From Escherichia coli (GTDB taxonomy: Bacteria > Pseudomonadota > Gammaproteobacteria > Enterobacterales > Enterobacteriaceae), in NCBI RefSeq assembly GCF_048403405.1, contig NZ_CP183129.1: a stretch of DNA of 64,000 nucleotides; one strand, written 5' to 3'. Made by a program: the position numbers and the translations under genes. Positions 1-64,000 of this stretch are shown here, piece after piece. Within the stretch, counting starts at the first letter, position 1; the number at the start of each line of letters is the position of its first letter. The notes under the pieces were generated by a model. The model was not told where the DNA came from. It saw only the letters and a program-made list of their open reading frames with translations, and did not search any database.

Positions 1-130
1 ATACCTGAAAGCGAACTCCGTGGATACCGTGATGGGACCGCTGACCTGGGATGAGAAAGGCGATCTGAAAGGCTTTGAGTTCGGCGTATTTGACTGGCAC
101 GCCAACGGCACGGCGACTGATGCGAAGTAA
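1..130 (+). CDS. livJ: Leu/Ile/Val-binding periplasmic protein LivJ, C-terminal fragment (5' end outside window)
   Basis: Frame 2 reads ...[42 protein letters not shown] then TAA at 128-130; paralogous to the LivK C-terminus at 2160-2246 in this window. Confidence 0.85.
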
Positions 131-184
131 TCATTAATCGGCAACTTTGGGTTGCCGCCAAATTGCTAATATCGAGTACGTTGC

Positions 185-290
<106 letters not shown>

Positions 291-329
291 TTTCTCGTTG
301 GTCGTCACTTTTGAAATCAAACTTGACGA

Positions 330-713
330 TTAACGCTTCTCCCAGCCGCCCTGTTGTGCCGTAAATCCCAGAGCCTGCATAAACGCTGTCATCACGCCGC
401 GATCTTCCATGCCTGCATCCGCCATCCACCAGCATGAAACGCCAGGATTGTTACGCAAAACCTCTTCCAGCAGATATTGCCCCACACCGCGACGGCGGGT
501 GACTTCCCGCACGCGCAGGGAATCCAGTGCGCCCTCCGTGCCGCTTAAGGTTACCCGCACGGCCGCGAGAAGGCGCTCGTTAAAACGCGCGGCGTAGATA
601 CGGTGGTTATCGTCAACCTGTAAAGAGGAAGGGGAATACTCCGGCCAGATCTTTTGCAGGTCAATCTGGTCCTGGTCGCTAAAGTTTTCTAATCGAATGA
701 TGGTCAGCTTCAT
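330..713 (-). CDS. panM: PanD maturation factor PanM/PanZ (GNAT-fold, 127 aa)
   Basis: ORF track 127 aa MKLTIIRLENFSDQDQ...; matches recalled YhhK/PanM; position between livJ and livK as in E. coli. Confidence 0.85.
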   Translation of the reverse strand: MKLTIIRLENFSDQDQIDLQKIWPEYSPSSLQVDDNHRIYAARFNERLLAAVRVTLSGTEGALDSLRVREVTRRRGVGQYLLEEVLRNNPGVSCWWMADAGMEDRGVMTAFMQALGFTAQQGGWEKR

Positions 714-900
714 GGGGAACCCGTGTAAATCACAAAAGTGGAACCAGTGTAGCGAAATAATTTAATCGGAGGCTTTCTCTTTTTTATTTCTTTTGGCAGG
801 TGATTAATTTTTTAACAGCAATAATTACAAAGTTAAAACATTAGAGAATGAAAAATACCCAGCATAATCCCCTGAATGGTAGTGAATTATTCCGCCCTTT

Positions 901-936
901 GTGCCGTTATTTTATGCTGACAACGGCACTTTTTTC
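901..936 (+). terminator. Intrinsic terminator-like hairpin plus T-run in the panM-livK intergenic region
   Basis: gtgccgtt-attttatgctgac-aacggcac followed by tttttt; oriented on + strand upstream of livK. Confidence 0.45.
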
Positions 937-1136
937 TGTTTATCTATCAATAAATGCAGAATATTATCTGTTCTTAATCGACTGAAAAATAGGGATTTTA
1001 ATCGCTATTATCACAAAATACTGCGCTAAACCCTTAATCAGACAGGCAAAAACAGTGCAGTATAAAAAAAGAACAGTCTGATTTGTTAACACATAAAAAC
1101 AAAGCAACACAACATCACGAATGGGGATTTTTGACT

Positions 1137-2246
1137 ATGAAACGGAATGCGAAACCTATCATCGCAGGGATGATTGCACTGGCAATTTCACACACCGCTA
1201 TGGCTGACGATATTAAAGTCGCCGTTGTCGGCGCGATGTCCGGCCCGATTGCCCAGTGGGGCGATATGGAATTTAACGGCGCGCGTCAGGCGATTAAAGA
1301 CATTAATGCCAAAGGGGGAATTAAAGGCGATAAGCTGGTTGGCGTGGAATATGACGACGCCTGCGACCCGAAACAAGCCGTTGCGGTCGCCAACAAAATC
1401 GTTAACGACGGCATTAAATACGTTATTGGGCACTTGTGTTCCTCCTCTACCCAACCTGCATCAGATATCTACGAAGACGAAGGTATTCTGATGATCTCGC
1501 CGGGAGCGACCAACCCGGAGCTGACCCAACGCGGTTATCAATACATCATGCGTACTGCCGGGCTGGACTCTTCCCAGGGGCCAACGGCGGCAAAATACAT
1601 TCTTGAGACGGTGAAGCCCCAGCGCATCGCCATCATTCATGACAAACAACAGTATGGCGAAGGGCTGGCACGTTCGGTGCAGGACGGGCTGAAAGCGGCT
1701 AACGCCAACGTCGTCTTCTTCGACGGCATCACCGCTGGCGAGAAAGATTTCTCCGCGCTGATCGCCCGCCTGAAAAAAGAAAATATCGACTTCGTTTACT
1801 ACGGCGGTTACTACCCGGAAATGGGGCAGATGCTGCGCCAGGCCCGTTCTGTCGGCCTGAAAACCCAATTTATGGGGCCGGAAGGTGTGGGTAATGCGTC
1901 GTTGTCGAATATTGCTGGCGATGCTGCCGAAGGCATGTTGGTCACTATGCCAAAACGCTATGACCAGGATCCGGCAAATCAGGGCATCGTTGATGCGCTG
2001 AAAGCAGACAAGAAAGATCCGTCCGGGCCATATGTCTGGATCACTTACGCGGCGGTGCAATCTCTGGCGACTGCACTTGAGCGTACCGGCAGCGATGAGC
2101 CGCTGGCACTGGTGAAAGATTTAAAAGCTAACGGTGCAAACACCGTGATTGGGCCGCTGAACTGGGATGAAAAAGGCGATCTTAAGGGATTTGATTTTGG
2201 TGTCTTCCAGTGGCACGCCGACGGTTCATCCACGGCAGCCAAGTGA
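1137..2246 (+). CDS. livK: Leucine-specific periplasmic binding protein LivK (369 aa)
   Basis: ORF 1083..2246; native start taken at [23 protein letters not shown] (signal peptide) at 1137; type I periplasmic binding protein. Confidence 0.93.
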
Positions 2247-2253
2247 TCATCCC

Positions 2254-2280
2254 ACCGCCCGTAAAATGCGGGCGGGTTTA
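2254..2280 (+). terminator. Hairpin after livK (partial terminator / attenuator before livH)
   Basis: ccgcccg-taaaat-gcgggcgg followed by gttta, directly after the livK stop. Confidence 0.45.
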
Positions 2281-2293
2281 GAAAGGTTACCTT

Positions 2294-3220
2294 ATGTCTG
2301 AGCAGTTTTTGTATTTCTTGCAGCAGATGTTTAACGGCGTCACGCTGGGCAGTACCTACGCGCTGATAGCCATCGGCTACACCATGGTTTACGGCATTAT
2401 CGGCATGATCAACTTCGCCCACGGCGAGGTTTATATGATTGGTAGCTATGTCTCCTTTATGATCATCGCCGCACTGATGATGATGGGCATTGATACCGGC
2501 TGGCTGCTGGTGGCGGCGGGATTCGTCGGCGCAATCGTCATTGCCAGCGCCTACGGCTGGAGTATCGAACGGGTAGCCTATCGTCCGGTGCGTAACTCTA
2601 AGCGCCTGATTGCGCTTATTTCCGCAATCGGCATGTCTATCTTCCTGCAAAACTACGTTAGCCTGACCGAAGGTTCGCGCGACGTGGCGCTGCCCAGCCT
2701 GTTTAACGGTCAGTGGGTGGTGGGCCATAGCGAAAACTTCTCTGCCTCTATTACCACCATGCAGGCGGTGATATGGATTGTTACTTTCCTCGCCATGCTG
2801 GCGCTGACGATTTTCATTCGCTATTCCCGTATGGGGCGCGCCTGCCGTGCCTGCGCGGAAGATCTGAAAATGGCGAGCCTGCTTGGCATCAACACCGACC
2901 GGGTGATTGCGCTGACCTTTGTGATTGGCGCGGCGATGGCGGCGGTGGCGGGTGTGCTGCTCGGTCAGTTCTACGGCGTCATTAACCCCTACATCGGCTT
3001 TATGGCCGGGATGAAAGCCTTTACCGCTGCGGTGCTCGGTGGGATTGGCAGCATTCCGGGAGCGATGATTGGCGGCCTGATTCTGGGGATTGCGGAGGCG
3101 CTCTCTTCTGCCTATCTGAGTACGGAATATAAAGATGTGGTCTCATTCGCCCTGCTGATTCTGGTGTTGCTGGTGATGCCGACCGGTATTCTGGGTCGCC
3201 CGGAGGTAGAGAAAGTATGA
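2294..3220 (+). CDS. livH: Branched-chain amino acid ABC transporter permease LivH
   Basis: 308 aa hydrophobic [37 protein letters not shown]...; stop overlaps livM start. Confidence 0.93.
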
Positions 3221-4494
3221 AACCGATGCATATTGCAATGGCGCTGCTTTCTGCCGCGATGTTCTTTGTCCTCGCTGGCGTCTTTATGGGCGTGCAACTG
3301 GAGCTGGATGGCACCAAACTGGTGGTCGATAGCGCTTCGGATGTCCGTTGGCAGTGGGTGTTTATCGGCACGGCGGTGGTCTTTTTCTTCCAGCTTTTGC
3401 GACCGGCTTTCCAGAAAGGGTTGAAAAGCATTTCCGGACCGAAGTTTATTCTGCCAGCGATTGATGGCTCCACGGTGAAGCAAAAGCTGTTTCTCGTGGC
3501 GCTGCTGGTGCTTGCGGTGGCGTGGCCGTTTATGGTTTCACGTGGGACGGTGGATATCGCCACTCTGACCATGATCTACATTATTCTTGGTCTCGGGCTG
3601 AACGTGGTGGTAGGGCTTTCTGGTCTGCTGGTGCTCGGTTACGGCGGCTTTTACGCCATCGGCGCTTACACCTTTGCGCTGCTCAATCACTATTACGGTC
3701 TGGGGTTCTGGACCTGTCTGCCGATTGCCGGGTTAATGGCGGCGGCGGCGGGCTTCCTGCTCGGCTTTCCGGTGCTGCGTCTGCGCGGTGACTATCTGGC
3801 GATCGTTACCCTCGGTTTCGGCGAAATTGTGCGCATATTGCTGCTCAATAACACCGAAATCACCGGCGGCCCGAACGGGATCAGTCAGATCCCGAAACCG
3901 ACTTTTTTCGGCCTTGAGTTCAGCCGTACCGCTCGTGAAGGCGGCTGGGACACGTTCAGTAATTTCTTTGGCCTGAAATACGATCCCTCCGATCGTGTCA
4001 TCTTCCTCTACCTGGTGGCGTTGCTGCTGGTGGTGCTAAGCCTGTTTGTCATTAACCGCCTGCTGCGGATGCCGCTGGGGCGTGCGTGGGAAGCGTTACG
4101 TGAAGATGAAATCGCCTGCCGTTCGCTGGGCTTAAGCCCGCGTCGTATCAAGCTGACTGCCTTTACCATAAGTGCCGCGTTTGCCGGTTTTGCCGGAACG
4201 CTGTTTGCTGCGCGTCAGGGCTTTGTCAGCCCGGAATCCTTCACCTTTGCTGAATCAGCCTTTGTACTGGCGATAGTGGTGCTCGGCGGTATGGGCTCGC
4301 AATTTGCAGTGATTCTGGCGGCTGTTCTGCTGGTGGTATCGCGCGAGTTGATGCGTGATTTCAACGAATACAGCATGTTAATGCTCGGTGGTTTGATGGT
4401 GCTGATGATGATCTGGCGTCCGCAGGGCTTGCTGCCCATGACGCGCCCGCAACTGAAGCTGAAAAACGGCGCAGCGAAAGGAGAGCAGGCATGA
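3217..4494 (+). CDS. livM: Branched-chain amino acid ABC transporter permease LivM
   Basis: 425 aa membrane ORF overlapping the livH stop (ATGA) and the livG start. Confidence 0.93.
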
Positions 4495-5258
4495 GTCAGC
4501 CATTATTATCCGTTAACGGCCTGATGATGCGCTTCGGCGGCCTGCTGGCGGTGAACAACGTCAATCTCGAATTGTACCCGCAGGAGATCGTCTCGTTAAT
4601 CGGCCCTAACGGTGCCGGAAAAACCACGGTCTTCAACTGCCTGACCGGATTCTACAAACCCACCGGCGGTACCATTTTACTGCGCGATCAGCACCTGGAA
4701 GGTTTACCGGGGCAGCAAATCGCCCGCATGGGCGTGGTGCGCACCTTCCAGCATGTGCGTCTGTTCCGTGAAATGACGGTGATTGAAAACCTGCTGGTGG
4801 CGCAGCATCAGCAACTGAAAACCGGGCTGTTCTCTGGCCTGTTGAAAACGCCTTCTTTCCGTCGCGCCCAGAGCGAAGCGCTCGACCGCGCCGCTACCTG
4901 GCTTGAGCGCATTGGTTTGCTGGAACATGCCAACCGTCAGGCGAGTAACCTGGCCTATGGTGACCAGCGTCGTCTGGAGATTGCCCGCTGCATGGTGACG
5001 CAGCCGGAGATTTTAATGCTCGACGAACCTGCGGCAGGTCTTAACCCGAAAGAGACGAAAGAGCTGGATGAGCTGATTGCCGAACTGCGTAACCATCACA
5101 ACACCACTATCTTGTTGATTGAACACGATATGAAGCTGGTGATGGGGATTTCAGACAGAATTTACGTGGTCAATCAGGGGACGCCGCTGGCAAACGGTAC
5201 GCCGGAGCAGATCCGTAATAACCCGGACGTGATCCGTGCCTATTTAGGTGAGGCATAA
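4491..5258 (+). CDS. livG: Branched-chain amino acid ABC transporter ATP-binding protein LivG
   Basis: 255 aa; Walker [13 protein letters not shown] signature and Walker [11 protein letters not shown]. Confidence 0.93.
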
Positions 5259-5259
5259 G

Positions 5260-5973
5260 ATGGAAAAAGTCATGTTGTCCTTTGACAAAGTCAGCGCCCA
5301 CTACGGCAAAATCCAGGCGCTGCATGAGGTGAGCCTGCATATCAATCAGGGCGAAATTGTCACGCTGATTGGCGCGAACGGGGCGGGGAAAACCACCTTG
5401 CTCGGCACGTTATGCGGCGACCCACGCGCCACCAGCGGGCGAATTGTGTTTGATGATAAAGACATTACCGACTGGCAGACGGCGAAAATCATGCGCGAAG
5501 CGGTGGCGATTGTCCCGGAAGGACGCCGCGTCTTCTCGCGGATGACGGTGGAAGAGAACCTGGCGATGGGCGGTTTTTTTGCTGAACGTGACCAGTTCCA
5601 GGAACGCATAAAGTGGGTGTATGAACTGTTTCCACGTCTGCATGAGCGCCGTGTTCAGCGGGCGGGCACCATGTCCGGCGGTGAGCAGCAGATGCTGGCG
5701 ATTGGTCGCGCGCTGATGAGCAACCCGCGTTTATTGTTGCTTGATGAGCCATCGCTCGGTCTTGCGCCGATTATCATCCAGCAAATTTTCGACACCATCG
5801 AGCAGCTGCGCGAGCAGGGGATGACTATCTTCCTCGTTGAGCAGAACGCCAACCAGGCGCTGAAGCTCGCTGATCGCGGCTACGTTCTGGAAAACGGTCA
5901 TGTGGTGCTCTCCGATACCGGCGACGCGCTGCTGGCAAATGAAGCGGTGAGAAGTGCGTATTTAGGCGGGTAA
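5260..5973 (+). CDS. livF: Branched-chain amino acid ABC transporter ATP-binding protein LivF (237 aa)
   Basis: ORF 5248..5973; start taken at MEKVMLSFDKV (5260); Walker A GANGAGKTT; SGGEQQMLAIGRAL. Confidence 0.92.
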   Translation: MEKVMLSFDKVSAHYGKIQALHEVSLHINQGEIVTLIGANGAGKTTLLGTLCGDPRATSGRIVFDDKDITDWQTAKIMREAVAIVPEGRRVFSRMTVEENLAMGGFFAERDQFQERIKWVYELFPRLHERRVQRAGTMSGGEQQMLAIGRALMSNPRLLLLDEPSLGLAPIIIQQIFDTIEQLREQGMTIFLVEQNANQALKLADRGYVLENGHVVLSDTGDALLANEAVRSAYLGG

Positions 5974-5990
5974 TAACACGTTGATTGATA

Positions 5991-6015
5991 AGGAGTCAAA
6001 AGACTCCTTTGAGAC
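5991..6015 (+). terminator. Intrinsic terminator after livF
   Basis: aggagtc-aaaag-gactcct hairpin followed by ttgaga, 18 nt after the livF stop. Confidence 0.5.
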
Positions 6016-6035
6016 AGGTTACAAATGTAAAATTG

Positions 6036-6136
<101 letters not shown>

Positions 6137-6370
6137 AAACGATGAGCAATCTGTAGAGTTTGATTCAGACCTTCTATTTTTCCCGCTTATCCGTGCCCCA
6201 TCTCCCATTTTCCCTCACCCGTACCGTCACCGCCTTGTCATCTTTCTGACACCTTACTATCTTACAAATGTAACAAAAAAGTTATTTTTCTGTAATTCGA
6301 GCATGTCATGTTACCCCGCGAGCATAAAACGCGTGAATTCGCGCATTCGGTACAACAAGAGAGATAAACG

Positions 6371-7687
6371 ATGAAACCGTTACATTATACAGCTTCAGCA
6401 CTGGCGCTCGGACTGGCGTTAATGGGGAATGCACAGGCAGTGACGACCATTCCGTTCTGGCATTCTATGGAAGGGGAACTGGGTAAAGAGGTGGATTCTC
6501 TGGCCCAACGTTTTAACGCCGAAAACCCGGATTACAAAATTGTACCGACCTATAAAGGCAACTACGAACAGAATTTAAGCGCGGGGATTGCCGCATTTCG
6601 TACCGGCAACGCTCCGGCTATTTTGCAGGTTTATGAAGTTGGCACCGCCACCATGATGGCGTCGAAAGCCATTAAACCGGTGTATGACGTGTTTAAAGAG
6701 GCGGGGATTCAGTTCGATGAGTCGCAGTTTGTGCCGACGGTTTCAGGCTATTACTCCGACAGCAAAACCGGCCACTTACTCTCCCAGCCGTTCAACAGCT
6801 CGACTCCTGTTCTCTATTACAACAAAGACGCCTTCAAGAAAGCGGGGTTAGACCCGGAACAGCCGCCGAAAACCTGGCAGGATCTGGCGGACTATGCCGC
6901 GAAACTGAAAGCCTCCGGTATGAAGTGCGGCTACGCCAGCGGCTGGCAGGGCTGGATCCAACTGGAAAACTTTAGCGCCTGGAACGGTCTGCCGTTTGCC
7001 AGCAAAAACAACGGCTTTGACGGCACAGACGCGGTGCTGGAGTTCAACAAGCCGGAGCAGGTGAAACACATCGCTATGCTCGAAGAGATGAACAAGAAGG
7101 GCGATTTCAGCTACGTCGGGCGTAAGGATGAATCCACTGAGAAGTTCTATAACGGTGATTGCGCGATGACCACCGCCTCTTCCGGTTCTCTCGCCAACAT
7201 TCGCGAGTACGCCAAATTTAACTACGGCGTAGGCATGATGCCTTACGACGCCGATGCGAAAGATGCGCCACAAAACGCCATTATCGGCGGAGCCAGCTTG
7301 TGGGTAATGCAGGGTAAAGATAAAGAAACTTATACGGGTGTGGCGAAGTTCCTCGACTTCCTCGCGAAGCCAGAAAACGCTGCCGAGTGGCATCAGAAAA
7401 CTGGTTATCTGCCAATCACCAAAGCGGCGTATGACCTGACCCGTGAGCAGGGTTTTTATGAGAAAAACCCAGGGGCGGATACCGCGACGCGTCAGATGCT
7501 GAATAAGCCGCCGTTACCGTTCACCAAAGGGCTGCGTCTGGGTAACATGCCGCAGATCCGCGTGATTGTGGATGAAGAGCTGGAGAGCGTGTGGACCGGT
7601 AAGAAGACACCACAGCAGGCACTGGATACCGCCGTTGAGCGTGGGAACCAGTTACTGCGCCGCTTTGAGCAGTCTACGAAGTCTTAA
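6371..7687 (+). CDS. ugpB: sn-glycerol-3-phosphate ABC transporter periplasmic binding protein UgpB
   Basis: 438 aa with signal peptide [23 protein letters not shown]; first gene of the ugpBAECQ order. Confidence 0.93.
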
Positions 7688-7689
7688 TT

Positions 7690-7850
7690 CTCTTACCCTC
7701 ACCCTAACCCTCTCCCAAAGGGAGAGGGGACCGATCGGCGTGGTATCCAGGTGCCGTGTCGGTTTGCAACTTCGCTCGGTGGGAAAGTATGCACCGCCTT
7801 TCTCCCTCGCCCCTCTGGGGAGAGGGCCGGGGTGAGGGGATCACAACACG
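7690..7850. repeat. GC-rich nested palindromic intergenic element between ugpB and ugpA
   Basis: ccctctccc-aaa-gggagaggg and ccctcgcccctctggggagagggccggggtgaggg hairpins, with outer cctcaccc ... gggtgagg complementarity. Confidence 0.5.
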
Positions 7851-7862
7851 AAGAGTTTAACT

Positions 7863-8750
7863 ATGTCATCATCCCGTCCGGTGTTCCGCTCGCGCTGGCT
7901 GCCCTATTTGCTGGTCGCGCCGCAGCTCATCATCACCGTTATCTTTTTTATCTGGCCTGCGGGCGAAGCGTTGTGGTACTCGCTGCAAAGCGTCGATCCG
8001 TTTGGTTTCTCCAGCCAGTTTGTCGGCCTGGATAACTTCGTCACGCTGTTTCATGACAGCTACTATCTCGACTCCTTCTGGACGACGATAAAATTCAGCA
8101 CCTTTGTCACCGTCAGTGGTTTGCTGGTGTCGCTGTTCTTTGCGGCGCTGGTGGAGTACATCGTGCGCGGCAGCCGTTTCTATCAAACCTTGATGCTGCT
8201 GCCGTATGCCGTGGCTCCCGCCGTTGCCGCCGTATTGTGGATCTTCCTGTTTAACCCTGGTCGCGGGCTGATCACCCATTTTCTCGCTGAGTTCGGCTAC
8301 GACTGGAACCACGCGCAAAACAGCGGTCAGGCGATGTTTCTGGTGGTGTTTGCCTCGGTGTGGAAGCAAATCAGCTACAACTTTCTGTTCTTCTATGCCG
8401 CGCTGCAATCCATTCCCCGTTCGTTGATCGAAGCCGCAGCCATCGACGGTGCAGGCCCGATTCGCCGCTTCTTTAAGATTGCGCTGCCGCTTATCGCTCC
8501 GGTGAGTTTCTTCCTGCTGGTGGTGAACCTGGTGTACGCCTTCTTCGACACCTTCCCGGTGATCGACGCCGCCACGTCCGGCGGGCCGGTTCAGGCCACC
8601 ACGACGCTGATTTATAAGATTTACCGCGAAGGCTTTACCGGACTGGATCTGGCTTCGTCTGCCGCGCAGTCGGTGGTGTTGATGTTCCTCGTCATCGTGC
8701 TGACGGTGGTGCAGTTCCGCTATGTTGAAAGCAAGGTGCGTTACCAATGA
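7863..8750 (+). CDS. ugpA: sn-glycerol-3-phosphate ABC transporter permease UgpA
   Basis: 295 aa membrane protein with MalF/G-type permease fold. Confidence 0.92.
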
Positions 8751-9592
8751 TTGAGAACCGTCCGTGGCTGACAATATTCAGCCATACCATGCTGATCCTC
8801 GGGATCGCGGTGATCCTCTTCCCACTGTACGTGGCGTTTGTCGCGGCGACGCTGGATAAACAAGAAGTCTACGCCGCGCCGATGACGCTTATTCCCAGCA
8901 CGCATCTGCTGGAAAACATCCACAACATCTGGGTGAACGGGGTAGGCACGAATAGCGCGCCGTTCTGGCGGATGTTGCTTAACAGCTTTGTGATGGCGTT
9001 CAGCATTACGCTCGGCAAAATTACCGTCTCGATGCTCTCGGCCTTTGCCATTGTCTGGTTTCGTTTTCCGCTGCGTAACCTCTTCTTCTGGATGATTTTT
9101 ATCACCCTGATGCTGCCGGTTGAAGTGCGTATCTTCCCGACAGTGGAAGTCATCGCCAACCTGAAAATGCTCGACAGCTACGCCGGCTTAACGCTGCCGC
9201 TGATGGCCTCGGCGACCGCCACCTTCCTGTTCCGCCAGTTCTTTATGACGCTGCCGGATGAGCTGGTGGAAGCCGCGCGGATCGACGGCGCGTCACCAAT
9301 GCGTTTCTTTTGCGACATCGTTTTTCCGCTGTCCAAAACCAATCTGGCGGCGCTGTTTGTGATCACCTTTATCTACGGCTGGAACCAGTATTTGTGGCCG
9401 TTGTTGATTATTACCGATGTGGATCTCGGCACCACCGTGGCAGGGATTAAAGGGATGATCGCCACAGGCGAAGGCACAACGGAATGGAACTCGGTGATGG
9501 CGGCGATGTTGTTAACCCTGATCCCACCAGTAGTGATTGTTTTAGTGATGCAGCGTGCCTTCGTGCGCGGCCTGGTCGATAGTGAGAAATAA
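8747..9592 (+). CDS. ugpE: sn-glycerol-3-phosphate ABC transporter permease UgpE
   Basis: 281 aa membrane protein; start overlaps the ugpA stop. Confidence 0.92.
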
Positions 9593-9593
9593 G

Positions 9594-10664
9594 ATGGCAG
9601 GACTGAAATTACAGGCAGTAACCAAAAGCTGGGATGGCAAAACCCAGGTCATTAAACCGCTGACCCTTGATGTGGCGGATGGCGAATTTATCGTGATGGT
9701 CGGGCCGTCTGGCTGCGGGAAATCGACGTTATTGCGAATGGTGGCCGGACTGGAGCGGGTAACGACGGGCGATATCTGGATCGACCGCAAGCGTGTCACC
9801 GAAATGGAGCCGAAAGATCGCGGGATTGCGATGGTGTTCCAGAACTACGCGCTCTATCCGCATATGAGCGTAGAGGAGAACATGGCGTGGGGGCTGAAAA
9901 TTCGCGGCATGGGCAAGCAACAAATTGCCGAACGTGTTAAAGAAGCGGCGCGCATTCTGGAGCTGGACGGCCTGCTTAAGCGCCGCCCGCGTGAGCTATC
10001 TGGCGGTCAGCGTCAGCGCGTGGCGATGGGGCGTGCGATTGTGCGTGAGCCGGCAGTGTTCCTGTTTGATGAGCCGCTCTCTAACCTCGATGCCAAGTTG
10101 CGTGTGCAGATGCGTCTTGAACTGCAACAGCTGCACCGTCGCCTGAAAACGACTTCACTCTACGTTACTCACGATCAGGTTGAAGCGATGACGCTCGCCC
10201 AGCGAGTAATGGTGATGAACGGCGGCGTTGCCGAACAGATTGGCACGCCAGTTGAAGTGTACGAAAAGCCCGCCAGCCTGTTTGTGGCGAGTTTTATCGG
10301 CAGTCCGGCGATGAATCTGCTGGCAGGGCGTGTGAATAACGAAGGTACGCATTTCGAACTGGACGGCGGTATCGCGCTGCCGCTAAACGGTGGCTACCGT
10401 CAGTATGCCGGGCGTAAAATGACTCTCGGCATTCGCCCGGAACATATAGCGCTAAGCTCGCAGGCAGAAGGTGGTGTGCCGCTGGTGATGGACACGCTGG
10501 AGATCCTCGGCGCAGATAATCTGGCGCACGGACGCTGGGGCGAACAGAAGCTGGTGGTGCGACTGGCGCATCAGGAGCGCCCGACGGCAGGCAGCACGCT
10601 GTGGCTGCATCTGCCGGAAAATCAGCTGCATCTTTTTGATGGTGAAACAGGACAACGAGTATGA
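9594..10664 (+). CDS. ugpC: sn-glycerol-3-phosphate ABC transporter ATP-binding protein UgpC (356 aa)
   Basis: ORF 9555..10664; ATG at 9594 gives [13 protein letters not shown]...; Walker [10 protein letters not shown]; MalK-like C-terminal domain. Confidence 0.92.
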
Positions 10665-11404
10665 GTAACTGGCCTTATCCCCGCATCGTCGCCCATCGTG
10701 GCGGCGGTAAACTGGCCCCGGAGAACACCCTGGCAGCAATCGACGTCGGGGCAAAATACGGTCATAAGATGATCGAATTTGACGCGAAGTTATCGAAAGA
10801 TGGCGAGATCTTCCTGCTCCATGACGACAATCTTGAACGCACCAGCAACGGCTGGGGCGTCGCGGGCGATCTGAACTGGCAGGATTTACTGCGCGTGGAT
10901 GCAGGCAGTTGGTACAGCAAAGCGTTTAAAGGTGAGCCGCTACCGTTGCTTTCGCAGGTGGCGGAACGCTGTCGCGAACACGGGATGATGGCGAATATCG
11001 AAATCAAACCCACCACTGGCACCGGGCCATTAACGGGCAAAATGGTGGCGCTGGCGGCACGCGAACTGTGGGCCGATATGACGCCGCCGCTGCTGTCATC
11101 CTTTGAGATTGATGCTTTAGAAGCTGCACAACAGGCTGCACCGGAACTGCCGCGCGGTTTGTTGTTGGATGAGTGGCGCGACGACTGGCGAGAACTGACC
11201 GCGCGACTGGGCTGCGTCTCTATTCATCTCAATCATAAGTTGCTTGATAAAGCGCGAGTGATGCAGTTGAAAGACGCCGGATTACGGATTCTGGTTTATA
11301 CCGTCAATAAACCCCAGCGCGCGGCAGAGTTGCTGCGCTGGGGCGTGGATTGCATCTGCACCGATGCGATTGACGTGATTGGTCCGAACTTTACGGCCCA
11401 ATAG
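10661..11404 (+). CDS. ugpQ: Glycerophosphodiester phosphodiesterase UgpQ
   Basis: 247 aa, [23 protein letters not shown]... (GDPD family HRG motif). Confidence 0.92.
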
Positions 11405-11831
11405 TTTTCAACGGAATATCAGGCTGCGGCGTGCTGGGCTGATTCAGCATGTCGCCGTTTCTCCTCTCCGGCAACATATGCTGCTGATTCAACGAACTAT
11501 CCGGATTACGGTTGCTGTTTAACATCCCGCCGTTGGTGTTGGGCAGCATTTGCTGCCGGGCGGGATTTCGCTCCCCCGGCTGTGACTGCAACACCCGCTG
11601 AGAATTATTGTTGATCTGGTTTTCTAAATGCTGCTGTTGCAACTGCGTTTGCGTTTTCAGTTGCTGATTCAGCATCCCTTTTTGCTGGATTTGCTGCGTT
11701 TGCATTTGAGTCTGCATCCGCTGCTGGCTGGGGATCTGATATCCCGGCTGGTTGGGGTTGTTCAGAGTATTAATGGGCTGTGCAAAGCCGACAAACGGCA
11801 GGAGTGCCGTCAAAAGCAGAAGTCGTTTCAT
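11391..11831 (-). CDS. yhhA: Gln-rich secreted protein YhhA (146 aa)
   Basis: Signal peptide [17 protein letters not shown] followed by Q/N-rich low-complexity sequence; 3' end overlaps ugpQ 3' end (convergent). Confidence 0.8.
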
Positions 11832-11950
11832 CGCGTATCCTCCTCTGAAGATATTCTTTAAGTTTACTCGCTTCCCGGCAAAACGATGATTAATTCAGAG
11901 TTATATACCAGGCTTAGCTGGGGTTGCCCCTTAATCTCTGGAGAATAACG

Positions 11951-13693
11951 ATGATAAAACCGACGTTTTTACGCCGGGTAGCCATTGCTGCTCTGCTCTC
12001 AGGAAGTTGTTTTAGCGCCGCCGCCGCGCCTCCTCCGCCACCTGTTTCTTATGGCGTGGAGGAAGATGTCTTCCATCCGGTACGCGCGAAACAGGGGATG
12101 GTGGCGTCTGTAGATGCTACTGCCACTCAGGTGGGCGTGGATATCCTCAAGGAGGGCGGGAATGCCGTTGATGCTGCCGTGGCGGTGGGCTACGCGCTGG
12201 CGGTAACGCATCCGCAGGCGGGGAATCTGGGCGGCGGTGGTTTTATGCTGATCCGCTCGAAAAATGGCAATACCACCGCTATCGATTTCCGCGAAATGGC
12301 ACCCGCCAAAGCGACCCGCGATATGTTCCTTGATGATCAGGGTAACCCGGACAGCAAAAAATCACTCACTTCGCATCTGGCCTCCGGTACGCCAGGTACG
12401 GTCGCAGGTTTCTCGCTGGCGCTGGAGAAGTACGGCACCATGCCGTTAAATAAAGTGGTGCAGCCGGCGTTTAAACTGGCACGCGATGGTTTTATCGTTA
12501 ATGACGCGCTGGCTGACGATCTCAAAACCTACGGTAGCGAAGTGTTGCCGAATCACGAAAACAGCAAGGCTATCTTCTGGAAAGAGGGCGCGCCGCTGAA
12601 AAAGGGCGACAAGCTGGTGCAGGCGAACCTGGCAAAGAGCCTGGAGATGATTGCCGAAAACGGCCCGGACGAATTCTACAAAGGCACGATAGCGGAACAG
12701 ATTGCCCAGGAGATGCAGAAAAACGGTGGCTTGATCACTAAAGAAGATTTAGCGGCGTATAAAGCGGTCGAACGTACACCGATTAGCGGCGATTATCGCG
12801 GGTATCAGGTTTACTCCATGCCACCGCCATCTTCCGGCGGGATCCATATCGTACAAATCCTCAATATTCTGGAAAACTTCGATATGAAGAAATACGGCTT
12901 TGGCAGCGCCGACGCGATGCAAATCATGGCAGAAGCTGAGAAATATGCCTACGCCGACCGCTCGGAATATCTTGGCGACCCGGATTTTGTCAAAGTTCCG
13001 TGGCAGGCGCTGACCAATAAAGCCTATGCCAAATCTATTGCCGATCAAATCGATATCAATAAAGCGAAGCCATCCAGCGAAATTCGCCCCGGCAAGCTTG
13101 CGCCTTATGAGAGTAATCAAACTACCCATTACTCAGTGGTGGATAAAGACGGCAACGCGGTAGCGGTGACCTATACGCTGAACACCACCTTCGGGACGGG
13201 CATTGTCGCGGGCGAGAGCGGTATTCTGCTTAATAACCAGATGGATGATTTCTCCGCCAAACCTGGCGTACCGAACGTTTACGGGCTGGTGGGTGGTGAC
13301 GCCAACGCGGTCGGGCCGAATAAACGCCCGCTGTCGTCGATGTCCCCAACCATTGTGGTGAAAGACGGTAAAACCTGGTTAGTGACTGGTAGCCCAGGCG
13401 GTAGCCGGATCATCACTACCGTGCTGCAAATGGTGGTGAACAGCATCGATTATGGTATGAATGTCGCCGAAGCGACCAATGCACCGCGTTTCCACCATCA
13501 GTGGTTGCCGGACGAGCTGCGTGTCGAGAAAGGATTTAGCCCGGATACGCTCAAGCTGCTGGAAGCAAAAGGTCAGAAAGTGGCGCTGAAAGAGGCGATG
13601 GGCAGTACACAAAGCATTATGGTTGGGCCGGACGGTGAGCTGTACGGTGCATCCGATCCGCGCTCGGTGGATGATTTAACGGCGGGGTATTAA
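11951..13693 (+). CDS. ggt: Gamma-glutamyltranspeptidase Ggt (580 aa)
   Basis: ORF 11924..13693; start taken at MIKPTFLRRVAIAALLSG (11951); catalytic TTHYSVVD segment present. Confidence 0.93.
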   Translation: MIKPTFLRRVAIAALLSGSCFSAAAAPPPPPVSYGVEEDVFHPVRAKQGMVASVDATATQVGVDILKEGGNAVDAAVAVGYALAVTHPQAGNLGGGGFMLIRSKNGNTTAIDFREMAPAKATRDMFLDDQGNPDSKKSLTSHLASGTPGTVAGFSLALEKYGTMPLNKVVQPAFKLARDGFIVNDALADDLKTYGSEVLPNHENSKAIFWKEGAPLKKGDKLVQANLAKSLEMIAENGPDEFYKGTIAEQIAQEMQKNGGLITKEDLAAYKAVERTPISGDYRGYQVYSMPPPSSGGIHIVQILNILENFDMKKYGFGSADAMQIMAEAEKYAYADRSEYLGDPDFVKVPWQALTNKAYAKSIADQIDINKAKPSSEIRPGKLAPYESNQTTHYSVVDKDGNAVAVTYTLNTTFGTGIVAGESGILLNNQMDDFSAKPGVPNVYGLVGGDANAVGPNKRPLSSMSPTIVVKDGKTWLVTGSPGGSRIITTVLQMVVNSIDYGMNVAEATNAPRFHHQWLPDELRVEKGFSPDTLKLLEAKGQKVALKEAMGSTQSIMVGPDGELYGASDPRSVDDLTAGY

Positions 13694-13698
13694 GGTTA

Positions 13699-13726
13699 GC
13701 GGCCCTCTTCGTGGGAAGAGGGCCGT
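13699..13726. terminator. Bidirectional terminator hairpin between convergent ggt and yrhB
   Basis: ggccctcttc-gtgg-gaagagggcc perfect hairpin. Confidence 0.5.
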
Positions 13727-13730
13727 ATTG

Positions 13731-14015
13731 TCAGGGCAAGCCGAAGGTAGCCTTTTTTATTTCATAATCCTGTAGATATTCTTCCAGCGGCTTTGCCGTT
13801 CCCAGAGAATGAATTTCACCACTATCTTTATCAATAATAAAAGGTGCGTTACCAGCTAAGCGCGCGGCCTCATCTCCAGATTCAAGAAATTCTTGTGATT
13901 CGAAACAGAAATACCAGCCCTGGCTAAAACGTCCATGCAGAGTGATGACGACAGGGAGATCTGCATCATCAAGGTAATGGTTCGCTTTCGCGAATGCGTC
14001 GTGATAAGTAATCAT
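13731..14015 (-). CDS. yrhB: YrhB (94 aa small protein)
   Basis: ORF track 94 aa MITYHDAFAKANHYLDDADLPVVITLHGRF...; matches recalled YrhB and its position beside ggt. Confidence 0.75.
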   Translation of the reverse strand: MITYHDAFAKANHYLDDADLPVVITLHGRFSQGWYFCFESQEFLESGDEAARLAGNAPFIIDKDSGEIHSLGTAKPLEEYLQDYEIKKATFGLP

Positions 14016-14464
14016 AATTATAATAAATATTATTGTTGATCGTTATATTATTATTCTTGCGTTATACTTTGAGAAAAGACGCGTTCATCTTCGTCAAAGA
14101 TATTATTAAATGCTGGTTTTGAAAAAAGTTCATCGGATAATATACAGTCACGAAATAAGTATCTGCTAATATTTTGTGATTTCTTTTTCAGAACGTCGAA
14201 CGGGATTTTCTTATTTAAGATATCAGAATCTTATGATTCGGGTGAAATTCTAACTAAATCAACATGTCACTAAAATCATCATAGCCATTAGCTATTTCGG
14301 CTAAAATAGAGATTACATGTCTTCGGTCCATCTCACTTAAGGAGTGTAGTTCCGTTGTAAGTTTTTCCATAGCTTGCATTGCTAAGTTTCGAACAAGGAA
14401 TTTTCTGCTGGTAATCTCTAAAAAGATGGCATGGTTTACAATGATTTTTGTTACCTTTTGATTA

Positions 14465-14959
14465 TTATGAACAACTGTCCATGATTTCGTTTAAGAATGA
14501 AGAGAAATCACTAAACGAACTGAATATATTTTCGGTGCCAATATTATCTCTAATTTCAAAAAAGTTACTTTTAATGTCATAAGTAAATATTGAAATGCTA
14601 TCATCCCCGATCACTAACCGTTCTTGTAGATCAGGGTTTATGAAATCATCATTATTTCTATAAAATTCATTTACGGCAAAAAGGTTTTTAACTGAAGGTT
14701 CTGGAATCGAGAGGCTAAATAATCGTAATCCATTAGCTTCGAATCCATCCATTGCTCTTAAAAAAGTAAGATAATCAGGTTGATTCTTAAAAAAAATACT
14801 AACTTCATTACATAACTTCTCCAGGCAATTAGTTGAATTAGAATTAAATTCTATTTGGATTATACTTTCAATAAATGATTCCTTAAGCGGTGCTTCAAAT
14901 GGATAGTCTAAATCATTCATCATTTTTTTTAATTTATTTATTTGGGTCTTAGTCATCAT
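14465..14959 (-). CDS. Putative immunity protein for the upstream Hcp-nuclease effector (164 aa; likely intact equivalent of K-12 yrhA)
   Basis: Start ATG overlaps the stop of the upstream toxin ORF by 4 nt (ATGA); acidic, AT-rich; no recognisable catalytic motif. Immunity role inferred from context. Confidence 0.6.
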   Translation of the reverse strand: MMTKTQINKLKKMMNDLDYPFEAPLKESFIESIIQIEFNSNSTNCLEKLCNEVSIFFKNQPDYLTFLRAMDGFEANGLRLFSLSIPEPSVKNLFAVNEFYRNNDDFINPDLQERLVIGDDSISIFTYDIKSNFFEIRDNIGTENIFSSFSDFSSFLNEIMDSCS

Positions 14960-16134
14960 TTTGTGGGTTCCATAATATTTTTCATGGGAGGATAAATTGA
15001 GCCAGATGGAATGGCCCAGTGAGTGATTTTGCTTTCACCTACTAATATTCCCTTAGCTATTCGTGATTGCATGTTAGTAAAAACTTTATGATATGGTTCG
15101 TTTTCGATTAATACTAAATTTTCGAAATCGTTAGCACCACCATCATCTAGAGATAGTTTATGGTGAACATTATAATTTAGAGGAACATTGCCCTTTCTCA
15201 TTCTTAAAAGGTCTTCGGCGTTGAATCTTTCAGATGCTTCGGAGGTTTTTGCAAGTTTGATAAGAAAATTTTTTCTTACAGTTTTATTAAACTCCTTTCG
15301 TAAGTTAGCTAAGTCTTTTGAAGGTCTCTTAATGTATATTATTTCTATTATGTCTATACCATCAAGAAGTTTTTGTTGACCTCTAAGTTTGCCTAAGTAA
15401 CTATTTATTTCTGTATATGTATCAACATTAGAACGCTTTGTTAAAAGAATAGATGCTGTTGCTATCGCTATGCCCGCTGTTTTTTCATTTAGTATTTGAT
15501 CATAGCCTTTTATTGCATCTCCACCCAGTTTTTCCGCAGTATCTCTGAATCCTTCAATGTTCCCATTGTATACGCCACCAGCAGCAAGTAGCCTGCCAAT
15601 AGCTTTGCTGTTTAACGCTTTTAAACCATTATTTGTTTGGTTTTTTGAATTTGGTAAAACCAAACGGTTATAATTTTCAGGGAGTGCCAAATAGCTGAAC
15701 TCGGTATTTGCGATAAGATGTTGACAGAGGATAAATTCATAACTAACAGTTATTGTTTCTGTATCCAGTTGATTTTGAATGATCTGATGATGAATAGCCG
15801 ATAAAAAAGCGCCTCTTAGTTGTATATAATAATACTTTTCCCATCTACCAAATCTATTGATTCTATAAAAGTCAAATTCCATAAATAATTGCTCATTATT
15901 GTTAATGGAATTAATAAGTAATGGAGTGCTTTTATCAATTAATTTACAAAATGTCATACCCTGTAACTGTGAACCAAGTCCCGTATTAGTAATTCTATTT
16001 GCGAGTGAGAATGTAAATATTTCATCCTCATGCCCACTCTGCCAGCGATTACCTATAGATTCAGTAGTCCCACAACCTGCGGAGATGTTTCCTTGTTGTT
16101 CTCCCGTTACTGTCAGGTAAACAATATTACTCAT
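14956..16134 (-). CDS. yhhZ: Hcp-domain protein fused to a C-terminal HNH-type nuclease toxin domain (T6SS Hcp-effector, 392 aa)
   Basis: N-terminus is Hcp-like (MSNIVYLTVTGEQQGN...KLIDKSTPLL); C-terminus has NYNVHHKLSLDDGGANDFENLVLIENEPYH (HNH/colicin-DNase-like His motif); AT-rich. Confidence 0.75.
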   Translation of the reverse strand: MSNIVYLTVTGEQQGNISAGCGTTESIGNRWQSGHEDEIFTFSLANRITNTGLGSQLQGMTFCKLIDKSTPLLINSINNNEQLFMEFDFYRINRFGRWEKYYYIQLRGAFLSAIHHQIIQNQLDTETITVSYEFILCQHLIANTEFSYLALPENYNRLVLPNSKNQTNNGLKALNSKAIGRLLAAGGVYNGNIEGFRDTAEKLGGDAIKGYDQILNEKTAGIAIATASILLTKRSNVDTYTEINSYLGKLRGQQKLLDGIDIIEIIYIKRPSKDLANLRKEFNKTVRKNFLIKLAKTSEASERFNAEDLLRMRKGNVPLNYNVHHKLSLDDGGANDFENLVLIENEPYHKVFTNMQSRIAKGILVGESKITHWAIPSGSIYPPMKNIMEPTK

Positions 16135-16369
16135 CCATGAAAAGTCCTTTTATGGCATGCTATTTTATCAATGGAACTATTATGCTTGTTAATTGTTATT
16201 TATTTACTCCAGGAAATTGTAGGCGTATATATTAAAAAATAAAATATTACACTTTAGGACGTAATCATGAGGTAAATCTTATATATTTATTGGGAAAATA
16301 AATACATTAAAGGAAGGTATGCCGATTTTGAATGACACCCTTTTTCCATCTCAGAAAAAGGGCACTATC

Positions 16370-16858
16370 TTACTTCACCCGCGCCATATAATACGCATCG
16401 ACATATTCACCATTACGTAATGCGTACTTCTTGCCAGTCCCTTCAATCTCAAATCCAAATTTTTTATAGACCTTAATTGCTGGCGCGTTATCGATGAACA
16501 CCGTTAGCTCAATACGATCTACCCGCAACCAGTTGTCGCACATTTCAATCATCTCTCGCATCAGGGCGCTGGCGACGCCGCGATTCTTCCAACGGGAGTC
16601 GACACAAATACCAAAATCTGCAACATGACTGCGGCGTGGGCGCTGTTGCACGTCAATGGTGAGATGGCCCACGACGTCTCCATCAATACAGGCGACGAGT
16701 TGCTTGATGCCGGGGCGATCGGCGAGTCGCTCCTGCCACATATGATCGGAGGGATGAGGCACCTGTAGCGTGTTGCAATACACCTCCGGCTGGGCGTGAA
16801 TCTGCCTGATGGCCTCGTAATCCCGTGTTTCTGCGTGGCGTATCACTATCTCACTCAT
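16370..16858 (-). CDS. yhhY: GNAT N-acetyltransferase YhhY (162 aa)
   Basis: ORF 16370..16936; start taken at MSEIVIRHAETRDYEAIRQIH (16858); GNAT motif RWKNRGVASALM. Confidence 0.85.
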   Translation of the reverse strand: MSEIVIRHAETRDYEAIRQIHAQPEVYCNTLQVPHPSDHMWQERLADRPGIKQLVACIDGDVVGHLTIDVQQRPRRSHVADFGICVDSRWKNRGVASALMREMIEMCDNWLRVDRIELTVFIDNAPAIKVYKKFGFEIEGTGKKYALRNGEYVDAYYMARVK

Positions 16859-16949
16859 TCCTTTGTCCTCTTTGGGGTAAATGTCCCTTTCAACATCATT
16901 GACTTTCAAATGCGAGTCAAATGCATTTTTTTGCAAAAAGTGTTGGACA

Positions 16950-16979
16950 AGTGCGAATGAGAATGATTATTATTGTCTC
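16950..16979 (+). promoter_or_regulatory. ryhB promoter with Fur box
   Basis: gcgaatgagaatgattattattgtc matches the Fur consensus GATAATGATAATCATTATC and lies immediately upstream of the RyhB 5' end. Confidence 0.75.
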
Positions 16980-17069
16980 GCGATCAGGAAGACCCTCGCG
17001 GAGAACCTGAAAGCACGACATTGCTCACATTGCTTCCAGTATTACTTAGCCAGCCGGGTGCTGGCTTTT
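16980..17069 (+). ncRNA. ryhB: RyhB small RNA (Fur-repressed, iron-sparing regulator)
   Basis: gcgatcaggaagaccctcgcggagaacctgaaagcacgacattgctcacattgcttccagtattacttagccagccgggtgctggctttt matches recalled RyhB; ends in a GC hairpin plus U-run; lies between yhhY and yhhX. Confidence 0.9.
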
Positions 17070-17190
17070 TTTTGATCTTTCGTTTTCAATTTATCCACGG
17101 GAAGTGCTTGTGTTCGTTATGCGCACTCCAGTAGGAACCACGTCCGCTTTGCGCTAAGGTGTAAATAATCACCTTAAAAAGGACGAAATC

Positions 17191-18228
17191 ATGGTCATCA
17201 ACTGCGCCTTTATTGGCTTCGGCAAAAGCACCACCCGTTACCATCTGCCGTATGTACTTAACCGCAAGGATAGCTGGCATGTCGCGCATATTTTTCGCCG
17301 CCATGCGAAGCCGGAAGAACAGGCCCCAATTTATTCCCATATCCATTTCACCAGCGATCTCGACGAAGTGCTAAACGATCCTGATGTTAAGCTGGTTGTT
17401 GTCTGCACCCACGCGGACAGCCATTTCGAATACGCGAAGCGCGCGCTGGAAGCCGGGAAAAATGTGCTGGTCGAAAAACCGTTCACCCCGACGCTTGCCC
17501 AGGCGAAGGAGCTGTTTGAGTTGGCGAAAAGCAAAGGGCTGACCGTCACGCCGTATCAGAATCGTCGCTTTGATTCCTGCTTCCTGACAGCGAAAAAAGC
17601 GATTGAAAGCGGCAAGTTGGGAGAGATTGTCGAAGTGGAAAGCCATTTTGACTATTACCGCCCGGTGGCAGAAACCAAACCTGGACTGCCGCAGGATGGC
17701 GCGTTTTATGGCCTTGGTGTGCATACGATGGACCAGATTATTTCTCTGTTCGGTCGCCCGGATCACGTCGCTTATGACATCCGCAGCCTGCGTAATAAAG
17801 CCAATCCTGACGACACCTTTGAAGCGCAGCTGTTTTATGGCGACCTGAAAGCCATCGTCAAAACCAGCCATCTGGTGAAAATCGATTATCCGAAATTTAT
17901 CGTTCACGGTAAGAAAGGTTCGTTTATTAAATACGGTATCGACCAGCAGGAAACCAGCCTCAAGGCTAATATTATGCCGGGCGAACCGGGATTCGCGGCG
18001 GATGATTCGGTCGGTGTGCTGGAGTATGTCAATGACGAGGGCGTGACGGTCAGAGAAGAGATGAAGCCAGAAATGGGCGATTATGGGCGCGTTTATGATG
18101 CGTTGTACCAAACCATCGCCAACGGTGCGCCAAATTACGTCAAGGAATCTGAAGTTCTTACCAATCTGGAAATCCTTGAACGAGGATTTGAGCAAGCCTC
18201 TCCCTCCACAGTGACTCTCGCGAAGTAA
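17191..18228 (+). CDS. yhhX: Gfo/Idh/MocA-family NAD(P)-dependent oxidoreductase YhhX
   Basis: 345 aa; N-terminal Rossmann motif INCAFIGFGKST. Confidence 0.88.
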   Translation: MVINCAFIGFGKSTTRYHLPYVLNRKDSWHVAHIFRRHAKPEEQAPIYSHIHFTSDLDEVLNDPDVKLVVVCTHADSHFEYAKRALEAGKNVLVEKPFTPTLAQAKELFELAKSKGLTVTPYQNRRFDSCFLTAKKAIESGKLGEIVEVESHFDYYRPVAETKPGLPQDGAFYGLGVHTMDQIISLFGRPDHVAYDIRSLRNKANPDDTFEAQLFYGDLKAIVKTSHLVKIDYPKFIVHGKKGSFIKYGIDQQETSLKANIMPGEPGFAADDSVGVLEYVNDEGVTVREEMKPEMGDYGRVYDALYQTIANGAPNYVKESEVLTNLEILERGFEQASPSTVTLAK

Positions 18229-18350
18229 GTTTGATGGCCCCTCGAATAGTTCAATTTTTTTGAACAGAGGGGTCAATTTTCACCCTCTATCATCCCAGGC
18301 GGATCGGGTCCACACTAAGCCCATCGAAATCATTCAGGGGGCGAATAAAA

Positions 18351-19046
18351 ATGATCTACTTACGCAAAGCAAATGAACGTGGTCATGCAAATCATGGCTG
18401 GCTGGACTCCTGGCATACTTTCTCTTTTGCCAACTATTACGATCCGAACTTTATGGGCTTCTCCGCGCTGCGCGTGATTAACGACGACGTGATTGAAGCA
18501 GGGCAGGGCTTCGGCACTCACCCGCATAAAGATATGGAAATTTTGACCTACGTGCTGGAAGGTACTGTTGAGCATCAGGACAGCATGGGCAATAAAGAGC
18601 AGGTTCCGGCGGGTGAGTTCCAGATTATGAGTGCGGGTACGGGTATTCGTCACTCAGAGTACAACCCAAGCAGCACCGAGCGTCTGCATCTGTATCAAAT
18701 CTGGATCATGCCAGAAGAAAACGGCATTACGCCGCGTTATGAACAGCGTCGCTTCGATGCCGTACAGGGCAAACAGCTGGTGCTCTCGCCGGATGCGCGT
18801 GATGGTTCGCTGAAAGTGTATCAGGATATGGAACTGTACCGCTGGGCGCTGGTAAAAGATGAGCAGTCGGTGCATCAGATTGCCGCTGAACGCCGCGTCT
18901 GGATTCAGGTGGTGAAAGGCAATGTCACCATTAACGGCGTGAAAGCCTCGACCAGCGATGGTCTGGCAATCTGGGATGAGCAGGCAATCTCCATTCATGC
19001 GGATAGCGACAGCGAAGTGTTACTGTTCGATCTGCCGCCGGTTTAA
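18351..19046 (+). CDS. yhhW: Pirin-like quercetin 2,3-dioxygenase YhhW
   Basis: 231 aa; cupin metal-binding His residues (GFGTHPHKDMEI). Confidence 0.88.
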   Translation: MIYLRKANERGHANHGWLDSWHTFSFANYYDPNFMGFSALRVINDDVIEAGQGFGTHPHKDMEILTYVLEGTVEHQDSMGNKEQVPAGEFQIMSAGTGIRHSEYNPSSTERLHLYQIWIMPEENGITPRYEQRRFDAVQGKQLVLSPDARDGSLKVYQDMELYRWALVKDEQSVHQIAAERRVWIQVVKGNVTINGVKASTSDGLAIWDEQAISIHADSDSEVLLFDLPPV

Positions 19047-19269
19047 AACTCAACGGCATCTTTGAAGCCTGCCTTTTTGCAGGCTTCCTCGCTCGCTCCG
19101 GTCGCGTGCTGATGTACGCTTCCGGGGTTTTGCCGCGTCGTTAGCACAATGCGATGCAATTGATTTAGTGTATATCTAATAATTGTAAACAAGCACTGTT
19201 TTCCCCGGGAAGGTTCTGATGCGTCCGTGTTAAACTAAGAGAATCTATCTCTTTTGTACCTTCAGGACG

Positions 19270-20265
19270 ATGAAAAAGAAAAGACCCGTACTTCAGGATG
19301 TGGCTGACCGTGTAGGCGTGACCAAAATGACGGTCAGCCGTTTTTTACGCAACCCGGAGCAGGTTTCCGTCGCTCTACGCGGCAAGATTGCCGCCGCTCT
19401 TGATGAACTGGGTTATATTCCCAATCGCGCGCCCGATATCCTCTCTAATGCCACCAGCCGGGCGATTGGCGTCCTGTTACCTTCTCTCACCAACCAGGTT
19501 TTCGCGGAAGTATTACGCGGAATCGAAAGCGTCACCGACGCGCACGGTTATCAAACTATGCTGGCGCACTACGGTTATAAACCGGAAATGGAGCAAGAAC
19601 GCCTCGAATCAATGCTCTCATGGAATATCGATGGACTGATCCTCACCGAACGTACCCACACGCCACGCACCTTAAAGATGATTGAAGTGGCGGGGATTCC
19701 GGTGGTGGAGTTGATGGACAGCAAGTCGCCGTGCCTCGATATTGCCGTCGGTTTTGATAACTTTGAAGCGGCACGCCAGATGACCACCGCCATTATTGCT
19801 CGCGGGCATCGCCACATTGCCTATCTCGGCGCACGTCTCGACGAACGTACTATCATCAAACAGAAGGGATACGAACAGGCGATGCTGGATGCAGGCCTGG
19901 TGCCGTATAGCGTGATGGTTGAGCAATCTTCTTCTTACTCTTCCGGTATTGAACTGATTCGCCAGGCGCGGCGGGAATATCCGCAGCTGGATGGCGTGTT
20001 CTGTACCAACGATGACCTGGCGGTCGGCGCGGCGTTTGAATGCCAGCGTCTGGGGTTGAAAGTTCCTGACGATATGGCGATTGCCGGTTTCCACGGTCAT
20101 GACATTGGTCAGGTGATGGAACCACGGTTGGCGAGCGTACTGACGCCGCGTGAGCGGATGGGCAGTATTGGCGCTGAACGCCTGCTGGCGCGTATTCGTG
20201 GCGAATCTGTGACACCGAAAATGTTAGATTTAGGTTTCACCTTGTCACCGGGCGGATCTATTTAA
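19270..20265 (+). CDS. gntR: Gluconate repressor GntR (LacI family)
   Basis: 331 aa; N-terminal HTH LQDVADRVGVTKMTVSRFL; periplasmic-binding-like effector domain. Confidence 0.92.
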   Translation: MKKKRPVLQDVADRVGVTKMTVSRFLRNPEQVSVALRGKIAAALDELGYIPNRAPDILSNATSRAIGVLLPSLTNQVFAEVLRGIESVTDAHGYQTMLAHYGYKPEMEQERLESMLSWNIDGLILTERTHTPRTLKMIEVAGIPVVELMDSKSPCLDIAVGFDNFEAARQMTTAIIARGHRHIAYLGARLDERTIIKQKGYEQAMLDAGLVPYSVMVEQSSSYSSGIELIRQARREYPQLDGVFCTNDDLAVGAAFECQRLGLKVPDDMAIAGFHGHDIGQVMEPRLASVLTPRERMGSIGAERLLARIRGESVTPKMLDLGFTLSPGGSI

Positions 20266-20344
20266 GCCCACAAATTTGAAGTAGCTCACACTTATACACT
20301 TAAGGCACGGATGGATATTGCTTCTGATATTGTCCGGCCGGACA

Positions 20345-20373
20345 ATGTTACCGATAACAGTTACCCGTAACAT
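20345..20373 (+). promoter_or_regulatory. Tandem GntR operator-like palindromes in the gntKU promoter
   Basis: tgttaccgataaca and gttacccgtaac resemble the GntR operator ATGTTACCCGTAACAT; located about 35 bp upstream of the gntK start. Confidence 0.6.
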
Positions 20374-20403
20374 TTTTAATTCTTGTATTGTGGGGGCACC
20401 ACT

Positions 20404-20931
20404 TTGAGCACGACTAACCATGATCACCACATTTACGTCTTGATGGGCGTATCGGGCAGCGGCAAATCTGCGGTCGCCAGTGAAGTGGCGCATCAACTTC
20501 ATGCCGCGTTTCTTGATGGCGATTTCCTCCATCCGCGCTGCAATATCGAAAAAATGGCGTCTGGCGAACCGCTGAATGACGACGATCGCAAACCGTGGTT
20601 GCAGGCGCTGAACGACGCCGCGTTTGCTATGCAGCGCACTAATAAAGTGTCGCTGATTGTCTGTTCCGCACTGAAAAAACACTATCGCGACCTGCTACGC
20701 GCGGGTAATCCGAATCTCTCTTTCATCTACCTGAAAGGCGATTTTGATGTGATTGAAAGCCGCCTGAAAGCGCGCAAAGGCCATTTCTTTAAAACCCAAA
20801 TGTTGGTGACGCAGTTTGAAACGCTGCAGGAGCCGGGTGCGGACGAAACTGATGTACTGGTGGTAGATATCGATCAACCGCTGGAAGGTGTTGTGGCAAG
20901 CACCATTGAGGTTATTAAAAAAGGCAAATAA
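20404..20931 (+). CDS. gntK: Gluconokinase GntK (thermoresistant, 175 aa)
   Basis: ORF 20383..20931 begins at a TTG; native start taken at the TTG at 20404 giving (M)STTNHDHHIYVLMGVSGSGKS (P-loop). Confidence 0.88.
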   Translation: MSTTNHDHHIYVLMGVSGSGKSAVASEVAHQLHAAFLDGDFLHPRCNIEKMASGEPLNDDDRKPWLQALNDAAFAMQRTNKVSLIVCSALKKHYRDLLRAGNPNLSFIYLKGDFDVIESRLKARKGHFFKTQMLVTQFETLQEPGADETDVLVVDIDQPLEGVVASTIEVIKKGK

Positions 20932-20934
20932 GTA

Positions 20935-22275
20935 GTGACTACATTAACGCTTGTTTTAACAGCAGTAGGGTCTGTTTTACTGCTGCTGTTTTTAGTCATG
21001 AAGGCGCGTATGCACGCTTTCCTGGCTTTGATGGTGGTGTCCATGGGGGCTGGCCTTTTTTCCGGTATGCCGCTCGATAAAATCGCAGCGACGATGGAAA
21101 AAGGGATGGGAGGCACCCTCGGCTTCCTGGCGGTGGTTGTCGCCCTGGGAGCTATGTTTGGCAAGATCTTACATGAAACTGGCGCAGTCGATCAGATTGC
21201 CGTCAAAATGCTCAAATCCTTCGGTCACAGCCGCGCGCATTATGCCATCGGCCTTGCGGGGCTGGTCTGTGCGCTACCGCTGTTCTTTGAAGTGGCGATT
21301 GTTCTGCTGATTAGCGTTGCTTTCTCAATGGCGCGCCACACCGGTACGAACCTGGTGAAGCTGGTAATCCCATTATTCGCAGGCGTGGCGGCCGCGGCGG
21401 CATTCCTGGTACCGGGGCCAGCGCCAATGCTGCTGGCATCGCAGATGAATGCCGACTTTGGCTGGATGATCCTGATTGGCCTGTGTGCGGCAATTCCGGG
21501 AATGATTATTGCCGGGCCGCTGTGGGGTAATTTCATCAGCCGCTACGTGGAGTTGCATATTCCTGACGACATCAGCGAACCACATCTCGGTGAAGGCAAA
21601 ATGCCGTCCTTCGGATTCAGCCTGTCGCTGATCCTGTTGCCACTGGTGCTGGTGGGGCTGAAAACCATTGCCGCGCGTTTTGTGCCAGAAGGCTCTACCG
21701 CTTACGAATGGTTCGAGTTTATTGGTCATCCGTTTACCGCGATTCTGGTTGCTTGTCTGGTGGCGATTTACGGCCTGGCGATGCGTCAGGGTATGCCGAA
21801 AGATAAAGTGATGGAAATTTGCGGTCACGCGCTGCAACCGGCGGGGATCATTCTGCTGGTGATTGGTGCAGGCGGCGTGTTCAAACAGGTGCTGGTTGAC
21901 TCTGGCGTAGGTCCGGCACTGGGCGAAGCGTTAACCGGCATGGGCCTGCCGATTGCCATCACCTGCTTCGTGCTGGCCGCTGCAGTGCGCATCATTCAGG
22001 GGTCTGCAACCGTTGCCTGTTTAACGGCGGTGGGACTGGTGATGCCGGTTATTGAACAACTGAACTACTCCGGTGCGCAAATGGCGGCGCTGTCGATTTG
22101 TATCGCCGGTGGTTCGATTGTTGTCAGCCACGTTAACGACGCCGGTTTCTGGTTGTTCGGTAAATTTACCGGCGCGACTGAAGCCGAAACGCTGAAAACC
22201 TGGACCATGATGGAAACCATCCTCGGCACTGTCGGTGCCATCGTTGGGATGATTGCGTTCCAGCTGTTGAGTTAA
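20935..22275 (+). CDS. gntU: Low-affinity gluconate:H+ symporter GntU (GntP family)
   Basis: 446 aa polytopic membrane protein, paralogous to the gntT product at 61054..62370. Confidence 0.92.
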   Translation: MTTLTLVLTAVGSVLLLLFLVMKARMHAFLALMVVSMGAGLFSGMPLDKIAATMEKGMGGTLGFLAVVVALGAMFGKILHETGAVDQIAVKMLKSFGHSRAHYAIGLAGLVCALPLFFEVAIVLLISVAFSMARHTGTNLVKLVIPLFAGVAAAAAFLVPGPAPMLLASQMNADFGWMILIGLCAAIPGMIIAGPLWGNFISRYVELHIPDDISEPHLGEGKMPSFGFSLSLILLPLVLVGLKTIAARFVPEGSTAYEWFEFIGHPFTAILVACLVAIYGLAMRQGMPKDKVMEICGHALQPAGIILLVIGAGGVFKQVLVDSGVGPALGEALTGMGLPIAITCFVLAAAVRIIQGSATVACLTAVGLVMPVIEQLNYSGAQMAALSICIAGGSIVVSHVNDAGFWLFGKFTGATEAETLKTWTMMETILGTVGAIVGMIAFQLLS

Positions 22276-22285
22276 TTACTGCGAC

Positions 22286-22315
22286 AAATTACTGCGAGCT
22301 TGCTCGCAGTAATTC
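22286..22315 (+). terminator. Perfect palindrome after gntU (terminator-like, no U-tract)
   Basis: ttactgcgagc-tt-gctcgcagtaa; also a direct repeat of attactgcga (22275-22284 and 22289-22298). Confidence 0.4.
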
Positions 22316-22412
22316 ATTTCTCTTTTCACCTGTCTTCATCTTTTTGATCTTTCTCGCAAAAAGACCGGAACATTATCCGTTCTAATCACTGCGTTAACGG
22401 ACGAGGGAGAAG

Positions 22413-24512
22413 ATGATGGAGAAACACGGAGCTGAATTGCTTTTACAGCGGATGTTAGGAAATACCACCGCTACTTTCAGGGAAGGGCAATGGGAAGCCA
22501 TAGATGCAGTGGTTAATCAGCGGCGAAAACTGCTGGTTGTACAGCGCACCGGCTGGGGGAAAAGTGCCGTGTACTTCATCGCCAGTAAAATCTTCCGAGA
22601 TCGCGGCGCTGGCCCGACAATTATCATCTCTCCTTTGCTTGCCCTGATGCGTAACCAGGTTGCCGCCGCTGAACGGTTAGGTATTACGGCTGAAACGTTG
22701 AATTCTACAAACAGGGAAGAATGGCAGCGCATTAGCGATAAGTTGCTGCAAGGTGAGGTCGATTGCTTGCTGGTTTCCCCGGAACGTTTGGCAAACCAGG
22801 ACTTTATCGAAACGGTTTTGTATCCTATAGCCGATCGTATTGGCTTGCTTGTTGTCGACGAGGCGCACTGCATCTCTGATTGGGGCCACGATTTTCGCCC
22901 GGATTACCGACGTATATTAGATATTTTGCGCCAACTGCCTGCGAATACCCCTGTTCTGGGTACAACCGCGACAGCGAATAACCGTGTTGTTGAGGATATC
23001 CGTCAGCAATTGGGTGACATTGTGATTCAGCGTGGAACGCTGGCTCGCGAAAGTTTGGCGCTTGATGCCTTAGTCTTAGGAGAACAGTCATCCCGTCTGG
23101 CATGGTTAGCAACGGTTATCCCTCAGTTTTCCAAATCGGGAATTGTTTATACCCTGACGACTCGCGATGCTGAACTTGTCGCCGAGTGGTTAAGGAAAAA
23201 TGGTATCAGTGCATTTGCTTACTACAGCGGCGTGACTTGTGAAGGCGCGGAAGATTCTAATACTGCCAGGGAATATCTGGAGCAGGCACTGCTGGCAAAT
23301 AAAATCAAAGTGCTGGTCGCGACGACGGCATTAGGTATGGGGTTTGATAAACCTGATTTAGGTTTCGTCATTCATTATCAGATGCCGGGGTCTATTGTCG
23401 GTTACTACCAACAGGTGGGGCGTGCCGGGCGTGCTATAGATTCCGCAGTTGGCATATTGCTTTGTGGTGGTGAAGACCGCGCTATTCATCAATTCTTCCG
23501 TGAAAGCGCCTTTCCTGCGGAGGCGCAAATTCATGAAATACTCAACGTACTTAGCGAGAATGACGGTCTTACCCTACGAGGCATTGAACAACGGACGAAT
23601 CTTCGTTATGGGCAAATAGAAAAAGCACTGAAATTATTGGTAGCGGAAAATCCATCGCCTGTGGTGTATACCGAGAAATTATGGCGCAGAACTATCGTCA
23701 GTTTTTCTCCTGATCATGAACGAATTAACCATTTGATGAATCAGAGAAAAAGTGAGCTGGCAGACGTTGAAAGCTATATCACGACCAAGGAGTGCAAAAT
23801 GCAATTTCTGCGCCGTGCACTCGATGAGCCAAGTGCCGAACGTTGTGGTAAATGTAGTAGTTGTCTTCAGCATCCGTTATTGTCGCCCGACATTGATAGC
23901 GGCTTACTCCATGCGGCAAATTTATTTATTAAACACGCTGACCTGCCGTTAAATCTCAATAAACAGGTGGCAGCTGGGGCTTTTACGCAATACGGATTTA
24001 AAGGGAACTTGCCTGCGGGTTTACAAGGATCTACGGGGCGAATCCTTTCTCGTTGGGGAGATTCCGGGTGGGGAAAGCAGGTAGCACAGGAGAAAAAAAC
24101 GGGGCGCTTCAGTGATGAGCTGGTAGAAGCATGTGCGGAAATGGTTCGCCAACGCTGGAATCCGCATCCTGAACCAACCTGGGTATGCTGCGTTCCTTCA
24201 TTAAGACACCTCGACCTGGTTCCTGATTTTGCCCGGCGACTGGCGGCGAAACTTGGCTTACCTTTTATTGATGCCATTGAAAAAGTCGTGGACAATCCAC
24301 CGCAGAAAATGCAGCAAAACCGTTTTCACCAGTGTCAAAATCTCGACGGGGCGTTTGTGATTACCCCTCCTTTGATGCCAGGTCCGGCGTTGCTGGTTGA
24401 CGATATCGTGGATTCTGCATGGACGCTGACAGTTCTGACAGCACTGTTACGCCAGGCAGGTTGCCCGACGGTTTATCCTCTTGCCCTTGCTTCTACCTCG
24501 GTAAAAAATTGA
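22413..24512 (+). CDS. RecQ-family DNA helicase with C-terminal PRTase-like extension (699 aa); candidate toxin/effector of a PsyrTA/RqlHI-like module
   Basis: Motif 0 FREGQWEAI, Walker A TGWGKS, DEAH box VVDEAHCISDWGHDFRPDY, LGTTATA, HYQMPGSIVGYYQQVGRAGR; Zn-binding Cys cluster CKMQFLRRALDEPSAERCGKCSSC; C-terminal LLVDDIVDSAWTLTVL resembles a degenerate PRPP-binding loop. RBS GAGGGAGAAG before ATG. Not present at this locus in K-12. Confidence 0.85.
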   Translation: MMEKHGAELLLQRMLGNTTATFREGQWEAIDAVVNQRRKLLVVQRTGWGKSAVYFIASKIFRDRGAGPTIIISPLLALMRNQVAAAERLGITAETLNSTNREEWQRISDKLLQGEVDCLLVSPERLANQDFIETVLYPIADRIGLLVVDEAHCISDWGHDFRPDYRRILDILRQLPANTPVLGTTATANNRVVEDIRQQLGDIVIQRGTLARESLALDALVLGEQSSRLAWLATVIPQFSKSGIVYTLTTRDAELVAEWLRKNGISAFAYYSGVTCEGAEDSNTAREYLEQALLANKIKVLVATTALGMGFDKPDLGFVIHYQMPGSIVGYYQQVGRAGRAIDSAVGILLCGGEDRAIHQFFRESAFPAEAQIHEILNVLSENDGLTLRGIEQRTNLRYGQIEKALKLLVAENPSPVVYTEKLWRRTIVSFSPDHERINHLMNQRKSELADVESYITTKECKMQFLRRALDEPSAERCGKCSSCLQHPLLSPDIDSGLLHAANLFIKHADLPLNLNKQVAAGAFTQYGFKGNLPAGLQGSTGRILSRWGDSGWGKQVAQEKKTGRFSDELVEACAEMVRQRWNPHPEPTWVCCVPSLRHLDLVPDFARRLAAKLGLPFIDAIEKVVDNPPQKMQQNRFHQCQNLDGAFVITPPLMPGPALLVDDIVDSAWTLTVLTALLRQAGCPTVYPLALASTSVKN

Positions 24513-25714
24513 TGAATCTTTCAGCCAATGCACAAGCAACCCTCCTGCTAACCAGCGATTTTTCTCGCGCGGCGGCGAGTGAGTATAAACCTCTTAGTAA
24601 TAGTGAATGGGGGAAGTTTGCATTATGGCTGAAGCACCAACGTATCAGTCCCGCCGATCTTCTGGTGCCGCAACCGCAAGAGAAACTTACAGGCTGGAGC
24701 GATCCGCGTATTTCTCAGGAGCGTATTCTTGGCTTGCTGGCGCGTGGTCATAGTCTGGCGTTGGCGGTAGATAAGTGGCAACGCGCCGGATTATGGATCT
24801 TAACCCGCGGAGATGCCGATTATCCCGTTCGCTTGAAAAACCGATTGCGAACGGATGCTCCTCCCGTTTTATTTGGCTGCGGGAATAAAGCATTATTGCA
24901 AGCGGAAGGTATGGCGATTGTTGGCTCGCGAGATGCTCCGACTGCCGATTTGCGCTATACCCAACAACTGGCAGCGAAACTGGCCCAACAGGGGATTTGC
25001 GTTATCTCTGGTGGTGCGCGAGGTATTGATGAATGTGCAATGGCGTCGGCACTGGAGGCCGGGGGAACTGCCGTTGGCGTATTAGCTGATAGTTTGTTAA
25101 AAACAAGCACGTTAGTGAAATGGCGTAAAGGGCTTATAGCAGGCAACCTGGTGTTGATTTCACCGTTTTACCCAGAGGTACGTTTCACTGTCGGCAATGC
25201 GATGGCGCGGAATAAATATATTTATTGCCTTGCTGAAAGCGCAATGGTTGTACGTGCGGGAATGACCGGTGGAACGATAACCGGAGCGATGGAGGCGTTA
25301 AAACATCAGTGGCTGCCTGTTCTGGTTAAACCAAATCAGGATGTGCAATCAGCCAATTCACGTTTAGTAGAAAATGGGGCGTCATGGAGTGCTGAACAGG
25401 CTGAGAATGTGACGATCAGACTGCCAGATGTTCCTGGGCTGATGTATGACAGAGCACTCCGTAACGCTCAACCAGAATTGTTTTCGCTGCACGAAGATGA
25501 CGCAAATTACGCAGTAATGCCCGCGCATACCCCTGTCGATTTTTATCAACTCTTTGTGGCGGAACTGGCGATCCTTGCAAAGGAATCGATAAGTATTGAA
25601 AGGCTGGCGTCTTGTACTGGTTTAACCATCGAACAAATTAGTGTGTGGCTGAACCGCGCAGAAGAAGAGGGAAGGGTTATCCGATTGGGCGAAGGTCATT
25701 ATCAGTTCAGGTAA
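24512..25714 (+). CDS. DprA/Smf-like (SLOG-superfamily) protein (400 aa); candidate antitoxin/partner
   Basis: ORF 24419..25714; ATG at 24512 (MNLSANAQ...) overlaps the helicase TGA by 1 nt. DprA hallmarks: DADYPVRLKNRLRTDAPPVLFGCGNKALL, Rossmann segment IVGSRDAPT...ISGGARGIDECAM, C-terminal winged-helix-like region. Confidence 0.85.
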   Translation: MNLSANAQATLLLTSDFSRAAASEYKPLSNSEWGKFALWLKHQRISPADLLVPQPQEKLTGWSDPRISQERILGLLARGHSLALAVDKWQRAGLWILTRGDADYPVRLKNRLRTDAPPVLFGCGNKALLQAEGMAIVGSRDAPTADLRYTQQLAAKLAQQGICVISGGARGIDECAMASALEAGGTAVGVLADSLLKTSTLVKWRKGLIAGNLVLISPFYPEVRFTVGNAMARNKYIYCLAESAMVVRAGMTGGTITGAMEALKHQWLPVLVKPNQDVQSANSRLVENGASWSAEQAENVTIRLPDVPGLMYDRALRNAQPELFSLHEDDANYAVMPAHTPVDFYQLFVAELAILAKESISIERLASCTGLTIEQISVWLNRAEEEGRVIRLGEGHYQFR

Positions 25715-25716
25715 TA

Positions 25717-25754
25717 AAACAGGTGCCGCGTCTGGTTGTGTGCAGCACCTGTTT
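25717..25754. terminator. Hairpin between the convergent DprA-like gene and yhgN
   Basis: aaacaggtgc-(loop)-gcacctgttt inverted repeat. Confidence 0.45.
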
Positions 25755-25759
25755 GAACC

Positions 25760-26353
25760 TTACCCCTTCATCCACATTCGAATCCCGTCGAGGAACATCT
25801 GGGTTGCCATCATCACCAGAATCAATCCCATCAGGCGTTCAAGTGCATTCACCCCTTTCTCGCCCAGCAGACGTAAAAATAGCGAAGACTGTAGCAGGAT
25901 GACAAAGGTGCCGCCCCAGGCCAGTAGCAGAGCAATTACCAGATGTCCCATCTGATTCGGGTACTGATGAGACAACAACATCAGCGTGGCGAGAATAGTC
26001 GGCCCGGCGACTAACGGAATTGCCAACGGCACGATAAACGGCTCTTCACCTGCCGGAAGCCCGCTGCTATTTCCTGAAGCACTGGGGAAAATCATCTTAA
26101 TGGCGATCAGAAACAGAATGATGCCGCCAGAAATGGAGACGGTTTCTGCCCGCAGGCTAAGAAATGCCAGAATTTTCTCACCCGCAAACAGGAACACCAG
26201 CATCACCAGGAGAGCAATAAGCAACTCTCGCACCATGATTGCCCGCCGTCTTTTCGGTTCAGTATGTTTCAGTACGGACATGAAAATAGGTAGGTTTCCG
26301 AGCGGATCCATAATCAGGATCAATAAAACTGCTGCAGAAATGATTTCATTCAT
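25760..26353 (-). CDS. yhgN: MarC-family inner membrane protein YhgN
   Basis: 197 aa hydrophobic protein MNEIISAAVLLILIMDPLGNLPIFMSVL... Confidence 0.88.
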   Translation of the reverse strand: MNEIISAAVLLILIMDPLGNLPIFMSVLKHTEPKRRRAIMVRELLIALLVMLVFLFAGEKILAFLSLRAETVSISGGIILFLIAIKMIFPSASGNSSGLPAGEEPFIVPLAIPLVAGPTILATLMLLSHQYPNQMGHLVIALLLAWGGTFVILLQSSLFLRLLGEKGVNALERLMGLILVMMATQMFLDGIRMWMKG

Positions 26354-26544
26354 AACTCAAATTCCCTGATAATTGCCGCGGACTTTCTGCGTGCTAACAA
26401 AGCAGGATAAGTCGCATTACTGATGGCTTCGCTATCATTGATTAATTTCACTTGCGACTTTGGCTGCTTTTTGTATGGTGAAAGATGTGCCAAGAGGAGA
26501 CCGGCACATTTATACAGCACACATCTTTGCAGGAAAAAACGCTT

Positions 26545-27648
26545 ATGAAAAATGTTGGTTTTATCGGCTGGCGCGGTATGGTCGGCTCCGTTCTCATGCA
26601 ACGCATGGTTGAAGAGCGCGACTTCGACGCCATTCGCCCTGTCTTCTTTTCTACTTCTCAGCTTGGTCAGGCTGCGCCGTCTTTTGGCGGAACCACTGGC
26701 ACACTTCAGGATGCCTTTGATCTGGAGGCGCTAAAGGCCCTCGATATCATTGTGACCTGTCAGGGCGGCGATTATACCAACGAAATCTATCCAAAGCTTC
26801 GTGAAAGCGGATGGCAAGGTTACTGGATTGACGCAGCATCGTCTCTGCGCATGAAAGATGACGCCATCATCATTCTTGACCCCGTCAATCAGGACGTCAT
26901 TACCGACGGATTAAATAATGGCATCAGGACTTTTGTTGGCGGTAACTGTACCGTAAGCCTGATGTTGATGTCGTTGGGTGGTTTATTCGCCAATGATCTT
27001 GTTGATTGGGTGTCCGTTGCCACCTACCAGGCCGCTTCCGGCGGTGGTGCGCGACATATGCGTGAGTTATTAACCCAGATGGGCCATCTGTATGGCCATG
27101 TGGCAGATGAACTCGCGACCCCGTCCTCTGCTATTCTCGATATCGAACGCAAAGTCACAACTTTAACCCGTAGCGGTGAGCTGCCGGTGGATAACTTTGG
27201 CGTGCCGCTGGCGGGTAGCCTGATTCCGTGGATCGACAAACAGCTCGATAACGGTCAGAGCCGCGAAGAATGGAAAGGGCAGGCGGAAACCAACAAGATC
27301 CTCAACACATCTTCCGTAATTCCGGTAGATGGTTTATGTGTGCGTGTCGGGGCATTGCGCTGCCACAGCCAGGCATTCACTATTAAATTGAAAAAAGATG
27401 TGTCTATTCCGACCGTGGAAGAACTGCTGGCTGCGCACAATCCGTGGGCGAAAGTCGTTCCGAACGATCGGGAAATCACTATGCGTGAGCTAACCCCAGC
27501 TGCCGTTACCGGCACGCTGACCACGCCGGTAGGCCGCCTGCGTAAGCTGAATATGGGACCAGAGTTCCTGTCAGCCTTTACCGTGGGCGACCAGCTGCTG
27601 TGGGGGGCCGCGGAGCCGCTGCGTCGGATGCTTCGTCAACTGGCGTAA
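26545..27648 (+). CDS. asd: Aspartate-semialdehyde dehydrogenase Asd (367 aa)
   Basis: ORF 26485..27648; start taken at [17 protein letters not shown] (26545); active-site region [11 protein letters not shown]. Confidence 0.93.
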
Positions 27649-27920
27649 TCTTTATTCATTAAATCTGGGGCGCGATGCCGCCCCTGTTAGTGCGTAATAC
27701 AGGAGTAAGCGCAGATGTTTCATGATTTACCGGGAGTTAAATAGAGCATTGGCTATTCTTTAAGGGTGGCTGAATACATGAGTATTCACAGCCTTACCTG
27801 AAGTGAGGACGACGCAGAGAGGATGCACAGAGTGCTGCGCCGTTCAGGTCAAAAAAATGTCACAACCAGAAGTCAAAAATCCAGTTGGATGGGGTGACAC
27901 AATAAAACAGGAAGACAAGC

Positions 27921-30107
27921 ATGTCCGATCGTATCGATAGAGACGTGATTAACGCGCTAATTGCAGGCCATTTTGCGGATCCTTTTTCCGTACTGGGAAT
28001 GCATAAAACCACCGCGGGACTGGAAGTCCGTGCCCTTTTACCCGACGCTACCGATGTGTGGGTGATTGAACCGAAAACCGGGCGCAAACTCGCAAAACTG
28101 GAGTGTCTCGACTCCCGTGGATTCTTTAGCGGTGTCATTCCGCGACGTAAGAATTTTTTCCGCTATCAACTTGCTGTTGTCTGGCATGGTCAGCAAAATC
28201 TGATAGATGATCCTTACCGTTTTGGTCCGCTAATCCAGGAAATGGATGCCTGGCTATTATCTGAAGGTACTCACCTGCGCCCGTATGAAACCTTAGGCGC
28301 GCATGCAGATACTATGGATGGCGTCACAGGTACGCGTTTTTCTGTCTGGGCTCCAAACGCCCGTCGGGTCTCGGTGGTTGGGCAATTCAACTACTGGGAC
28401 GGTCGCCGTCATCCGATGCGCCTGCGTAAAGAGAGCGGCATCTGGGAACTGTTTATCCCTGGGGCGCATAACGGTCAGCTCTATAAATACGAGATGATTG
28501 ATGCCAATGGCAACTTGCGCCTGAAGTCCGACCCTTATGCCTTCGAAGCGCAAATGCGCCCGGAAACAGCGTCTCTTATTTGCGGGCTGCCGGAAAAGGT
28601 TGTGCAGACTGAAGAGCGCAAAAAAGCGAATCAGTTTGATGCGCCAATCTCTATTTATGAAGTTCACCTGGGCTCCTGGCGTCGCCACACCGACAACAAT
28701 TTCTGGTTAAGCTACCGCGAGCTGGCCGATCAACTGGTGCCTTATGCTAAATGGATGGGCTTTACCCACCTCGAACTGCTGCCCATTAACGAGCATCCGT
28801 TCGATGGCAGTTGGGGTTATCAGCCAACCGGCCTGTATGCACCGACCCGCCGTTTTGGTACCCGCGACGACTTCCGTTATTTCATTGATGCCGCACACGC
28901 AGCTGGTCTGAACGTGATTCTCGACTGGGTGCCAGGCCACTTCCCGACCGATGACTTTGCGCTTGCCGAATTTGATGGCACGAACTTGTATGAACACAGC
29001 GATCCGCGCGAAGGCTATCATCAGGACTGGAATACGCTGATCTACAACTATGGTCGCCGTGAAGTCAGTAACTTCCTTGTCGGTAACGCGCTTTACTGGA
29101 TTGAACGTTTTGGTATTGATGCGCTGCGCGTCGATGCGGTGGCGTCAATGATTTATCGCGACTACAGCCGTAAAGAGGGGGAGTGGATCCCGAACGAATT
29201 TGGCGGGCGCGAGAATCTTGAAGCGATTGAATTCTTGCGTAATACCAACCGTATTCTTGGTGAGCAGGTTTCCGGTGCGGTGACAATGGCGGAGGAGTCT
29301 ACCGATTTCCCTGGCGTTTCTCGTCCGCAGGACATGGGCGGTCTGGGCTTCTGGTACAAGTGGAACCTAGGCTGGATGCATGACACCCTGGACTACATGA
29401 AGCTCGACCCGGTTTATCGTCAGTATCATCACGATAAACTGACCTTCGGGATGCTCTACAACTACACTGAAAACTTCGTCCTGCCGTTGTCGCATGATGA
29501 AGTGGTCCACGGTAAAAAATCGATTCTCGACCGGATGCCGGGCGACGCATGGCAGAAATTCGCTAACCTGCGCGCCTACTATGGCTGGATGTGGGCATTC
29601 CCGGGCAAGAAACTGCTGTTCATGGGGAACGAATTTGCCCAGGGCCGCGAGTGGAACCATGACACCAGCCTCGACTGGCATCTGTTGGAAGGCGGCGATA
29701 ACTGGCACCACGGTGTCCAGCGTCTGGTGCGCGATCTGAACCTCACCTACCGCCACCATAAAGCGATGCATGAACTGGATTTTGACCCGTACGGTTTTGA
29801 ATGGCTGGTGGTGGATGACAAAGAACGCTCGGTGCTGATCTTTGTGCGTCGCGATAAAGAGGGTAACGAAATCATCGTTGCCAGTAACTTTACTCCGGTG
29901 CCGCGTCATGATTATCGCTTCGGCATTAACCAGCCGGGCAAATGGCGTGAAATCCTCAATACCGATTCCATGCACTATCACGGCAGTAATGCCGGCAATG
30001 GCGGCACGGTACACAGCGATGAGATTGCCAGCCACGGTCGTCAGCATTCACTAAGCCTGACACTACCACCGCTGGCCACTATCTGGCTGGTTCGGGAGGC
30101 AGAATGA
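27921..30107 (+). CDS. glgB: 1,4-alpha-glucan branching enzyme GlgB
   Basis: 728 aa GH13; [28 protein letters not shown]... Confidence 0.94.
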
Positions 30108-32077
30108 CACAACTCGCCATTGGCAAACCCGCACCCCTCGGCGCGCATTACGACGGTCAGGGCGTCAACTTCACACTTTTCTCCGCTCATGCCGAGCGGG
30201 TAGAACTGTGTGTCTTTGACGCCAATGGCCAGGAACATCGCTATGACTTGCCAGGGCACAGTGGCGACATTTGGCACGGTTATCTGCCGGATGCGCGCCC
30301 GGGTTTGCGTTATGGTTATCGCGTTCATGGCCCCTGGCAACCCGCCGAGGGGCATCGCTTTAACCCGGCGAAGTTGTTGATTGATCCTTGCGCGCGGCAA
30401 ATTGACGGGGAATTTAAAGATAACCCGCTGCTGCACGCCGGTCATAATGAACCTGACTATCGCGACAACGCCGCCATTGCGCCGAAATGCGTAGTGGTGG
30501 TTGATCACTATGACTGGGAGGATGATGCTCCGCCGCGCACGCCGTGGGGCAGTACCATCATTTATGAAGCCCATGTCAAAGGATTAACGTACCTGCATCC
30601 GGAGATCCCGGTCGAGATCCGTGGCACTTATAAAGCCCTGGGGCATCCGGTGATGATCAACTATTTGAAACAGTTGGGCATTACCGCGCTGGAACTGCTG
30701 CCGGTGGCGCAGTTTGCCAGCGAACCACGCCTGCAACGTATGGGTCTAAGTAACTACTGGGGTTATAACCCGGTGGCGATGTTTGCGCTGCATCCGGCGT
30801 ATGCCTGCTCCCCAGAAACGGCACTGGATGAGTTTCGCGATGCAATCAAAGCACTGCATAAAGCGGGTATCGAAGTCATTCTTGATATCGTGCTCAACCA
30901 TAGTGCGGAACTGGACCTCGACGGCCCGTTATTCTCTCTGCGTGGGATCGACAACCGTAGCTATTATTGGATAAGAGAAGACGGCGATTATCACAACTGG
31001 ACCGGTTGTGGCAACACGCTCAATTTGAGTCATCCGGCGGTGGTGGATTATGCCAGCGCCTGCCTGCGTTATTGGGTAGAAACCTGCCACGTCGATGGTT
31101 TCCGCTTTGATCTGGCGGCAGTCATGGGCCGTACGCCAGAGTTCCGTCAGGATGCGCCGTTGTTTACCGCTATCCAGAACTGCCCGGTGCTCTCGCAGGT
31201 GAAGTTAATTGCTGAACCGTGGGATATTGCTCCTGGTGGTTATCAGGTGGGAAATTTCCCGCCGCTGTTTGCCGAGTGGAACGATCATTTCCGCGATGCT
31301 GCCCGTCGTTTCTGGCTTCATTATGATTTGCCTCTGGGGGCGTTTGCCGGGCGTTTTGCTGCCTCCAGCGATGTTTTTAAACGTAATGGTCGTCTGCCGA
31401 GTGCCGCGATTAATCTCGTCACCGCGCATGACGGTTTTACGCTTCGCGACTGCGTTTGCTTCAACCATAAACATAATGAAGCAAACGGAGAAGAAAATCG
31501 CGACGGGACCAACAACAATTACAGTAACAATCATGGTAAAGAAGGGTTAGGCGGTACTCTTGACCTGGTTGAACGGCGTCGCGACAGCATTCACGCCCTG
31601 TTAACAACGTTGTTGCTCTCCCAGGGTACGCCGATGTTACTGGCCGGTGACGAACATGGTCACAGCCAGCATGGCAATAACAATGCCTACTGTCAGGATA
31701 ACCAATTAACCTGGTTGGACTGGTCGCAGGCAAGCAGTGGTTTAACCGCATTTACCGCCGCGTTAATCCATCTGCGCAAGCGCATTCCCGCTTTGGTGGA
31801 GAATCGCTGGTGGGAAGAAGGCGACGGCAATGTCCGTTGGCTAAATCGATATGCTCAACCTTTAAGCACGGATGAGTGGCAAAACGGGCCGAAACAGCTG
31901 CAAATTCTGCTCTCGGATCGCTTTTTGATCGCAATTAACGCCACGCTTGAGGTAACAGAGATTGTTTTACCTGCTGGGGAGTGGCACGCCATTCCCCCAT
32001 TCGCTGGAGAGGATAACCCAGTGATTACGGCTGTCTGGCAGGGACCTGCACACGGATTGTGTGTGTTCCAGAGATGA
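30104..32077 (+). CDS. glgX: Glycogen debranching enzyme GlgX
   Basis: 657 aa GH13; start overlaps the glgB stop. Confidence 0.93.
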
Positions 32078-32094
32078 TAAAAAAGGAGTTAGTC

Positions 32095-33390
32095 ATGGTT
32101 AGTTTAGAGAAGAACGATCACTTAATGTTGGCGCGCCAGCTGCCATTGAAATCTGTTGCCCTGATACTGGCGGGAGGACGTGGTACCCGCCTGAAGGATT
32201 TAACCAATAAGCGAGCAAAACCGGCCGTACACTTCGGCGGTAAGTTCCGCATTATCGACTTTGCGCTGTCTAACTGCATCAACTCCGGGATCCGTCGTAT
32301 GGGCGTGATCACCCAGTACCAGTCCCACACTCTGGTGCAGCACATTCAGCGCGGCTGGTCATTCTTCAATGAAGAAATGAACGAGTTTGTCGATCTGCTG
32401 CCAGCACAGCAGAGAATGAAAGGGGAAAACTGGTATCGCGGCACCGCAGATGCAGTTACCCAAAACCTCGACATTATCCGCCGTTATAAAGCGGAATACG
32501 TGGTGATCCTGGCGGGCGACCATATCTACAAGCAAGACTACTCGCGTATGCTTATCGACCACGTCGAAAAAGGCGCACGTTGCACCGTTGCTTGTATGCC
32601 AGTACCGATTGAAGAAGCCTCCGCATTTGGCGTTATGGCGGTTGATGAGAACGATAAAATTATCGAATTCGTTGAAAAACCAGCTAACCCGCCGTCAATG
32701 CCGAACGATCCGAGCAAATCTCTGGCGAGTATGGGTATCTACGTCTTTGACGCCGACTATCTGTATGAACTGCTGGAAGAAGACGATCGCGATGAGAACT
32801 CCAGCCACGACTTTGGCAAAGATTTGATTCCCAAGATCACCGAAGCCGGTCTGGCCTATGCACACCCATTCCCGCTCTCTTGCGTACAATCCGACCCGGA
32901 TGCCGAGCCGTACTGGCGCGATGTGGGTACGCTGGAAGCTTACTGGAAAGCGAACCTCGATCTGGCCTCTGTGGTGCCGGAACTGGATATGTACGATCGC
33001 AATTGGCCAATTCGCACCTACAATGAATCATTACCGCCAGCGAAATTCGTGCAGGATCGCTCCGGTAGCCACGGGATGACCCTTAACTCACTGGTATCCG
33101 GCGGTTGTGTGATCTCCGGTTCGGTGGTGGTGCAGTCCGTTCTGTTCTCGCGCGTTCGCGTGAATTCATTCTGCAACATTGATTCCGCCGTATTGTTACC
33201 GGAAGTATGGGTAGGTCGCTCGTGCCGTCTGCGCCGCTGCGTCATCGATCGTGCTTGTGTTATTCCGGAAGGCATGGTGATTGGTGAAAACGCAGAGGAA
33301 GATGCACGTCGTTTCTATCGTTCAGAAGAAGGCATCGTGCTGGTAACGCGCGAAATGCTACGGAAGTTAGGGCATAAACAGGAGCGATAA
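32095..33390 (+). CDS. glgC: Glucose-1-phosphate adenylyltransferase GlgC (431 aa)
   Basis: ORF 32059..33390; start taken at [33 protein letters not shown] (32095). Confidence 0.93.
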
Positions 33391-34823
33391 TGCAGGTTTT
33401 ACATGTATGTTCAGAGATGTTCCCGCTGCTTAAAACCGGCGGTCTGGCTGATGTTATTGGGGCATTACCCGCAGCACAAATCGCAGACGGCGTTGACGCT
33501 CGCGTACTGTTGCCTGCATTTCCCGATATTCGCCGTGGCGTGACCGATGCGCAGGTAGTATCCCGTCGTGATACCTTCGCCGGACATATCACGCTGTTGT
33601 TCGGTCATTACAACGGGGTTGGCATTTACCTGATTGACGCGCCGCATCTCTATGATCGTCCGGGAAGCCCGTATCACGATACCAACTTATTTGCCTATAC
33701 CGACAACGTATTGCGTTTTGCGCTGCTGGGGTGGGTTGGGGCAGAAATGGCTAGCGGGCTTGACCCATTCTGGCGTCCTGATGTGGTGCATGCGCACGAC
33801 TGGCATGCAGGCCTTGCGCCTGCGTATCTGGCGGCGCGCGGGCGTCCGGCGAAGTCGGTGTTTACTGTGCACAACCTGGCCTATCAAGGCATGTTTTATG
33901 CACATCACATGAATGACATCCAATTGCCATGGTCATTCTTTAATATTCATGGGCTGGAATTCAACGGACAAATCTCTTTCCTGAAGGCCGGTCTGTACTA
34001 TGCCGATCACATTACGGCGGTCAGTCCAACCTACGCTCGCGAGATCACCGAACCGCAGTTTGCCTACGGTATGGAAGGTCTGTTGCAACAGCGTCACCGT
34101 GAAGGGCGTCTTTCCGGCGTACTGAACGGCGTGGACGAGAAAATCTGGAGTCCAGAGACGGACTTACTGTTGGCCTCGCGTTACACCCGCGATACGTTGG
34201 AAGATAAAGCGGAAAATAAGCGCCAGTTACAAATCGCAATGGGGCTTAAGGTTGACGATAAAGTGCCGCTTTTTGCAGTGGTGAGCCGTCTGACCAGCCA
34301 GAAAGGTCTCGACCTGGTGCTGGAGGCCTTACCGGGTCTTCTGGAGCAGGGCGGGCAACTGGCGCTACTCGGCGCGGGCGATCCGGTGCTGCAGGAAGGT
34401 TTCCTTGCGGCGGCAGCGGAATACCCCGGCCAGGTGGGCGTTCAGATTGGCTATCACGAAGCATTTTCGCATCGCATTATGGGCGGCGCGGACGTCATTC
34501 TGGTGCCCAGCCGTTTTGAACCGTGCGGCTTAACGCAACTTTATGGATTGAAGTACGGTACGCTGCCGTTAGTGCGGCGCACCGGTGGGCTTGCTGATAC
34601 GGTTTCTGACTGTTCTCTTGAGAACCTTGCAGATGGCGTCGCCAGTGGGTTTGTCTTTGAAGATAGTAATGCCTGGTCGCTGTTACGGGCTATTCGACGT
34701 GCTTTTGTACTGTGGTCCCGTCCTTCACTGTGGCGGTTTGTGCAACGTCAGGCTATGGCAATGGATTTTAGCTGGCAGGTCGCGGCGAAGTCGTACCGTG
34801 AGCTTTACTATCGCTTGAAATAG
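33390..34823 (+). CDS. glgA: Glycogen synthase GlgA
   Basis: 477 aa; [22 protein letters not shown] (KTGGL motif). Confidence 0.94.
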
Positions 34824-37289
<2,466 letters not shown>

Positions 37290-37305
37290 GTTCGCAAAGT
37301 GGTAA

Positions 37306-37355
37306 CTGCCGTGTGTTCTCTTAAAGCTATCGTTAATGGGCACACGGCATTTTTA
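37306..37355 (+). terminator. Intrinsic terminator after glgP
   Basis: tgccgtgtg ... cacacggca hairpin followed by tttttat. Confidence 0.6.
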
Positions 37356-37773
37356 TATCAGATAAACGATATGTCATGACAATTTACAGACAGCATCGAT
37401 ATATAATTCATATTTATTAATTCTTAATAATATTTCTCATCTGAGTATGTATCATACAATAAGCATTATAAATAACTAATAAATTATTTATTATATTTAT
37501 ATATTGCCCCACTCTTCAGTTATCCTGTCTAAAATAAATCTCTTTGTTTTCAAATGACTGTATTTTTATATAAAGTCAATCATTGCGAGCATGGATTCTT
37601 TTAGTTATATTACCAAGCAGCTCATATAATATTTTCCAGCCATTCTATCTCTTATTTTTTTTCTGTGGTTAACTACACCAGCTTTATTCATTTAAATAAT
37701 GTGACTTGTTAAAGCTGAATGTAAAAATAATCGCCAATATTGCTTGGATTTTTTAACAAAAGGAAAGGTATAA

Positions 37774-38478
37774 ATGAAATTCAATCTATCTAATTTATCC
37801 GCAGTTTTACTCGCATCAGGTATGCTGATGTCAACTGCGGTAACCGCTGCGCCAGGCGATGCATCACAATTTGGTGGTGCGGATACAGACTGGAGCACCG
37901 TTGATTATCCAAAACTCACCGATATGGATAGCAACACCGATGCGATGGGCGGAAACATCCGCTTTACTGGTCGTGTGGTTAAAGCGACGTGTAAGGTTGC
38001 TACAGAATCGAAACAGATTGAAGTGGTACTGCCAGTCGTACCTTCTAACGCTTTCACGGGCATTGATACCGAAGCAACGGGTGCCAGTAACCAGACTGAC
38101 TTCAACATTAAATTGACTGATTGTAGCAATACGGACAGTCAAAATATTGAATTTCGTTTTACTGGCGTAGCAGACGGTGCCAACCAGACGCTTGCCAATG
38201 AAGTGGAAGGAGCTGCTGATGCTGATGGTACTGGCGAAGCGGGAGCTACGGGTGTAGGGATTCGTATTTATTCTAAAAACACGACAACTGATGGCCTGAT
38301 TAAGCTGAACACACAAACTCCCCAGGGGAGTAGTTCTTCAGCAGCCTACGTGATTCCTGGCGATGCAGCCACTCATGATTTTACTGCGGCATTTACCGCG
38401 GGCTATGCTCAGAACGGTAGTACCGTTGCACCAGGTCTGGTGAAATCAACGGCAAGTTTCGTCGTGCTGTACGAATAA
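37774..38478 (+). CDS. Fimbrial major subunit (chaperone-usher pilin, 234 aa)
   Basis: Signal peptide MKFNLSNLSAVLLASGMLMSTAVTAA; conserved Cys pair; C-terminal SFVVLYE resembles a pilin donor-strand-acceptor terminus; RBS aaggaaagg. Confidence 0.8.
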   Translation: MKFNLSNLSAVLLASGMLMSTAVTAAPGDASQFGGADTDWSTVDYPKLTDMDSNTDAMGGNIRFTGRVVKATCKVATESKQIEVVLPVVPSNAFTGIDTEATGASNQTDFNIKLTDCSNTDSQNIEFRFTGVADGANQTLANEVEGAADADGTGEAGATGVGIRIYSKNTTTDGLIKLNTQTPQGSSSSAAYVIPGDAATHDFTAAFTAGYAQNGSTVAPGLVKSTASFVVLYE

Positions 38479-38598
38479 TTACAGCAAGATAATTTCAGGT
38501 TACAGTTACTTGTAACCTGAAATTAATATTACATGTTTATTTGTAATAAATAGACATGCATCAGTAATTACAATTAATTTCATCTACAAGGATGCAGT

Positions 38599-39351
38599 AT
38601 GAGATGGATTTCAAAAAATAAATGTTTTTCGAATAGAAACATTAATTCTTTGCTGAAGACCCAATATATCATAAGGGCCGGTGCTCTATTTTTACTATCC
38701 GCCATATCTATCAATGCTATTGCTGCGGGTGGCTTCGGTCTTGGTTCTACGCGTCTGGTTTATCCATCTGACAGTCAGCAAATTACGCTAAGTGTACAGA
38801 ATGGTGGGGCTAACACCAGCTATTTAATCCAGTCATGGATTGATGACAATCAAAGCAGTAAAAAAAGTCAGGATTTTGTGGTTACGCCTCCTTTATTTAT
38901 GTTACCAACGCGAAAAGAAGCCTCATTGAGGATAATGTTTATTGGTAAATCACAGTTACCGACTGATCGCGAAACATTATTCTGGATGAATGTGAAAGCG
39001 ATTCCGCCAACGGATGAGAAGAATACCCAGAAAAACACGTTACAACTGGCGTTACAAAACAGAATTAAATTATTTTACCGTCCGACTAATTTACCCGTTC
39101 AAGCTGGTAAAGCACGGGATATGCTGCGATTTAAATACGAAGGTAAACAGCTAAGAGTCATTAACCCTTCTCCCTATTATCTGACGGTGACTGGAATCAG
39201 GGTGCAAGGGGCAAAATTACCCAATGCGTTTGTTCCACCGAAAAGTGACGTAACAGTGTCTTCACCAGTGATGCTAGCCGGTGAAATTACTTATCAAACT
39301 ATCAATGATTACGGTGCCACAACGGCCAGGCAAAAGGGAACGATGCAATAA
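38599..39351 (+). CDS. Periplasmic fimbrial chaperone (PapD-like)
   Basis: 250 aa; conserved chaperone segments LGSTRLVYPSDSQ and NRIKLFYRP. Confidence 0.85.
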   Translation: MRWISKNKCFSNRNINSLLKTQYIIRAGALFLLSAISINAIAAGGFGLGSTRLVYPSDSQQITLSVQNGGANTSYLIQSWIDDNQSSKKSQDFVVTPPLFMLPTRKEASLRIMFIGKSQLPTDRETLFWMNVKAIPPTDEKNTQKNTLQLALQNRIKLFYRPTNLPVQAGKARDMLRFKYEGKQLRVINPSPYYLTVTGIRVQGAKLPNAFVPPKSDVTVSSPVMLAGEITYQTINDYGATTARQKGTMQ

Positions 39352-39392
39352 ACCTGGAAGATTAAAACGTTAAAGCAACTCAGGTCAGGGAT

Positions 39393-41984
39393 ATGAACCT
39401 AAAGCTCAGAAAACTCGAACACAGGATGGCAAGGCAGAAGCAGATGAGGCGGTGTATGCTGCTTCTACTGACACTTTTGCCTGCGTGTTCAGTGGCGGGT
39501 ATGCGCTTTAACCCTGCATTCCTGTCGGGTGATACAGAAGCTGTTGCTGATTTATCTCGTTTTGAGAAAGGGATGACATATCTACCTGGTAGTTATGAGG
39601 TTGAAATATGGGTCAATGATTCGCCTTTGACATCACGTAAGGTTACTTTCAAAGCTGATGAGCAGAATCAGTTGATCCCCTGTTTTTCGCTCGATGAGTT
39701 AGTTACTTTAGGAATTAACAAAAGTGCATTGCCGGAACAGGCGCAAGCAGAGGGAAATAATTGTCTCGATTTACGTATATGGTTCGCAGAAGTTCAATAC
39801 ACTCCTGAACTGGATGCGCAACGACTCAAACTGACCTTTCCGCAGGCAATATTAAAGCATGAAGCCCGTGGTTATATTCCACCTGAGGAATGGGATAATG
39901 GTATCCCGGCCATTCTTATTAATTATGATTTTTCTGGCAACAGTGATCGTGGAGACTATGCGTCTGATAGTTATTATTTAAATCTCCGTTCAGGTTTAAA
40001 TTTAGGGGCGTGGCGTTTTCGTGATTATTCTACATGGAGTCGTTCAGGTAATTCACCGGGTAAAATTGCACATGTGAGTAGTACGTTACAACGAGTAATT
40101 ATTCCTTTTAAAAGTGAATTAACACTAGGTGATACCTGGTCTTCATCGGATGTTTTCGACAGTGTGAGTATTCGTGGTGCTAAACTTGAATCCGATGAAA
40201 ACATGCTACCCGATAGCCAAAGTGGTTTTGCCCCCACTGTGCGCGGTATTGCTAAAAGCAATGCTCAGGTAACGATCAAACAAAATGGCTATGTTATTTA
40301 TCAGACATATACTCCACCGGGACCCTTTGAAATCAACGATCTGAACCCTACGTCTTCCGCTGGGGATTTGGAAGTTACGATCAAAGAGTCTGATAATTCC
40401 GAAACTATCTATACCATTCCTTACGCCGCTGTTCCCATTCTTCAACGCGAAGGGCATATTAAATATTCGGCAACTGCCGGTAAATATCGTAGCAATAGCT
40501 ATAATCAAAACAGTCCGAATGTCTTTCAAGGAGATTTGATTTGGGGGTTACCCTGGGATATTACCGCCTACGGAGGGATGCAATACTCAAATAATTATCG
40601 GGCAATAGCACTCGGGCTTGGGTTCAACCTTGGTATGTTTGGTGCGACGTCATTTGATTTAACGCAAGCCAATAGCACGCTTGCCGATGGCAGTAAACAT
40701 CAAGGGCAATCGTACCGTTTCCTATATTCAAAATCGTTAGTGCAGACAGGTACGGCTTTTCAGATTATTGGTTATCGCTATTCGACGGAGGGATTTTATT
40801 CGTTGAGTGATACCACATACAAACAAATGTCGGGTACGGTTATCGATCCAGATACCCTTAATGAAAAAGACTATGTTTATAACTGGAATGATTTTTATAA
40901 TTTACGTTATAACAAAAGAGGAAAGTTTCAGGCAAATATATCGCAACCATTGGGCGAATATGGCTCTATGTATTTGGCGGCAAGTCAACAAACTTACTGG
41001 AATACGAATAATAAAGATACCTTGTATCAGGTCGGCTATAATACGAGTGTACATGGGATTTATTTAAATATTGCTTATAATTATAGTAAGTCACCAGGTT
41101 CAGATGCGGACAGAATCTTATCCGTAAATGTCTCATTGCCGATCAGCAATTGGTTATCACCAGCTGTCGATGGGCGTACTGCGACAAATTCTATGACAGC
41201 AACTTATGGTTATAGTCAGGATAATAGCGGTCATGTAAATCAGTATGCCGGAGTATCTGGATCGCTGCTGGAACAACATAATCTCAACTATAATATTCAA
41301 CAAAATTTTGCCAACCAGAATAATGGCGAAAATGGCTCGGTAGGGATAAATTACCGTGGTACATATGGTTCACTAAATTCTGGATACAGCTACGATAATA
41401 ATGGTAACCAGCAATTTAACTATGGTTTAAGTGGTGCCCTGGTTATTCACGAAAATGGTCTCACGTTAAGCCAGCCGTTAGGAGAAACAAATATACTGAT
41501 AAAAGCACCTGGGGCAAACAATGTAAATGTGGAACGCGGAACGGGGGTTAAAACAGACTGGCGTGGCTATGCTGTCGTACCTTATGCCACGGAATATCGG
41601 CGTAATAATATCTCTTTAGACCCTATGTCTATGAGTATGCATACAGAATTAGATGCTACTACTATGGAAGTGATACCCAGCAAAGGTGCTTTAGTTCGTG
41701 CTGAGTTTAATGCACATGTCGGTATTCGAGGTTTATTTAATGTTCATTATCGTAATAAACCAGTTCCATTTGGTGCGACGGTCAGTGTACCCACTGAGGG
41801 GACAACTCAGATTACAGGAATAGTGGGTGACAGTGGACAGGTTTATCTCTCCGGTTTGCCTTTACAAGGCATAATAAATATACAGTGGGGAGAAAGTTCT
41901 TATCAGCAATGTCGGGCAAACTATCAATTACCGGAAAGTGAGTTGGATAATGCCATTAGCTATGCAAATCTGGAGTGCCGCTAA
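39393..41984 (+). CDS. Outer membrane fimbrial usher protein
   Basis: 863 aa; N-terminal FNPAFL usher motif; beta-rich, size typical of ushers. The exact start within the first ~35 codons is uncertain. Confidence 0.88.
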   Translation: MNLKLRKLEHRMARQKQMRRCMLLLLTLLPACSVAGMRFNPAFLSGDTEAVADLSRFEKGMTYLPGSYEVEIWVNDSPLTSRKVTFKADEQNQLIPCFSLDELVTLGINKSALPEQAQAEGNNCLDLRIWFAEVQYTPELDAQRLKLTFPQAILKHEARGYIPPEEWDNGIPAILINYDFSGNSDRGDYASDSYYLNLRSGLNLGAWRFRDYSTWSRSGNSPGKIAHVSSTLQRVIIPFKSELTLGDTWSSSDVFDSVSIRGAKLESDENMLPDSQSGFAPTVRGIAKSNAQVTIKQNGYVIYQTYTPPGPFEINDLNPTSSAGDLEVTIKESDNSETIYTIPYAAVPILQREGHIKYSATAGKYRSNSYNQNSPNVFQGDLIWGLPWDITAYGGMQYSNNYRAIALGLGFNLGMFGATSFDLTQANSTLADGSKHQGQSYRFLYSKSLVQTGTAFQIIGYRYSTEGFYSLSDTTYKQMSGTVIDPDTLNEKDYVYNWNDFYNLRYNKRGKFQANISQPLGEYGSMYLAASQQTYWNTNNKDTLYQVGYNTSVHGIYLNIAYNYSKSPGSDADRILSVNVSLPISNWLSPAVDGRTATNSMTATYGYSQDNSGHVNQYAGVSGSLLEQHNLNYNIQQNFANQNNGENGSVGINYRGTYGSLNSGYSYDNNGNQQFNYGLSGALVIHENGLTLSQPLGETNILIKAPGANNVNVERGTGVKTDWRGYAVVPYATEYRRNNISLDPMSMSMHTELDATTMEVIPSKGALVRAEFNAHVGIRGLFNVHYRNKPVPFGATVSVPTEGTTQITGIVGDSGQVYLSGLPLQGIINIQWGESSYQQCRANYQLPESELDNAISYANLECR

Positions 41985-42547
41985 TGAATATATTACAAAA
42001 ATTTATTCTATTAATGTTTAGATCATTGTTCATGATGGTGATTTCATATAACGCACTGGCTAACGATACTGTAGTGGTCACATTTACAGGACAATTATTA
42101 GCGAAAACGTGTGATATTACAACTGGAAGTAAAGACCAGCCAGTAAACATGGGAACTTATGACGTCAATGATTTTTTGAATGTAGGGGATGTTTCTGGCA
42201 GCCATACATTTACGATCAATCTGGAAGGATGTCCTACAACAACCAGTACTGTTTATAGTTCAGGAGTAAGTGCTAATGTGCAGTTTACCGGGGATGCTGA
42301 TGCTATAAATACCACTTTATTACGCCTTACTTCCAGCGCGGATAGTGCAACTGGAGTGGGCATCGAAATTTTAGACAGTAATGATAAAATTATAGCAATT
42401 AATAGTGAATCAGGATTCAAAGAGTTAATTTTAAATAATAATGGCGATGCCAGTTTAACCTTTAAACTCCGCTATAAGTCAACTCAGCAAAACGTACATG
42501 CGGGACAGGCGAACGCACTATTGTACTTTGATATAGACTATCAGTGA
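41984..42547 (+). CDS. Fimbrial minor subunit
   Basis: ORF 41975..42547 begins at GTG; ATG at 41984 overlaps the usher stop and gives signal peptide MNILQKFILLMFRSLFMMVISYNALA; pilin-like Cys pair. Confidence 0.78.
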   Translation: MNILQKFILLMFRSLFMMVISYNALANDTVVVTFTGQLLAKTCDITTGSKDQPVNMGTYDVNDFLNVGDVSGSHTFTINLEGCPTTTSTVYSSGVSANVQFTGDADAINTTLLRLTSSADSATGVGIEILDSNDKIIAINSESGFKELILNNNGDASLTFKLRYKSTQQNVHAGQANALLYFDIDYQ

Positions 42548-42554
42548 GGTTAAT

Positions 42555-43079
42555 ATGACACGATATTGGAATTTAATTGCCCTATTATTCTCTGTGATAT
42601 CTATGTCATCCATTGCTGATGATACAACGCATGCAGGTGTTGTACGCATCGAAGGAATTATAACAGCAAAGACTTGTATTGTTGCCGATGAGTCTAAAAA
42701 TTTCACAGTTAACATGCCTGATGTTCCCAGTTATACGGTGAGAAATTCAGGGAGTGTTACTGAAAAAATTGGCTTCTCTTTAAAGTTAACCCGTTGTGGC
42801 AGTGATGTCAGTAATGCCAATGTCACGTTTGATGGAATACCAGTTAGTGAAGACGCAGCCCTATATAAACTGGAAGAGGGCTCAGTCGATGGGTTAGCAC
42901 TGGCTATTTTTGATAACAACAGACAAAGTATTAGTAATGGTATAAAGAGTACAAGTTATGCCCTTACACCATTGGTAGATAATACATTGCATTTCTTTGC
43001 TGCTTATAAAGCTATAAAAAATGATGTACAACCAGGAGATGCGAATGCATCAGTTTCCTTTATCGTCACTTATGATTAA
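42555..43079 (+). CDS. Fimbrial minor subunit
   Basis: 174 aa with signal peptide MTRYWNLIALLFSVISMSSIA; pilin-like C-terminus SFIVTYD. Confidence 0.78.
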   Translation: MTRYWNLIALLFSVISMSSIADDTTHAGVVRIEGIITAKTCIVADESKNFTVNMPDVPSYTVRNSGSVTEKIGFSLKLTRCGSDVSNANVTFDGIPVSEDAALYKLEEGSVDGLALAIFDNNRQSISNGIKSTSYALTPLVDNTLHFFAAYKAIKNDVQPGDANASVSFIVTYD

Positions 43080-43824
43080 CGTGCTGATATGCATTTTAAT
43101 ATGTTGCACAAATGCGCAGGCAGGAGTTGTTGTTGGCGGTACTCGTTTTGTTTACCCAGAAAAGCAGTCATCAATTTCGGTCGAGCTTAAAAATACTGCC
43201 AGTAAAGATATGCTGGTTAAAATTTCCGTGACACCTGATGATGGACGTCAGTTAAAAGGGACACTGGAATCCCAGCCTTTACTTCCAGATAAGGCGTTTA
43301 TTGCCACACCACCATTATTGGTACTTAAACAAGATAAAAATACCAAAATAAGAATCAATCGCGTGGGGGGGCAGTTACCTATAGATCGTGAGAGTTTATT
43401 TATACTGAATATTGCAGCGTTACCTGCTCAGGAACAAAACTCACAGCTTAAGAATGAAAATCAACTCCAGGTGGCTGTACGTAATAGGATGAAAATATTT
43501 TACCGCCCAGAGACGTTATCAGGTAATCCACTTGACGCTTATCAACAGTTACGCTGGTCGCGAAACAATGAAGCTGTCACCGTTTTTAACCCTACGCCCT
43601 GGTATGTGACACTCTATAATTTATCTATTGATGGTAAAAGCATAAATGGTGGCATGGTTGCACCATTTAGTCATCGCCAACAGGATTGGTGTCAGCGGCA
43701 AGGATATTGTGAGATTAACTGGCAAACACTAGATCTTTACAATAATGCCTTACCCGTATGGAGCGTAAAATTAAATGTTTTACAAAATAATGCTATTATG
43801 GGTGCAGTAGCGATACATGGATAA
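43045..43824 (+). CDS. Second periplasmic fimbrial chaperone (PapD-like)
   Basis: ORF 43021..43824; ATG at 43045 follows AGGAGA and gives MHQFPLSSLMINVLICILICCTNAQA; motifs GGTRFVYPEKQ and NRMKIFYRP. Confidence 0.82.
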   Translation: MHQFPLSSLMINVLICILICCTNAQAGVVVGGTRFVYPEKQSSISVELKNTASKDMLVKISVTPDDGRQLKGTLESQPLLPDKAFIATPPLLVLKQDKNTKIRINRVGGQLPIDRESLFILNIAALPAQEQNSQLKNENQLQVAVRNRMKIFYRPETLSGNPLDAYQQLRWSRNNEAVTVFNPTPWYVTLYNLSIDGKSINGGMVAPFSHRQQDWCQRQGYCEINWQTLDLYNNALPVWSVKLNVLQNNAIMGAVAIHG

Positions 43825-43834
43825 CTGGAGAAGC

Positions 43835-44968
43835 ATGATGCTTACTTATTTTTGGGGGAATATAAAAGCAATTTGTATATTGTTTGTTCTTTTAGTCAGT
43901 AGCTGCTATAACATAGTATATGCTGAAGATATGGGACGGGATCGCGCCTTTTGTTATCCTGGTGCACCAGGTAATAATACTACTCCTGCGACATTTTCTT
44001 ATAATTTTGGTACGGTAATTGTCTCAGATGTTAATAATAATTCGCCTGGGACAGTATTACCCTCGCAGGACTGGAAAATAGGGCATTATAAGGCTTATTG
44101 TAATTCTCTGGATGATTATGAGGTTTATTTTTCTGGTGTTTCTGGGATTGATCCGTCAGGAGCGTCTGGTGATCATCAGGGGAGCGATATATTTATTCCT
44201 TTGACTCATGAAATATCTGTCTCGACACATGTAAAGCTCTATAATAAAAATGGCACAATGACAGATAAGGCAGTACCTTTTGACAACTATAGCACCAATT
44301 ATCCAGCAGACAGAAGTAAACCATCAAGTTGGGCCTCAGGAACAGAAGGTTATATAAAAATCAGACTTGATAAAAAAATAATATCCGATATCTCAATAAA
44401 TAACGTATTGCTGGTTTCTTTGTATGTCAGCCAGTTTCCAACAGAGCACGGACCAATTCCAGTATTTAATGCTTATATTGGCAACTTAAATATTGAAGTT
44501 CCACAAGGTTGCACAATTAATGAGGGAACTAGTTTTACCGTTAATATGCCGGATGTCTGGGCCAGCGAATTAAGTCGGGCTGGTGCTGGAGTAAAACCAA
44601 CAGGTATTTCTCCAGTGGCAACCACTATTCCGATAAATTGTACGAACAAAGATATTGATGCCGTAATGACGCTGGTTTTCGATGGCAATATTTCATCAAC
44701 GAGAGATGTTAATGGTCGGCAAAGCATTATTCAGGCGGAGGATAACCCCGACGTTGGCATTATGATTATGGATAGCCAACAGGAATCCGTAGACTTAAAT
44801 GCATTGGCTGCGCATGTTGGTGTGCCATTTAAGTTAGTTGAAAACCAGGCTGAGTCAGCTCAGACGGCAGATGTGACTTTTCTGTCTCTCCCTGTAAGTA
44901 CCACAGGGCGACGCCCTGCTGCAGGCCGTTATAATGCCCTGGCTGTTTTGCGGGTGGAATACCAATGA
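43835..44968 (+). CDS. Putative fimbrial tip adhesin (two-domain pilin-like, about 377 aa)
   Basis: ORF 43817..44968; start likely MMLTYFWGNIKAICILFVLLVSS at 43835; size and terminal position fit a lectin-plus-pilin adhesin. Start uncertain by up to 6 codons. Confidence 0.7.
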   Translation: MMLTYFWGNIKAICILFVLLVSSCYNIVYAEDMGRDRAFCYPGAPGNNTTPATFSYNFGTVIVSDVNNNSPGTVLPSQDWKIGHYKAYCNSLDDYEVYFSGVSGIDPSGASGDHQGSDIFIPLTHEISVSTHVKLYNKNGTMTDKAVPFDNYSTNYPADRSKPSSWASGTEGYIKIRLDKKIISDISINNVLLVSLYVSQFPTEHGPIPVFNAYIGNLNIEVPQGCTINEGTSFTVNMPDVWASELSRAGAGVKPTGISPVATTIPINCTNKDIDAVMTLVFDGNISSTRDVNGRQSIIQAEDNPDVGIMIMDSQQESVDLNALAAHVGVPFKLVENQAESAQTADVTFLSLPVSTTGRRPAAGRYNALAVLRVEYQ

Positions 44969-45312
44969 TGTGTGAGTCAGTGCAGAATCGGATTAGCCCG
45001 TTTTTAGCCATCGGTAGGGTAAAGTTTGATGGAAAATATGGGTTATGTGCCGATGTATCCCACAATGAAATAACCCTCGAGGGAAAGGAATCAGCGCGAT
45101 GAACAAATTCACGGTGTTTTGCTGCTAGGTGTGGTATTTCTCGGCTTTATTATTGTACCGTTCTTGATATGGCCGACGGTGGTTGCGCTGGCTGCTTGTA
45201 TTATTACGCTGAGTTTTCTGGGGAGATACTGTTCTCTATCCCGCTCATGATCAGGCATATTTCACTTCTGGAATTACAACTTTGGTTATCGGTTGTATAT
45301 GCGCTTTGTCCA

Positions 45313-45419
45313 TGCCGGATGCGACGTGAACGTCTTATTGGCCTACAAAATCATGCAAATTCAATATATTGCATAAACCACGTAGGCCTGATAAGCGTAG
45401 CGCATCAGGCAGTTTTTTT
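45313..45419. repeat. REP/BIME element with trailing T-run (terminator-like on + strand)
   Basis: tgccggatgcgacgtgaacgtcttattggcctac ... gtaggcctgataagcgtagcgcatcaggc followed by agttttttt. Confidence 0.6.
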
Positions 45420-45474
45420 GTTTATCATCAGTCTCAGGTCAGATTGAAATCTGACCTGACCACCTTACGTTAAA

Positions 45475-46980
45475 TCACGAAGCCAGCGATAACCTCTGCT
45501 GCGTATACTCCACTAGCCACTGACTCACACGAGATTGTTGATCCGCATTCAGCCACATGCCTTGTTTTGTGCGACGCCACAGGGCATCGTCGGCACGGCG
45601 GACCCATTCGTGATCCACCAGGTATTTCAGTTCCGCTTCGTAGAACTCATGACCGAAATCCTCCCCGAGGTCGCTTATCGCCCCCGCATTGCCGAGCAGC
45701 AGTTCGCTGTTGCTGCCGTAGGTGCGCGCGTAGTGACGTGCCAGCGATTCGGTCAGGAATGGGTAACGGCGGCGCAGGCGAGCGGCATAATCGTCGCGGT
45801 CGCCTTCAATGGCACCACCCGGCAGCACGCTCTCTTTCGTCCACGCCGGGCCAATACCCTGATAATATGGCGTCAGTTTTTCCAGCGCATGTTCCGCCAG
45901 TTTGCGGTAGGTCGTCAGCTTACCGCCGAATACCGACAGCAGCGGCGCTTTGCCGTTTTCATCATGGATATCAAGCGTGTAATCACGAGTAATAGCCTGC
46001 GGCGAGTCGGACTCATCATCACATAGCGGACGCACGCCGGAGTAGGTCCAGACGATATCGTCCCGGCTTAACTGCTTTTTAAAGTGCGTGTTATACACTT
46101 TCAGCAGGTAATTGATTTCACTCTCTTCAATCTTCACGGCTTTCGGATCACCTTTGTATTCCACATCGGTGGTGCCGATGATGGAAAACTCGTCCATCCA
46201 CGGGATCACGAACACAATACGTTTATCTTCGTTTTGCAGAATGTAGGCTTGCTTCTGGGTATGTACGCGTGGCACTACAATATGGCTGCCTTTGATCAGG
46301 CGAATGCCATAAGGCGAAGGCAGATGCATCCCCTCGTCGAAGAACTGTTTCACCCACGGGCCGGTGGCGTTCACGAGGCCGCGCGCTTGCCAGCTATATT
46401 TTTTGCCGGTATCGATATCTTCCGCTTCCACAATCCACAGGCCGTTTTCGCGGCGAGCAGAAGTGGCACGAGTACGGGTAAGCACTTCACCGCCTTTACG
46501 CACCACCATCTGGGCGTTGGCGAGTACCAGACGGGCGTCGTCTACCCAACAGTCGGAATATTCGAATCCGCGCTTAATTTCCGGTTTTAATACTGAATTT
46601 GCGCCAAAACGCAAACCGGTTGATCCCGGTAGGCTGGTGCGTTTACCCAGATGATCGTACATAAACAGACCAATCCGAATCATCCACGCCGGGCGCAGAT
46701 GCGGACGATGCGGCAGGCGAAAACGCATCGGGAAGGCGATATGCGGGGCCATTTTCAGCAGCACTTCACGTTCAGCCAGCGCCTCGCTGACCAGGCGGAA
46801 TTCATAGTGCTCAAGGTAGCGTAGGCCACCGTGAATGAGTTTTGAACTGGCGGAGGAGGTCGCGCAAGCGAGATCCTGCGCCTCCAGCATCAGCACGGAT
46901 AAACCGCGTCCAGCGGCGTCTGCCGCGATACCAGCACCATTGATGCCGCCACCTATCACAATCAGATCTTTGGTTTCCAT
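45475..46980 (-). CDS. glpD: Aerobic glycerol-3-phosphate dehydrogenase GlpD (501 aa)
   Basis: ORF 45475..46995; native start taken at METKDLIVIGGGINGAGIAADAAGRGL (FAD-binding GxGxxG). Confidence 0.93.
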   Translation of the reverse strand: METKDLIVIGGGINGAGIAADAAGRGLSVLMLEAQDLACATSSASSKLIHGGLRYLEHYEFRLVSEALAEREVLLKMAPHIAFPMRFRLPHRPHLRPAWMIRIGLFMYDHLGKRTSLPGSTGLRFGANSVLKPEIKRGFEYSDCWVDDARLVLANAQMVVRKGGEVLTRTRATSARRENGLWIVEAEDIDTGKKYSWQARGLVNATGPWVKQFFDEGMHLPSPYGIRLIKGSHIVVPRVHTQKQAYILQNEDKRIVFVIPWMDEFSIIGTTDVEYKGDPKAVKIEESEINYLLKVYNTHFKKQLSRDDIVWTYSGVRPLCDDESDSPQAITRDYTLDIHDENGKAPLLSVFGGKLTTYRKLAEHALEKLTPYYQGIGPAWTKESVLPGGAIEGDRDDYAARLRRRYPFLTESLARHYARTYGSNSELLLGNAGAISDLGEDFGHEFYEAELKYLVDHEWVRRADDALWRRTKQGMWLNADQQSRVSQWLVEYTQQRLSLAS

Positions 46981-47013
46981 GCTGCCCTCATTCACTTTCG
47001 TTAAAGCTCATAA

Positions 47014-47031
47014 ATGTTCGTTATCGAACAT
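47014..47031. promoter_or_regulatory. GlpR operator-like perfect palindrome in the glpD-glpE divergent control region
   Basis: atgttcgttatcgaacat (ATGTTCG-TTAT-CGAACAT), matching the glp operator half-site TGTTCGA. Confidence 0.6.
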
Positions 47032-47091
47032 ATTAGCAAAGAATCGCGCTTTAGGTAACATTGAAAAAACATTTTAGAGTGATATGTATAA

Positions 47092-47496
<405 letters not shown>

Positions 47497-47528
47497 CGCT
47501 TTATACTGTCCCCTTTTGTGTGGAATAA

Positions 47529-48371
<843 letters not shown>

Positions 48372-48387
48372 TTCCAGGGATTTATAA

Positions 48388-49146
48388 ATGAAACAAACAC
48401 AACGTCACAACGGTATTATCGAACTGGTTAAACAGCAGGGTTATGTCAGTACCGAGGAACTGGTGGAGCACTTCTCCGTCAGCCCGCAGACTATTCGTCG
48501 CGACCTCAACGAGCTGGCAGAGCAAAACCTGATCCTGCGGCATCATGGCGGCGCGGCGCTGCCTTCCAGTTCGGTTAACACGCCGTGGCACGATCGTAAA
48601 GCCACCCAGACCGAAGAAAAAGAGCGCATCGCCCGCAAAGTGGCGGAGCAAATCCCCAACGGCTCGACGCTGTTTATCGATATCGGCACCACCCCGGAAG
48701 CGGTGGCGCACGCGCTGCTTAATCACAGCAATTTGCGCATTGTCACCAACAATCTCAACGTCGCTAACACGTTGATGGTAAAAGAAGATTTTCGCATTAT
48801 TCTCGCCGGTGGCGAATTACGTAGCCGCGATGGTGGGATCATAGGCGAAGCGACGCTCGATTTTATCTCCCAGTTCCGCCTTGATTTCGGCATTCTGGGG
48901 ATTAGTGGCATCGATAGCGACGGCTCGCTGCTGGAGTTCGATTACCACGAAGTTCGCACCAAACGCGCCATTATTGAGAACTCGCGCCACGTTATGCTGG
49001 TTGTCGATCACTCGAAATTTGGCCGTAACGCGATGGTCAATATGGGCAGTATCAGCATGGTAGATGCCGTCTACACCGACGCCCCGCCGCCAGTAAGCGT
49101 CATGCAGGTGCTGACGGACCATCATATTCAACTGGAGCTGTGCTGA
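48388..49146 (+). CDS. glpR: Glycerol-3-phosphate regulon repressor GlpR (DeoR family)
   Basis: 252 aa; N-terminal HTH VSTEELVEHFSVSPQTIRRDLNEL. Confidence 0.92.
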   Translation: MKQTQRHNGIIELVKQQGYVSTEELVEHFSVSPQTIRRDLNELAEQNLILRHHGGAALPSSSVNTPWHDRKATQTEEKERIARKVAEQIPNGSTLFIDIGTTPEAVAHALLNHSNLRIVTNNLNVANTLMVKEDFRIILAGGELRSRDGGIIGEATLDFISQFRLDFGILGISGIDSDGSLLEFDYHEVRTKRAIIENSRHVMLVVDHSKFGRNAMVNMGSISMVDAVYTDAPPPVSVMQVLTDHHIQLELC

Positions 49147-50726
49147 TCCTGCACGGCTTCCCACGTCAGACCAAAACGCGCCAGGTATTTGCGTAGCCGA
49201 TCTGCGTCGTTGACGCTGGCTTTGCCCTGGCGCGAAACATCAAAAAGCTGGCGACCGGCAGCAGAAAGCGATTTTGCCTGGCGGCAGATAGCGATAACGT
49301 GTTCCAGTTGCAGCCGATCAAAGAGGTCGATGTTTTCTGCCTCAGCGCCCAGCAGTTGCGTAAGCGCGGAGGGACGGCTCTCCTGCCAGTTATAGCGCAG
49401 ACGATTTATCTCATCTTCTACGGTTTCCAGAGTAATGCGCCCGCTATCGGCAAAGGTTGCCATCCGCGTGACGCTGGCAGAAAGTTCGCGAAAGTTACCG
49501 CGCCATGTTGCCTGGGGAGATGTCGCAAAAGCCAGCCAGGCGCGCCGTGCTTCGGTGTTAAAACGCACGCTGTCGCCGGTGAGTGAGGCGTGGCGCTCCA
49601 CTTCATAATCCAGGTTAGGTTCAATATCTTCCTGGCGCTGGCGCAGTCCCGGCAGGGTGAAGGTCCAGAGATTGATCCGCGCGTACAGATCTTCGCGAAA
49701 TTTGCCTTCAGCAACCAGCTGGCGCAAATCGCGCACCGTTCCGGCGATCAGCTGAAAATCACTGCTCACCTGGCGATCGCTGCCAAATGGGTAAAAGGTT
49801 TTCTCTTCAATGGCTTTCAGCAACATCGCCTGTTCGTCTGCGCCCAGTTCGCCAATCTCATCAAGAAACAACATGCCACCGTTGGCGCTGCGTAATAATC
49901 CTTCACGAGATTCCCGCGCCCCGGTAAACGCGCCTTTCACATGACCAAACAGCGTCGACATGGCGGTATCGCCGCGCAGGGTGGCGCAGTTCACTTCTAC
50001 AAATGCGCCGCTAAACTGATGCCGCGCCTGTTTCAATTCAAAGATGCGTCGTGCCAGAAATGACTTGCCCGCCCCGGTCGGGCCGTTGAGCAGGATCGGT
50101 GCGCGGGATTTAATCGCCACTTTTTCGATCTGCTCAATCATGCGGTTGAAGTGGGGGTTACGCGTGGCAATGCCGGATTTGAGGAAATCGAGGGTTTGCT
50201 GGCGTTCCTCGGCAAAGCGGCTGGCGATGGCGTTATAACGGCTTAAATCGAGATCGATAATCGTCACTTCACCTGCGCCGCGCGGTTGTTCTTTTTTGCG
50301 CGGTGGTGAAGATTGTATCAACCGGGCGGGTAGATAACGCGCTTCTGCCAGCAGAAACCAGCAAATCTGCGCGACGTGGGTACCGGTGGTGATGTGAATT
50401 AAATAGTCTTCTTTTTCTGGCTGGAACGCGTAACCACGGGCGAAATCATGCAGGCAGGCGTAAACCTCTTCGAAATCCCACGGGTTATGCAGTTCTATCT
50501 CAACGCCCACCACTTCTGTTTCTGGCGAAACGCTGGCGATATCGCGTTTAAGCGTTTCGAATAGCGAGCGCGAGCGGGCGTCGTGCAATAATTCCAGCCG
50601 ATCGATAACTAACGATTCTTGCTGGCATAGACAGAGTGTCGGACGCCATTTTGACCAGCGCTGACTGCCGCGCCCGGCATAATCCAGCACGGTACCGACA
50701 AAGCCAAAAGCCACTGTTTTACGCAT
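49128..50726 (-). CDS. rtcR: Sigma-54-dependent transcriptional activator RtcR
   Basis: 532 aa; AAA+ sigma-54 interaction domain (LLNGPTGAGKS; GAFTGA); 3' end overlaps the glpR 3' end. Confidence 0.9.
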   Translation of the reverse strand: MRKTVAFGFVGTVLDYAGRGSQRWSKWRPTLCLCQQESLVIDRLELLHDARSRSLFETLKRDIASVSPETEVVGVEIELHNPWDFEEVYACLHDFARGYAFQPEKEDYLIHITTGTHVAQICWFLLAEARYLPARLIQSSPPRKKEQPRGAGEVTIIDLDLSRYNAIASRFAEERQQTLDFLKSGIATRNPHFNRMIEQIEKVAIKSRAPILLNGPTGAGKSFLARRIFELKQARHQFSGAFVEVNCATLRGDTAMSTLFGHVKGAFTGARESREGLLRSANGGMLFLDEIGELGADEQAMLLKAIEEKTFYPFGSDRQVSSDFQLIAGTVRDLRQLVAEGKFREDLYARINLWTFTLPGLRQRQEDIEPNLDYEVERHASLTGDSVRFNTEARRAWLAFATSPQATWRGNFRELSASVTRMATFADSGRITLETVEDEINRLRYNWQESRPSALTQLLGAEAENIDLFDRLQLEHVIAICRQAKSLSAAGRQLFDVSRQGKASVNDADRLRKYLARFGLTWEAVQDQHSSS

Positions 50727-50852
50727 CTTAGATATCCTTATAAAAGACGATATTTCATTATCGGTAAATCGGCTTTGCGGGAAATCTCCGTTTACGGACG
50801 TAAAGATTTAATCTTTTTAGAAACAATAAATTAATCTGCTTATTTAATTTTC

Positions 50853-50868
50853 TGGCACGACGGTTGCA
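50853..50868 (+). promoter_or_regulatory. Sigma-54 (-24/-12) promoter of rtcBA
   Basis: TGGCAC-gacgg-TTGCA matches the sigma-54 consensus TGGCAC-N5-TTGCW; about 37 bp upstream of the rtcB start, divergent from rtcR. Confidence 0.8.
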
Positions 50869-50904
50869 ATTATCAGGACATACCAACGAAAAGAGAAAAA
50901 CAAA

Positions 50905-52131
50905 ATGAATTACGAATTACTGACCACTGAAAATGCCCCGGTAAAAATGTGGACCAAAGGCGTGCCGGTAGAAGCCGATGCGCGTCAGCAACTTATTAAT
51001 ACGGCGAAGATGCCGTTTATTTTCAAACATATTGCGGTAATGCCTGATGTACACCTGGGTAAAGGTTCCACCATTGGTAGCGTGATCCCGACCAAAGGGG
51101 CGATTATTCCGGCGGCGGTGGGCGTGGATATCGGTTGTGGAATGAACGCGCTGCGCACCGCGTTAACGGCGGCTGACCTGCCTGAAAACCTGGCAGAACT
51201 GCGTCAGGCGATTGAAACTGCCGTGCCGCACGGGCGTACTACCGGACGTTGTAAACGTGATAAAGGCGCATGGGAAAATCCGCCTGTTAACGTCGATGCG
51301 AAATGGGCTGAGCTGGAAGCCGGTTATCAGTGGTTAACGCAAAAATATCCCCGTTTCCTTAACACTAACAACTATAAACACCTGGGAACGCTGGGAACGG
51401 GTAACCACTTTATTGAAATCTGCCTTGATGAATCGGACCAGGTGTGGATTATGCTGCACTCCGGTTCACGCGGAATCGGTAATGCCATCGGAACTTACTT
51501 TATCGATCTGGCGCAAAAAGAGATGCAGGAAACGCTTGAAACATTGCCGTCGCGTGATCTGGCGTACTTTATGGAAGGTACGGAATACTTTGATGATTAC
51601 CTGAAAGCCGTGGCCTGGGCGCAGCTTTTTGCCAGCCTTAACCGCGATGCGATGATGGAAAACGTGGTAACGGCGTTGCAGAGCATTACGCAGAAAACGG
51701 TCAGACAGCCACAAACGCTGGCGATGGAAGAGATCAACTGTCACCACAACTATGTGCAAAAAGAACAGCACTTTGGTGAAGAGATCTACGTGACGCGTAA
51801 AGGCGCGGTGTCTGCGCGTGCTGGTCAATATGGAATTATTCCCGGTTCGATGGGGGCGAAGAGCTTTATCGTCCGTGGGCTGGGAAATGAAGAGTCGTTC
51901 TGTTCGTGCAGCCACGGTGCCGGGCGGGTTATGAGCCGTACCAAAGCGAAAAAACTGTTCAGCGTGGAAGATCAAATTCGTGCCACCGCGCATGTGGAAT
52001 GCCGTAAAGATGCCGAAGTGATCGACGAAATCCCGATGGCGTATAAAGATATTGATGCGGTGATGGCGGCACAAAGCGATCTGGTGGAAGTTATCTACAC
52101 CCTGCGTCAGGTGGTGTGCGTAAAAGGATAA
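50905..52131 (+). CDS. rtcB: RNA-splicing ligase RtcB
   Basis: 408 aa; MNYELLTTENAPVKMWTKGVPVEADARQQL; His-rich metal site NCHHNY. Confidence 0.93.
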   Translation: MNYELLTTENAPVKMWTKGVPVEADARQQLINTAKMPFIFKHIAVMPDVHLGKGSTIGSVIPTKGAIIPAAVGVDIGCGMNALRTALTAADLPENLAELRQAIETAVPHGRTTGRCKRDKGAWENPPVNVDAKWAELEAGYQWLTQKYPRFLNTNNYKHLGTLGTGNHFIEICLDESDQVWIMLHSGSRGIGNAIGTYFIDLAQKEMQETLETLPSRDLAYFMEGTEYFDDYLKAVAWAQLFASLNRDAMMENVVTALQSITQKTVRQPQTLAMEEINCHHNYVQKEQHFGEEIYVTRKGAVSARAGQYGIIPGSMGAKSFIVRGLGNEESFCSCSHGAGRVMSRTKAKKLFSVEDQIRATAHVECRKDAEVIDEIPMAYKDIDAVMAAQSDLVEVIYTLRQVVCVKG

Positions 52132-53151
<1,020 letters not shown>

Positions 53152-53163
53152 TATAAAGATGTA

Positions 53164-53189
53164 AGCCGGATCCGACGTATTATCCGGCT
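53164..53189. terminator. Hairpin between convergent rtcA and malT
   Basis: gccggat-ccgacgtattat-atccggc inverted repeat. Confidence 0.45.
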
Positions 53190-53193
53190 AAAC

Positions 53194-55905
<2,712 letters not shown>

Positions 55906-56408
55906 TCACTTCACTGTGGAAAATGAGGAAATATTATTTTTTTTGCGCTTCGTAATTAATGGTTATAAGGTCGGCCAGAAACCTTTCTAATGCAAGCGAT
56001 GACGTTTTTTTATGTGTCTGAATTTGCACTCTGTCACAATTCCAAATATTTATTAATGACTCACCTAAAACGACGCTGATACAGCGTGAATGCTGGGTTG
56101 TACGGTATTTCCCTTATGTTCATCAGATTCATTTAAGCAAGGGTTTCTTTTTCATTCCTGATGAAAGTGCTATCTAAAAAGATGATCTTAATAAATCTAT
56201 TAAGAATGAGATGGAGCACACTGGATATTTTACTTATGAAACTGTTTCACTCCTTTACTTAATTTATAGAGTTACCTTCCGCTTTTTGAAAATACGCAAC
56301 GGCCATTTTTTGCACTTAGATACAGATTTTCTGCGCTGTATGGCATTGATTTGCTGCTAATCCTGTGGTTTGCACTAGCTTTAAGTGGTCGAGATCACAT
56401 TTCCTTGC

Positions 56409-56450
56409 TCATCCCCGCAACTCCTCCCTGCCTAATCCCCCGCAGGATGA
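56409..56450. promoter_or_regulatory. MalT-box motifs in the malPQ promoter
   Basis: ggatgagga (56445-56453) and inverted ctcatcccc (56409-56417) match the MalT box core GGA(T/G)GA; about 70 bp upstream of malP. Confidence 0.5.
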
Positions 56451-56497
56451 GGAAGGTCAACATCGAGCCTGGCAAACTAGCGATAACGTTGTGTTGA

Positions 56498-58915
<2,418 letters not shown>

Positions 58916-58924
58916 GGAAGCTCG

Positions 58925-61006
58925 ATGGAAAGCAAACGTCTGGATAATGCCGCGCTGGCGGCGGGGATTAGCCCCAATTACATCAATGCCCACGGTAAAC
59001 CGCAGTCGATTAGCGCCGAAACCAAACGGCGTTTGCTTGACGCGATGCATCAACGTACCGCCACGAAAGTGGCGGTAACGCCAGTCCCGAATGTCATGGT
59101 TTATACCAGCGGCAAAAAAATGCCGATGGTGGTGGAGGGCAGCGGCGAATATAGCTGGCTGCTGACCACCGAAGAAGGAACGCAGTACAAAGGCCATGTA
59201 ACGGGGGGCAAAGCGTTCAATCTACCGACGAAGCTGCCGGAAGGTTATCACACGCTGACACTCACCCAGGACGACCAGCGCGCGCATTGCCGGGTGATTG
59301 TCGCCCCGAAACGCTGTTACGAACCGCAGGCGTTGCTGAACAAACAAAAGCTGTGGGGTGCCTGCGTTCAGCTTTATACGCTGCGATCGGAAAAAAACTG
59401 GGGTATTGGGGATTTTGGCGATCTCAAAGCGATGCTGGTGGATGTGGCAAAACGTGGCGGGTCGTTCATCGGTCTGAACCCGATTCATGCGCTCTATCCG
59501 GCAAATCCGGAAAGTGCCAGCCCGTATAGCCCGTCTTCTCGCCGTTGGCTGAATGTGATTTATATCGACGTTAACGCCGTTGAAGATTTCCATCTTAGCG
59601 AAGAGGCTCAGGCCTGGTGGAAGTTGCCGACCACGCAACAGACGCTGCAACAGGCGCGGGATGCCGACTGGGTCGATTACTCCACGGTTACCGCCCTAAA
59701 AATGACAGCATTACGAATGGCGTGGAAAGGTTTCGCGCAACGTGATGATGAACAGATGGCCGCGTTTCGCCAGTTTGTTGCAGAGCAAGGCGACAGCCTG
59801 TTCTGGCAGGCGGCGTTTGACGCACTACATGCCCAGCAAGTGAAAGAGGACGAAATGCGCTGGGGCTGGCCTGCATGGCCAGAGATGTATCAGAACGTGG
59901 ATTCACCAGAAGTGCGCCAGTTCTGCGAAGAACATCGTGATGACGTCGATTTTTATCTCTGGTTGCAGTGGCTGGCTTACAGCCAGTTTGCCGCCTGCTG
60001 GGAGATAAGCCAGGGCTATGAAATGCCGATTGGCTTGTATCGTGATCTGGCGGTTGGCGTAGCGGAAGGTGGGGCGGAAACCTGGTGCGACCGTGAACTG
60101 TATTGCCTGAAAGCGTCGGTAGGCGCACCGCCGGATATCCTCGGCCCGTTGGGGCAGAACTGGGGATTGCCGCCAATGGACCCGCATATTATCACCGCGC
60201 GTGCCTATGAACCGTTTATCGAGCTGTTGCGTGCCAATATGCAAAACTGCGGCGCATTACGAATTGACCATGTGATGTCGATGCTGCGTTTGTGGTGGAT
60301 ACCGTATGGCGAGACGGCAGATCAGGGGGCATATGTTCACTATCCGGTGGATGATCTGCTCTCGATTCTGGCACTCGAAAGTAAGCGTCATCGCTGTATG
60401 GTGATTGGTGAAGATCTCGGTACCGTACCGGTAGAGATTGTCGGTAAGCTGCGCAGCAGCGGTGTGTACTCCTACAAAGTGCTCTATTTCGAAAACGACC
60501 ACGAGAAGACATTCCGCTCACCGAAAGCGTACCCAGAGCAGTCGATGGCGGTTGCGGCGACACACGACCTGCCTACGCTACGCGGTTACTGGGAGAGCGG
60601 GGATCTAACGCTGGGCAAAACTCTGGGCCTGTATCCGGATGAAGTGGTACTGCGCGGTCTGTATCAGGATCGCGAACTGGCGAAGCAAGGGCTGCTGGAT
60701 GCACTGCATAAATATGGTTGTCTGCCAAAACGTGCCGGGCATAAGGCATCGTTGATGTCGATGACGCCGACGCTGAACCGTGGTTTGCAGCGCTACATTG
60801 CCGACAGTAACAGTGCTCTGTTAGGACTACAGCCGGAAGACTGGCTGGATATGGCCGAACCGGTGAATATTCCTGGCACCAGTTACCAGTATAAAAACTG
60901 GCGACGCAAGCTTTCCGCAACGCTTGAGGTGATGTTTGCCGATGATGGCGTGAACAAGTTGCTGAAGGATTTGGACAGACGGCGCAGAGCGGCAGCGAAG
61001 AAGTAG
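58925..61006 (+). CDS. malQ: 4-alpha-glucanotransferase (amylomaltase) MalQ
   Basis: 693 aa; MESKRLDNAALAAGISPNYINAHGKPQSIS. Confidence 0.93.
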   Translation: MESKRLDNAALAAGISPNYINAHGKPQSISAETKRRLLDAMHQRTATKVAVTPVPNVMVYTSGKKMPMVVEGSGEYSWLLTTEEGTQYKGHVTGGKAFNLPTKLPEGYHTLTLTQDDQRAHCRVIVAPKRCYEPQALLNKQKLWGACVQLYTLRSEKNWGIGDFGDLKAMLVDVAKRGGSFIGLNPIHALYPANPESASPYSPSSRRWLNVIYIDVNAVEDFHLSEEAQAWWKLPTTQQTLQQARDADWVDYSTVTALKMTALRMAWKGFAQRDDEQMAAFRQFVAEQGDSLFWQAAFDALHAQQVKEDEMRWGWPAWPEMYQNVDSPEVRQFCEEHRDDVDFYLWLQWLAYSQFAACWEISQGYEMPIGLYRDLAVGVAEGGAETWCDRELYCLKASVGAPPDILGPLGQNWGLPPMDPHIITARAYEPFIELLRANMQNCGALRIDHVMSMLRLWWIPYGETADQGAYVHYPVDDLLSILALESKRHRCMVIGEDLGTVPVEIVGKLRSSGVYSYKVLYFENDHEKTFRSPKAYPEQSMAVAATHDLPTLRGYWESGDLTLGKTLGLYPDEVVLRGLYQDRELAKQGLLDALHKYGCLPKRAGHKASLMSMTPTLNRGLQRYIADSNSALLGLQPEDWLDMAEPVNIPGTSYQYKNWRRKLSATLEVMFADDGVNKLLKDLDRRRRAAAKK

Positions 61007-61020
61007 TAGGGTGCGGTTGA

Positions 61021-61045
61021 TGCCGGATGCGATGCATCCGGCAGT
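61021..61045. terminator. REP-like bidirectional terminator hairpin between malQ and gntT
   Basis: gccggatgc-gatgcatccggc hairpin. Confidence 0.5.
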
Positions 61046-61053
61046 CAGTGTTA

Positions 61054-62370
61054 TCAAATCACCATATTCAGCAGCAGACAGCCTACCAGACCGCACACCG
61101 AGATAATGGTTTCCAGCATCGACCAGGATTTGATGGTCTCGCCGATAGTCAGGTTAAAGTACTCTTTGAACAGCCAGAAGCCCGGATCGTTCACGTGAGA
61201 GAAAATCACACTACCGGAACCAACCGCAATAACCATCAGCTCCGGGCTAACACCCGTCGTTGCAATCAGCGGTGCCGCGATACCACCCGCAGTGATTGCC
61301 GCAACGGTTGCGGAACCCAGCGCGATACGCAGTACGGCAGCAATCGACCAGGCCATCAGCAGCGGAGAAATGTTGGTTTCGTGCATCATGGAAGCAATGT
61401 ATTTGTCCACGCCGCTGTCTACCAGCACCTGCTTGAACGCACCGCCACCACCGATAATCAACAGCATCATCGCAATGATTTTGATGGAAGAAACCAGCGT
61501 GTCGTTAATCTGATCCATTGAACGACCACGGTTCAGACCAAAGGTGAACATCGCAATCAGTACGGCAATCAGCGTAGCCATTACTGGGTCACCGAGGAAC
61601 TCCGCTACCGGCAGGAAAGCGTGACCTTTCGGCAGGATCATTTCGGCAATCGCACGCATCGCCATCAGTACAACCGGCACCAGAGAGGTCCAGACGCTGA
61701 CGCCAAAACTCGGCATCTCTTCTTCGCTGAAGGTTTTCGCGCTGTAGAGACCTTCCGGAATTGGCTTATCGATACCTTTCAACACGCGAGCGTAAACCGG
61801 ACCGGCGAGAATCACGGTCGGGATTGCCAGAATAGTACCGTACAGCAGGGTTTTACCCATATCGGCATTGAAAATGGTGGCAATCGCAGTCGGACCCGGA
61901 TGCGGTGGCAGGAAGCCGTGGGTCACAGACAGTGCAGCCGCCATTGGTACACCAACATACAGCAGTGGAATATTCGCGGAAGCCGCGATGGTAAACACCA
62001 GCGGCAGCATCAGCACGAAACCCACTTCATAGAACAGGGCAAAACCAACGGTAAAACCGGTCAGTACCACCGCCCACTGGATGTGTTTTTTACCAAATTT
62101 AGCAATCAGCGTGGTGGCGATACGTTGTGCGCCACCGCAGTCTGCCAGCATTTTGCCCAGCATCGCGCCAAAACCCATGATCAGGGCAAGGCTACCGAGC
62201 GTCCCGCCGACACCGGCTTTGATGGAGCCAATAACTTTATCCAGCGGCATTCCTTGCATTAATCCAACAGCAAGCGCCACGAGGACGAGAGCGATGAAGC
62301 CGTTCATTTTGAAACGGATCATCAGGAGCAACAACAAGATTACACCGATAGCAACAATGACTAATGGCAT
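61054..62370 (-). CDS. gntT: High-affinity gluconate transporter GntT (GntP family)
   Basis: 438 aa; MPLVIVAIGVILLLLLMIRFKMNGFIALVLVALAVGLMQGMPLDKV; paralogous to GntU. Confidence 0.92.
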   Translation of the reverse strand: MPLVIVAIGVILLLLLMIRFKMNGFIALVLVALAVGLMQGMPLDKVIGSIKAGVGGTLGSLALIMGFGAMLGKMLADCGGAQRIATTLIAKFGKKHIQWAVVLTGFTVGFALFYEVGFVLMLPLVFTIAASANIPLLYVGVPMAAALSVTHGFLPPHPGPTAIATIFNADMGKTLLYGTILAIPTVILAGPVYARVLKGIDKPIPEGLYSAKTFSEEEMPSFGVSVWTSLVPVVLMAMRAIAEMILPKGHAFLPVAEFLGDPVMATLIAVLIAMFTFGLNRGRSMDQINDTLVSSIKIIAMMLLIIGGGGAFKQVLVDSGVDKYIASMMHETNISPLLMAWSIAAVLRIALGSATVAAITAGGIAAPLIATTGVSPELMVIAVGSGSVIFSHVNDPGFWLFKEYFNLTIGETIKSWSMLETIISVCGLVGCLLLNMVI

Positions 62371-62525
62371 GATTTACCTGGCCTTTCATTTGTTATGGGT
62401 AACGTCAATTTTCTGACGACAAACTCTAATTATCCCAATCGGGAACAGAGATATTGCGGCACCACGACTGATACCCACTAAAACTAATTATTGTAGTCAG
62501 ATGTCAGGAGTATGTTTGGTACCCA

Positions 62526-62546
62526 CGTGAATGATACGGGTAACAT
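62526..62546 (-). promoter_or_regulatory. GntR operator in the gntT promoter
   Basis: Minus-strand atgttacccgtatcattcac matches the GntR operator ATGTTACCCGTATCAT; a second near-palindrome tgttatgggtaacg lies at 62391-62404. Confidence 0.65.
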
Positions 62547-62674
62547 CCGGCGTTTGAGAATCACCAGAGCGGGGTAAATTTAAATTATGAGAGGTTGGTC
62601 ATATTATCGCGGGGAAACGAAGGGAAGGGGTTGCCAAAGCAATGCTGCGCCAACGTCTGGCTCATGTTCAACGT

Positions 62675-62730
<56 letters not shown>

Positions 62731-63306
62731 TTAGTAGTAGGAGTGCTCGCCGCGCTGGTGTTCGGTGAGATCGCGCACACCTTTCAGCTCCGGGAATTCG
62801 TTCAGCAGCTGCTTCTCGATCCCTTCTTTCAGCGTCACATCTACCATGGAACAACCGTTACAGCCGCCGCCAAATTGCAGAATGGCGTAACCGTCTTCGG
62901 TGATTTCCATCAGCGAAACGCGACCACCGTGACCAGCAAGCTGTGGGTTGATCTGCGACTGCAGCATATACTCCACGCGCTCCATCAGCGGTGCATCGTC
63001 TGCGACTTTACGCATTTTGGCGTTAGGCGCTTTCAGCGTTAACTGGGAACCCAACTGGTCTGTAACAAAGTCGATCTCTGCATCTTCCAGGTAAGGAGCG
63101 CTTAACTCATCAACATACGCGGTCAGCAGGTCAAATTTCAGGGCAGTGTCGGTGGCTTCTACAGCGTCCGGCGGACAATAAGAAACGCCACATTCAGCGT
63201 TAGGCGTGCCAGGGTTAATCACAAATACGCGGATTTGTGTCCCTTCTTCCTGATTTGCCAGCAGTTTGGCAAAGTGCGCTTGTGCAGCATCGGAAATACG
63301 GATCAT
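62731..63306 (-). CDS. nfuA: Fe-S cluster carrier protein NfuA
   Basis: 191 aa; [16 protein letters not shown]...; Nfu CxxC motif [15 protein letters not shown]. Confidence 0.93.
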
Positions 63307-63364
63307 AGTAATGGCCTAATAGTTGACTATTTTAGTTGGTTATAATACGCCCATCATCGAGGCT

Positions 63365-64000
<636 letters not shown>

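What the first reader, a model, noticed from the sequence alone, without database searches (positions are those of the whole stretch)
7690..7850. Structured GC-rich nested palindromes occupy the ugpB-ugpA intergenic gap
The 175-bp gap inside the ugp operon contains a perfect hairpin (ccctctccc-aaa-gggagaggg), a second related hairpin and outer arms (cctcaccc ... gggtgagg) that could fold into a long composite structure. This is unlike REP/BIME sequence and could act as an mRNA stabiliser or partial terminator setting high UgpB versus lower UgpAEC expression, or be a small MITE-like repeat. I could not assign it to a named repeat family.
Basis: seen in the sequence. Interest (0 to 1): 0.35.

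Follow-up and report, generated by a model that had tools for sequence, protein, structure and literature searches.

The report
BoxC repeat pair between ugpB and ugpA
The GC-rich nested palindromes between ugpB and ugpA are two copies, on opposite strands, of the long-known E. coli "BoxC" repeat (also published as PIT, TM-ECO and HPG1/HPG2), so this is an ordinary member of a named family whose function remains unproven.

Summary
The 175-bp ugpB–ugpA spacer (7688-7862) holds a perfect 9-bp hairpin, a second imperfect one and complementary outer arms. As RNA it is predicted to fold into one long stem-loop (-83.9 kcal/mol, z -4.1).

It does belong to a named family. Both arms match the published BoxC/PIT/TM-ECO pattern exactly: a type A unit on the minus strand (7696-7728) and a type B unit on the plus strand (7804-7838). 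This is the same divergent A/B pair as the lldD–trmL copy in E. coli K-12.

- **Copy number:** the arms are dispersed repeats, with a median of 9 places per E. coli genome. The 74-nt centre is single-copy.
- **Allele frequency:** only 317 of 5426 complete E. coli genomes carry this allele. Nearly all the rest have a 97-bp spacer, and the K-12 and GTDB-representative copies I read hold a REP/BIME pair.
- **Other genera:** eleven other Enterobacterales species representatives, from about nine named genera, carry the same BoxC pair in the same spacer and the same orientation.

The MITE and intrinsic-terminator readings fail their tests. The most likely role is a stem-loop in the mRNA that stabilises or uncouples the ugpB segment, as REP does. 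This is inferred, not shown. The kind is already known and interest is low to moderate.

The parts
6371..7687 (+). ugpB, the periplasmic sn-glycerol-3-phosphate binding protein gene; stop codon TAA at 7685-7687
   Evidence: ORF list; RefSeq annotation of a 100%-identical genome
7688..7862 (+). ugpB–ugpA intercistronic spacer, 175 bp. This whole stretch is what is exchanged between E. coli alleles.
   Evidence: Identity to K-12 is 96-97% on both sides and collapses only inside the spacer.
7696..7728 (-). BoxC / TM-ECO unit, type A with perfect stems. On the minus strand it reads CCCTCTCCC TTT GGGAGAGGG TTA GGGTGAGGG. Its G-rich 21-mer equals the HPG1 consensus. It starts 8 nt after the ugpB stop codon.
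   Evidence: Exact match to the published pattern (0.00 expected). Type definition. HPG1 21-mer.
7729..7747 (+). Left subterminal segment GGACCGATCGGCGTGGTAT. It is shared with the K-12 lldD–trmL pair and, in part, with the ugp-spacer pairs of other genera (consensus GGGGAC-NG-NNCGG-NG).
   Evidence: Alignments
7748..7792 (+). Locus-specific filler inside the pair. It is single-copy and not unusually structured on its own.
   Evidence: The 74-nt centre (7730-7803) occurs once each in the same 317 genomes and nowhere else in 5426 genomes. Its fold gives z = -0.54.
7793..7803 (+). Right subterminal segment (C)CGCCTTTCT, leading into the type B unit. It is shared with other pairs (consensus CTTTTCTCCCTCGCCCC).
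   Evidence: Alignments
7804..7838 (+). BoxC / TM-ECO unit, type B with one mismatched triplet ('B mm'): CCCTCGCCC CTCTG GGGAGAGGG CCG GGGTGAGGG. Its G-rich 21-mer equals the HPG2 consensus. It ends 24 nt before the ugpA ATG.
   Evidence: Exact match to the published pattern. Within one loop base of TM-ECO no. 18 of K-12. HPG2 21-mer.
7850..7855 (+). GAAGAG, the probable Shine-Dalgarno sequence of ugpA, 7 nt before the ATG. An AGAG-type context is shared by the BoxC-type spacers of other genera.
   Evidence: Read from the sequence; comparison of spacers. Function is inferred.
7863..8750 (+). ugpA, the ABC transporter permease gene

Best explanation
The element is a divergent inverted pair of BoxC repeats (also called PIT, TM-ECO, HPG1/HPG2). 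A type A unit lies on the minus strand and a type B unit on the plus strand. They enclose two short conserved subterminal segments and about 45 nt of locus-specific filler, and together fill the ugpB–ugpA spacer. I put this identification at about 0.95.

The pair is not a recent insertion in this strain. It is one of two spacer alleles in E. coli; the K-12 and GTDB-representative copies of the other allele hold a REP/BIME pair. The same pair, in the same orientation, occupies the same spacer in about nine other enterobacterial genera.

Most likely mode of action (inferred, about 0.4): the pair is transcribed inside the ugpBAECQ mRNA. The two units and their outer blocks pair into one long, very stable stem-loop whose base lies 8 nt after the ugpB stop codon. 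Such a structure would block 3'-to-5' exonucleases after cleavage downstream. The ugpB segment would then outlive the ugpAEC segment and the binding protein would be made in excess. REP pairs are known to do this in malE–malF (my own knowledge: Newbury et al. 1987).

At the DNA level the same units can adopt triplex or G-quadruplex folds in vitro. They are also associated with local sequence instability, which fits the variable interior and the allele turnover seen here.
For: Identity:
- Both arms match CCCTCNCCC-N3-6-GGGNGAGGG-N3-GGGNGAGGG exactly, with 0.00 matches expected by chance. Their second loops are TTA (type A) and CCG (type B), as defined in PMC4666352.
- The 21-mers are identical to the HPG1 and HPG2 consensus sequences.
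- The opposite-strand A+B pairing is the published rule.
- The architecture and the subterminal sequence match K-12 TM-ECO 17+18 at lldD–trmL.
- The arms are dispersed repeats: 5374 of 5426 genomes, median 9 places each.

Structure:
- The long composite stem-loop is the predicted minimum-energy fold here (-83.9 kcal/mol, z -4.1).
- The same fold is predicted in all 11 related BoxC-type spacers.
- Two lineages (L020, L043) changed both outer blocks together, CCCTCACCC/GGGTGAGGG to CCCTCTCCC/GGGAGAGGG, and so keep the pairing.

A role for the spacer:
- In 79 Enterobacterales species representatives the spacer is never shorter than 49 nt.
- Of the 76 of these spacers that I classified, plus this window (77 in all), 12 hold BoxC pairs, 4 BoxC-like long hairpins, 27 REP pairs and 34 other palindromes or hairpins. 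Sixty-seven of the 77 fold with z < -2.
- Fourteen have a hairpin followed by a T-rich tail. Six of these, in Pectobacterium, Samsonia, Erwinia and Lonsdalea, belong to the least-structured spacers (z -0.7 to +0.9).
- The BoxC pair keeps its position and polarity in all 12 cases: A-type side 7-14 nt after the stop codon, B-type side 21-42 nt before the ATG.
Against: - No expression or RNA-decay data exist for this allele, and none could be generated here.
- Holder et al. summarise Maher's follow-up work as finding no promoter or terminator activity and no effect on RNA polymerase for single PIT units. They also found no link between these units and gene function or position.
- Palindromic repeats may simply accumulate in any spacer that tolerates them, so 'always structured' does not prove selection for structure.
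- About 94% of E. coli genomes lack this allele.
- In vivo DMS footprinting did not detect a triplex on the chromosome, so the DNA-level folds are unproven in cells.
Confidence: 0.6

Rival explanations
1. The pair is a functionless or selfish repeat that is merely tolerated in a permissive spacer. Its only consequence is local genomic instability (indels, interior expansion, allele replacement), as Holder et al. proposed for TM-ECO loci.
For: - TM-ECO loci are more variable than control intergenic sites across 56 E. coli strains.
- Here the spacer is dimorphic within E. coli (317 against about 5100 genomes).
- The distance between the two G-rich 21-mers ranges from 5 to 233 nt across species, with tandemly duplicated modules.
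- REP and BoxC alleles alternate even within genera.
- No functional bias was found for these units in K-12.
Against: - Position, orientation and the A/B asymmetry are kept in all 12 BoxC-type spacers.
- Spacers without any repeat family still carry a hairpin.
- The spacer never collapses below 49 nt. In E. coli the downstream ugp genes overlap or abut.
Confidence: 0.3
2. The pair works as a non-B DNA switch. The G-rich strands fold into an intrastrand purine-motif triplex or a three-tetrad G-quadruplex during transcription or replication, and so modulate polymerase passage into ugpA.
For: Oligonucleotides of types A, B, A mm and B mm form very stable triplexes in vitro, with Tm 70-82 C and NMR support. 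CD indicates ion-dependent G-quadruplex/hairpin switching. The 21-mers here are identical to those studied.
Against: In vivo DMS footprinting showed normal guanine reactivity, and adding the complementary strand gave duplex signals. No effect on RNA polymerase, promoters or terminators was reported. The two units lie on opposite strands, so only the type B unit is G-rich in the non-template strand and the mRNA.
Confidence: 0.1
3. The element is a partial intrinsic (Rho-independent) terminator that attenuates read-through from ugpB into ugpA.
For: It has a strong GC-rich stem just after ugpB. Fourteen of 77 related spacers do carry a hairpin followed by a T-rich tail.
Against: No T-run follows the stem here; the sequence after it is GATCACAACACG. 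The consensus scan found no terminator. PIT units showed no terminator activity according to the summary in PMC4666352.
Confidence: 0.05
4. The element is a MITE, a non-autonomous transposable element with terminal inverted repeats, recently inserted into the operon.
For: It has inverted terminal arms of about 34 nt and is about 143 bp long. The arms are dispersed in the genome and also occur on plasmids.
Against: The centre is single-copy in all 5426 genomes. No direct repeat flanks the arms: TTCTCTTA on one side and GATCACAA on the other. The other E. coli allele is not an empty site but a different spacer, including the ribosome-binding region. The pair is at the same place in about nine other genera.
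Confidence: 0.03
5. The element acts on translation. A stem base 8 nt after the stop codon hinders termination at ugpB, as reported for REP within about 15 nt of a stop codon (my own knowledge: Liang and Deutscher). Alternatively, flank pairing hides the ugpA Shine-Dalgarno sequence and couples ugpA translation to ugpB.
For: The stem starts 8 nt after TAA. With 12 nt of upstream context, the predicted fold pairs the end of ugpB and the first spacer bases with the GAAGAG region.
Against: This Shine-Dalgarno pairing is predicted in only some of the 12 BoxC-type spacers and is 4-7 bp weak. There is no experimental support.
Confidence: 0.1

Closest known systems
BoxC / PIT / TM-ECO pair 17+18 in the lldD–trmL spacer of E. 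coli K-12 (Holder et al. 2015, PMC4666352; Kaplan et al. 2016, PMC5100583, HPGQ 43+44)
   Same: Same family and same architecture. The type A unit is on the strand opposite the upstream gene and starts 8-11 nt after its stop codon. The type B mm unit is on the other strand, and the third blocks face outward. The arms are nearly identical, and both have the subterminal segments GGGGACCG(A/T)TCGGCG..GTAT and TTTCTCCCTCGCCCC.
   Different: The interior filler is unrelated and longer here: 75 against 59 nt between the units. This copy lies inside an operon, between two cistrons. It is present in only 317 of 5426 E. coli genomes and is absent from K-12.
REP/BIME pairs in intercistronic spacers, such as malE–malF and the ugpB–ugpA spacer of K-12 itself
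   Same: Same place in the same operon. Both are inverted pairs of a dispersed GC-rich palindromic repeat that start about 8-10 nt after the binding-protein stop codon and are predicted to fold into one long stem-loop. The proposed mode of action, a 3' stabiliser of the upstream cistron, is the one established for REP (my own knowledge).
   Different: The sequences are unrelated. REP has a known mobilising transposase family (RAYT; my own knowledge), and I know of none for BoxC. The mRNA-stabiliser role is demonstrated for REP only.
MITE-type elements transcribed into mRNAs, such as ERIC/IRU and the Neisseria Correia (NEMIS) elements
   Same: About 100-150 bp, with inverted termini. They sit between co-transcribed genes and fold into long hairpins in the transcript.
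   Different: Here there is no target-site duplication and no multi-copy full-length element. Only the arms are repeated.

Membership tests
BoxC / PIT / TM-ECO | Sequence pattern 5'-CCCTCNCCC N3-6 GGGNGAGGG N3 GGGNGAGGG-3' (Holder 2015) | tested here: met
   Two exact matches, 7696-7728 (-) and 7804-7838 (+); 0.00 expected in 100 shuffles. Pattern as quoted.
BoxC / PIT / TM-ECO | Second loop is TTA (type A) or CCG (type B) | tested here: met
   The left unit has TTA and the right unit has CCG. Definitions.
BoxC / PIT / TM-ECO | Always intergenic | tested here: met
   Lies wholly within the 7688-7862 spacer between ugpB and ugpA.
BoxC / PIT / TM-ECO | Dispersed, multi-copy within E. coli genomes (23 in K-12) | tested here: met
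   The 175-nt query matches 5374 of 5426 genomes at a median of 9 and up to 17 places per genome. Only one pair lies within this 64-kb window.
BoxC / PIT / TM-ECO | When paired, the units lie on opposite strands and combine one type A with one type B | tested here: met
   A on the minus strand, B on the plus strand. Rule stated. The same holds in 10 of the 11 other species' ugp spacers; L022 has CCG and CAG loops instead.
BoxC / PIT / TM-ECO | The single strand folds into an intrastrand purine-motif triplex in vitro | not testable with these tools
   The blocks are the same as in the type A and type B mm oligonucleotide classes characterised by CD and NMR. No triplex predictor or experiment is available here.
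HPG1/HPG2 G-quadruplex–hairpin motif (Kaplan 2016) | 21-mer GGGAGAGGGTTAGGGTGAGGG (HPG1) or GGGAGAGGGCCGGGGTGAGGG (HPG2), with a C-rich 5' flank | tested here: met
   Both 21-mers are present with 0 mismatches at 7696-7716 (-) and 7818-7838 (+). Consensus sequences.
REP / BIME | REP (PU) consensus palindrome | tested here: not met
   A strict 41-nt REP-pair pattern (GCCGGATGCG N14 CGCNTTATCCGGCCTAC) with up to 3 mismatches found nothing in the window. The spacer does not align with the REP-bearing K-12 spacer.
MITE | Terminal inverted repeats | tested here: met
   34-nt arms, 74% complementary; the outer 9-mers are perfect.
MITE | Target-site duplication flanking the element | tested here: not met
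   The flanks are TTCTCTTA and GATCACAA, with no direct repeat.
MITE | Several full-length copies at different loci | tested here: not met
   The central 74 nt occurs once per genome and only at this locus, in 317 of 5426 genomes. No full-length match in plasmids; the two full-length phage hits (71%) score like the K-12 lldD–trmL pair, not like this element.
Intrinsic terminator | GC-rich stem-loop followed directly by a T-run | tested here: not met
   No terminator-like site in 7400-8100. My own scan found none in this spacer.
Any curated RNA family (Rfam 15) | Score at or above the family's gathering threshold | tested here: not met
   Only sub-threshold chance hits in 7000-8500. The whole-window scan finds only RyhB and ES036 elsewhere.

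The most novel reading that the evidence does not exclude
The ugpB–ugpA spacer may be a slot kept under selection to hold some strong stem-loop, filled interchangeably by a BoxC pair, a REP pair, another palindrome or a hairpin with a T-run. On this reading the BoxC pair is an old, orthologous RNA-level element with fixed polarity across about ten enterobacterial genera. BoxC, whose function has been open for about 30 years, would then work as an mRNA 3' stabiliser or expression uncoupler like REP. The natural BoxC/REP dimorphism within E. coli would be a ready-made test system.
Probability: 0.25. Interest if true: 0.5.

Novelty: already known. Interest (0 to 1): 0.2.

Why it matters
As a sequence feature this is a routine copy of a repeat family first described in the early 1990s and re-described in 2000, 2015 and 2016, so the finding adds no new kind of element.

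Two things give it modest value:
- The same spacer carries a BoxC pair in 317 E. coli genomes and a 97-bp spacer in nearly all the others; the two copies of that spacer I read hold a REP pair. The exchange is confined exactly to the spacer.
- The BoxC pair is kept at the same place and in the same orientation in about nine other genera.

Together these give a natural allelic series. With it one could test whether BoxC has the RNA-level role known for REP, a question that earlier reporter assays on single units left unanswered.

Tried and rejected
- **Rfam:** a permissive scan of 7000-8500 and a gathering-threshold scan of the whole window gave nothing at the locus.
- **Promoter and terminator consensus scan:** nothing found.
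- **MITE reading:** rejected because the centre is single-copy, there is no target-site duplication, and there are no full-length copies of this element on plasmids or phages.
- **Residual homology between the two E. coli spacer alleles:** none, and even the ribosome-binding region differs. No elevated divergence or recombination scar appears in the flanking coding sequence. Identity to K-12 is 96-97% up to the spacer, apart from 92% in the last 88 nt of ugpB.
- **Hiding of the ugpA Shine-Dalgarno sequence by flank pairing:** predicted here but not consistently in the 11 related spacers, so I do not rely on it.
- **Literature:** no paper in the library links ugpB with REP. 'ugp' does not occur in Holder 2015 or its held supplements. 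Searches for open-access sources on the REP-stabiliser and stop-codon-proximal-REP work gave nothing usable, so those points rest on my own knowledge.
- **The older 'RSA' repeat family:** I could not find its sequence in the library, so I could not check whether the whole composite corresponds to it.
- **E. coli phylogroup of the 317 carriers:** not determined.

Full report
**1. What is in the sequence**

The window is E. coli. Positions 7400-8150 are 100% identical to several complete genomes, whose RefSeq annotation gives livF, ugpB, ugpA, ugpE, ugpC and ugpQ in this order. ugpB ends at 7687 and ugpA starts at 7863, so the spacer is 7688-7862, 175 bp.

- the perfect hairpin CCCTCTCCC-AAA-GGGAGAGGG at 7708-7728;
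- a second, imperfect hairpin around 7804-7832;
- complementary outer blocks CCCTCACCC (7696-7704) and GGGTGAGGG (7830-7838), within 34-nt arms that are 74% complementary.

These motifs are not expected by chance: 0.00 matches in shuffles. As RNA the spacer folds into one long composite stem-loop of -83.9 kcal/mol, z -4.1. That is about 18 kcal/mol better than the three local folds added together. The centre alone is not unusually structured (z -0.54).

**2. What it is**

A literature search led to Holder et al. 2015 (PMC4666352). They define the E. coli 'TM-ECO' motif, earlier called BoxC and PIT, as CCCTCNCCC-N3-6-GGGNGAGGG-N3-GGGNGAGGG. The second loop is TTA in type A and CCG in type B.

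This exact pattern hits the window twice and only here:
- 7696-7728 on the minus strand is type A with perfect stems.
- 7804-7838 on the plus strand is type B with one mismatched triplet.

The two G-rich 21-mers are also identical to the HPG1 and HPG2 G-quadruplex/hairpin consensus sequences of Kaplan et al. 2016 (PMC5100583).

Holder et al. note that paired units always combine an A with a B on opposite strands, and that holds here. Of the five K-12 pairs, only no. 17+18 (lldD–trmL) has the third blocks facing outward as in this window. Aligning that copy shows nearly identical arms plus shared subterminal segments, GGGGACCGNTCGGCG..GTAT and TTTCTCCCTCGCCCC, around an unrelated filler.

The element is therefore a member of a named and repeatedly described family.

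**3. Copy number and the MITE idea**

The 175-nt spacer matches 5374 of 5426 complete E. coli genomes, at a median of 9 and up to 17 places each.

The central 74 nt (7730-7803) behaves differently. It occurs exactly once, and only in 317 genomes, always at this locus. No full-length copy exists on plasmids, where only arm matches are found. The two full-length phage hits (71% identity) score like the K-12 lldD–trmL pair and look like E. coli DNA in those records. No direct repeat flanks the arms. The MITE reading fails on two of its three defining features.

**4. A dimorphic spacer**

Only 317 of 5426 genomes carry this allele. In nearly all the others the two flanks lie 78 bp closer together, which gives a 97-bp spacer. 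The K-12 spacer (97 bp) and the GTDB-representative E. coli spacer (100 bp), the two I read, each hold a REP/BIME pair.

The two spacers share no detectable homology. Even the ribosome-binding region differs: GAAGAG...ATG here against CAGGAA...ATG in K-12. Identity to K-12 is the usual 96-97% on both sides, right up to the stop and start codons. The exchange is thus confined to the spacer.

**5. Other genera**

A scan of species-representative genomes with UgpB returned 80 Enterobacterales loci. I extracted the ugpB–ugpA spacer from 79 of them.

Eleven species representatives carry the same divergent BoxC pair: a Pseudocitrobacter MAG, Superficieibacter, Phytobacter massiliensis, Pluralibacter, two Enterobacter, Kluyvera, Leclercia, an unnamed Enterobacteriaceae isolate and two Buttiauxella genomes. 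In all of them:
- the A-type side lies 7-14 nt after the stop codon;
- the B-type side lies 21-42 nt before the ATG;
- the TAA/CCG asymmetry leaves a 3x3 internal loop in the long helix. The one exception is L022, whose loops are CCG and CAG.

The distance between the two G-rich 21-mers ranges from 5 nt to 233 nt. At the short end (Enterobacter soli) the pair is a single 47-nt hairpin. At the long end the interior consists of tandemly repeated modules. Two lineages changed both outer blocks together and so kept the pairing; one has a mismatch.

I classified 77 spacers (76 of the 79, plus this window):

| Spacer content | Number |
|---|---|
| BoxC pair (including this window) | 12 |
| BoxC-like long hairpin | 4 |
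| REP pair | 27 |
| Other palindrome or simple hairpin | 34 |

Sixty-seven of the 77 fold with z < -2, and none of the 79 is shorter than 49 nt. Fourteen have a hairpin followed by a T-rich tail. Six of these, in Pectobacterium, Samsonia, Erwinia and Lonsdalea, are among the least-structured spacers. REP-type and BoxC-type spacers alternate within genera (Escherichia, Enterobacter, Buttiauxella, Pseudocitrobacter). This points to repeated exchange or to long-lived polymorphism.

**6. How it most likely works**

Shown: the element is a BoxC pair, it sits inside the operon, it is predicted to form a very stable long stem-loop in the transcript, and it has no T-run and no promoter-like or terminator-like consensus.

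Inferred: in the ugpBAECQ mRNA this stem-loop acts as a barrier to 3' exonucleases. The ugpB segment would then outlast ugpAEC, as REP pairs do in malE–malF (my own knowledge: Newbury et al. 1987). Two observations support the inference indirectly:
- A structured element is present after ugpB almost everywhere, whatever its family.
- The BoxC pair keeps a fixed polarity and position.

Three points count against it:
- There are no expression data.
- Published work reports no terminator, promoter or RNA-polymerase effect for single PIT units and no functional bias of these units in K-12.
- Palindromic repeats may simply accumulate wherever they are tolerated.

The DNA-level readings have in vitro support, namely the triplex with Tm 70-82 C and G4/hairpin switching. 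The only in vivo footprint showed no protection. The published link with local instability fits the variable interior and the allele turnover seen here.

My confidence is about 0.95 for the identity, about 0.4 for the RNA stabiliser role, and about 0.3 for 'tolerated repeat without a role'.

**7. Verdict**

The kind is already known. In the papers I could search, this particular locus is not named, nor are its BoxC/REP dimorphism or its conservation across genera. Holder's survey of 63 loci in 56 strains may nevertheless include it by coordinates. Interest is low. The modest added value is a natural allelic series for testing whether BoxC has an RNA-level function.

Noticed in passing
window 7688-7862 against K-12 (L003:213-309, minus strand): K-12 holds a REP/BIME pair in a 97-bp spacer where this window has the BoxC pair, and nearly all other E. 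coli genomes have a spacer of that length. Homology is lost exactly at the spacer, including the ugpA ribosome-binding region.
   Followed up: yes
window 9700-10099 (ugpC): Identity to K-12 drops to 83-93% over about 400 nt, against about 96-97% around it. This may be a recombination tract inside ugpC.
   Followed up: no
L008, L020, L022, L023, L045 (ugpB–ugpA spacers of other genera): The interiors of the BoxC pairs are tandemly expanded modules: two modules of about 115 nt in Superficieibacter, three of about 35 nt in a Buttiauxella, and two in a Pluralibacter MAG, Enterobacter sp. CC120223-11 and Kluyvera. Each module starts GGGAGAGGGGAC..CGG and ends TTTCTCC. The family seems to grow from the apex of the hairpin.
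   Followed up: partly
L031 (Leclercia adecarboxylata MAG), ugpB–ugpA spacer: A BoxC-like hairpin (CCCTCTCCC ACA GGGAGAGGG) is nested inside a REP pair in the same spacer. The two repeat families can therefore co-occupy the slot.
   Followed up: no
K-12 loci listed in PMC5100583 Table 1: BoxC units also lie in the pstB–pstA spacer and just 3' of phnP in K-12. With ugpB–ugpA that makes three Pho-regulon operons.
   Followed up: no
phage records MG065686.1 and MG065691.1 (Campylobacter phages A18a and A11a): These records match the query with exactly the score and coordinates of the E. coli K-12 lldD–trmL BoxC pair (71.1%, positions 9-153, 82 bits). This looks like E. coli DNA in those records.
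   Followed up: no
plasmid collection: 354 plasmid records hold BoxC-arm matches (Klebsiella 142, Escherichia 45, Azospirillum 37 and others). Holder 2015 reported no association with plasmids. Several of the 'plasmid' records are megabase-sized and may be chromosomes.
   Followed up: no
window 17009-17073 (+) and 45347-45389 (+): The only Rfam hits above gathering score in the window are the RyhB sRNA and the ES036 (CssrF) sRNA. They are unrelated to the finding.
   Followed up: no
window 6212-6232 (-), livF–ugpB intergenic region: CGGTGACGGTACGGGTGAGGG is a weak partial match (2-3 mismatches) to the BoxC 21-mer. It has no C-rich partner and is probably chance.
   Followed up: no

Follow-up and report, generated by a model that had tools for sequence, protein, structure and literature searches.

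Probable remnants of two immunity-type genes between yrhA and yrhB in the yhhZ array of Escherichia coli

The AT-rich DNA separating yrhA from yrhB in Escherichia coli is, with a probability that we put at roughly 87%, non-functional, decaying coding DNA, in which two pseudogene remnants (R1, proximal to yrhA, and R2, proximal to yrhB) lie head-to-tail among the orphan immunity-type genes arrayed behind yhhZ/yrhA. The tract covers positions 14016-14464 of the 64,000-nucleotide stretch analysed here (the window), and had been described in the initial annotation as eroded remnants of orphan immunity or effector genes. The immunity-type part of this description is supported by profile matches to two families, by lost start codons and in-frame stops, and by the near-neutral evolution of R1; the effector part is not, as no similarity to toxin domains was detected. 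Both R1 and R2 match intact genes, contrary to the outcome that would have refuted this description, namely that the tract would resemble no coding sequence in related genomes.

Results

The tract and its surroundings

The gene order in this segment of the E. coli chromosome is ugpC-ugpQ-yhhA-ggt-yrhB-tract-yrhA-yhhZ-yhhY-RyhB-yhhX, the tract being bounded by the start of yrhB and the stop of yrhA (Table 1). The block running from yrhB to yhhZ (13731-16134) is encoded wholly on the minus strand and forms an AT-rich island, with 29-38% G+C against 50-60% in the flanks. The tract itself has an overall G+C content of 32% (local range 0.29-0.33; flanking core genes 0.50-0.60), in agreement with the AT-richness originally reported. 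Also as reported, no listed ORF reaches 60 aa on either strand, and the only ORFs touching the tract are 41, 44 and 34 aa long. At this base composition, 450 bp without an ORF is unremarkable by itself. The open frames of the tract are, by themselves, weak evidence as well: in the window, the longest run without a stop spans 78 codons, a length attained by 7% of shuffled sequences, and in K-12-type alleles it spans 91 codons, attained by 2%. The significance of the tract derives from homology and not from ORF statistics.

Neither the DNA of the tract nor its translated frames display significant similarity to YhhZ, YrhA, YrhB, YhhY or the rest of the window, and the tract is therefore not an internal duplicate. 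Rfam covariance models searched over positions 13000-17500 revealed no family matching the tract, and the sole credible match was the gene for the RyhB sRNA (17009-17073, plus strand; RF00057, 83 bits, E 2.5e-15), whose location between yhhY and yhhX confirms a K-12-like neighbourhood. A sub-threshold match to the plant snoRNA snoR69Y within yrhA (14569-14665, minus strand; 28.7 bits, where the gathering score is 45) is almost certainly an artefact of the AT-rich composition.

Table 1. Features of the tract and its neighbours, related features at other loci, and tract haplogroups. Positions refer to the window unless a locus (L number) is given.
Feature	Position	Strand	Evidence or context
yrhB, intact orphan immunity gene	13731-14015	minus	Pfam Imm35, 1e-22
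Spacer from R2 stop to yrhB start, 35 nt	14016-14050	minus	right-hand cassette junction at 14019
R2, pseudogene remnant	14051-14215	minus	tblastn, Citrobacter HMM, synteny
R1, pseudogene remnant	14215-14472	minus	tblastn, family HMM, pN/pS
Truncated yrhD allele	14254-14370	minus	alignment to K-12-type loci; PGAP pseudogene call
yrhA, intact immunity-type gene	14465-14959	minus	NCBIfam NF038335, 4.5e-37 (YrhA/YPO0640 family)
yhhZ (PGAP gene name tssD)	14956-16134	minus	Pfam T6SS_HCP, weak HNH match, TIGR03344
Sigma-70-like match TTCTCA-17-AATAAT	14047-14075	minus	consensus scan; within R2, ~30 nt upstream of yrhB
Sigma-70-like match TAGAGA-18-TATATT	14523-14552	minus	scan; within yrhA 3' end, upstream of R1/yrhD
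ORF touching the tract	14254-14379	minus	41 aa
ORF touching the tract	14448-14582	plus	44 aa
ORF touching the tract	13935-14039	plus	34 aa
Peptide ...MFDELGIKNIxVKVVK	L029 4649-4999; L028 ~4940-5000; L032 ~3900-4000; L027 ~4960-4985		upstream of ~80-aa gene
81-87-aa gene (MITETELNVLK...)	L012 5302-5553; L016 4807-5070; L025 4600-4851; L019 2581-2826		adjoins ggt
Haplogroup, K-12 type	L002, L003		51-aa yrhD ORF intact; R2 with additional in-frame stop (KKKS*); 2,753 genomes (TAT)
Haplogroup, window type	window, L005, L008		Y39* (TAG) in yrhD; R2 open; 357 genomes
Haplogroup, 92% type (including Nissle 1917, ATCC 11775)	L006, L007		L22* (TTA to TAA) in yrhD; R2 open; 458 genomes (TAA)

The 38-codon ORF is an allele of yrhD

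The short minus-strand ORF singled out in the initial annotation indeed encodes MEKLTTELHSLSEMDRRHVISILAEIANGYDDFSDMLI, which is the exact translation of 14370-14257, and ends at a TAG stop (14256-14254). Its Shine-Dalgarno sequence had been judged poor, and nothing AGGAG-like or otherwise convincing is found 5' of its ATG. Its description as cryptic, and the alternative that it might be an unannotated small protein, have to be abandoned, since it is a truncated allele, bearing a PGAP pseudogene flag, of the annotated gene yrhD of K-12 (b4612, Swiss-Prot P58037). In K-12 MG1655, the syntenic ORF (3584404-3584559) encodes a 51-aa 'uncharacterized protein YrhD'. Strand, reading frame and location between yrhA and yrhB are the same in the window, and 36 of the 38 aligned residues are identical to those of K-12. 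Codon 39, TAT in K-12, is TAG in the window (Y39*), which therefore lacks the complete 51-codon ORF; apart from this stop, the two alleles differ by two missense changes. The corresponding gene of NZ_CP103479 (strain 4621), which is 100% identical to the window over 1.3 kb, is listed by PGAP as 'protein YrhD, incomplete, missing C-terminus' and flagged pseudo.

No homologue of the 51-aa YrhD was found outside E. coli, either in a word-indexed search or with phmmer against 1.84 billion proteins, and a literature search on b4612 returned nothing relevant. Three 'longer YrhD' database proteins (P0002, P0004 and P0009) were considered as carriers of the ancestral start and rejected, since one stems from a TTT to TTG mutation, another from an unrelated junction upstream, and the third from a fusion to yrhA by frameshift.

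R1 is related to a family of ~80-aa array proteins

R1 consists of the yrhD frame and 34 unannotated upstream codons, the frame being open from the yrhD ATG back to the end of yrhA. At the position where its relatives have an ATG, GTG or TTG start, R1 reads GTT (14472-14470), with an 8-nt overlap with the yrhA stop, and the stop corresponding to the family length lies at 14217-14215 (TAA in K-12). In the window, the 86-codon frame counted from this GTT is interrupted at codon 73, that is, at yrhD codon 39. When compared by tblastn, the extended frame (VVHNNQKETKIIVNHAIFLEITSRKFLVRNLAVQAMEKLTTELHSLSEMDRRHVVSILAEIANGY...) is 39% identical over 56 aa to the product of an 82-aa gene located in a CdiA array of Leclercia (E 2e-8, computed over the compared loci only). 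Full-length relatives of the Leclercia protein, with 45-54% identity, are encoded on megaplasmids of Pantoea, Rahnella and Ralstonia, and records from Streptomyces, Rhizobium and Deinococcus are also among the tblastn matches listed. The E. coli extended frame alone, searched against 7.3 Gb of plasmid sequence, again retrieved the genes just mentioned from Rahnella (E 6e-5) and Pantoea (E 9e-3).

Members of this family include those of Leclercia (L020 6633-6881), Pantoea dispersa (WP_141495966, WP_104187489), Rahnella (UJD92436) and Ralstonia (QKM40946, AXV75352). A profile HMM built from six intact members only (alignment A3) scored 46-50 bits against the extended frame of all three E. coli haplotypes. 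When the 1,855 stop-free segments from all six frames of the window were scored, the tract was the sole match (46.8 bits, E 3e-13), the next best segment reaching 5.5 bits, and the alignment covers model positions 3-67. Scored separately, the annotated YrhD reaches 17-20 bits and the unannotated part upstream of the yrhD ATG 17.5 bits. The annotated yrhD Met aligns to model position 35, which is internal and conserved in the family. The analysis indicates that the K-12 yrhD entry is itself a fragment of a longer decayed gene and no stand-alone gene, the database yrhD running from a Met that is internal to the family domain, and conserved in it, as far as the stop.

R1 shares with the ~80-aa family the motifs K-I-I-x-x-x-A-I-F-L-E, A-V-x-x-M-E, E-L-x-x-L and A-E-I-A-x-x-Y, and is of similar total length (86 against 80-84 codons). 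Unlike the family, it possesses neither a start codon nor a Shine-Dalgarno sequence, its 20 C-terminal residues have diverged, and premature stops are present in two haplogroups. The intact members start with ATG, GTG or TTG behind an AGAGG/GGGTGG Shine-Dalgarno sequence, and the E. coli copies have neither; what marks the intact genes of the family (start, Shine-Dalgarno and uninterrupted frame) is thus missing from R1. Pfam and NCBIfam scans of YrhD, of the fused R1+R2 peptide and of the Leclercia 82-aa protein returned no family. An AlphaFold model of the ~80-aa family is a four-helix bundle (pLDDT 79.5), a generic helical fold for which a PDB search yielded no specific structural or sequence match.

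R1 is located directly after yrhA in the yhhZ array. Its relatives follow CdiA/immunity pairs, a deaminase toxin with DUF6911, or Imm30, and precede Imm63; their array neighbours comprise CdiA, VENN, deaminase toxin with DUF6911, Imm63, Imm30, Imm70 and colicin immunity. In Ralstonia, Rahnella and Pantoea, a peptide of the form ...(W/R)EV(P/T)T.Q....A.KMFDELGIKNIxVKVVK either terminates shortly before the ~80-aa gene begins or overlaps with its start, and the upstream ORF with this ending is often broken by stops. The peptide may form the C-terminal end of a so far undescribed toxin domain. Gene position suggests that the ancestor of R1 was an immunity gene, and for the relatives of R1 this suggestion is strengthened by the conserved peptide and by the Imm63, Imm30, Imm70, DUF6911 and colicin immunity neighbours.

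R2 corresponds to the N-terminal part of a Citrobacter gene

The second remnant occupies the next frame, where 14212-14054 reads KKIPFDVLKKKSQNISRYLFRDCILSDELFSKPAFNNIFDEDERVFSQSITQE. It corresponds to the N-terminal 54 codons of an 85/86-aa gene of Citrobacter, the last 31 codons being gone. AAT (14215-14213) stands in place of the ATG and overlaps the R1 stop by one base in a TAAAT arrangement, and the frame closes at a stop at 14053-14051. Residues 2-54 of the Citrobacter protein are aligned by tblastn without gaps, at 45-47% identity over 53 aa (E 1e-12 to 4e-12), and an HMM of the Citrobacter protein has R2 as its sole match in the window (43.4 bits, E 3e-12). A full-length ORF with a start codon is not present.

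In C. youngae, the intact 85/86-aa gene lies 20 nt after yrhA. In Citrobacter sp. FP75, an Hcp gene has a C-terminal domain of a third, unrelated type; the 86-aa gene begins 2 nt behind it, and next comes a homologue of yrhB, an order that reproduces the adjacency of R2 and yrhB in E. coli. Searching one genome per species across ~100,000 species, we recovered the gene from no species other than these two of Citrobacter, apart from one contig resembling E. coli. The Citrobacter 85-aa protein matches no Pfam or NCBIfam family, and its structure model (pLDDT 49) is too poor for use. From its position, the ancestor of R2 would likewise have been an immunity gene, the Citrobacter protein putatively countering the third Hcp toxin domain. 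The Hcp gene of FP75 (L025 2746-3999) is split into ORFs of 81 and 335 aa and may itself be a pseudogene; its third C-terminal domain has no Pfam match. Citrobacter loci end beside ggt, whichever toxin cassette they carry, in a conserved gene of 81-87 aa (MITETELNVLK...) that E. coli lacks and that belongs to no Pfam family.

The fused R1+R2 peptide, searched with phmmer against 1.84 billion representatives, retrieved only E. coli fragments, and the word-indexed search gave the same result. The similarities described above (42-48 bits) are too weak for a search space of this size, which accounts for the lack of distant relatives in the large databases; R1/R2 homology emerges only when the search is small and defined by context, or when a family profile is used, the search of 7.3 Gb of plasmids reaching E 6e-5.

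A cassette-swapping Hcp-toxin locus

YhhZ is an Hcp protein fused to an HNH/colicin-DNase-like C-terminal toxin (Hcp-ET1 type). In Leclercia, YrhA occurs together with the same HNH toxin domain on a non-Hcp N-terminal carrier, and this co-travel supports a cognate pair; the pairing of the YhhZ HNH domain with YrhA also fits the published Hcp-ET1/immunity pair (PMC6730261). The yhhY-ggt slot of E. fergusonii and C. portucalensis is likewise occupied by an Hcp fusion, in this case with Gln_amidase (PF15644), and a YrhB/Imm35 homologue follows directly; in Pectobacterium a CdiA-Gln_amidase toxin is followed by Imm35. Since YrhB/Imm35 homologues directly follow Gln_amidase toxins, YrhB is the immunity partner of such toxins. 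Gln_amidase, the cognate toxin type of yrhB, is absent from the locus in the window, and yrhB (Imm35) is in E. coli an orphan immunity gene.

Comparison with E. fergusonii delimits the exchanged segment. From upstream of the gene to Hcp codon 219 (16198-15478), the two species are 95.7% identical; the breakpoint within yhhZ at codon 219 (15478/15477) is sharp, with no E. fergusonii homology beyond it. Similarity resumes 4 nt before the yrhB ATG (window 14019-13600 against E. fergusonii L010 1645-2065, 87% by blastn). Between these points, E. coli has 1,458 bp (15477-14020, comprising the HNH domain, yrhA, R1 and R2) in place of 489 bp in E. fergusonii. As read from these alignments, the locus is a cassette-swapping Hcp-toxin array.

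The literature presents YrhB as a chaperone-like small protein. The end of yrhB, CCC TGA (13731-13736, minus strand), is a context listed for elevated +1 ribosomal frameshifting, and yrhB is named there (PMC2790909). A G+C-rich inverted repeat (cggccctcttc / gaagagggccg) at 13700-13725, between the convergent ggt and yrhB, is likely a bidirectional terminator; the terminator scan made no call there because the repeat is not followed by a T-run.

Promoter-like sites were no more numerous in the scan than in shuffled sequences. The TAGAGA-18-TATATT hexamers in the 3' end of yrhA belong to a constitutive RpoD promoter with H-NS binding that genomic SELEX in K-12 assigned to yrhD (PMC3946193), and a sigma-S holoenzyme genomic-SELEX peak has been placed between yrhD and yrhB in K-12 (PMC5493296). 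Given the in-vitro sigma-70 site (PMC3946193), the region around yrhD may be transcribed. The weak match at 14047-14075 is a plausible candidate for the yrhB promoter, which DNA of R2 would now be supplying; the remnants would by now serve only as spacer and promoter for yrhB.

Alleles and selection across E. coli

The tract is present in 3,808 of 5,426 complete E. coli genomes and absent from about 1,600. It falls into three haplogroups, ~100%, 96% and 92% identical to the window, whose lesions and genome counts (exact 33-mers over the 5,426 complete genomes) are listed in Table 1. Both R1 and R2 are without start codons in all three. Independent nonsense alleles of yrhD account for at least 815 of the ~3,800 genomes, and in one sampled genome of the 92% type (L007) the yrhD ATG has become ATA. 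A different disabling lesion in each haplogroup is the signature of a decaying sequence.

Pairwise pN/pS ratios (Nei-Gojobori) were calculated among the three haplogroups from few substitutions, 7-19 per comparison. They amount to 0.09-0.28 for yrhB and 0.13-0.23 for yrhA, both of which show purifying selection, and to 0.76-1.27 for R1, which looks to be evolving near-neutrally. The annotated yrhD yields at least 1.5. For R2, the range is 0.18-0.78, the value of 0.18 coming from the pair of window-type and K-12-type sequences, so that R2 is not clearly neutral. At the nucleotide level, the tract has diverged by up to 7-8% against 1-3% in yrhA, that is, 2-3 times as much. The direction of the pN/pS ratios agrees with the lesions, even though the substitution counts are small.

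The C-terminal part of yhhZ (14959-15660, minus strand) has pN/pS ratios of 0.5-2.5 between haplogroups against 0.13-0.23 in yrhA; selection on the toxin may be relaxed or diversifying, with the immunity gene being kept. In K-12 (L002/L004), an IS1E element is inserted within yrhA, which is intact in the window. Strain PKF8 (L009) has lost yhhZ, yrhA and the tract, and has an IS1 in the interval from yrhB to yhhY.

Discussion

Three other explanations of the tract were weighed against decay of two immunity-type genes. The one with most in its favour takes yrhD for a genuine 51-aa small-protein gene, of which the window would carry a null or shortened allele, the remainder of the tract being 3' UTR and yrhB promoter. 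The gene is annotated in K-12 and named by PGAP in thousands of genomes, its 51-aa ORF is intact in ~2,750 of the 5,426 genomes, identical copies have been noted in 68 genomes (PMC3575317), and a SELEX sigma-70 promoter has been assigned to it (PMC3946193). However, its Met is internal to a longer family domain whose homology runs at least 30 codons further upstream, no Shine-Dalgarno sequence precedes the frame, nonsense alleles have arisen twice independently and are present in 357 and 458 genomes, its pN/pS is at least 1.5, and no 51-aa homologue was found outside E. coli; on these grounds we consider a functional stand-alone YrhD small protein unlikely.

The view that the tract has never been coding, and is spacer or promoter DNA harbouring a short ORF by chance, would be compatible with its AT-richness, with promoter-like sites no commoner than in shuffles, with in-vitro RNA polymerase binding on both sides of yrhD (PMC3946193, PMC5493296) and with a 78-codon stop-free run that 7% of shuffles match. 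It is rendered very improbable by two independent protein homologies to intact genes, each unique in the window (E ~1e-12 to 1e-13), by the reciprocal match in the 7.3-Gb database, and by the collinearity of the remnants, which follow one another in the order of the intact genes in Citrobacter arrays. Least credible of all is descent from a toxin C-terminal domain that was displaced (the 3' end of Gln_amidase, for instance), instead of from immunity-type genes: such a fragment would be expected next to yrhB, because yrhB comes straight after Gln_amidase in E. fergusonii, Citrobacter and Pectobacterium, but tblastn of the Hcp-Gln_amidase proteins, of the FP75 third domain and of YhhZ against the tract gave nothing below E ~1, the similarity to E. 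fergusonii begins again no more than 4 nt ahead of the yrhB ATG, and R1 and R2 together account for the whole tract.

Under decay of two immunity-type genes, the order of events that we infer is as follows. The array would have been built by repeated replacement of a toxin C-terminal domain together with its immunity gene. In the course of this process, the segment 15477-14020, bringing the HNH domain, yrhA, R1 and R2, would have taken the place of a Gln_amidase domain such as the one within the 489 bp of E. fergusonii, and loss of the Gln_amidase would have left yrhB as an orphan Imm35 gene. R1 would descend from an ~80-aa array gene that lost its start codon, the window copy having been further cut by Y39*. 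R2 would descend from the 85/86-aa gene, found in Citrobacter after yrhA or after a different Hcp toxin, through loss of the start and of the last 31 codons. The tract would thus represent the tail of the array, containing fossils of earlier or co-transferred immunity-type genes.

A caveat to decay is that ~2,750 genomes, including K-12, keep the whole 86-codon R1 frame open. This open frame, and the identical yrhD of many strains, could reflect recent common descent or residual function. It is conceivable, if rather doubtful, that the ~80-aa family constitutes a new immunity family for an unrecognised toxin domain ending in ...MFDELGIKNIxVKVVK and that K-12-type R1 may still be translated, with a protective or regulatory role. 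Such translation, if any, would proceed from a non-AUG start, for which the ATC/ATT pair 7 nt after AAGGA in K-12-type alleles is a candidate, or would yield the 51-aa C-terminal fragment.

Orphan toxin/immunity modules occur downstream of cdiA, rhs and T6SS effector genes in polymorphic toxin systems. They are said to have been described by Zhang et al. in Biol Direct in 2012 and by Poole et al. in PLoS Genet in 2011. The yhhZ locus resembles these modules in its conserved N-terminal part with a swapped C-terminal domain, and in the cognate immunity gene directly downstream, which is followed by toxin-less immunity-type genes, some of them decayed. It differs in that the displaced modules have left no recognisable toxin fragments, that two of the three trailing genes are dead in the E. 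coli locus, and that the carrier is an Hcp fusion whose chromosomal slot (yhhY-ggt) is fixed and whose host strains may have no T6SS to match. A closer parallel is Hcp-ET1/ETI1, in which an Hcp with an HNH-DNase extension is paired with an immunity protein (Ma et al. 2017, summarised in PMC6730261). As in that pair, the Hcp moiety of YhhZ is joined to an HNH/colicin-DNase-like C-terminus and followed by a small immunity-type gene, yrhA; the present finding concerns the DNA after the immunity gene, on which PMC6730261 is silent.

The tract is a case of ordinary, well-resolved gene decay, and represents neither a new small protein nor a new kind of biology. Its value lies in annotation: the long-standing 'uncharacterized protein' YrhD of K-12 is explained as a fragment of a decayed array gene, and a second, unannotated pseudogene (R2) is identified beside it. 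The same comparison recasts yrhB as an orphan Imm35 immunity gene, its Gln_amidase partner toxin being still encoded at this slot in E. fergusonii and Citrobacter, and draws attention to an ~80-aa family that is widespread in toxin-immunity arrays and is without a Pfam or NCBIfam model. The yhhY-ggt slot offers a natural example of the stepwise replacement of toxin/immunity cassettes on an Hcp carrier, in which earlier cassettes are still readable as fossils.

Follow-up and report, generated by a model that had tools for sequence, protein, structure and literature searches.

Escherichia coli yhhZ–yrhA as a likely Hcp–HNH nuclease effector of the type VI secretion system and its SUKH-type immunity protein

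Results

Identity and layout of the locus

Two overlapping genes in the window, the 64,000-nucleotide stretch of Escherichia coli DNA analysed here, are yhhZ and yrhA, and we consider it likely that they encode a specialised ("evolved") Hcp effector and its immunity protein, that is, a nuclease delivered by a type VI secretion system (T6SS) and neutralised by YrhA. Three features by which an evolved Hcp is recognised are present: an N-terminal Hcp (TssD) domain, a C-terminal extension with a predicted toxin domain and a probable immunity gene immediately downstream. The pair is already known. Publications of 2009 and 2017 set out its architecture, and experiments on orthologues have addressed the DNase as a T6SS effector together with the protein conferring immunity.

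ORF calling returned a 392-codon and a 164-codon frame (Table 1). At the local base composition, random open frames of these lengths would arise with P ~7e-15 and P ~1e-6, respectively, so neither ORF is due to chance. The TGA stop of the toxin gene and the ATG of the gene downstream overlap as ATGA (junction sequence ACAAAATGATGACT), and with a pI of 4.3 the product of the second gene is acidic, in contrast to a basic toxin domain (pI 9.6), which agrees with an earlier note on this DNA that had pointed to an acidic ORF starting on the toxin stop. The island is bordered by ggt and yhhY. Between about 13800 and 16400 the GC content falls to 0.30-0.36, against 0.50-0.58 in the flanks, so that the AT-rich block described in the same note is real; the island itself (14016-16369) has a GC content of 0.320, with 0.342 for yhhZ and 0.289 for yrhA, compared to 0.505 for the window. 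Scanning the island for promoters and terminators gave no signal above shuffled expectation.

The note had called the toxin gene "yhhZ-like", which understated the case: what lies here is yhhZ–yrhA of E. coli itself. The K-12 locus (YhhZ, b3442; yrhA pseudogene, b3443) has the same site and gene order (yhhY / yhhZ-yrhA-yrhD-yrhB / ggt), the same length and an ATGA-type overlap, and its YhhZ is 94 % identical in amino acid sequence; of the 23 substitutions, 18 lie between residues 16 and 175, a segment made up of Hcp domain and linker. In MG1655, IS1E splits yrhA after nt 390 and leaves yhhZ intact, just as the note had stated for K-12, whereas yrhA is intact here. Conversely, yrhD is intact in K-12 and in strain 55989 but shortened here.

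Table 1. Features of the yhhZ–yrhA island, in window coordinates
Feature	Position	Strand	Evidence
yhhZ (RefSeq tssD), Hcp-ET1-type specialised T6SS effector, 392 aa	14956-16134	(-)	ORF; RefSeq annotation of the identical strain 4621 gene; K-12 YhhZ and the 55989 orthologue each 94 % identical (aa)
N-terminal Hcp/TssD tube-protein domain, residues 1-~150	15685-16134	(-)	TIGR03344, PF05638, PDB Hcp3, Foldseek
Linker and Gly/Ala-rich helical "pre-toxin" module, residues ~151-243, conserved from ~175	15406-15684	(-)	Invariant block; helices at pLDDT 70-88
C-terminal HNH / ββα-Me nuclease toxin domain (predicted), residues ~244-392; H324, H325, N335/N339, H349	14959-15405	(-)	
yrhA, probable cognate immunity gene, ETi1-type, SUKH/Smi1-Knr4 fold (modelled), 164 aa, pI 4.3	14465-14959	(-)	NF038335; AF2 and Foldseek; gene adjacency
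yrhD remnant, 37 codons (K-12: 51 aa), within the AT-rich island	14254-14370	(-)	Sequence; RefSeq incomplete pseudogene in strain 4621
yrhB, Imm35-family protein, 94 aa, pI 4.6, island edge	13731-14015	(-)	Pfam Imm35

YhhZ begins with a genuine Hcp domain

The N-terminal residues of YhhZ form a bona fide Hcp/TssD domain, as their Hcp-like appearance had suggested. TIGR03344 matches them with E=2.4e-36 and 125 bits, the cut-off being 58.9, and the Pfam model T6SS_HCP (PF05638) matches the 392-aa protein at E=2e-12. A PDB sequence search found Hcp3 (1.6e-12), and the best Foldseek matches were Hcp structures, the AF2 model being of low confidence over the Hcp part.

The window is 99.996 % identical to the genome of E. 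coli strain 4621, in which no T6SS structural genes are annotated in the stretch covering the window; an effector dependent on a T6SS encoded elsewhere, as the earlier reading had it, is consistent with this. A check of the twin genome for T6SS clusters found a complete one at aspV, composed of tssA-M, tagH, vasI, vasL, two hcp, vgrG and rhs. The presence of Rhs is a trait of T6SS2 clusters. The Hcp domain of YhhZ and the Hcp that ends this cluster share 36 % of their residues (E 2e-32). The metV site of strain 4621, also examined for a T6SS, holds a PTS island only.

The C-terminus is a predicted HNH nuclease of the colicin/pyocin kind

The C-terminus of YhhZ is a predicted colicin/pyocin-like HNH (ββα-Me) nuclease domain. 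The colicin-DNase-like motif on which the original proposal of a nuclease was based, HHKLSLDDGGANDFENLVLIENEPYH, corresponds to residues 324-349, and H324, H325, N335, N339 and H349 are unchanging across three family alignments. Among 38-42 diverse homologues, down to ~25 % identity, HH, N and H do not vary, and the HH...N...H residues are invariant over hundreds of polymorphic-toxin relatives. AF2 modelled the ββα-Me core at pLDDT >94; the ββα-metal finger fold is present in the domain, its structural matches include the active HNH toxins Rhs2-CT, colicin E7/E9 and EsaD, and YhhZ has been placed in His-Me finger group 32 (PMC5714182).

Sequence models score the domain less strongly when it is taken singly (Pfam HNH, a weak E=0.013; Col-Pyo_DNase, 0.63). 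When the HNH model was run against 38 toxin-domain homologues, all 38 were matched at E<=0.1 and five at E<=1e-3, and searching with a profile of the toxin family brought up colicin E7 and pyocin AP41, both at ~2e-4. The weak single-sequence score would fit a degenerate, catalytically dead HNH used for DNA or protein binding, with no toxin–immunity pair at all, and so would the tolerance of yhhZ in K-12 without an intact yrhA and the words of Blondel et al. (2009), who described YhhZ as an "evolved Hcp" with a "degenerate" HNH (PMC2907695). A dead domain nevertheless seems highly improbable to us, given the constancy of the HH, N and H positions among distant homologues, the confidently modelled core, the resemblance to toxins that are active and the immunity-type gene that always adjoins the domain.

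The toxin cassette is found behind different N-terminal domains

The C-terminal ~140 aa terminate 627 protein clusters with lengths of 170-1542 aa, and the N-terminal partners of these relatives are LXG, PT-TG, PAAR-like, MuF_C, WXG100 and Hcp domains. The toxin cassette extends beyond the HNH domain: a conserved 70-residue Gly/Ala-rich helical module of YhhZ (residues ~175-243) is always accompanied by the HNH domain and by YrhA. Its helices were modelled at pLDDT 70-88 (AF2), and its block NSK..GRLLAAGG.YN.N..FR..E.LGG.A..GY.Q..N..T.G is invariant and common only to the closest Hcp- and DUF8093-fused relatives. The module-HNH-YrhA unit is joined to Hcp in Escherichia and Citrobacter, and the same unit is joined to DUF8093 in Enterobacter, Leclercia, Pantoea, Erwinia, Franconibacter and Serratia. 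DUF8093 comprises ~165 aa unrelated in sequence to Hcp; that it might be a divergent Hcp was ruled out at the sequence level by an hhalign probability of 0.14 %. One could speculate, though we hold it to be rather unlikely, that the pre-toxin module serves specifically in entry or packaging (it might help the protein to cross the target inner membrane or to fit the tube lumen) and that DUF8093 is an unrecognised delivery domain, for the T6SS or another export route.

The occurrence of the cassette behind DUF8093 in Enterobacter, Leclercia, Pantoea and Erwinia also bears on whether YhhZ works through a T6SS at all. The toxin and YrhA could instead act as an intracellular addiction module of toxin–antitoxin type, as a stress or defence module, or by some other release route, Hcp being merely a scaffold; the distance of the locus from any T6SS genes and the proposal of Blondel et al. 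(2009) that YhhZ is unconnected to T6SS function (PMC2907695) point the same way. We judge such a T6SS-independent role improbable, as the Hcp domain scores far over the curated TssD cut-off, relatives of the toxin domain sit overwhelmingly on secretion or trafficking domains (LXG, PAAR-like, PT-TG, MuF) and the literature describes T6SS2-dependent delivery of Hcp-ET1. In addition, PADLOC models matched YhhZ and YrhA, as well as YrhB, to no defence-system family at E<=0.001.

YrhA is a predicted SUKH-fold protein that travels with the toxin domain

The downstream gene had been taken for a coupled immunity gene, and this is consistent with our models: the yrhA product is predicted to be a SUKH-fold protein of immunity type that co-travels with the toxin domain. 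The NCBIfam family NF038335 (YrhA family) matches the 164-aa protein at 4.5e-37 and is its sole sequence-model match. Pfam, including the SMI1_KNR4/SUKH models, gave no match to YrhA at E<=0.001 and a PDB sequence search nothing meaningful, so that the fold was recognised by structure comparison only; some UniRef entries do label members of the YrhA cluster SMI1/KNR4. With the AF2 model of YrhA (pLDDT 83, pTM 0.81) as query, the top nine Foldseek matches in the PDB were all SUKH proteins (probability 0.63-1.0, TM ~0.5), and Knr4, BF1740, YobK, PSPTO_5518 and Syd are among the SUKH matches. Neither YrhA nor YhhZ is mentioned in the paper on the SUKH superfamily (PMC3113570).

A YrhA homologue lies directly 3' of the toxin domain in Citrobacter koseri (68 % identity; Hcp-fused toxin, between yhhY and ggt as here) and in Enterobacter roggenkampii (62 % identity; DUF8093-fused toxin, different site). 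YrhA thus adjoins the nuclease toxin domain also in other genera where the Hcp domain has been swapped for another.

Relation to characterised effectors

In 2017, Ma et al. (Virulence 8:1189) reportedly showed that Hcp-ET1 is a DNase effector which T6SS2 delivers and for which ETi1 is the cognate immunity protein. Later, secondary accounts describe Hcp-ET1 of STEC004, O104:H4 C227-11 and EAEC 55989 as an HNH DNase delivered by T6SS2, and ETi1 as the protein giving immunity to it, with metal-dependent nuclease activity and activity in competition assays (PMC6730261, PMC6099711, bioRxiv 10.1101/2024.03.05.583533). That pair, like the one studied here, consists of an orphan Hcp-HNH DNase fusion with the immunity gene directly 3'. 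In 55989 a pair sits at the same locus, and its toxin and immunity proteins are 94 % and 98 % identical to those of the window; we infer that it is Hcp-ET1/ETi1. We take Hcp-ET1 to be the YhhZ orthologue on the basis of what secondary sources say, of the pair found in 55989 and of the single-copy state of the locus in >99 % of E. coli genomes at the sensitivity of megablast. DNase toxicity, neutralisation by ETi1 and delivery by T6SS2 are accordingly drawn from the literature on orthologues that would be 94-98 % identical. A statement that yhhZ-yrhAB converts Met to Cys (PMC3309015) was set aside as a confusion of names with B. subtilis genes.

The DNase domains of colicins E7/E9 and pyocins S2/AP41 are only ~20-25 % identical to the toxin domain, are attached to receptor-binding and translocation domains and are countered by four-helix Im7/Im9 proteins, whereas here we find an Hcp fusion suited to a T6SS and a predicted SUKH fold. 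The T6SS HNH toxin Rhs2-CT/RhsI2 of Serratia marcescens is carried by an Rhs/PAAR cage instead of Hcp and has an immunity protein of another family. The YobL-YobK LXG toxin/SUKH pairs of Firmicutes (Zhang et al. 2011, PMC3113570) resemble our pair in that Foldseek aligned the model of YrhA with YobK (2prv, probability 0.99) and homologues of the toxin domain in other bacteria are fused to LXG and WXG100; they differ by T7SS delivery and Gram-positive hosts, and YrhA is without a Pfam SMI1_KNR4 match.

Distribution and variation in E. coli

The yhhZ–yrhA locus is present in ~70 % of 5,426 complete E. coli genomes, and megablast located it at 4106 places in 4092 genomes, that is, in single copy in >99 % of the genomes carrying it. 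The allele studied here is rarer, as only 9 of the 4092 genomes are >=99 % identical to it over the island. In other strains IS1/IS3 elements have inserted, or the block has been lost, either cleanly or through IS1. The dN/dS of yhhZ is ~0.6, against 0.02 for the flanks, a value compatible both with relaxed constraint and with selection in an arms race. K-12 has no T6SS (PMC6730261), and with its intact yhhZ and disrupted yrhA the toxin in that strain must be either silent or not self-toxic.

Several of these observations could be expected of a silent, decaying relic that was acquired horizontally, is transcriptionally silenced, no longer serves this strain or most other E. coli as a weapon, and persists as harmless: the insertions and deletions in other strains, the elevated dN/dS, the situation in K-12, and in our island the low GC content (32 % vs 50 % for the window) and the shortened yrhD. 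We nonetheless hold this to be unlikely. Both ORFs are intact with every family-invariant residue kept, the pair is maintained in most complete genomes and at the same site in C. koseri, the twin genome has a complete T6SS and, according to secondary sources, an orthologue is active in competition assays.

Proposed mode of action

In the T6SS model that we favor, the Hcp domain would allow YhhZ to be built into the Hcp tube of a T6SS whose genes lie elsewhere; in strain 4621 this is presumably the Rhs-carrying cluster at aspV. Contraction of the sheath would then drive the tube, toxin included, into a nearby bacterial cell, where the HNH nuclease would cut DNA. Acidic YrhA, probably made from the yhhZ transcript by translational coupling through the ATGA overlap, would bind and block the basic nuclease domain, and the producer and its kin would thereby be protected. 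On this model the allele should be expressed and delivered in this strain. As effector and immunity gene are intact and the twin genome encodes a complete T6SS, this strain is probably armed with a functional weapon against other bacteria, which could affect the gut competition of a bloodstream-type isolate.

The gene pair has been named before and is widespread in E. coli, so the locus matters little for the window as such. Its value lies in annotation, because the RefSeq name "tube protein TssD" hides the toxin and yrhA is named merely "protein YrhA"; we connect YrhA with the SUKH immunity fold, and yrhB with the Imm35 family.

Neighbouring genes

YrhB matches the Pfam family Imm35 (PF15567) at E=1.4e-22 over its full length (1-85 of 85), and yrhB is kept beside yhhY in strains that lack yhhZ-yrhA-yrhD. 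Imm35 has been linked to papain-like Tox-PL1 toxins (PMC3482391). Between yrhB and yrhA there is no ORF for a toxin of the Tox-PL1 type, only the yrhD remnant, and with no cognate toxin adjacent, yrhB, which marks the edge of the island, probably encodes an orphan immunity protein. Elsewhere in the window, a PsyrTA defence pair lies at 22413-25714.

An intact yhhZ–yrhA island in an AT-rich block

The six-frame ORF list places a 392-aa ORF, yhhZ, before a 164-aa ORF, yrhA. Their junction reads ...ACAAAATGATGACT..., and the ATG of yrhA therefore overlaps the TGA of yhhZ (ATGA). At the base composition found here, frames of 392 and 164 codons would stay open by chance with P ~7e-15 and P ~1e-6, respectively. 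YrhA is acidic (pI 4.3) compared to the basic C-terminal 149 residues of YhhZ (pI 9.6). GC content is 0.30-0.36 across ~13800-16400 versus 0.50-0.58 in both flanks (0.320 for 14016-16369, 0.342 for yhhZ and 0.289 for yrhA, against 0.505 for the whole window). These data agree with the earlier note, which had described the two ORFs, the second acidic and joined to the first by an ATGA overlap, in a block AT-rich relative to its neighbours.

The best-matching genome was that of E. coli strain 4621, a Houston blood isolate, to which the whole window is 99.996 % identical, a left-edge IS1 excepted. As the sole structural difference, strain 4621 carries IS1 upstream of livK (1-894 of its locus, L004) and the window has other sequence there (1-900). 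RefSeq gives the gene order in strain 4621 as ggt, yrhB, yrhD (pseudo), yrhA, tssD (yhhZ), yhhY, yhhX, yhhW and gntRKU. At the same position, K-12 MG1655 carries yhhZ ('putative endonuclease YhhZ', 94 % identical to the YhhZ of the window), yrhA cut after nt 390 by IS1E, yrhD and yrhB. The earlier note was therefore right that IS1 splits yrhA in K-12 and that yrhA of the window is uninterrupted.

A megablast search with 13700-16400, run on a set of 5,426 complete genomes of E. coli, found the block in 4,092 of them (coverage at least 80 % in 3,757), chromosomal in every case and nearly always single (4,106 places). Only 9 genomes matched the island of the window at 99 % identity or more, and in some strains the block is missing or IS-interrupted.

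Coordinates of features in the window
Feature	Position	Strand	Evidence or remark
yrhB, full-length Imm35 domain	13731-14015	-	Pfam 1.4e-22
yrhA, 164 aa	14465-14959	-	six-frame ORF list
yhhZ, 392 aa	14956-16134	-	six-frame ORF list
Gly/Ala-rich helical module of YhhZ between Hcp and HNH	15406-15684	-	residues ~151-243, conserved from ~175; strong conservation
RyhB small RNA	17009-17073	+	Rfam RF00057, 83 bits; flanked by yhhY and yhhX, an arrangement shared with K-12
PsyrT/PsyrA pair: 699-aa RecQ-like helicase and overlapping 431-aa DprA-like protein	22413-25714	+	PADLOC (PsyrT E=0, 1068 bits; PsyrA 2e-201)
Seven-gene chaperone-usher fimbrial operon	about 37774-44968	+	between glgP and glpD, strain 4621 annotation

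YhhZ joins an Hcp domain to a C-terminal HNH domain

Residues 1 to ~150 of YhhZ form an Hcp/TssD domain, as the earlier note had proposed: NCBIfam TIGR03344 matches at E=2.4e-36 (125 bits, curated cut-off 58.9), Pfam T6SS_HCP at 2e-12 and the solved structure Hcp3 at 1.6e-12. The top Foldseek matches for this part were Hcp structures, despite low model confidence there. The helical module that follows has the pattern NSKAAGRLLAAGGVYNGN...TAG.AIA.ASILL and, over residues ~175-243, is restricted to the closest Hcp- and DUF8093-fused relatives.

A search with residues 174-392 against 1.84 billion cluster representatives (E<=1e-3) matched 627 clusters. In nearly all of them, only residues ~244-383 aligned, and they did so at the very C-terminal end of proteins 170-1542 aa long. 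Pfam found HNH (E<=0.1) in all 38 carriers scanned, and their N-terminal domains included LXG (5), PT-TG (5), PAAR-like, MuF_C, WXG100, LysM and Hcp. The C-terminal placement, the varied N-terminal domains and the HNH match together are the signature of a polymorphic-toxin domain.

Positions invariant in three alignments include H324, H325, G333, N335, N339, L342, H349 and Q356; the motif quoted in the earlier note spans residues 324-349. The family profile matched Cas8f-HNH (1.9e-4), pyocin AP41 (2e-4), colicin E7 (2.2e-4), pyocin S2 (7e-4) and colicin E2 (2e-3), in an alignment that also takes in the helical region preceding the HNH core. The AF2 model is confident over residues 245-385 (pLDDT 89-98), with a strand at 321-325 ending in HH, a strand at 340-344 and a helix at 345-360 carrying H349; this strand-strand-helix arrangement is a predicted ββα-metal finger. 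These results support the proposed colicin-DNase-like HNH domain, and it is highly improbable that the HNH is dead, given that its catalytic residues are invariant. YhhZ alone scores weakly against Pfam HNH (E=0.013), and it is this single-sequence score, rather than any loss of catalytic residues, that is reflected in the term 'degenerate HNH' used by Blondel et al. (2009, PMC2907695). The same authors described YhhZ as an 'evolved Hcp' and proposed that it has no link to T6SS function. His-Me finger group 32 has YhhZ as its type member and 543 bacterial members (Jablonska et al. 2017, PMC5714182).

YrhA is a SUKH-like partner that follows the toxin module

YrhA belongs to the NCBIfam YrhA family (NF038335, 4.5e-37), and sequence searches of it against Pfam and PDB returned nothing informative. 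An AF2 model built from 24 homologues (pLDDT 83, pTM 0.81) had SUKH superfamily proteins as all of its top nine Foldseek matches (prob 0.63-1.0), among them yeast Knr4, Bacteroides BF1740, B. subtilis YobK, PSPTO_5518 and Syd. SUKH was defined as an immunity family against nucleic-acid-degrading toxins by Zhang et al. 2011 (PMC3113570).

Citrobacter koseri encodes an Hcp-HNH protein (73 % identity) with a YrhA homologue (68 %) immediately downstream; the two occupy the same yhhY/ggt site, which there carries neither yrhD nor yrhB. In Enterobacter roggenkampii (6001-7663 of its locus), the toxin module lies behind PF26362 (DUF8093) at another chromosomal site, again with a YrhA homologue (62 %) following it. 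This cassette of pre-toxin module, HNH and YrhA, with DUF8093 replacing Hcp, occurs in Enterobacter, Leclercia, Pantoea, Erwinia, Franconibacter and Serratia. DUF8093 was considered as an Hcp relative and rejected at the level of sequence, since no profile similarity was found (hhalign probability 0.14 %). That toxin and YrhA stay paired where the remaining context differs provides the strongest computational support for a putative toxin-immunity relationship.

Delivery and relation to Hcp-ET1/ETi1

The annotation of strain 4621 shows no T6SS structural genes across the full 64 kb of the window, as the earlier note had stated, and its metV site is without a T6SS. At aspV, ~3.7 Mb away, this 99.996 %-identical strain has a complete T6SS cluster comprising tssB, tssC, tssE, tssF, tssG, tagH, tssJ, tssK, icmH/tssL, tssH, vasI, tssA and tssM, together with two hcp genes, vgrG, a gene with a VasL domain and one for an Rhs core protein. 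According to a review (PMC6730261), Rhs elements are found in the T6SS2 clusters of E. coli. Of the two Hcp proteins of the aspV cluster, the one encoded at its end shares 36 % identity (E 2e-32) with the Hcp domain of YhhZ, and the vgrG-adjacent one 26 %.

As related in reviews and a 2024 preprint, Ma et al. 2017 described Hcp-ET1 of STEC004, O104:H4 C227-11 and EAEC 55989 as an orphan Hcp-HNH DNase that inhibits competitors in a T6SS2-dependent manner and is neutralised by ETi1, encoded directly downstream. A yhhZ-yrhAB island has been reported from the O104:H4 outbreak strain (PMC3309015). The label given to it there, 'conversion of methionine to cysteine', is a mis-annotation that arose because B. 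subtilis also has genes named yrhA and yrhB. From the accounts of Hcp-ET1, the O104:H4 island, the pair that strain 55989 carries at this locus (94 % identical to the window for the toxin, 98 % for the immunity protein) and the near-universal single copy in E. coli at megablast sensitivity, we infer that Hcp-ET1/ETi1 is the YhhZ/YrhA orthologue pair, a conclusion of high though not full certainty. On this equation, the earlier note correctly rediscovered a system already described. We conclude that the feature is the already known yhhZ-yrhA/Hcp-ET1-ETi1 locus, which the window carries as an uncommon allele with both genes intact.

Divergence and proposed mechanism

Compared with the K-12/55989 allele, yhhZ has dN/dS ~0.6 (dS 0.045) and yrhA ~0.3 (dS 0.03), with only 36 nucleotide differences, versus dN/dS 0.015-0.024 and dS 0.25 (ggt) and 0.22 (yhhY) in the flanks. 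The dS of the island is, on small counts, about five-fold below that of the flanking genes, which suggests that the divergence of the flanks predates the movement of the island among E. coli lineages. Its high dN/dS fits arms-race (diversifying) selection or relaxed constraint alike.

We consider it likely that the N-terminal domain would place YhhZ in the Hcp tube, that the aspV T6SS would fire it into neighbouring cells, that the HNH domain would degrade DNA there, and that translationally coupled YrhA would shield the producer and its kin. Against full activity we counted that K-12, which has no T6SS, tolerates an intact yhhZ beside a broken yrhA, that some strains have lost the block or carry it IS-interrupted, and that dN/dS is raised in yhhZ and yrhA over the flanking genes. 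A silenced relic seems unlikely. A T6SS-independent role, toxin-antitoxin-like or in defence, is less probable still, PADLOC having returned no match in its support.

Neighbouring genes

Imm35, the domain of yrhB, is linked to papain-like Tox-PL1 toxins (Zhang et al. 2012, PMC3482391), and no such toxin gene lies adjacent at the locus. The gene remains beside yhhY in strains lacking yhhZ-yrhA-yrhD (L014), and we regard it as a probable orphan immunity gene; its annotation in K-12 is 'putative heat shock chaperone'. PsyrT/PsyrA, a known toxin-antitoxin/defence pair, occupies the gntU-yhgN interval as an insertion that K-12 and 55989 lack.

Follow-up and report, generated by a model that had tools for sequence, protein, structure and literature searches.

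The segment at positions 16944-17073 of the window (the whole 64-kb stretch of DNA analyzed) is almost certainly ryhB of E. coli, predicted from its sequence to be a gene that stands alone, is repressed by Fur and encodes an Hfq-binding small RNA of about 90-95 nt. The locus is an already known gene, with the promoter and terminator described for RyhB. RyhB is among the best-studied bacterial small RNAs and, beyond correct annotation, the locus is of little import. The coordinates of the features at the locus are collected in Table 1.

Table 1. Features of the ryhB locus and its flanks (window coordinates)
Feature	Position	Strand	Basis
yhhY, GNAT N-acetyltransferase	16370..16858	-	ORF list; Pfam Acetyltransf_1, E = 1.1e-18; RefSeq annotation in K-12 and ST2747
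64-aa ORF, not a gene	16881..17075	+	Overlaps ryhB promoter and RNA
ryhB -35 hexamer TGGACA	16944..16949	+	Sigma-70 consensus scan; identical in K-12
Fur box GAGAATGATTATTATTGTC (plus strand)	16959..16977	.	16/19 to the consensus read on the minus strand
ryhB -10 hexamer TATTAT	16968..16973	+	Sigma-70 scan; ends 7 nt before the mapped transcription start
RyhB sRNA transcript	16980..17073	+	Alignment to K-12 b4451; RF00057 over 17009-17073
Single-stranded core GCACGACATTGCTCACATTGCTTCCAGT, target-pairing region of RyhB	17013..17040	+	Near-invariant upper-case Rfam consensus positions
Rho-independent terminator and Hfq-binding 3' module	17048..17073	+	Terminator scan; RNA fold
yhhX, GFO/IDH/MocA oxidoreductase	17191..18228	+	ORF list; RefSeq annotation; Pfam

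Identity and anatomy of the ryhB locus

Scanning of the 64-kb window with Rfam 15 gave a match to RF00057 (RyhB) at 17009-17073 on the plus strand, with 83.1 bits against a gathering score of 55 (E = 3.6e-14) and extending over the full length of the model (positions 1-67 of 67). The initial annotation had placed the RyhB sequence here and had named the covariance model as the means of checking it; the placement is borne out by this score and by alignment to K-12 b4451, and nothing was found that speaks against the identity. The K-12 MG1655 record places ryhB (b4451) on the minus strand, at 3580922-3581016. The boundaries of this gene were mapped through an alignment of window positions 16860-17195 with K-12 MG1655 and with the best-matching genome, that of strain ST2747, which gave a transcript of 94 nt in the window. 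The 3' ends of RyhB would be expected to scatter inside the U run, and the end at 17069 given by the initial annotation corresponds to the classical 90-nt form of the RNA, while its start at 16940 includes the promoter.

From the start region of yhhY to the end of the terminator stem, across the promoter and RNA body of ryhB, the window is completely identical to both K-12 and ST2747. The Fur box and the transcription start are thus the same as in K-12, as are the flanks (yhhY divergent, yhhX downstream) and their spacings. The sole intragenic difference lies in the terminal T run, which has eight residues (T8, 17066-17073) in the window and nine (T9) in K-12 and ST2747. Three further differences from K-12, two substitutions and a 1-nt insertion, are situated in the spacer between RyhB and yhhX, outside the RNA. 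The minimum free energy of the whole RNA was no better than that of shuffled sequences (z = -0.59), a value that is usual for a largely single-stranded sRNA; thermodynamic folding alone would therefore have missed it.

Based on a sigma-70 consensus scan, a single promoter-like site was identified in the region 16600-17400. It has the form TGGACA-18 nt-TATTAT and agrees with the consensus at 10 of 12 positions. The Fur consensus GATAATGATAATCATTATC was matched at 16 of 19 positions (3 mismatches) by a box spanning -21 to -3 relative to the transcription start. This was the only match with three or fewer mismatches in the 64 kb, where 0.05 would be expected by chance according to shuffled sequences, and the near-consensus Fur box reported earlier for this locus was thereby recovered as a site unique in the window. 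The predicted box overlaps the -10 hexamer, the geometry that would be expected for repression via promoter occlusion.

The terminator consists of a 7-bp stem-loop at 17048-17066 with five G-C pairs, followed by the T8 run. Hfq-binding sRNA genes have terminators with seven or more T (PMC5558911), a range that includes the run found here, and the binding of Hfq by RyhB requires the 3' hairpin of the terminator together with its U tail (PMC4509938, PMC5558911). A second terminator-like site at 17096-17112, with six pairs and a poor T tail, was regarded as a chance occurrence. The core is identical to that of K-12 and to the Rfam consensus core; its role in pairing comes from published work on K-12.

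Gene identity, the anatomy of promoter, Fur box and terminator, conservation and synteny were observed directly, whereas the iron response, Hfq binding and target regulation in the window's strain would follow from published work on the K-12 gene. Since the sequence is identical to that of the studied gene, the published mechanism would be expected to apply. In iron-sufficient cells, Fe2+-Fur would occupy the box over the -10 hexamer and block transcription of ryhB. When iron is scarce, Fur would leave and RNA polymerase would transcribe from 16980 to the intrinsic terminator. The 3' hairpin and U tail of the RNA would then bind Hfq, and the core of the RNA would pair with mRNAs for dispensable iron-using proteins, sodB and sdhCDAB among them, leading to translational block and decay, by which iron would be spared. 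Repression of ryhB by Fe2+-Fur and induction of RyhB by iron limitation have been described (PMC4676285), and RyhB is reported to work together with Hfq on sodB and on further mRNAs encoding iron-using proteins (PMC8544716, PMC6191717).

The ORF list and the annotations of K-12 and ST2747 place ryhB between yhhY and yhhX, as had been proposed. The orientation had been given as convergent with yhhY and is in fact divergent: yhhY (489 bp, the same length as in K-12) is a minus-strand gene whose start codon, at 16858, lies head to head with the RyhB start at 16980 and is separated from it by 121 bp. The arrangement in K-12 is the same, with the minus-strand ryhB ending at 3581016 and yhhY running on the plus strand from 3581138. 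On the other side yhhX follows on the same strand as ryhB, 117 nt past the terminator. Identification of YhhY with the Hfq-binding acetyltransferase HqbA was ruled out; HqbA is YhbS, and yhhY is unmentioned in PMC10710024.

The initial annotation had also described ryhB as adjacent to an AT-rich island with a type VI secretion (T6SS) effector. The island is real, with a GC content of 0.29-0.36 over about 13750-16250 against about 0.50-0.58 on both sides, but yhhY separates it from ryhB. It contains yhhZ (Hcp-HNH protein), yrhA and yrhB. The 392-aa product of yhhZ (block 14465-16134, minus strand) has an Hcp domain and a weak C-terminal HNH-like hit, and is named an Hcp1-family T6SS effector by PGAP. 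The yrhA gene follows yhhZ with a 4-nt overlap and is intact in the window (164 aa), whereas that of K-12 is split by IS1E. The yhhZ/yrhA arrangement fits a toxin-immunity pair.

Conservation within E. coli and in other orders

A 601-nt query around ryhB was searched in 5426 complete E. coli genomes. The locus was present in 5424 of them, in every case chromosomal and flanked by yhhY and yhhX, in agreement with the earlier statement that RyhB is to be expected in E. coli. The gene is usually single-copy, with a median of one place per genome and one in the window. Altogether the query found 5429 places in the 5424 genomes, a few genomes having two or three and two genomes none; strain 23AR0151 (hits H27 and H37) carries a divergent copy of 89-93% identity.

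An exact-match search with the 24-nt core CGACATTGCTCACATTGCTTCCAG (17016-17039), using one genome per species, found it in at least 120 contigs from Enterobacterales, Vibrionales and Aeromonadales. Two or three core loci per genome were often seen among the matches listed, and second copies occur, for example, in contigs of Yersinia, Photorhabdus, Enterobacter and Phytobacter. These homologues and paralogues share the exact core but differ from the locus in the window in having their own 5' regions, hairpin sequences and genomic contexts. Most of them also have an upstream Fur box: a box with at least 14 of 19 matches, no more than 110 nt upstream of the core, was present at 102 of the 120 core loci listed from other species, compared with 0.75% of shuffled controls.

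The GC-rich 3' hairpin and T run were found in all of the diverse homologues tested (28/28), as a hairpin of 6-12 bp followed by a run of T. Each 3' tail was folded separately, because the two hairpin arms were out of register in some rows of the MAFFT alignment. Among the 28 homologues there were 12 different 5' arms, each with a complementary 3' arm; examples are GCCAGC/GCTGGC, GCCCGC/GCGGGC, GCCGGC/GCCGGC and GGCCAAC/GTTGGCC. These matched arm changes are interpreted as compensatory change. Pseudomonas has the Fur-repressed small RNAs PrrF1 and PrrF2, which spare iron in the same way by acting on sodB and sdh-type targets. They are non-homologous in sequence to RyhB and belong to another Rfam family, so that the likeness is functional only.

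Readthrough, run length and the overlapping ORF

The Fur-regulated promoter might serve mainly yhhX, in which case RyhB would be the 5' leader of a ryhB-yhhX transcript and the sRNA a by-product of partial termination. This is considered unlikely, although it has some basis in the layout of the locus, where yhhX follows ryhB on the same strand at a distance of 117 nt, with no strong promoter in the intervening DNA according to the consensus scan. In published experiments the ryhB terminator was only about 80% efficient on a plasmid, readthrough was frequent in unstressed cells, and ryhB "seems to be co-transcribed" with yhhX, which is stated there as unproven (PMC4509938). Against it, iron stress raises termination, and readthrough RNAs, being extended at the 3' end, lose the ability to bind Hfq (PMC4509938). 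In addition, the core and the terminator are conserved in species and paralogous loci of many genera; going by these two elements, the sRNA would therefore be the conserved unit. The leader and sRNA readings can be compatible, as the former would add a function to the sRNA rather than replace it.

Retaining RyhB as a stand-alone sRNA gene, there is also a slim chance that its promoter drives yhhX by readthrough as well, and that the T8/T9 difference then tunes the amounts of Hfq-binding RyhB and of readthrough RNA between E. coli lineages. If true, this would be of modest interest.

The frequency of the shorter run was determined with a 93-nt query designed so that a one-base gap lowers identity below 99%. 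The exact 93-nt allele of the window (T8) was found in 437 of 5424 E. coli genomes, about 8% of the complete genomes, and T8 is thus the minority state in this species. The rarity of the allele and the T9 run of K-12 could be taken to mean that ryhB is impaired in the window's strain, the change from T9 to T8 weakening termination or Hfq binding. This is very improbable: T8 exceeds the threshold of seven T for functional Hfq-binding sRNAs (PMC5558911) and is the commonest run length among the 120 RyhB-core loci listed from other species, E. albertii included. With a run above the minimum and common in other species, no reason was seen for an altered function, and the difference falls within natural variation. 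Homopolymer length is also error-prone in sequencing, and it is possible that the count of eight reflects such an error.

That the 64-aa ORF is a true coding sequence for a small protein, which would give the locus a dual function, is scarcely credible even though the frame is open in the window and, with a different C-terminus, in K-12. The initial annotation had dismissed this ORF as spurious, and several observations agree with that judgment. A Pfam search with the ORF gave no match. The ORF begins 99 nt before the RyhB transcript does, ahead of the ryhB promoter as well, and therefore cannot be encoded by the sRNA. Its end depends on the T run: with the extra T of K-12 the ORF grows to 95 aa and acquires an unrelated C-terminus. 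Codon 11 is an in-frame TAG in E. albertii, whose RyhB and ryhB promoter are unaltered. Nor is the frame conserved more widely: among the 120 RyhB-core loci listed, ORFs that run through the core in this frame have a median length of 21.5 aa. Finally, the ORF is absent from the heavily curated K-12 record, which includes peptides as small as YhgO and YhgP.

RefSeq (PGAP) records show no feature over ryhB (16935-17080) in any sampled genome; the gene is named only in the curated K-12 record, as opposed to the automatic RefSeq records of the sampled genomes. With the automatic annotation blank over ryhB, naive ORF calling therefore places the 64-aa ORF there.

Other RNAs and accessory elements in the window

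The statement that ryhB is the only non-coding RNA gene recognizable in the window holds in part. A tRNA search of the window found none, and ryhB is the sole non-coding RNA in the curated K-12 annotation of the syntenic 54 kb. However, the Rfam family ES036 (CssrF) was matched above its gathering score at 45347-45389 on the plus strand (43.6 bits versus 37.6). This site lies between two REP-like palindromes in the REP-rich spacer from the fimbrial operon to glpD, and probably represents an element associated with REP/BIME sequences, not a dedicated regulator. When the whole window was scanned with Rfam at permissive settings, the only additions were REP-related matches below threshold (naRNA4 and a further ES036) and a single snoRNA match that is implausible; the weaker REP-type matches to naRNA4 and ES036 are at 183-220, 6056-6140 and 62677-62716.

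Two accessory regions were observed elsewhere in the window. A chaperone-usher fimbrial operon, seen as a run of same-strand ORFs, occupies 37774-44968 on the plus strand between glgP and glpD. At this site K-12 has only a small yzgL remnant, and ST2747 has the operon with two frameshifted genes. A two-gene islet at 22413-25714 on the plus strand lies between gntU (20935-22275) and yhgN (25760-26353, minus strand). The product of its first gene is a RecQ-like helicase of 699 aa whose C-terminal part gives a PRTase-like hit, and PADLOC assigns it to PsyrT (E = 0, 1068 bits); the second gene encodes a 431-aa DprA/SLOG protein, assigned to PsyrA (E = 2e-201). PsyrT and PsyrA are a known anti-phage defence pair of the toxin-antitoxin type. 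The islet is missing from K-12 and ST2747, and is found at the same site in 1641 of the 5426 complete E. coli genomes.

Follow-up and report, generated by a model that had tools for sequence, protein, structure and literature searches.

The gntU–yhgN cassette of Escherichia coli is the described rqlHI (PsyrTA) operon, probably an old chromosomal accessory allele

Introduction

The clade of RecQ-like helicases with a C-terminal PRTase was founded on RqlH of Mycobacterium smegmatis, a 3'-5' helicase (Ordonez et al. 2012, PMC3378886). In E. coli, rqlH forms an operon with rqlI, which was described by Russell & Mulvey 2015 in the extraintestinal pathogenic strains F11, CFT073 and 536 (PMC4670107). 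The two genes are co-transcribed, as determined by RT-PCR in F11, and the toxicity and neutralisation of the F11 proteins were assayed by expression in MG1655. RqlH without RqlI is genotoxic and causes SOS induction, filamentation, a raised mutation rate and loss of viability. This toxicity requires the PRTase residue D663 and is abolished by the exchange D663A, whereas helicase-dead mutants are still toxic; the K/D motif mutants of that study were modelled on M. smegmatis RqlH. The isolated PRTase domain is non-toxic. Neutralisation is achieved by physical binding of RqlI to RqlH, and the restraint of the PRTase domain is aided by RqlH's own helicase activity. Deletion of rqlI in F11, CFT073 and 536 results in poor microaerobic growth and poor gut colonisation, phenotypes that vanish once rqlH is deleted as well. 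Russell & Mulvey prefer to see RqlH and RqlI as cooperating on DNA in a physiological role, beneficial and undefined, and they found that strains with rqlI also carry the canonical dprA (all PMC4670107). M. smegmatis RqlH, a distant orthologue, differs in that it has no RqlI partner, as is the case in nearly all Gram-positives.

Many Gram-positive bacteria possess rqlH without rqlI, and RqlH toxicity is therefore context-dependent. The identical architecture, with a RecQ-like helicase plus PRTase as toxin and a DprA-like protein as antitoxin, is also known as PsyrTA, a name derived from a Pseudomonas syringae pair. PsyrTA is said to have been introduced as a toxin–antitoxin (TA) pair by Sberro and colleagues in 2013. 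Millman et al. 2022 list PsyrTA (= RqlHI) among the phage-defensive TA systems and give a psyrA deletion as unobtainable (bioRxiv 10.1101/2022.05.11.491447), and defence-system catalogues class PsyrTA as abortive-infection-type phage defence. However, PsyrTA of E. coli NILS69 gave no detectable protection against the phages tested, neither by deletion in the native host nor by expression in K-12 (bioRxiv 10.1101/2024.12.20.629700). The ShosTA system resembles RqlHI in its DprA-like antitoxin, in its toxic domain, a PRPP-binding PRTase, and in the phenotype of filamentation and DNA damage. PRPP binding and toxicity of ShosT have been described (PMC11961720, PMC12961424); ShosT lacks a helicase, whereas RqlH is a helicase fusion.

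Here we analysed a 64,000-nucleotide stretch of E. coli DNA (the window), in which a first-pass annotation, made from the sequence alone, had marked a two-gene cassette between gntU and yhgN as a candidate TA and anti-phage module.

Results

Both proteins of the cassette matched the PADLOC models of PsyrTA over their full length. RqlH reached E = 0 and 1068 bits with PsyrT (PDLC03928; residues 3-698 to model positions 4-687 of 689), and RqlI 1.6e-201 and 668 bits with PsyrA (PDLC03927; residues 1-400 to model positions 1-397 of 398). CFT073 encodes the pair at the same gntU–yhgN site with 98.7% (RqlH) and 98.3% (RqlI) protein identity, the allelic differences being nine substitutions in RqlH, none of them in the motifs examined, and seven in RqlI. 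Adjacent on one strand, with the toxin gene first and overlapping the second, rqlH and rqlI are arranged in the PsyrTA gene order. The RqlHI systems of F11, CFT073 and 536 come from the same species and have the same order, the same overlap and the residues K49, D148 and D663, with the gntU–yhgN locus shared by CFT073; they differ in host strain and by allelic differences only. That is, the two-gene cassette is the published E. coli rqlH-rqlI operon, catalogued as PsyrTA. The first-pass annotation had pointed to the PsyrTA (RqlH/RqlI) class, an assignment borne out by the full-length PADLOC matches and by ~98.5% identity to CFT073/F11 rqlHI. What it called a candidate TA module is an already characterised system and not new; it is the E. 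coli system underlying the RqlHI name.

The same annotation had read the first gene as a 699-aa RecQ-family helicase with full motifs and a Zn-binding Cys cluster, and this description stands. The helicase motif set is complete, comprising Walker A (GWGKS at 47, K50), DEAH at 149 (D149) and motif VI (QxxGRxGR at 333, here QQVGRAGR). Pfam detected DEAD (5e-25), Helicase_C (4e-13) and, weakly, RecQ_Zn_bind, and residues 5-349 match the E. coli RecQ structure 1oyw with 2e-53. The four cysteines follow the spacing C461...C478-x2-C481-x2-C484 and are invariant in a four-way alignment. The partner, equally well recognised as a 400-aa DprA/Smf-like protein, matched DNA_processg_A (7.4e-50, aa 89-292) and SLOG cluster4 besides PsyrA. 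A faint HTH_26 match was obtained in addition, and a C-terminal HTH in RqlI is possible.

Taken on their own, the match of the core to E. coli RecQ and that of RqlI to DNA_processg_A would suit a housekeeping pair as well, consisting of a second RecQ helicase and the transformation protein DprA/Smf, and RefSeq names the products accordingly ('RecQ family ATP-dependent DNA helicase' and 'DNA-processing protein DprA'). We consider such a pair highly improbable. Both proteins fall far below the curated equivalog cut-offs: RqlH misses those of TIGR01389 (296 versus 640 bits) and PRK11057 (226 versus 1015) and passes only the broad recQ_fam (253 versus 220), while RqlI misses TIGR00732 (103 versus 191 bits) and PRK10736 (80 versus 495) and aligns only over its Rossmann/SLOG core (aa 89-292). 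The PsyrT and PsyrA models fit far better and at full length, RqlH has the PRTase tail where RecQ continues beyond the Zn-binding motif with a C-terminal region of its own, and the presence of a canonical dprA in rqlI strains (PMC4670107) as well as the absence of the cassette from 70% of E. coli, K-12 included, also speak against housekeeping genes.

Membership in two other families was rejected. ShosA models match RqlI with 3.3e-27 (93 bits versus 668 for PsyrA) and the ShosA structure 9vzo with 6e-08, but RqlI is longer, with extra N- and C-terminal regions, and RqlH is a helicase fusion for which no ShosT model was found among the best 25 of the 39 PADLOC families that matched. Like RqlH, both E. 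coli RecQ and DpdF, a protein of the 7-deazaguanine DNA-modification system Dpd, have the RecQ-type SF2 core, whereas the PRTase tail is present in RqlH only; the DpdF score was 149 bits versus a cut-off of 550. Two short PADLOC 'DpdF' models (PDLC02869 and PDLC02866) match the RqlH tail and look like PsyrT-type fragments. The PDB copy searched held no structure of PsyrT or PsyrA.

Sequence-only searches with the C-terminal 195 aa of RqlH against the PDB and NCBIfam returned PRTase, ComF and GntX matches that were all sub-threshold, and a test of the fold was therefore needed. We used an AF2 model of the tail (pLDDT 78.8, pTM 0.82) for a Foldseek search, in which the top 50 matches were all type I PRTases (APRT, PurF, HGXPRT, PyrR, PRPP synthetase) or ComF. 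At the level of the predicted model, the PRTase fold of the tail is confirmed. The PRPP-binding loop LLVDDIVDSAWT (aa 659-670, nt 24387-24422) is conserved in 17 homologues and carries D663 in the numbering of the literature (compare DIVD663 of F11 RqlH). Where the first-pass annotation had suspected a variant because of its PRTase-like tail, this tail is the defining domain of the RqlHI/PsyrTA family and the domain that toxicity requires.

Table 1. Features of the rqlHI locus (positions in the window)
Feature	Position	Strand	Basis or remark
gntU-proximal palindrome	22274..22314	+	repeat copies, hairpin folding, conservation
rqlHI upstream region and 5' leader	22315..22412	+	degenerate repeat copy, Shine-Dalgarno 22403-22409
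rqlH / psyrT ORF	22413..24512	+	699 aa counted from first ATG
Helicase core, aa 21-341, made up of RecA-like domains 1 and 2	22473..23435	+	Pfam; PDB match to E. coli RecQ 1oyw
Zn-binding Cys cluster C461, C478, C481, C484	23793..23864	+	RecQ_Zn_bind weak; Cys spacing
PRTase domain, aa 505-699	23925..24509	+	predicted fold; weak Pfam Pribosyltran; published D663A
rqlI / psyrA, DprA-like (SLOG/Rossmann) antitoxin	24512..25714	+	400 aa, MNLS start
Hairpin between convergent rqlI and yhgN	25717..25754	.	folding of both strands; conservation

The features of the locus are listed in Table 1. Translation of rqlH probably starts at the second ATG (22416), yielding the 698-aa protein on which the numbering in RefSeq and the literature is based; the spacing of the Shine-Dalgarno sequence GAGGGAG suits this ATG better than the one at 22413. 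K49, D148 and D663 of PMC4670107 correspond to K50, D149 and D664 when counted from the first ATG. For rqlI, RefSeq annotates a longer form of 431 aa, counted from the first ATG of the ORF 24419-25714 (+). The conserved start is that of the 400-aa form, because the PsyrA alignment given above begins at its first residue and homologues begin with MN(L/V)S at the overlap. Since the rqlH stop codon TGA (24510-24512) and the rqlI ATG share one base (TGATG, 24510-24514), translational coupling is plausible, as had been proposed at first sight. The 1-nt overlap and the order of rqlH before rqlI are kept in every homologous locus that extends past rqlH.

Hairpins had been noted on both sides of the pair, and both fold with negative z. 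The one at 22287-22314, with a perfect 13-bp stem followed by a T-rich tail (dG -18.1, z = -5.2), is likely the gntU terminator. The one between rqlI and yhgN folds on the + strand (dG -22.7, z = -3.7) and on the - strand (dG -26.6, z = -5.4), is kept in CFT073 and O157, and likely serves as a bidirectional terminator. The gntU-proximal palindrome is built from copies of AATTACTGCGA, two direct (22274 and 22287) and one inverted (22304), and a degenerate fourth copy, AATCACTGCGT, lies at 22384-22394. The first 60 nt past the gntU stop are invariant across the window, CFT073 and O157. A sigma-70 consensus scan of the region upstream of rqlH (22315..22412) found no + strand site. Conceivably, the invariant AATTACTGCGA palindrome serves as an operator for autoregulation by the predicted RqlI HTH.

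Comparing gntU–yhgN junctions across E. coli, as the first-pass annotation had suggested, we found the cassette in 1650 of 5426 complete genomes (30%), so the pair does not consist of universal core genes; ~70% of the genomes, including K-12, lack it. The remaining 3774 genomes with the locus all have the K-12-type empty junction, leaving two states only in 5424 genomes. In K-12, gntU is directly followed by yhgN, as the annotation had it, across a 56-bp spacer with a different hairpin. The 3.4-kb insert that it described is indeed absent from K-12, but a clean insertion with recognisable ends was not borne out. Because the whole spacer differs, the occupied and the K-12 junction are alternative alleles, one replacing the other.

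The look of a 3.4-kb insertion when compared with K-12 and the hairpins at both ends would be expected of a recent mobile defence island in a variable gntU–yhgN integration hotspot, an origin that we rejected and hold to be scarcely credible. No alternative cargo was seen at gntU–yhgN in the 5424 genomes with their two junction states, and no integrase, transposase, direct repeats, target-site duplication or mobility genes were found at the cassette. Its GC content (~0.49-0.51) is like that of the surroundings, and the nearest relatives from outside the E. coli chromosome, detected by a degenerate DNA-pattern scan of genome contigs, are 60-67% identical and located at other genomic sites. The divergence of the cassette between phylogroups (97.4%) equals that of the core flanks (97.1-98.0%), which argues for an old resident and not a recent insert. 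The copy in the window lies between housekeeping flanks and outside any defence island, and none of the 5426 complete E. coli genomes contained a plasmid-borne copy. Apart from one Gordonia phage (two accessions) with a DprA-like gene that is only distantly related, the phage collection contained no PsyrA-like gene and thus gave no evidence of a phage-carried system. Judged by these comparisons, the cassette appears to be a long-standing accessory allele that is inherited vertically at one fixed position, not cargo of a mobile element.

In the O157:H7 allele, rqlH is dead and rqlI is intact.

Relatives from outside the E. coli chromosome are more distant. The closest of them mostly occupy the gap between hsdS and hsdR within type I R-M operons, as in the hsdMS-psyrTA-hsdR operon of plasmid NZ_OX030731, and one lies inside BREX-1. 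The hsdS-hsdR gap is the slot of the anticodon nuclease PrrC in EcoprrI. A full-text literature search found no description of the hsdS-[RecQ-DprA]-hsdR arrangement.

Discussion

Overall, the cassette is very probably best explained as chromosomal rqlHI/PsyrTA, a type-II/IV-like TA module that is maintained as an old, vertically inherited accessory allele with a silenced PRTase toxin. In the uninfected cell, the RqlH–RqlI complex would keep the PRTase domain inactive. When DNA metabolism is perturbed (phage replication intermediates, ssDNA), this may be sensed by the helicase, by the DprA-like partner through its ssDNA binding, or by both, upon which the PRTase would be released or re-targeted. 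Once freed, it would consume PRPP and disturb nucleotide or DNA metabolism, in possible resemblance to the related ShosT, for which PRPP binding and perturbed purine metabolism are the parallels, and replication of both host and phage would stall.

The module might instead be long domesticated, with a physiological role (DNA transactions, low-oxygen growth or gut colonisation) or a purely addictive, selfish one in place of phage defence, and with toxicity as a by-product of an unbalanced two-protein DNA-processing machine. The age and vertical inheritance of the allele, its single fixed site, its housekeeping flanks and the conserved expression of the cassette between strains are consistent with domestication, as are the NILS69 allele without detected anti-phage effect (bioRxiv 10.1101/2024.12.20.629700) and the ΔrqlI defects in microaerobic growth and gut colonisation, for which a cooperative function was proposed (PMC4670107). 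Yet these ΔrqlI phenotypes are lost when rqlH is co-deleted and therefore reflect an unleashed toxin, not a lost function. Furthermore, most E. coli genomes do without the cassette, rqlH has been lost in O157:H7, relatives sit within R-M and BREX systems, and the family is experimentally listed as defensive by Millman et al. 2022 (bioRxiv 10.1101/2022.05.11.491447). We therefore regard domestication as unlikely, though as an explanation to be taken seriously.

Within the TA module reading that we prefer, activity against phage is unproven for the E. coli allele. The phage defence expected by the first-pass annotation agrees with what Millman et al. 2022 report for PsyrTA as a system, but not with the NILS69 allele of E. 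coli. Given the position of its relatives in R-M operons or BREX-1, it is conceivable, if rather doubtful, that the PsyrTA family primarily has the role of a 'guard' coupled with other restriction systems and that the stand-alone E. coli copy is an old derivative whose partner was lost. If this were true, loss of the partner could explain the absent phage protection by the lone E. coli copy.

The discovery value of the locus is low, given that its genetic characterisation dates from 2015 and that PADLOC and DefenseFinder detect the cassette routinely in E. coli. For the E. coli chromosome, our comparisons point to the gntU–yhgN site as an ancient polymorphism with strictly two states, and not a hotspot.

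Identity of the cassette

We confirmed two same-strand ORFs between the gntU stop and the convergent yhgN stop (see table). In the profile search proposed by the first-pass annotation, both proteins matched PADLOC models: RqlH matched PsyrT (E = 0, 1068 bits, residues 3-698 on model positions 4-687 of 689) and RqlI matched PsyrA at full length (1.6e-201, 668 bits). The window is 100% identical to the blood isolate E. coli strain 4621, and in CFT073 the gntU-yhgN site is occupied by the same pair (protein identity 98.7% for RqlH, 98.3% for RqlI). Millman et al. list PsyrTA, 'also called RqlHI', among phage-defending toxin-antitoxin (TA) systems and were unable to obtain a psyrA deletion (bioRxiv 10.1101/2022.05.11.491447). 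Profile matches, CFT073 orthology and this synonymy bear out the PsyrTA/RqlHI reading of the first-pass annotation. Neither the family nor the locus is new: rqlH and rqlI were named and studied in F11, CFT073 and 536 (Russell & Mulvey 2015, PMC4670107).

Features of the window and their positions
Feature	Position	Strand	Remarks
RyhB sRNA	17009-17073	+	Rfam gathering-threshold match, 83 bits; between yhhY and yhhX as expected
Repeat AATTACTGCGA	22274-22314		two direct copies, one inverted; immediately past gntU stop
gntU stop	22275
Hairpin, gntU side	22287-22314		13-bp perfect stem, then T-rich tail; z = -5.2
Degenerate copy AATCACTGCGT	22384-22394		just 5' of rqlH Shine-Dalgarno
Shine-Dalgarno GAGGGAG	22403-22409
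rqlH ORF	22413-24512	+	699 aa from first ATG
rqlH second ATG	22416		start in RefSeq and literature numbering; 698 aa
RefSeq start, DprA-like gene	24419		431 aa; 93 nt upstream of 24512; 94-nt overlap with rqlH
rqlH stop TGA	24510-24512		1 base in common with rqlI ATG (24512)
rqlI ORF	24512-25714	+	400 aa, N-terminus MNLS
Hairpin, rqlI/yhgN side	25717-25754		z = -3.7 (+ strand), -5.4 (- strand)
yhgN stop	25760		convergent
glgP	34842-37289
ORF run	~38599-44968		one ORF of 863 aa; between glgP and presumed glpD
ES036 (CssrF) sRNA	45347-45389	+	Rfam gathering-threshold match, 43.6 bits
glpD (presumed)	45475-46995	-

The predicted 400-aa start of rqlI is supported by sequence comparison, since the PsyrA profile pairs residues 1-400 with model positions 1-397 of 398 and since homologues of other species begin MN(L/V)S at the overlap. 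For rqlH, the Shine-Dalgarno spacing suits the second ATG better. Both hairpins described by the first-pass annotation as bracketing the cassette are real and far more stable than shuffled controls, against which the z scores were computed; the first is probably the terminator of gntU, the second a bidirectional one shared by rqlI and yhgN. The first 60 nt past gntU are identical in the window, CFT073 and O157, against a regional average of about 97% identity. Besides its probable terminator function, the AATTACTGCGA repeat region may be an operator for the RqlI HTH.

Domain composition and toxicity

Pfam assigned DEAD and Helicase_C to RqlH, with weak RecQ_Zn_bind and Pribosyltran matches, and DNA_processg_A (7.4e-50), SLOG cluster4 and a faint C-terminal HTH to RqlI. 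Neither protein is a bona fide member of the family it resembles, as RqlH scored 296 bits versus the curated NCBIfam equivalog cut-off of 640 for RecQ, and RqlI 103 bits versus 191 for DprA. RqlH comprises the full helicase motif set, and its four Zn-cluster cysteines and PRPP loop LLVDDIVDSAWT are kept in distant homologues. Because sequence matches to its phosphoribosyltransferase (PRTase) tail were sub-threshold, we modelled the fold of residues 505-699 from a 17-sequence alignment (pLDDT 78.8, pTM 0.82). The best 50 Foldseek matches in the PDB were all type I PRTases, PRPP synthetase, PyrR or ComF; no PsyrT or PsyrA structure was found in the PDB copy searched. The tail had been taken for a possible variant, but it is the canonical defining feature of PsyrTA. 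Two PADLOC models labelled DpdF, PDLC02869 (74 positions, 7.9e-54) and PDLC02866 (255 positions, 3.1e-18), matched only this tail; both have the look of PsyrT-type fragments, not of DpdF helicase domains, and mislabelling could result.

The two genes are co-transcribed, and RqlH without RqlI causes SOS induction, filamentation, mutagenesis and viability loss in ExPEC lacking rqlI and in MG1655 (PMC4670107). Toxicity depends on the PRTase domain, which is non-toxic by itself, and is abolished by D663A or DIVD663EVME, and the helicase-dead K49A and D148A proteins remain toxic; cells are rescued by RqlI, which binds RqlH (PMC4670107). Counted from the first ATG, K49, D148 and D663 are K50, D149 and D664 in the window.

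Distribution and history in E. coli

The first-pass annotation had proposed comparing gntU-yhgN junctions across E. coli. The 3484-bp segment was found in 1650 of 5426 complete genomes, always chromosomal, nearly always full length and at 95-100% identity, and is hence not universal. A 341-bp probe for the K-12 junction matched as one continuous stretch in 3774 genomes and was split in all others. Since these counts sum to 5424, all the genomes having the locus, the site has exactly two states and is no variable hotspot. Relative to K-12 the extra genes are indeed present, but the whole K-12 spacer (56 bp, including a different hairpin) has nothing in common with the occupied allele. No repeats, integrase or transposase were found at the cassette ends in the window, and divergence from CFT073 equals that of the flanks (identity 97.4% for the cassette, 97.1% for gntU, 98.0% for yhgN, 97.8% for glgB). 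Together with an unremarkable GC content, the two-state site, unrelated spacer, unmarked ends and flank-like divergence argue for a long-standing presence/absence polymorphism passed on by vertical descent, and against a recent insertion.

Some alleles have decayed. In the O157:H7-type allele (O157 strain 644-PT8, L007:6140-9466, corresponding to window 22413-25714), rqlH is a pseudogene: 1 bp is lost at window-equivalent 22931, 29 bp are duplicated at 24202, and both the first ATG and the Shine-Dalgarno are mutated. Its rqlI is intact (98.3% aa identity). This rqlH diverged faster (94.7% nt identity versus about 97.7% for rqlI and flanks). H21 carries an ISKpn26 insertion, and H30 a truncated copy.

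Elsewhere in the window, the ORF run between glgP and the presumed glpD has a positional counterpart in CFT073, a chaperone-usher fimbrial cluster, the likeness being by position only. K-12 is not known to have anything there.

Relatives and a possible defence role

A degenerate pattern for WVCCVPS-x5-LVPDFARRLAA matched 17 species-representative genomes, all Gammaproteobacteria (identity 60-67% for RqlH, 48-66% for RqlI); these are the pair's nearest relatives beyond the E. coli chromosome. None of these copies adjoins gntU or yhgN, and the rqlH-rqlI order is preserved wherever the contig extends far enough. In at least seven loci, a type I R-M operon encloses the pair, which fills the slot between hsdS and hsdR that PrrC occupies in EcoprrI. 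These loci (L004:2697-12776, L017, L019, L014, L016, L022 and L008) come from an E. coli IncF plasmid, Providencia rettgeri, Kluyvera cryocrescens, Chelonobacter oris and three MAGs; two more, L013 and L011, show partial traces. HsdM is 100% identical between the IncF plasmid and the P. rettgeri chromosome. On an Acinetobacter plasmid (L005:435-10091), a BREX-1 operon contains the pair between pglX and DUF262/pglZ. A haloarchaeal plasmid encodes a helicase-PRTase without DprA-like partner, echoing the published rqlH-only pattern. A full-text literature search for the hsdS-[RecQ-DprA]-hsdR arrangement found no paper on R-M or BREX nesting of the pair. The neighbours of the window cassette are purely housekeeping.

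For RqlHI, the literature provides TA-like behaviour, PRTase dependence and physical RqlH-RqlI interaction (PMC4670107). The helicase and/or the DprA-like partner might detect aberrant DNA (ssDNA or intermediates of phage replication, for example) and would then release the PRTase; by analogy with ShosT, the freed domain could use PRPP and damage nucleotide or DNA metabolism. ShosT perturbs purine metabolism and causes filamentation, and its toxicity depends on PRPP binding (PMC11961720, PMC12961424). Deletion of PsyrTA in E. coli NILS69, or its expression in K-12, had no effect on the phages tested, which counts against a defence role of the E. coli allele; expression in K-12 caused a growth defect (bioRxiv 10.1101/2024.12.20.629700). 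An improbable reading is that PsyrTA works together with R-M or BREX systems as a guard, in which case the stand-alone E. coli copy would descend from such an arrangement. For the PsyrTA family as such, the R-M and BREX contexts support a role in defence.

Follow-up and report, generated by a model that had tools for sequence, protein, structure and literature searches.

PsyrTA, also described as RqlHI, is a toxin-antitoxin/defence pair known from the ExPEC strain F11 (Russell & Mulvey 2015) and from studies of PsyrTA defence systems (Sberro 2013; Millman 2022), and these systems are the same cassette as the one considered here. The published papers assumed a two-gene operon set apart from the upstream genes, with a native promoter in the spacer before the toxin gene. 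In F11, rqlH and rqlI were co-transcribed, the toxin effect of the orthologue and its neutralisation by the antitoxin were demonstrated, and a C-terminal HTH was predicted in RqlI; the separation from upstream genes was assumed, and the gntU-rqlH junction lay outside the tests (PMC4670107). Both rqlHI mRNA and RqlH-dependent phenotypes were observed in gluconate-free M9 with 0.1% glucose, and the rqlHI mRNA of F11 was unchanged under low oxygen (PMC4670107). A PsyrTA clone with at least 200 nt of upstream sequence slowed the growth of K-12 (10.1101/2024.12.20.629700). Millman et al. (Table S2) observed no defence from the PsyrTA of STEC 1299, in a construct that started with ATTACTGCGACAAATTACTGCGAGC and had precisely this spacer serving as "native promoter"; the spacer of that construct is the O157-type allele of the one analysed here. 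In the literature, no mapped 5' or 3' transcript ends and no report of gntU-rqlH co-transcription were found for the locus, and the supplements of the expression preprint contained no PsyrTA or gntU rows.

The window (the whole 64-kb stretch of E. coli DNA that was analysed) carries, in order, gntR (19270-20265), gntK, gntU (20935-22275), two extra genes, yhgN (25760-26353, minus strand), asd and glgB. The first extra gene, psyrT or rqlH (22413-24512, plus strand; RefSeq start 22416), encodes the toxin, a RecQ-like helicase whose C-terminal part is a PRTase domain. It begins 137 bases behind gntU (gap 22276-22412) and is preceded by a Shine-Dalgarno motif, GAGGGAG (22403-22409, plus strand), which was read from the sequence and is purine-rich in all lineages. 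Its protein matched PADLOC PsyrT (E = 0, residues 3-698) and contained the Pfam domains DEAD and Helicase_C above cut-off and RecQ_Zn_bind under the curated cut-off (21.1 vs 25 bits); a Pribosyltran domain is recorded for PsyrT orthologues. The second gene, psyrA or rqlI (24512-25714, plus strand), encodes the DprA-like antitoxin. It probably starts at the ATG at 24512, with the annotation beginning at 24419; this ATG has one base in common with the psyrT stop codon (stop/start overlap TGATG, 24510-24514). The annotated product matched PADLOC PsyrA (2e-201, aligned from residue 32) and Pfam DNA_processg_A (7e-50), as a DprA-like (SLOG) protein encoded directly 3' of the toxin gene, and had a sub-threshold match to HTH_26 (E = 0.03). 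These matches, together with the RefSeq annotation and the RqlHI operon described earlier (PMC4670107), identify the helicase cassette as PsyrTA/RqlHI, the known toxin-antitoxin/defence pair.

Of 5426 complete E. coli genomes, 1650 (about 30%) had the PsyrTA spacer, in one copy per genome and always in the gap between gntU and the helicase gene. In K-12, the stop codons of gntU and yhgN are separated by 56 bp. Similarity to K-12 broke off at the gntU stop codon TAA (22273-22275, plus strand), exactly where homology with insert-free E. coli ends, and picked up again at the yhgN stop codon. No similarity above that of shuffled sequences was detected between the 56-bp K-12 spacer and either end of the insert. 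In the cassette haplotype, the insert has taken the place of the entire native gntU-yhgN spacer, gntU terminator included. Copies of psyrT linked to gntU were also found in Citrobacter freundii, Silvania and five further enterobacterial lineages, with spacers of 139-141 nt; across the gntU-linked lineages, identity was 95-97% for GntU, 69-74% for PsyrT and 59-65% for PsyrA. The left junction with a co-oriented gntU was kept in nine of nine lineages, and the right flank was variable, with yhgN present, absent, or other genes in its place. The spacer was not found on plasmids or phages; the only relative there was a diverged homologue in a restriction-modification (R-M) operon. The psyrA-yhgN gap contains a second hairpin (25717-25754), which resembles a terminator on both strands, a good one in the minus direction (tail UUUUAUUA) and a weaker one in the plus direction.

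Directly behind gntU, a perfect palindrome at 22287-22314 (plus strand) would form an RNA hairpin with a stem of 12-13 bp, the loop CUUG and the arms AATTACTGCGAGC and GCTCGCAGTAATT (13+2+13), with a predicted folding energy of -16.6 kcal/mol (z = -6.7 compared with shuffled sequences). The hairpin is located 12 nt past the gntU stop codon and 99-126 nt 5' of the start codon, and the distance from stop codon to core was 16-18 nt in all lineages. Its core, CTGCGAG-N4-CTCGCAG, occurred in all gntU-linked spacers, with small departures in lineages L096 and L097. Of the psyrT loci, all 13 linked to gntU had the hairpin, as against none of 80 distant ones. It was absent behind gntU in insert-free K-12, Salmonella, K. 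aerogenes and lineage L221, where unrelated hairpins were found instead. The comparison with insert-free genomes, which the sequence-only reading had asked for, thus gave a negative answer on a native origin: as far as these genomes tell, the hairpin belongs to the gntU-linked PsyrTA haplotype and is neither native to insert-free gntU nor general to PsyrTA. As a general feature upstream of psyrT the palindrome was rejected, being missing from most of 25 distant loci inspected, with the core in 0 of 80.

In the nine-lineage alignment (A3), the 12-pair helix was paired in 96.3% of cells, and its covariation reached 0.412, compared with 0.140 in shuffled alignments (0/500 as high) and a maximum of 0.17 in slid controls. 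Five of the 12 pairs, all outer ones, were altered on both sides of the stem (AATTA/TAATT, TATTG/CAATA, ATAAG/CTTAT, TAGCG/CGCTA and AAAG/CTTT). G-U accounted for three of the seven non-Watson-Crick cells, a share that fits plus-strand RNA and is not significant. The pairing, the two-sided changes, the covariation and the G-U cells point together to an RNA-type constraint on the hairpin. The seven inner stem pairs hardly varied, which may reflect either a GC clamp or sequence-specific reading. Other element classes were considered for the palindrome. An Rfam search of 22100-22600 returned noise (best 18.9 bits against a threshold of 85, all E > 0.4). A REP/BIME-type repeat was ruled out, since the element occupied one place per genome in the 1650 genomes and matched once in the window. 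A metagenome scan with GCTGCGAG-N4-CTCGCAGC brought up 120 environmental loci, all of them unrelated and lacking genes for GntU and PsyrT. The LexA consensus has the spacing CTG-N10-CAG; the half-sites of the palindrome resemble TACTG...CAGTA, but their spacing is CTG-N12-CAG, and a LexA box was rejected.

The sequence-only reading had described a perfect palindrome without a U-tract at 22288-22313. The perfect palindrome was recovered, at 22287-22314, but the lack of a U-tract proved overstated, as a T-rich tail follows. The tail, CATTTCTCTTTTC, contains five T in the first 8 nt and eight in the first 12 nt and is interrupted; this degenerate U-tract (CATTTCTCTTTTCAC, 22315-22329, plus strand) has a T-rich counterpart in each of the nine lineages, and hairpin plus tail were listed as terminator-like by a scan tool. 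Terminator strength was expressed as d, a d'Aubenton-Carafa-type discriminant with ViennaRNA energies. The E. coli element scored -3.3 and its orthologues -8 to +29; for comparison, d was +19.6 for the K-12 gntU terminator and between +38 and +48 for three textbook terminators. Among 75-nt segments taken at random from the window, the median d was -44 and the 99th percentile -6.6, and only 0.5% of them reached -3.3. Since d lies above about 99.5% of random segments and below the K-12 gntU and textbook terminators, the element clearly resembles a terminator, albeit a weaker one than those whose place it took, and incomplete termination is a reasonable expectation.

Compared with known partial intrinsic terminators with imperfect U-tracts, the element is alike in having a GC-cored stem-loop 12 nt past a stop codon on the sense strand, a T-rich stretch behind it, compensatory changes in the stem and, in some orthologues, a canonical UUUU(U) tail: the same hairpin is followed by UUUUU in L097 and UUUU in L096, and L095 has TTTTTT a few bases into the tail. 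It differs in that the E. coli tail, UAAUU/CAUUUCUCUUUUC, is interrupted and the 7-bp core is invariant in sequence. The native gntU terminators (CCCGGTAG-N6/8-CTACCGGG TTCTTTTC in K-12; AAAAAGCCACTCA...TGAGTGGCTTTTTT in Salmonella) lie at the corresponding place behind the gntU stop codon, with the same presumed task of ending the gntKU transcript. However, their sequences are unrelated and their scores higher, and the insert-free hairpins of K-12, Salmonella and L221 have clean U-tracts, with terminators of textbook type in Salmonella and L221; that of K. aerogenes is not obviously a plus-strand terminator. We infer that the hairpin and tail (22287-22314 and 22315-22329) act in plus-strand RNA as an intrinsic-type terminator and 3'-end hairpin of the gntKU transcript, with termination that is probably incomplete because the U-tract is interrupted.

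Part of the leak could be stopped by Rho. A pyrimidine-rich, G-poor stretch with rut-like composition follows the hairpin (22315-22394, plus strand); in the 80 nt from 22310, just past the hairpin core, 21 C and seven G were counted, and the corresponding ranges across lineages were 16-25 C and 4-12 G. In composition, the stretch agrees with what is expected of rut-type sites (about 80 nt, untranslated, C-rich, G-poor and weakly structured), and no conserved structure was detected there. Rho may load at this C/T-rich stretch, which would serve as a back-up site. Pairing of a CU-rich tract with the Shine-Dalgarno motif appeared in the single-sequence fold and was rejected, as it was not kept in the alignment fold.

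That no clear sigma-70 promoter precedes the helicase ribosome-binding site, as had been noted from the sequence alone, was borne out: the consensus had no match on the plus strand of 21900-26600, and the best PWM promoter, TTGATC-18-GAACAT, was weak (6.1 of ~17 bits). Its putative -10 element GAACAT (22368-22373, plus strand), 18 bp past TTGATC, is peculiar to the window allele and not conserved elsewhere. A consistent sigma-70 promoter across orthologues was rejected, with PWM scores of 4-9 of ~17 at positions that disagree apart from a TTGATx hexamer; none of the lineages shared a conserved -10 at 17-18 bp from TTGATC.

The spacer is conserved at a few other sites. Outside the hairpin and the ribosome-binding site, no alignment columns were invariant except TGAT (22345-22348) and TC (22354-22355), both within the dyad box TTTGATCTTTCTCGCA (22343-22358, plus strand), and AAT (22384-22386). 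The last lies in the conserved island TCCGTTCTAATCACTGC (22376-22392, plus strand), which holds TCTAAT (22381-22386) as a candidate -10 region. The dyad box resembles a CRP/FNR-type site, and its TTGATC could also act as a -35-like hexamer. Although 30-50% of the spacer bases differ among lineages, the spacings were nearly fixed. The box centre (22350.5) lies 50 bp from the hairpin centre; this distance was 49-51 bp in the nine lineages and exactly 50.0 in seven of them, and the distance from the box centre to the last T of xxxAAT was 34.5-35.5 bp. If xxxAAT is a -10 element, the two centres would be placed at -41.5 or -42.5 (box) and about -91.5 (hairpin).

Class II/III CRP/FNR promoters of the ansB type carry sites near -41.5 and -91.5, and the two TGxGA-N6-TCxCA dyads found here are likewise 50 bp apart. 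The box has the form TGA-N6-TC(A/G)C; in E. coli, TTTGATCTTTCTCGCA agrees with the CRP core at 8/10 and with the FNR core at 7/10 positions, and in other lineages agreement with one of the two rises to 9/10. The hairpin core, TGCGA-N6-TCGCA, matches the CRP core at 8/10. However, the window contained 26 matches to the CRP core at 8/10, against 24 expected by chance; no lineage has G at CRP position 5 or A at -11 of the xxxAAT box, and the unchanged rqlHI mRNA under low oxygen disfavours FNR. For these reasons the CRP/FNR-type two-site geometry is taken as a lead and not as a finding.

The same observations bear on another account of the palindrome, namely that it serves chiefly as the DNA binding site of a dimeric regulator, with terminator activity secondary. 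The regulator would be PsyrA/RqlI, acting on its own cassette through its predicted C-terminal HTH, or a CRP/FNR-family protein bound at about -91.5 and -41.5 in a class III-like arrangement. The invariant core half-sites with covarying flanks suit such a site, as do the two 8/10 dyads held 49-51 bp apart in nine lineages, the -41.5 or -42.5 position given by the box-to-AAT distance, the HTH reported at the RqlI C terminus (PMC4670107; HTH_26 sub-threshold here), and the E. coli direct repeat, which would supply a third half-site. However, the palindrome begins 12 nt past a stop codon, some 100 nt ahead of the start codon, and no promoter overlaps it; in E. coli not even a promoter-like site does, unlike in the operator of a toxin-antitoxin system. 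The CRP-type matches are at chance level and never have G at position 5, the oxygen response speaks against FNR, most distant psyrT loci have no upstream palindrome, and the G-U cells and T-rich tail fit an RNA reading. We consider this account unlikely. A combination of the two functions is likewise unlikely: the RNA hairpin would attenuate gntKU, and its DNA core together with the TGA-N6-TC box 50 bp on would form a two-site platform for a CRP/FNR-family activator or the PsyrA HTH. If true, a toxin-antitoxin/defence cassette would be under carbon-status control or autocontrol from a class III promoter embedded in an upstream terminator, and the tolerance of the 139-141-nt spacer for substitutions but almost no indels across genera would be explained.

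GntKU synthesis is controlled by GntR/gluconate and by cAMP-CRP, and glucose without gluconate is a non-inducing condition. Expression of rqlHI in M9-glucose, a condition that does not induce gntKU, shows that some of it is independent of gluconate. Together with the invariant boxes at fixed spacing and the growth effect of the clone with at least 200 nt upstream, this favours a promoter belonging to the cassette. The TGAT...TC box (22343-22358) and the xxxAAT box (22381-22386) are the most likely candidates for such a promoter, which would be weak or activator-dependent, with a predicted transcription start near 22380-22393. The spacer as a whole is best read as a conserved, length-constrained regulatory leader of the PsyrTA (RqlHI) cassette, in which a leaky, conserved gntKU terminator is combined with the cassette's own weak or activator-dependent promoter; psyrTA would be mainly self-expressed, with a minor gluconate-dependent share from read-through. 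We give this combined reading a probability of roughly 0.55. Several observations count against it: the U-tract is poor and the score falls under every reference terminator used, the 7-bp core is invariant where a purely structural hairpin need not be, no candidate promoter scored convincingly, and the STEC 1299 construct carrying the spacer showed no observed defence, a result compatible with weak or absent promoter activity. Further, the strict linkage to a co-oriented gntU and the existence of operon-embedded homologues fit a dependence on upstream transcription.

Read-through from gntKU is conceivable, given a strong hairpin with a poor U-tract and no consensus promoter before the helicase gene, and homologues provide a precedent. 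On an E. coli IncF plasmid, a diverged PsyrTA lies between hsdS and hsdR of a type I R-M operon with gaps of 12-14 nt; being only 14 nt behind hsdS within the operon, it must be read from upstream. In a rough count of 73 distant homologues, about 15 began less than 40 nt after a co-oriented ORF. Both observations indicate that PsyrTA can be driven from upstream genes. The plasmid case differs from the present locus in that its 12-14-nt gaps have no hairpin, whereas a 137-nt spacer with a hairpin and boxes is found here. The better terminators of insert-free genomes, the left junction kept in nine lineages and the plasmid operon homologue add to the case for read-through; some transcription may plausibly run on from the gluconate operon into the cassette.

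In its extreme form, the cassette would be a promoterless tail of the gntKU transcript, with basal read-through from gntR in addition; the hairpin would only stabilise or process the RNA and terminate little of the transcription, and psyrTA would be controlled by GntR/gluconate and cAMP-CRP. Such an arrangement would account for a terminator score that is weak compared with insert-free alleles, the missing consensus promoter, a universal co-oriented gntU beside a variable right flank, the homologues set closely behind hsdS (14 nt) and other ORFs (<40 nt in ~15/73, roughly counted), and the inactivity of the STEC construct with the spacer alone. It does not sit well with a hairpin and T-rich tail that are conserved and score far above background, with conserved boxes at fixed spacing downstream of that hairpin, with the expression and toxicity of RqlH on glucose when gluconate is absent, or with the effect on K-12 growth of a plasmid clone carrying at least 200 nt upstream. 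We regard it as rather improbable. The coupling to GntR-controlled transcription proposed from the sequence alone was therefore retained in part: the poor U-tract and the lack of a consensus promoter stood, and the conserved hairpin, the T-rich tails, the boxes and the expression in glucose spoke against the strong form.

The cassette is already known, and the hairpin is a fresh example of a familiar, ordinary kind of element. PsyrTA/RqlHI occurs in about 30% of complete E. coli genomes, ExPEC and O157 lineages included; when its balance is upset, persistence in the gut and the stability of the genome are affected. Should a measurable part of its expression pass through a leaky gntU terminator, growth on gluconate, a major gut carbon source, would raise the levels of toxin and antitoxin. 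In that case, too little of the system would be made from plasmid clones carrying the spacer alone, a possible explanation of negative defence assays. For reporter and mutational work, concrete targets are offered by the conserved hairpin and boxes.

A direct repeat overlaps the palindrome, as had been noticed in the sequence-only reading. The 11-nt unit AATTACTGCGA occurs exactly at 22274-22284 (plus strand), where it overlaps the gntU stop codon and is fully complementary to 22304-22314, and again at 22287-22297; the copies are 13 nt apart. Only three exact copies were present in the 64-kb window, namely the two direct copies and the inverted arm. An exact 11-nt repeat at the junction, one copy of which reaches into the gntU stop codon, could be taken for the scar of an insertion, with repeat and palindrome as a target-site duplication or recombination site. 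However, both copies are at the left end, no copy was found at the right junction (near 25715-25760), and the insert has no recombinase gene and no terminal inverted repeats. The same junction architecture is ancient and is shared by several genera in which PsyrT is only 69-74% identical. The idea of a scar, put forward earlier as an option, was rejected as highly improbable. Exact identity of the repeat is specific to E. coli and the unit is partly recognisable in Silvania, L095 and Citrobacter; since the distance from stop codon to core is 16-18 nt in all lineages, the repeat added no length. In strain HB6, one 13-nt unit was lost and the hairpin abuts the stop codon, a deletion typical of slippage between direct repeats.

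Two alleles of the gntU-psyrT spacer were found in E. coli: the window type in 739 genomes (at least 95% identity) and an O157/STEC type in 897 genomes (80-90%). When the window was compared with strain Z226-1 over 4.8 kb in 100-nt bins, the sole divergent bin was 22335-22434, with 21 differences; each remaining bin had at most 8. Within this divergent patch the island TCCGTTCTAATCACTGC (22376-92) was unchanged between the window and Z226-1. For the alleles, window positions 22353-22425 were set against loci L004, L005 (E. coli CEC08123) and L006. Mosaic patches of a like kind were also seen inside psyrT in other strains.

A natural deletion was present in the spacer of E. coli HB6 (L224 1500-1530, corresponding to window 22274-22299), where the loss of 13 nt removed one direct-repeat unit and left the 5' arm of the hairpin starting within the gntU stop codon (TAATTACTGCGAGCTTGCTCGCAGTAATT). 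The psyrT toxin gene was annotated as a frameshifted pseudogene both in HB6 (L224 1629-3133) and in CEC08123 (L005 4316-6440). The antitoxin gene was annotated as intact in CEC08123; psyrA of HB6 lay outside the fetched stretch.

In the gntR-gntK spacer, TTTGAAGTAGCTCACA at window 20275-20290 differed from the CRP core consensus by 1 mismatch and is likely where CRP binds the gntK promoter. The left half of this sequence (TTTGA) was identical to that in the conserved dyad upstream of psyrT.

RefSeq places the start of the psyrA/rqlI ORF at 24419, an overlap of 94 nt with psyrT. The alignment of the PsyrA profile to the annotated product began only at residue 32, and the start codon of psyrA orthologues was found at a stop/start overlap. 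An in-frame ATG is located at 24512, its A shared with the psyrT stop codon TGA (24510-12); the true start of psyrA is probably 24512, which would give a product of 400 aa. Between psyrA and yhgN lies a hairpin (25717-25754) whose minus-strand fold was the more stable one, at -21 kcal/mol and with UUUUAUUA behind it. This hairpin resembles a terminator of yhgN; read on the plus strand, for psyrA, it looks like a weaker one.

A diverged PsyrTA pair was carried on the E. coli IncF plasmid NZ_OX030731.1 (L225 3441-6958; approximately 71% nucleotide identity within psyrT). There it lies inside a type I restriction-modification operon arranged as hsdM-hsdS-psyrT-psyrA-hsdR, and the gaps measure 12-14 nt. 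Another lineage had psyrTA immediately 3' of glmS (L098 2871-3001), and in a gntU-linked lineage the genes right of psyrA were unrelated to yhgN (L095 6294-7589). Other cargo was present 3' of gntU in a related genome, where a VasX_N-domain gene stood behind an intact canonical terminator (L223 3841-4240). In the L001 strain, which matched the window at 100% across the 501-nt query, an Hcp1-family type VI secretion gene was annotated beside yhhY, upstream of it (L001 1-34).
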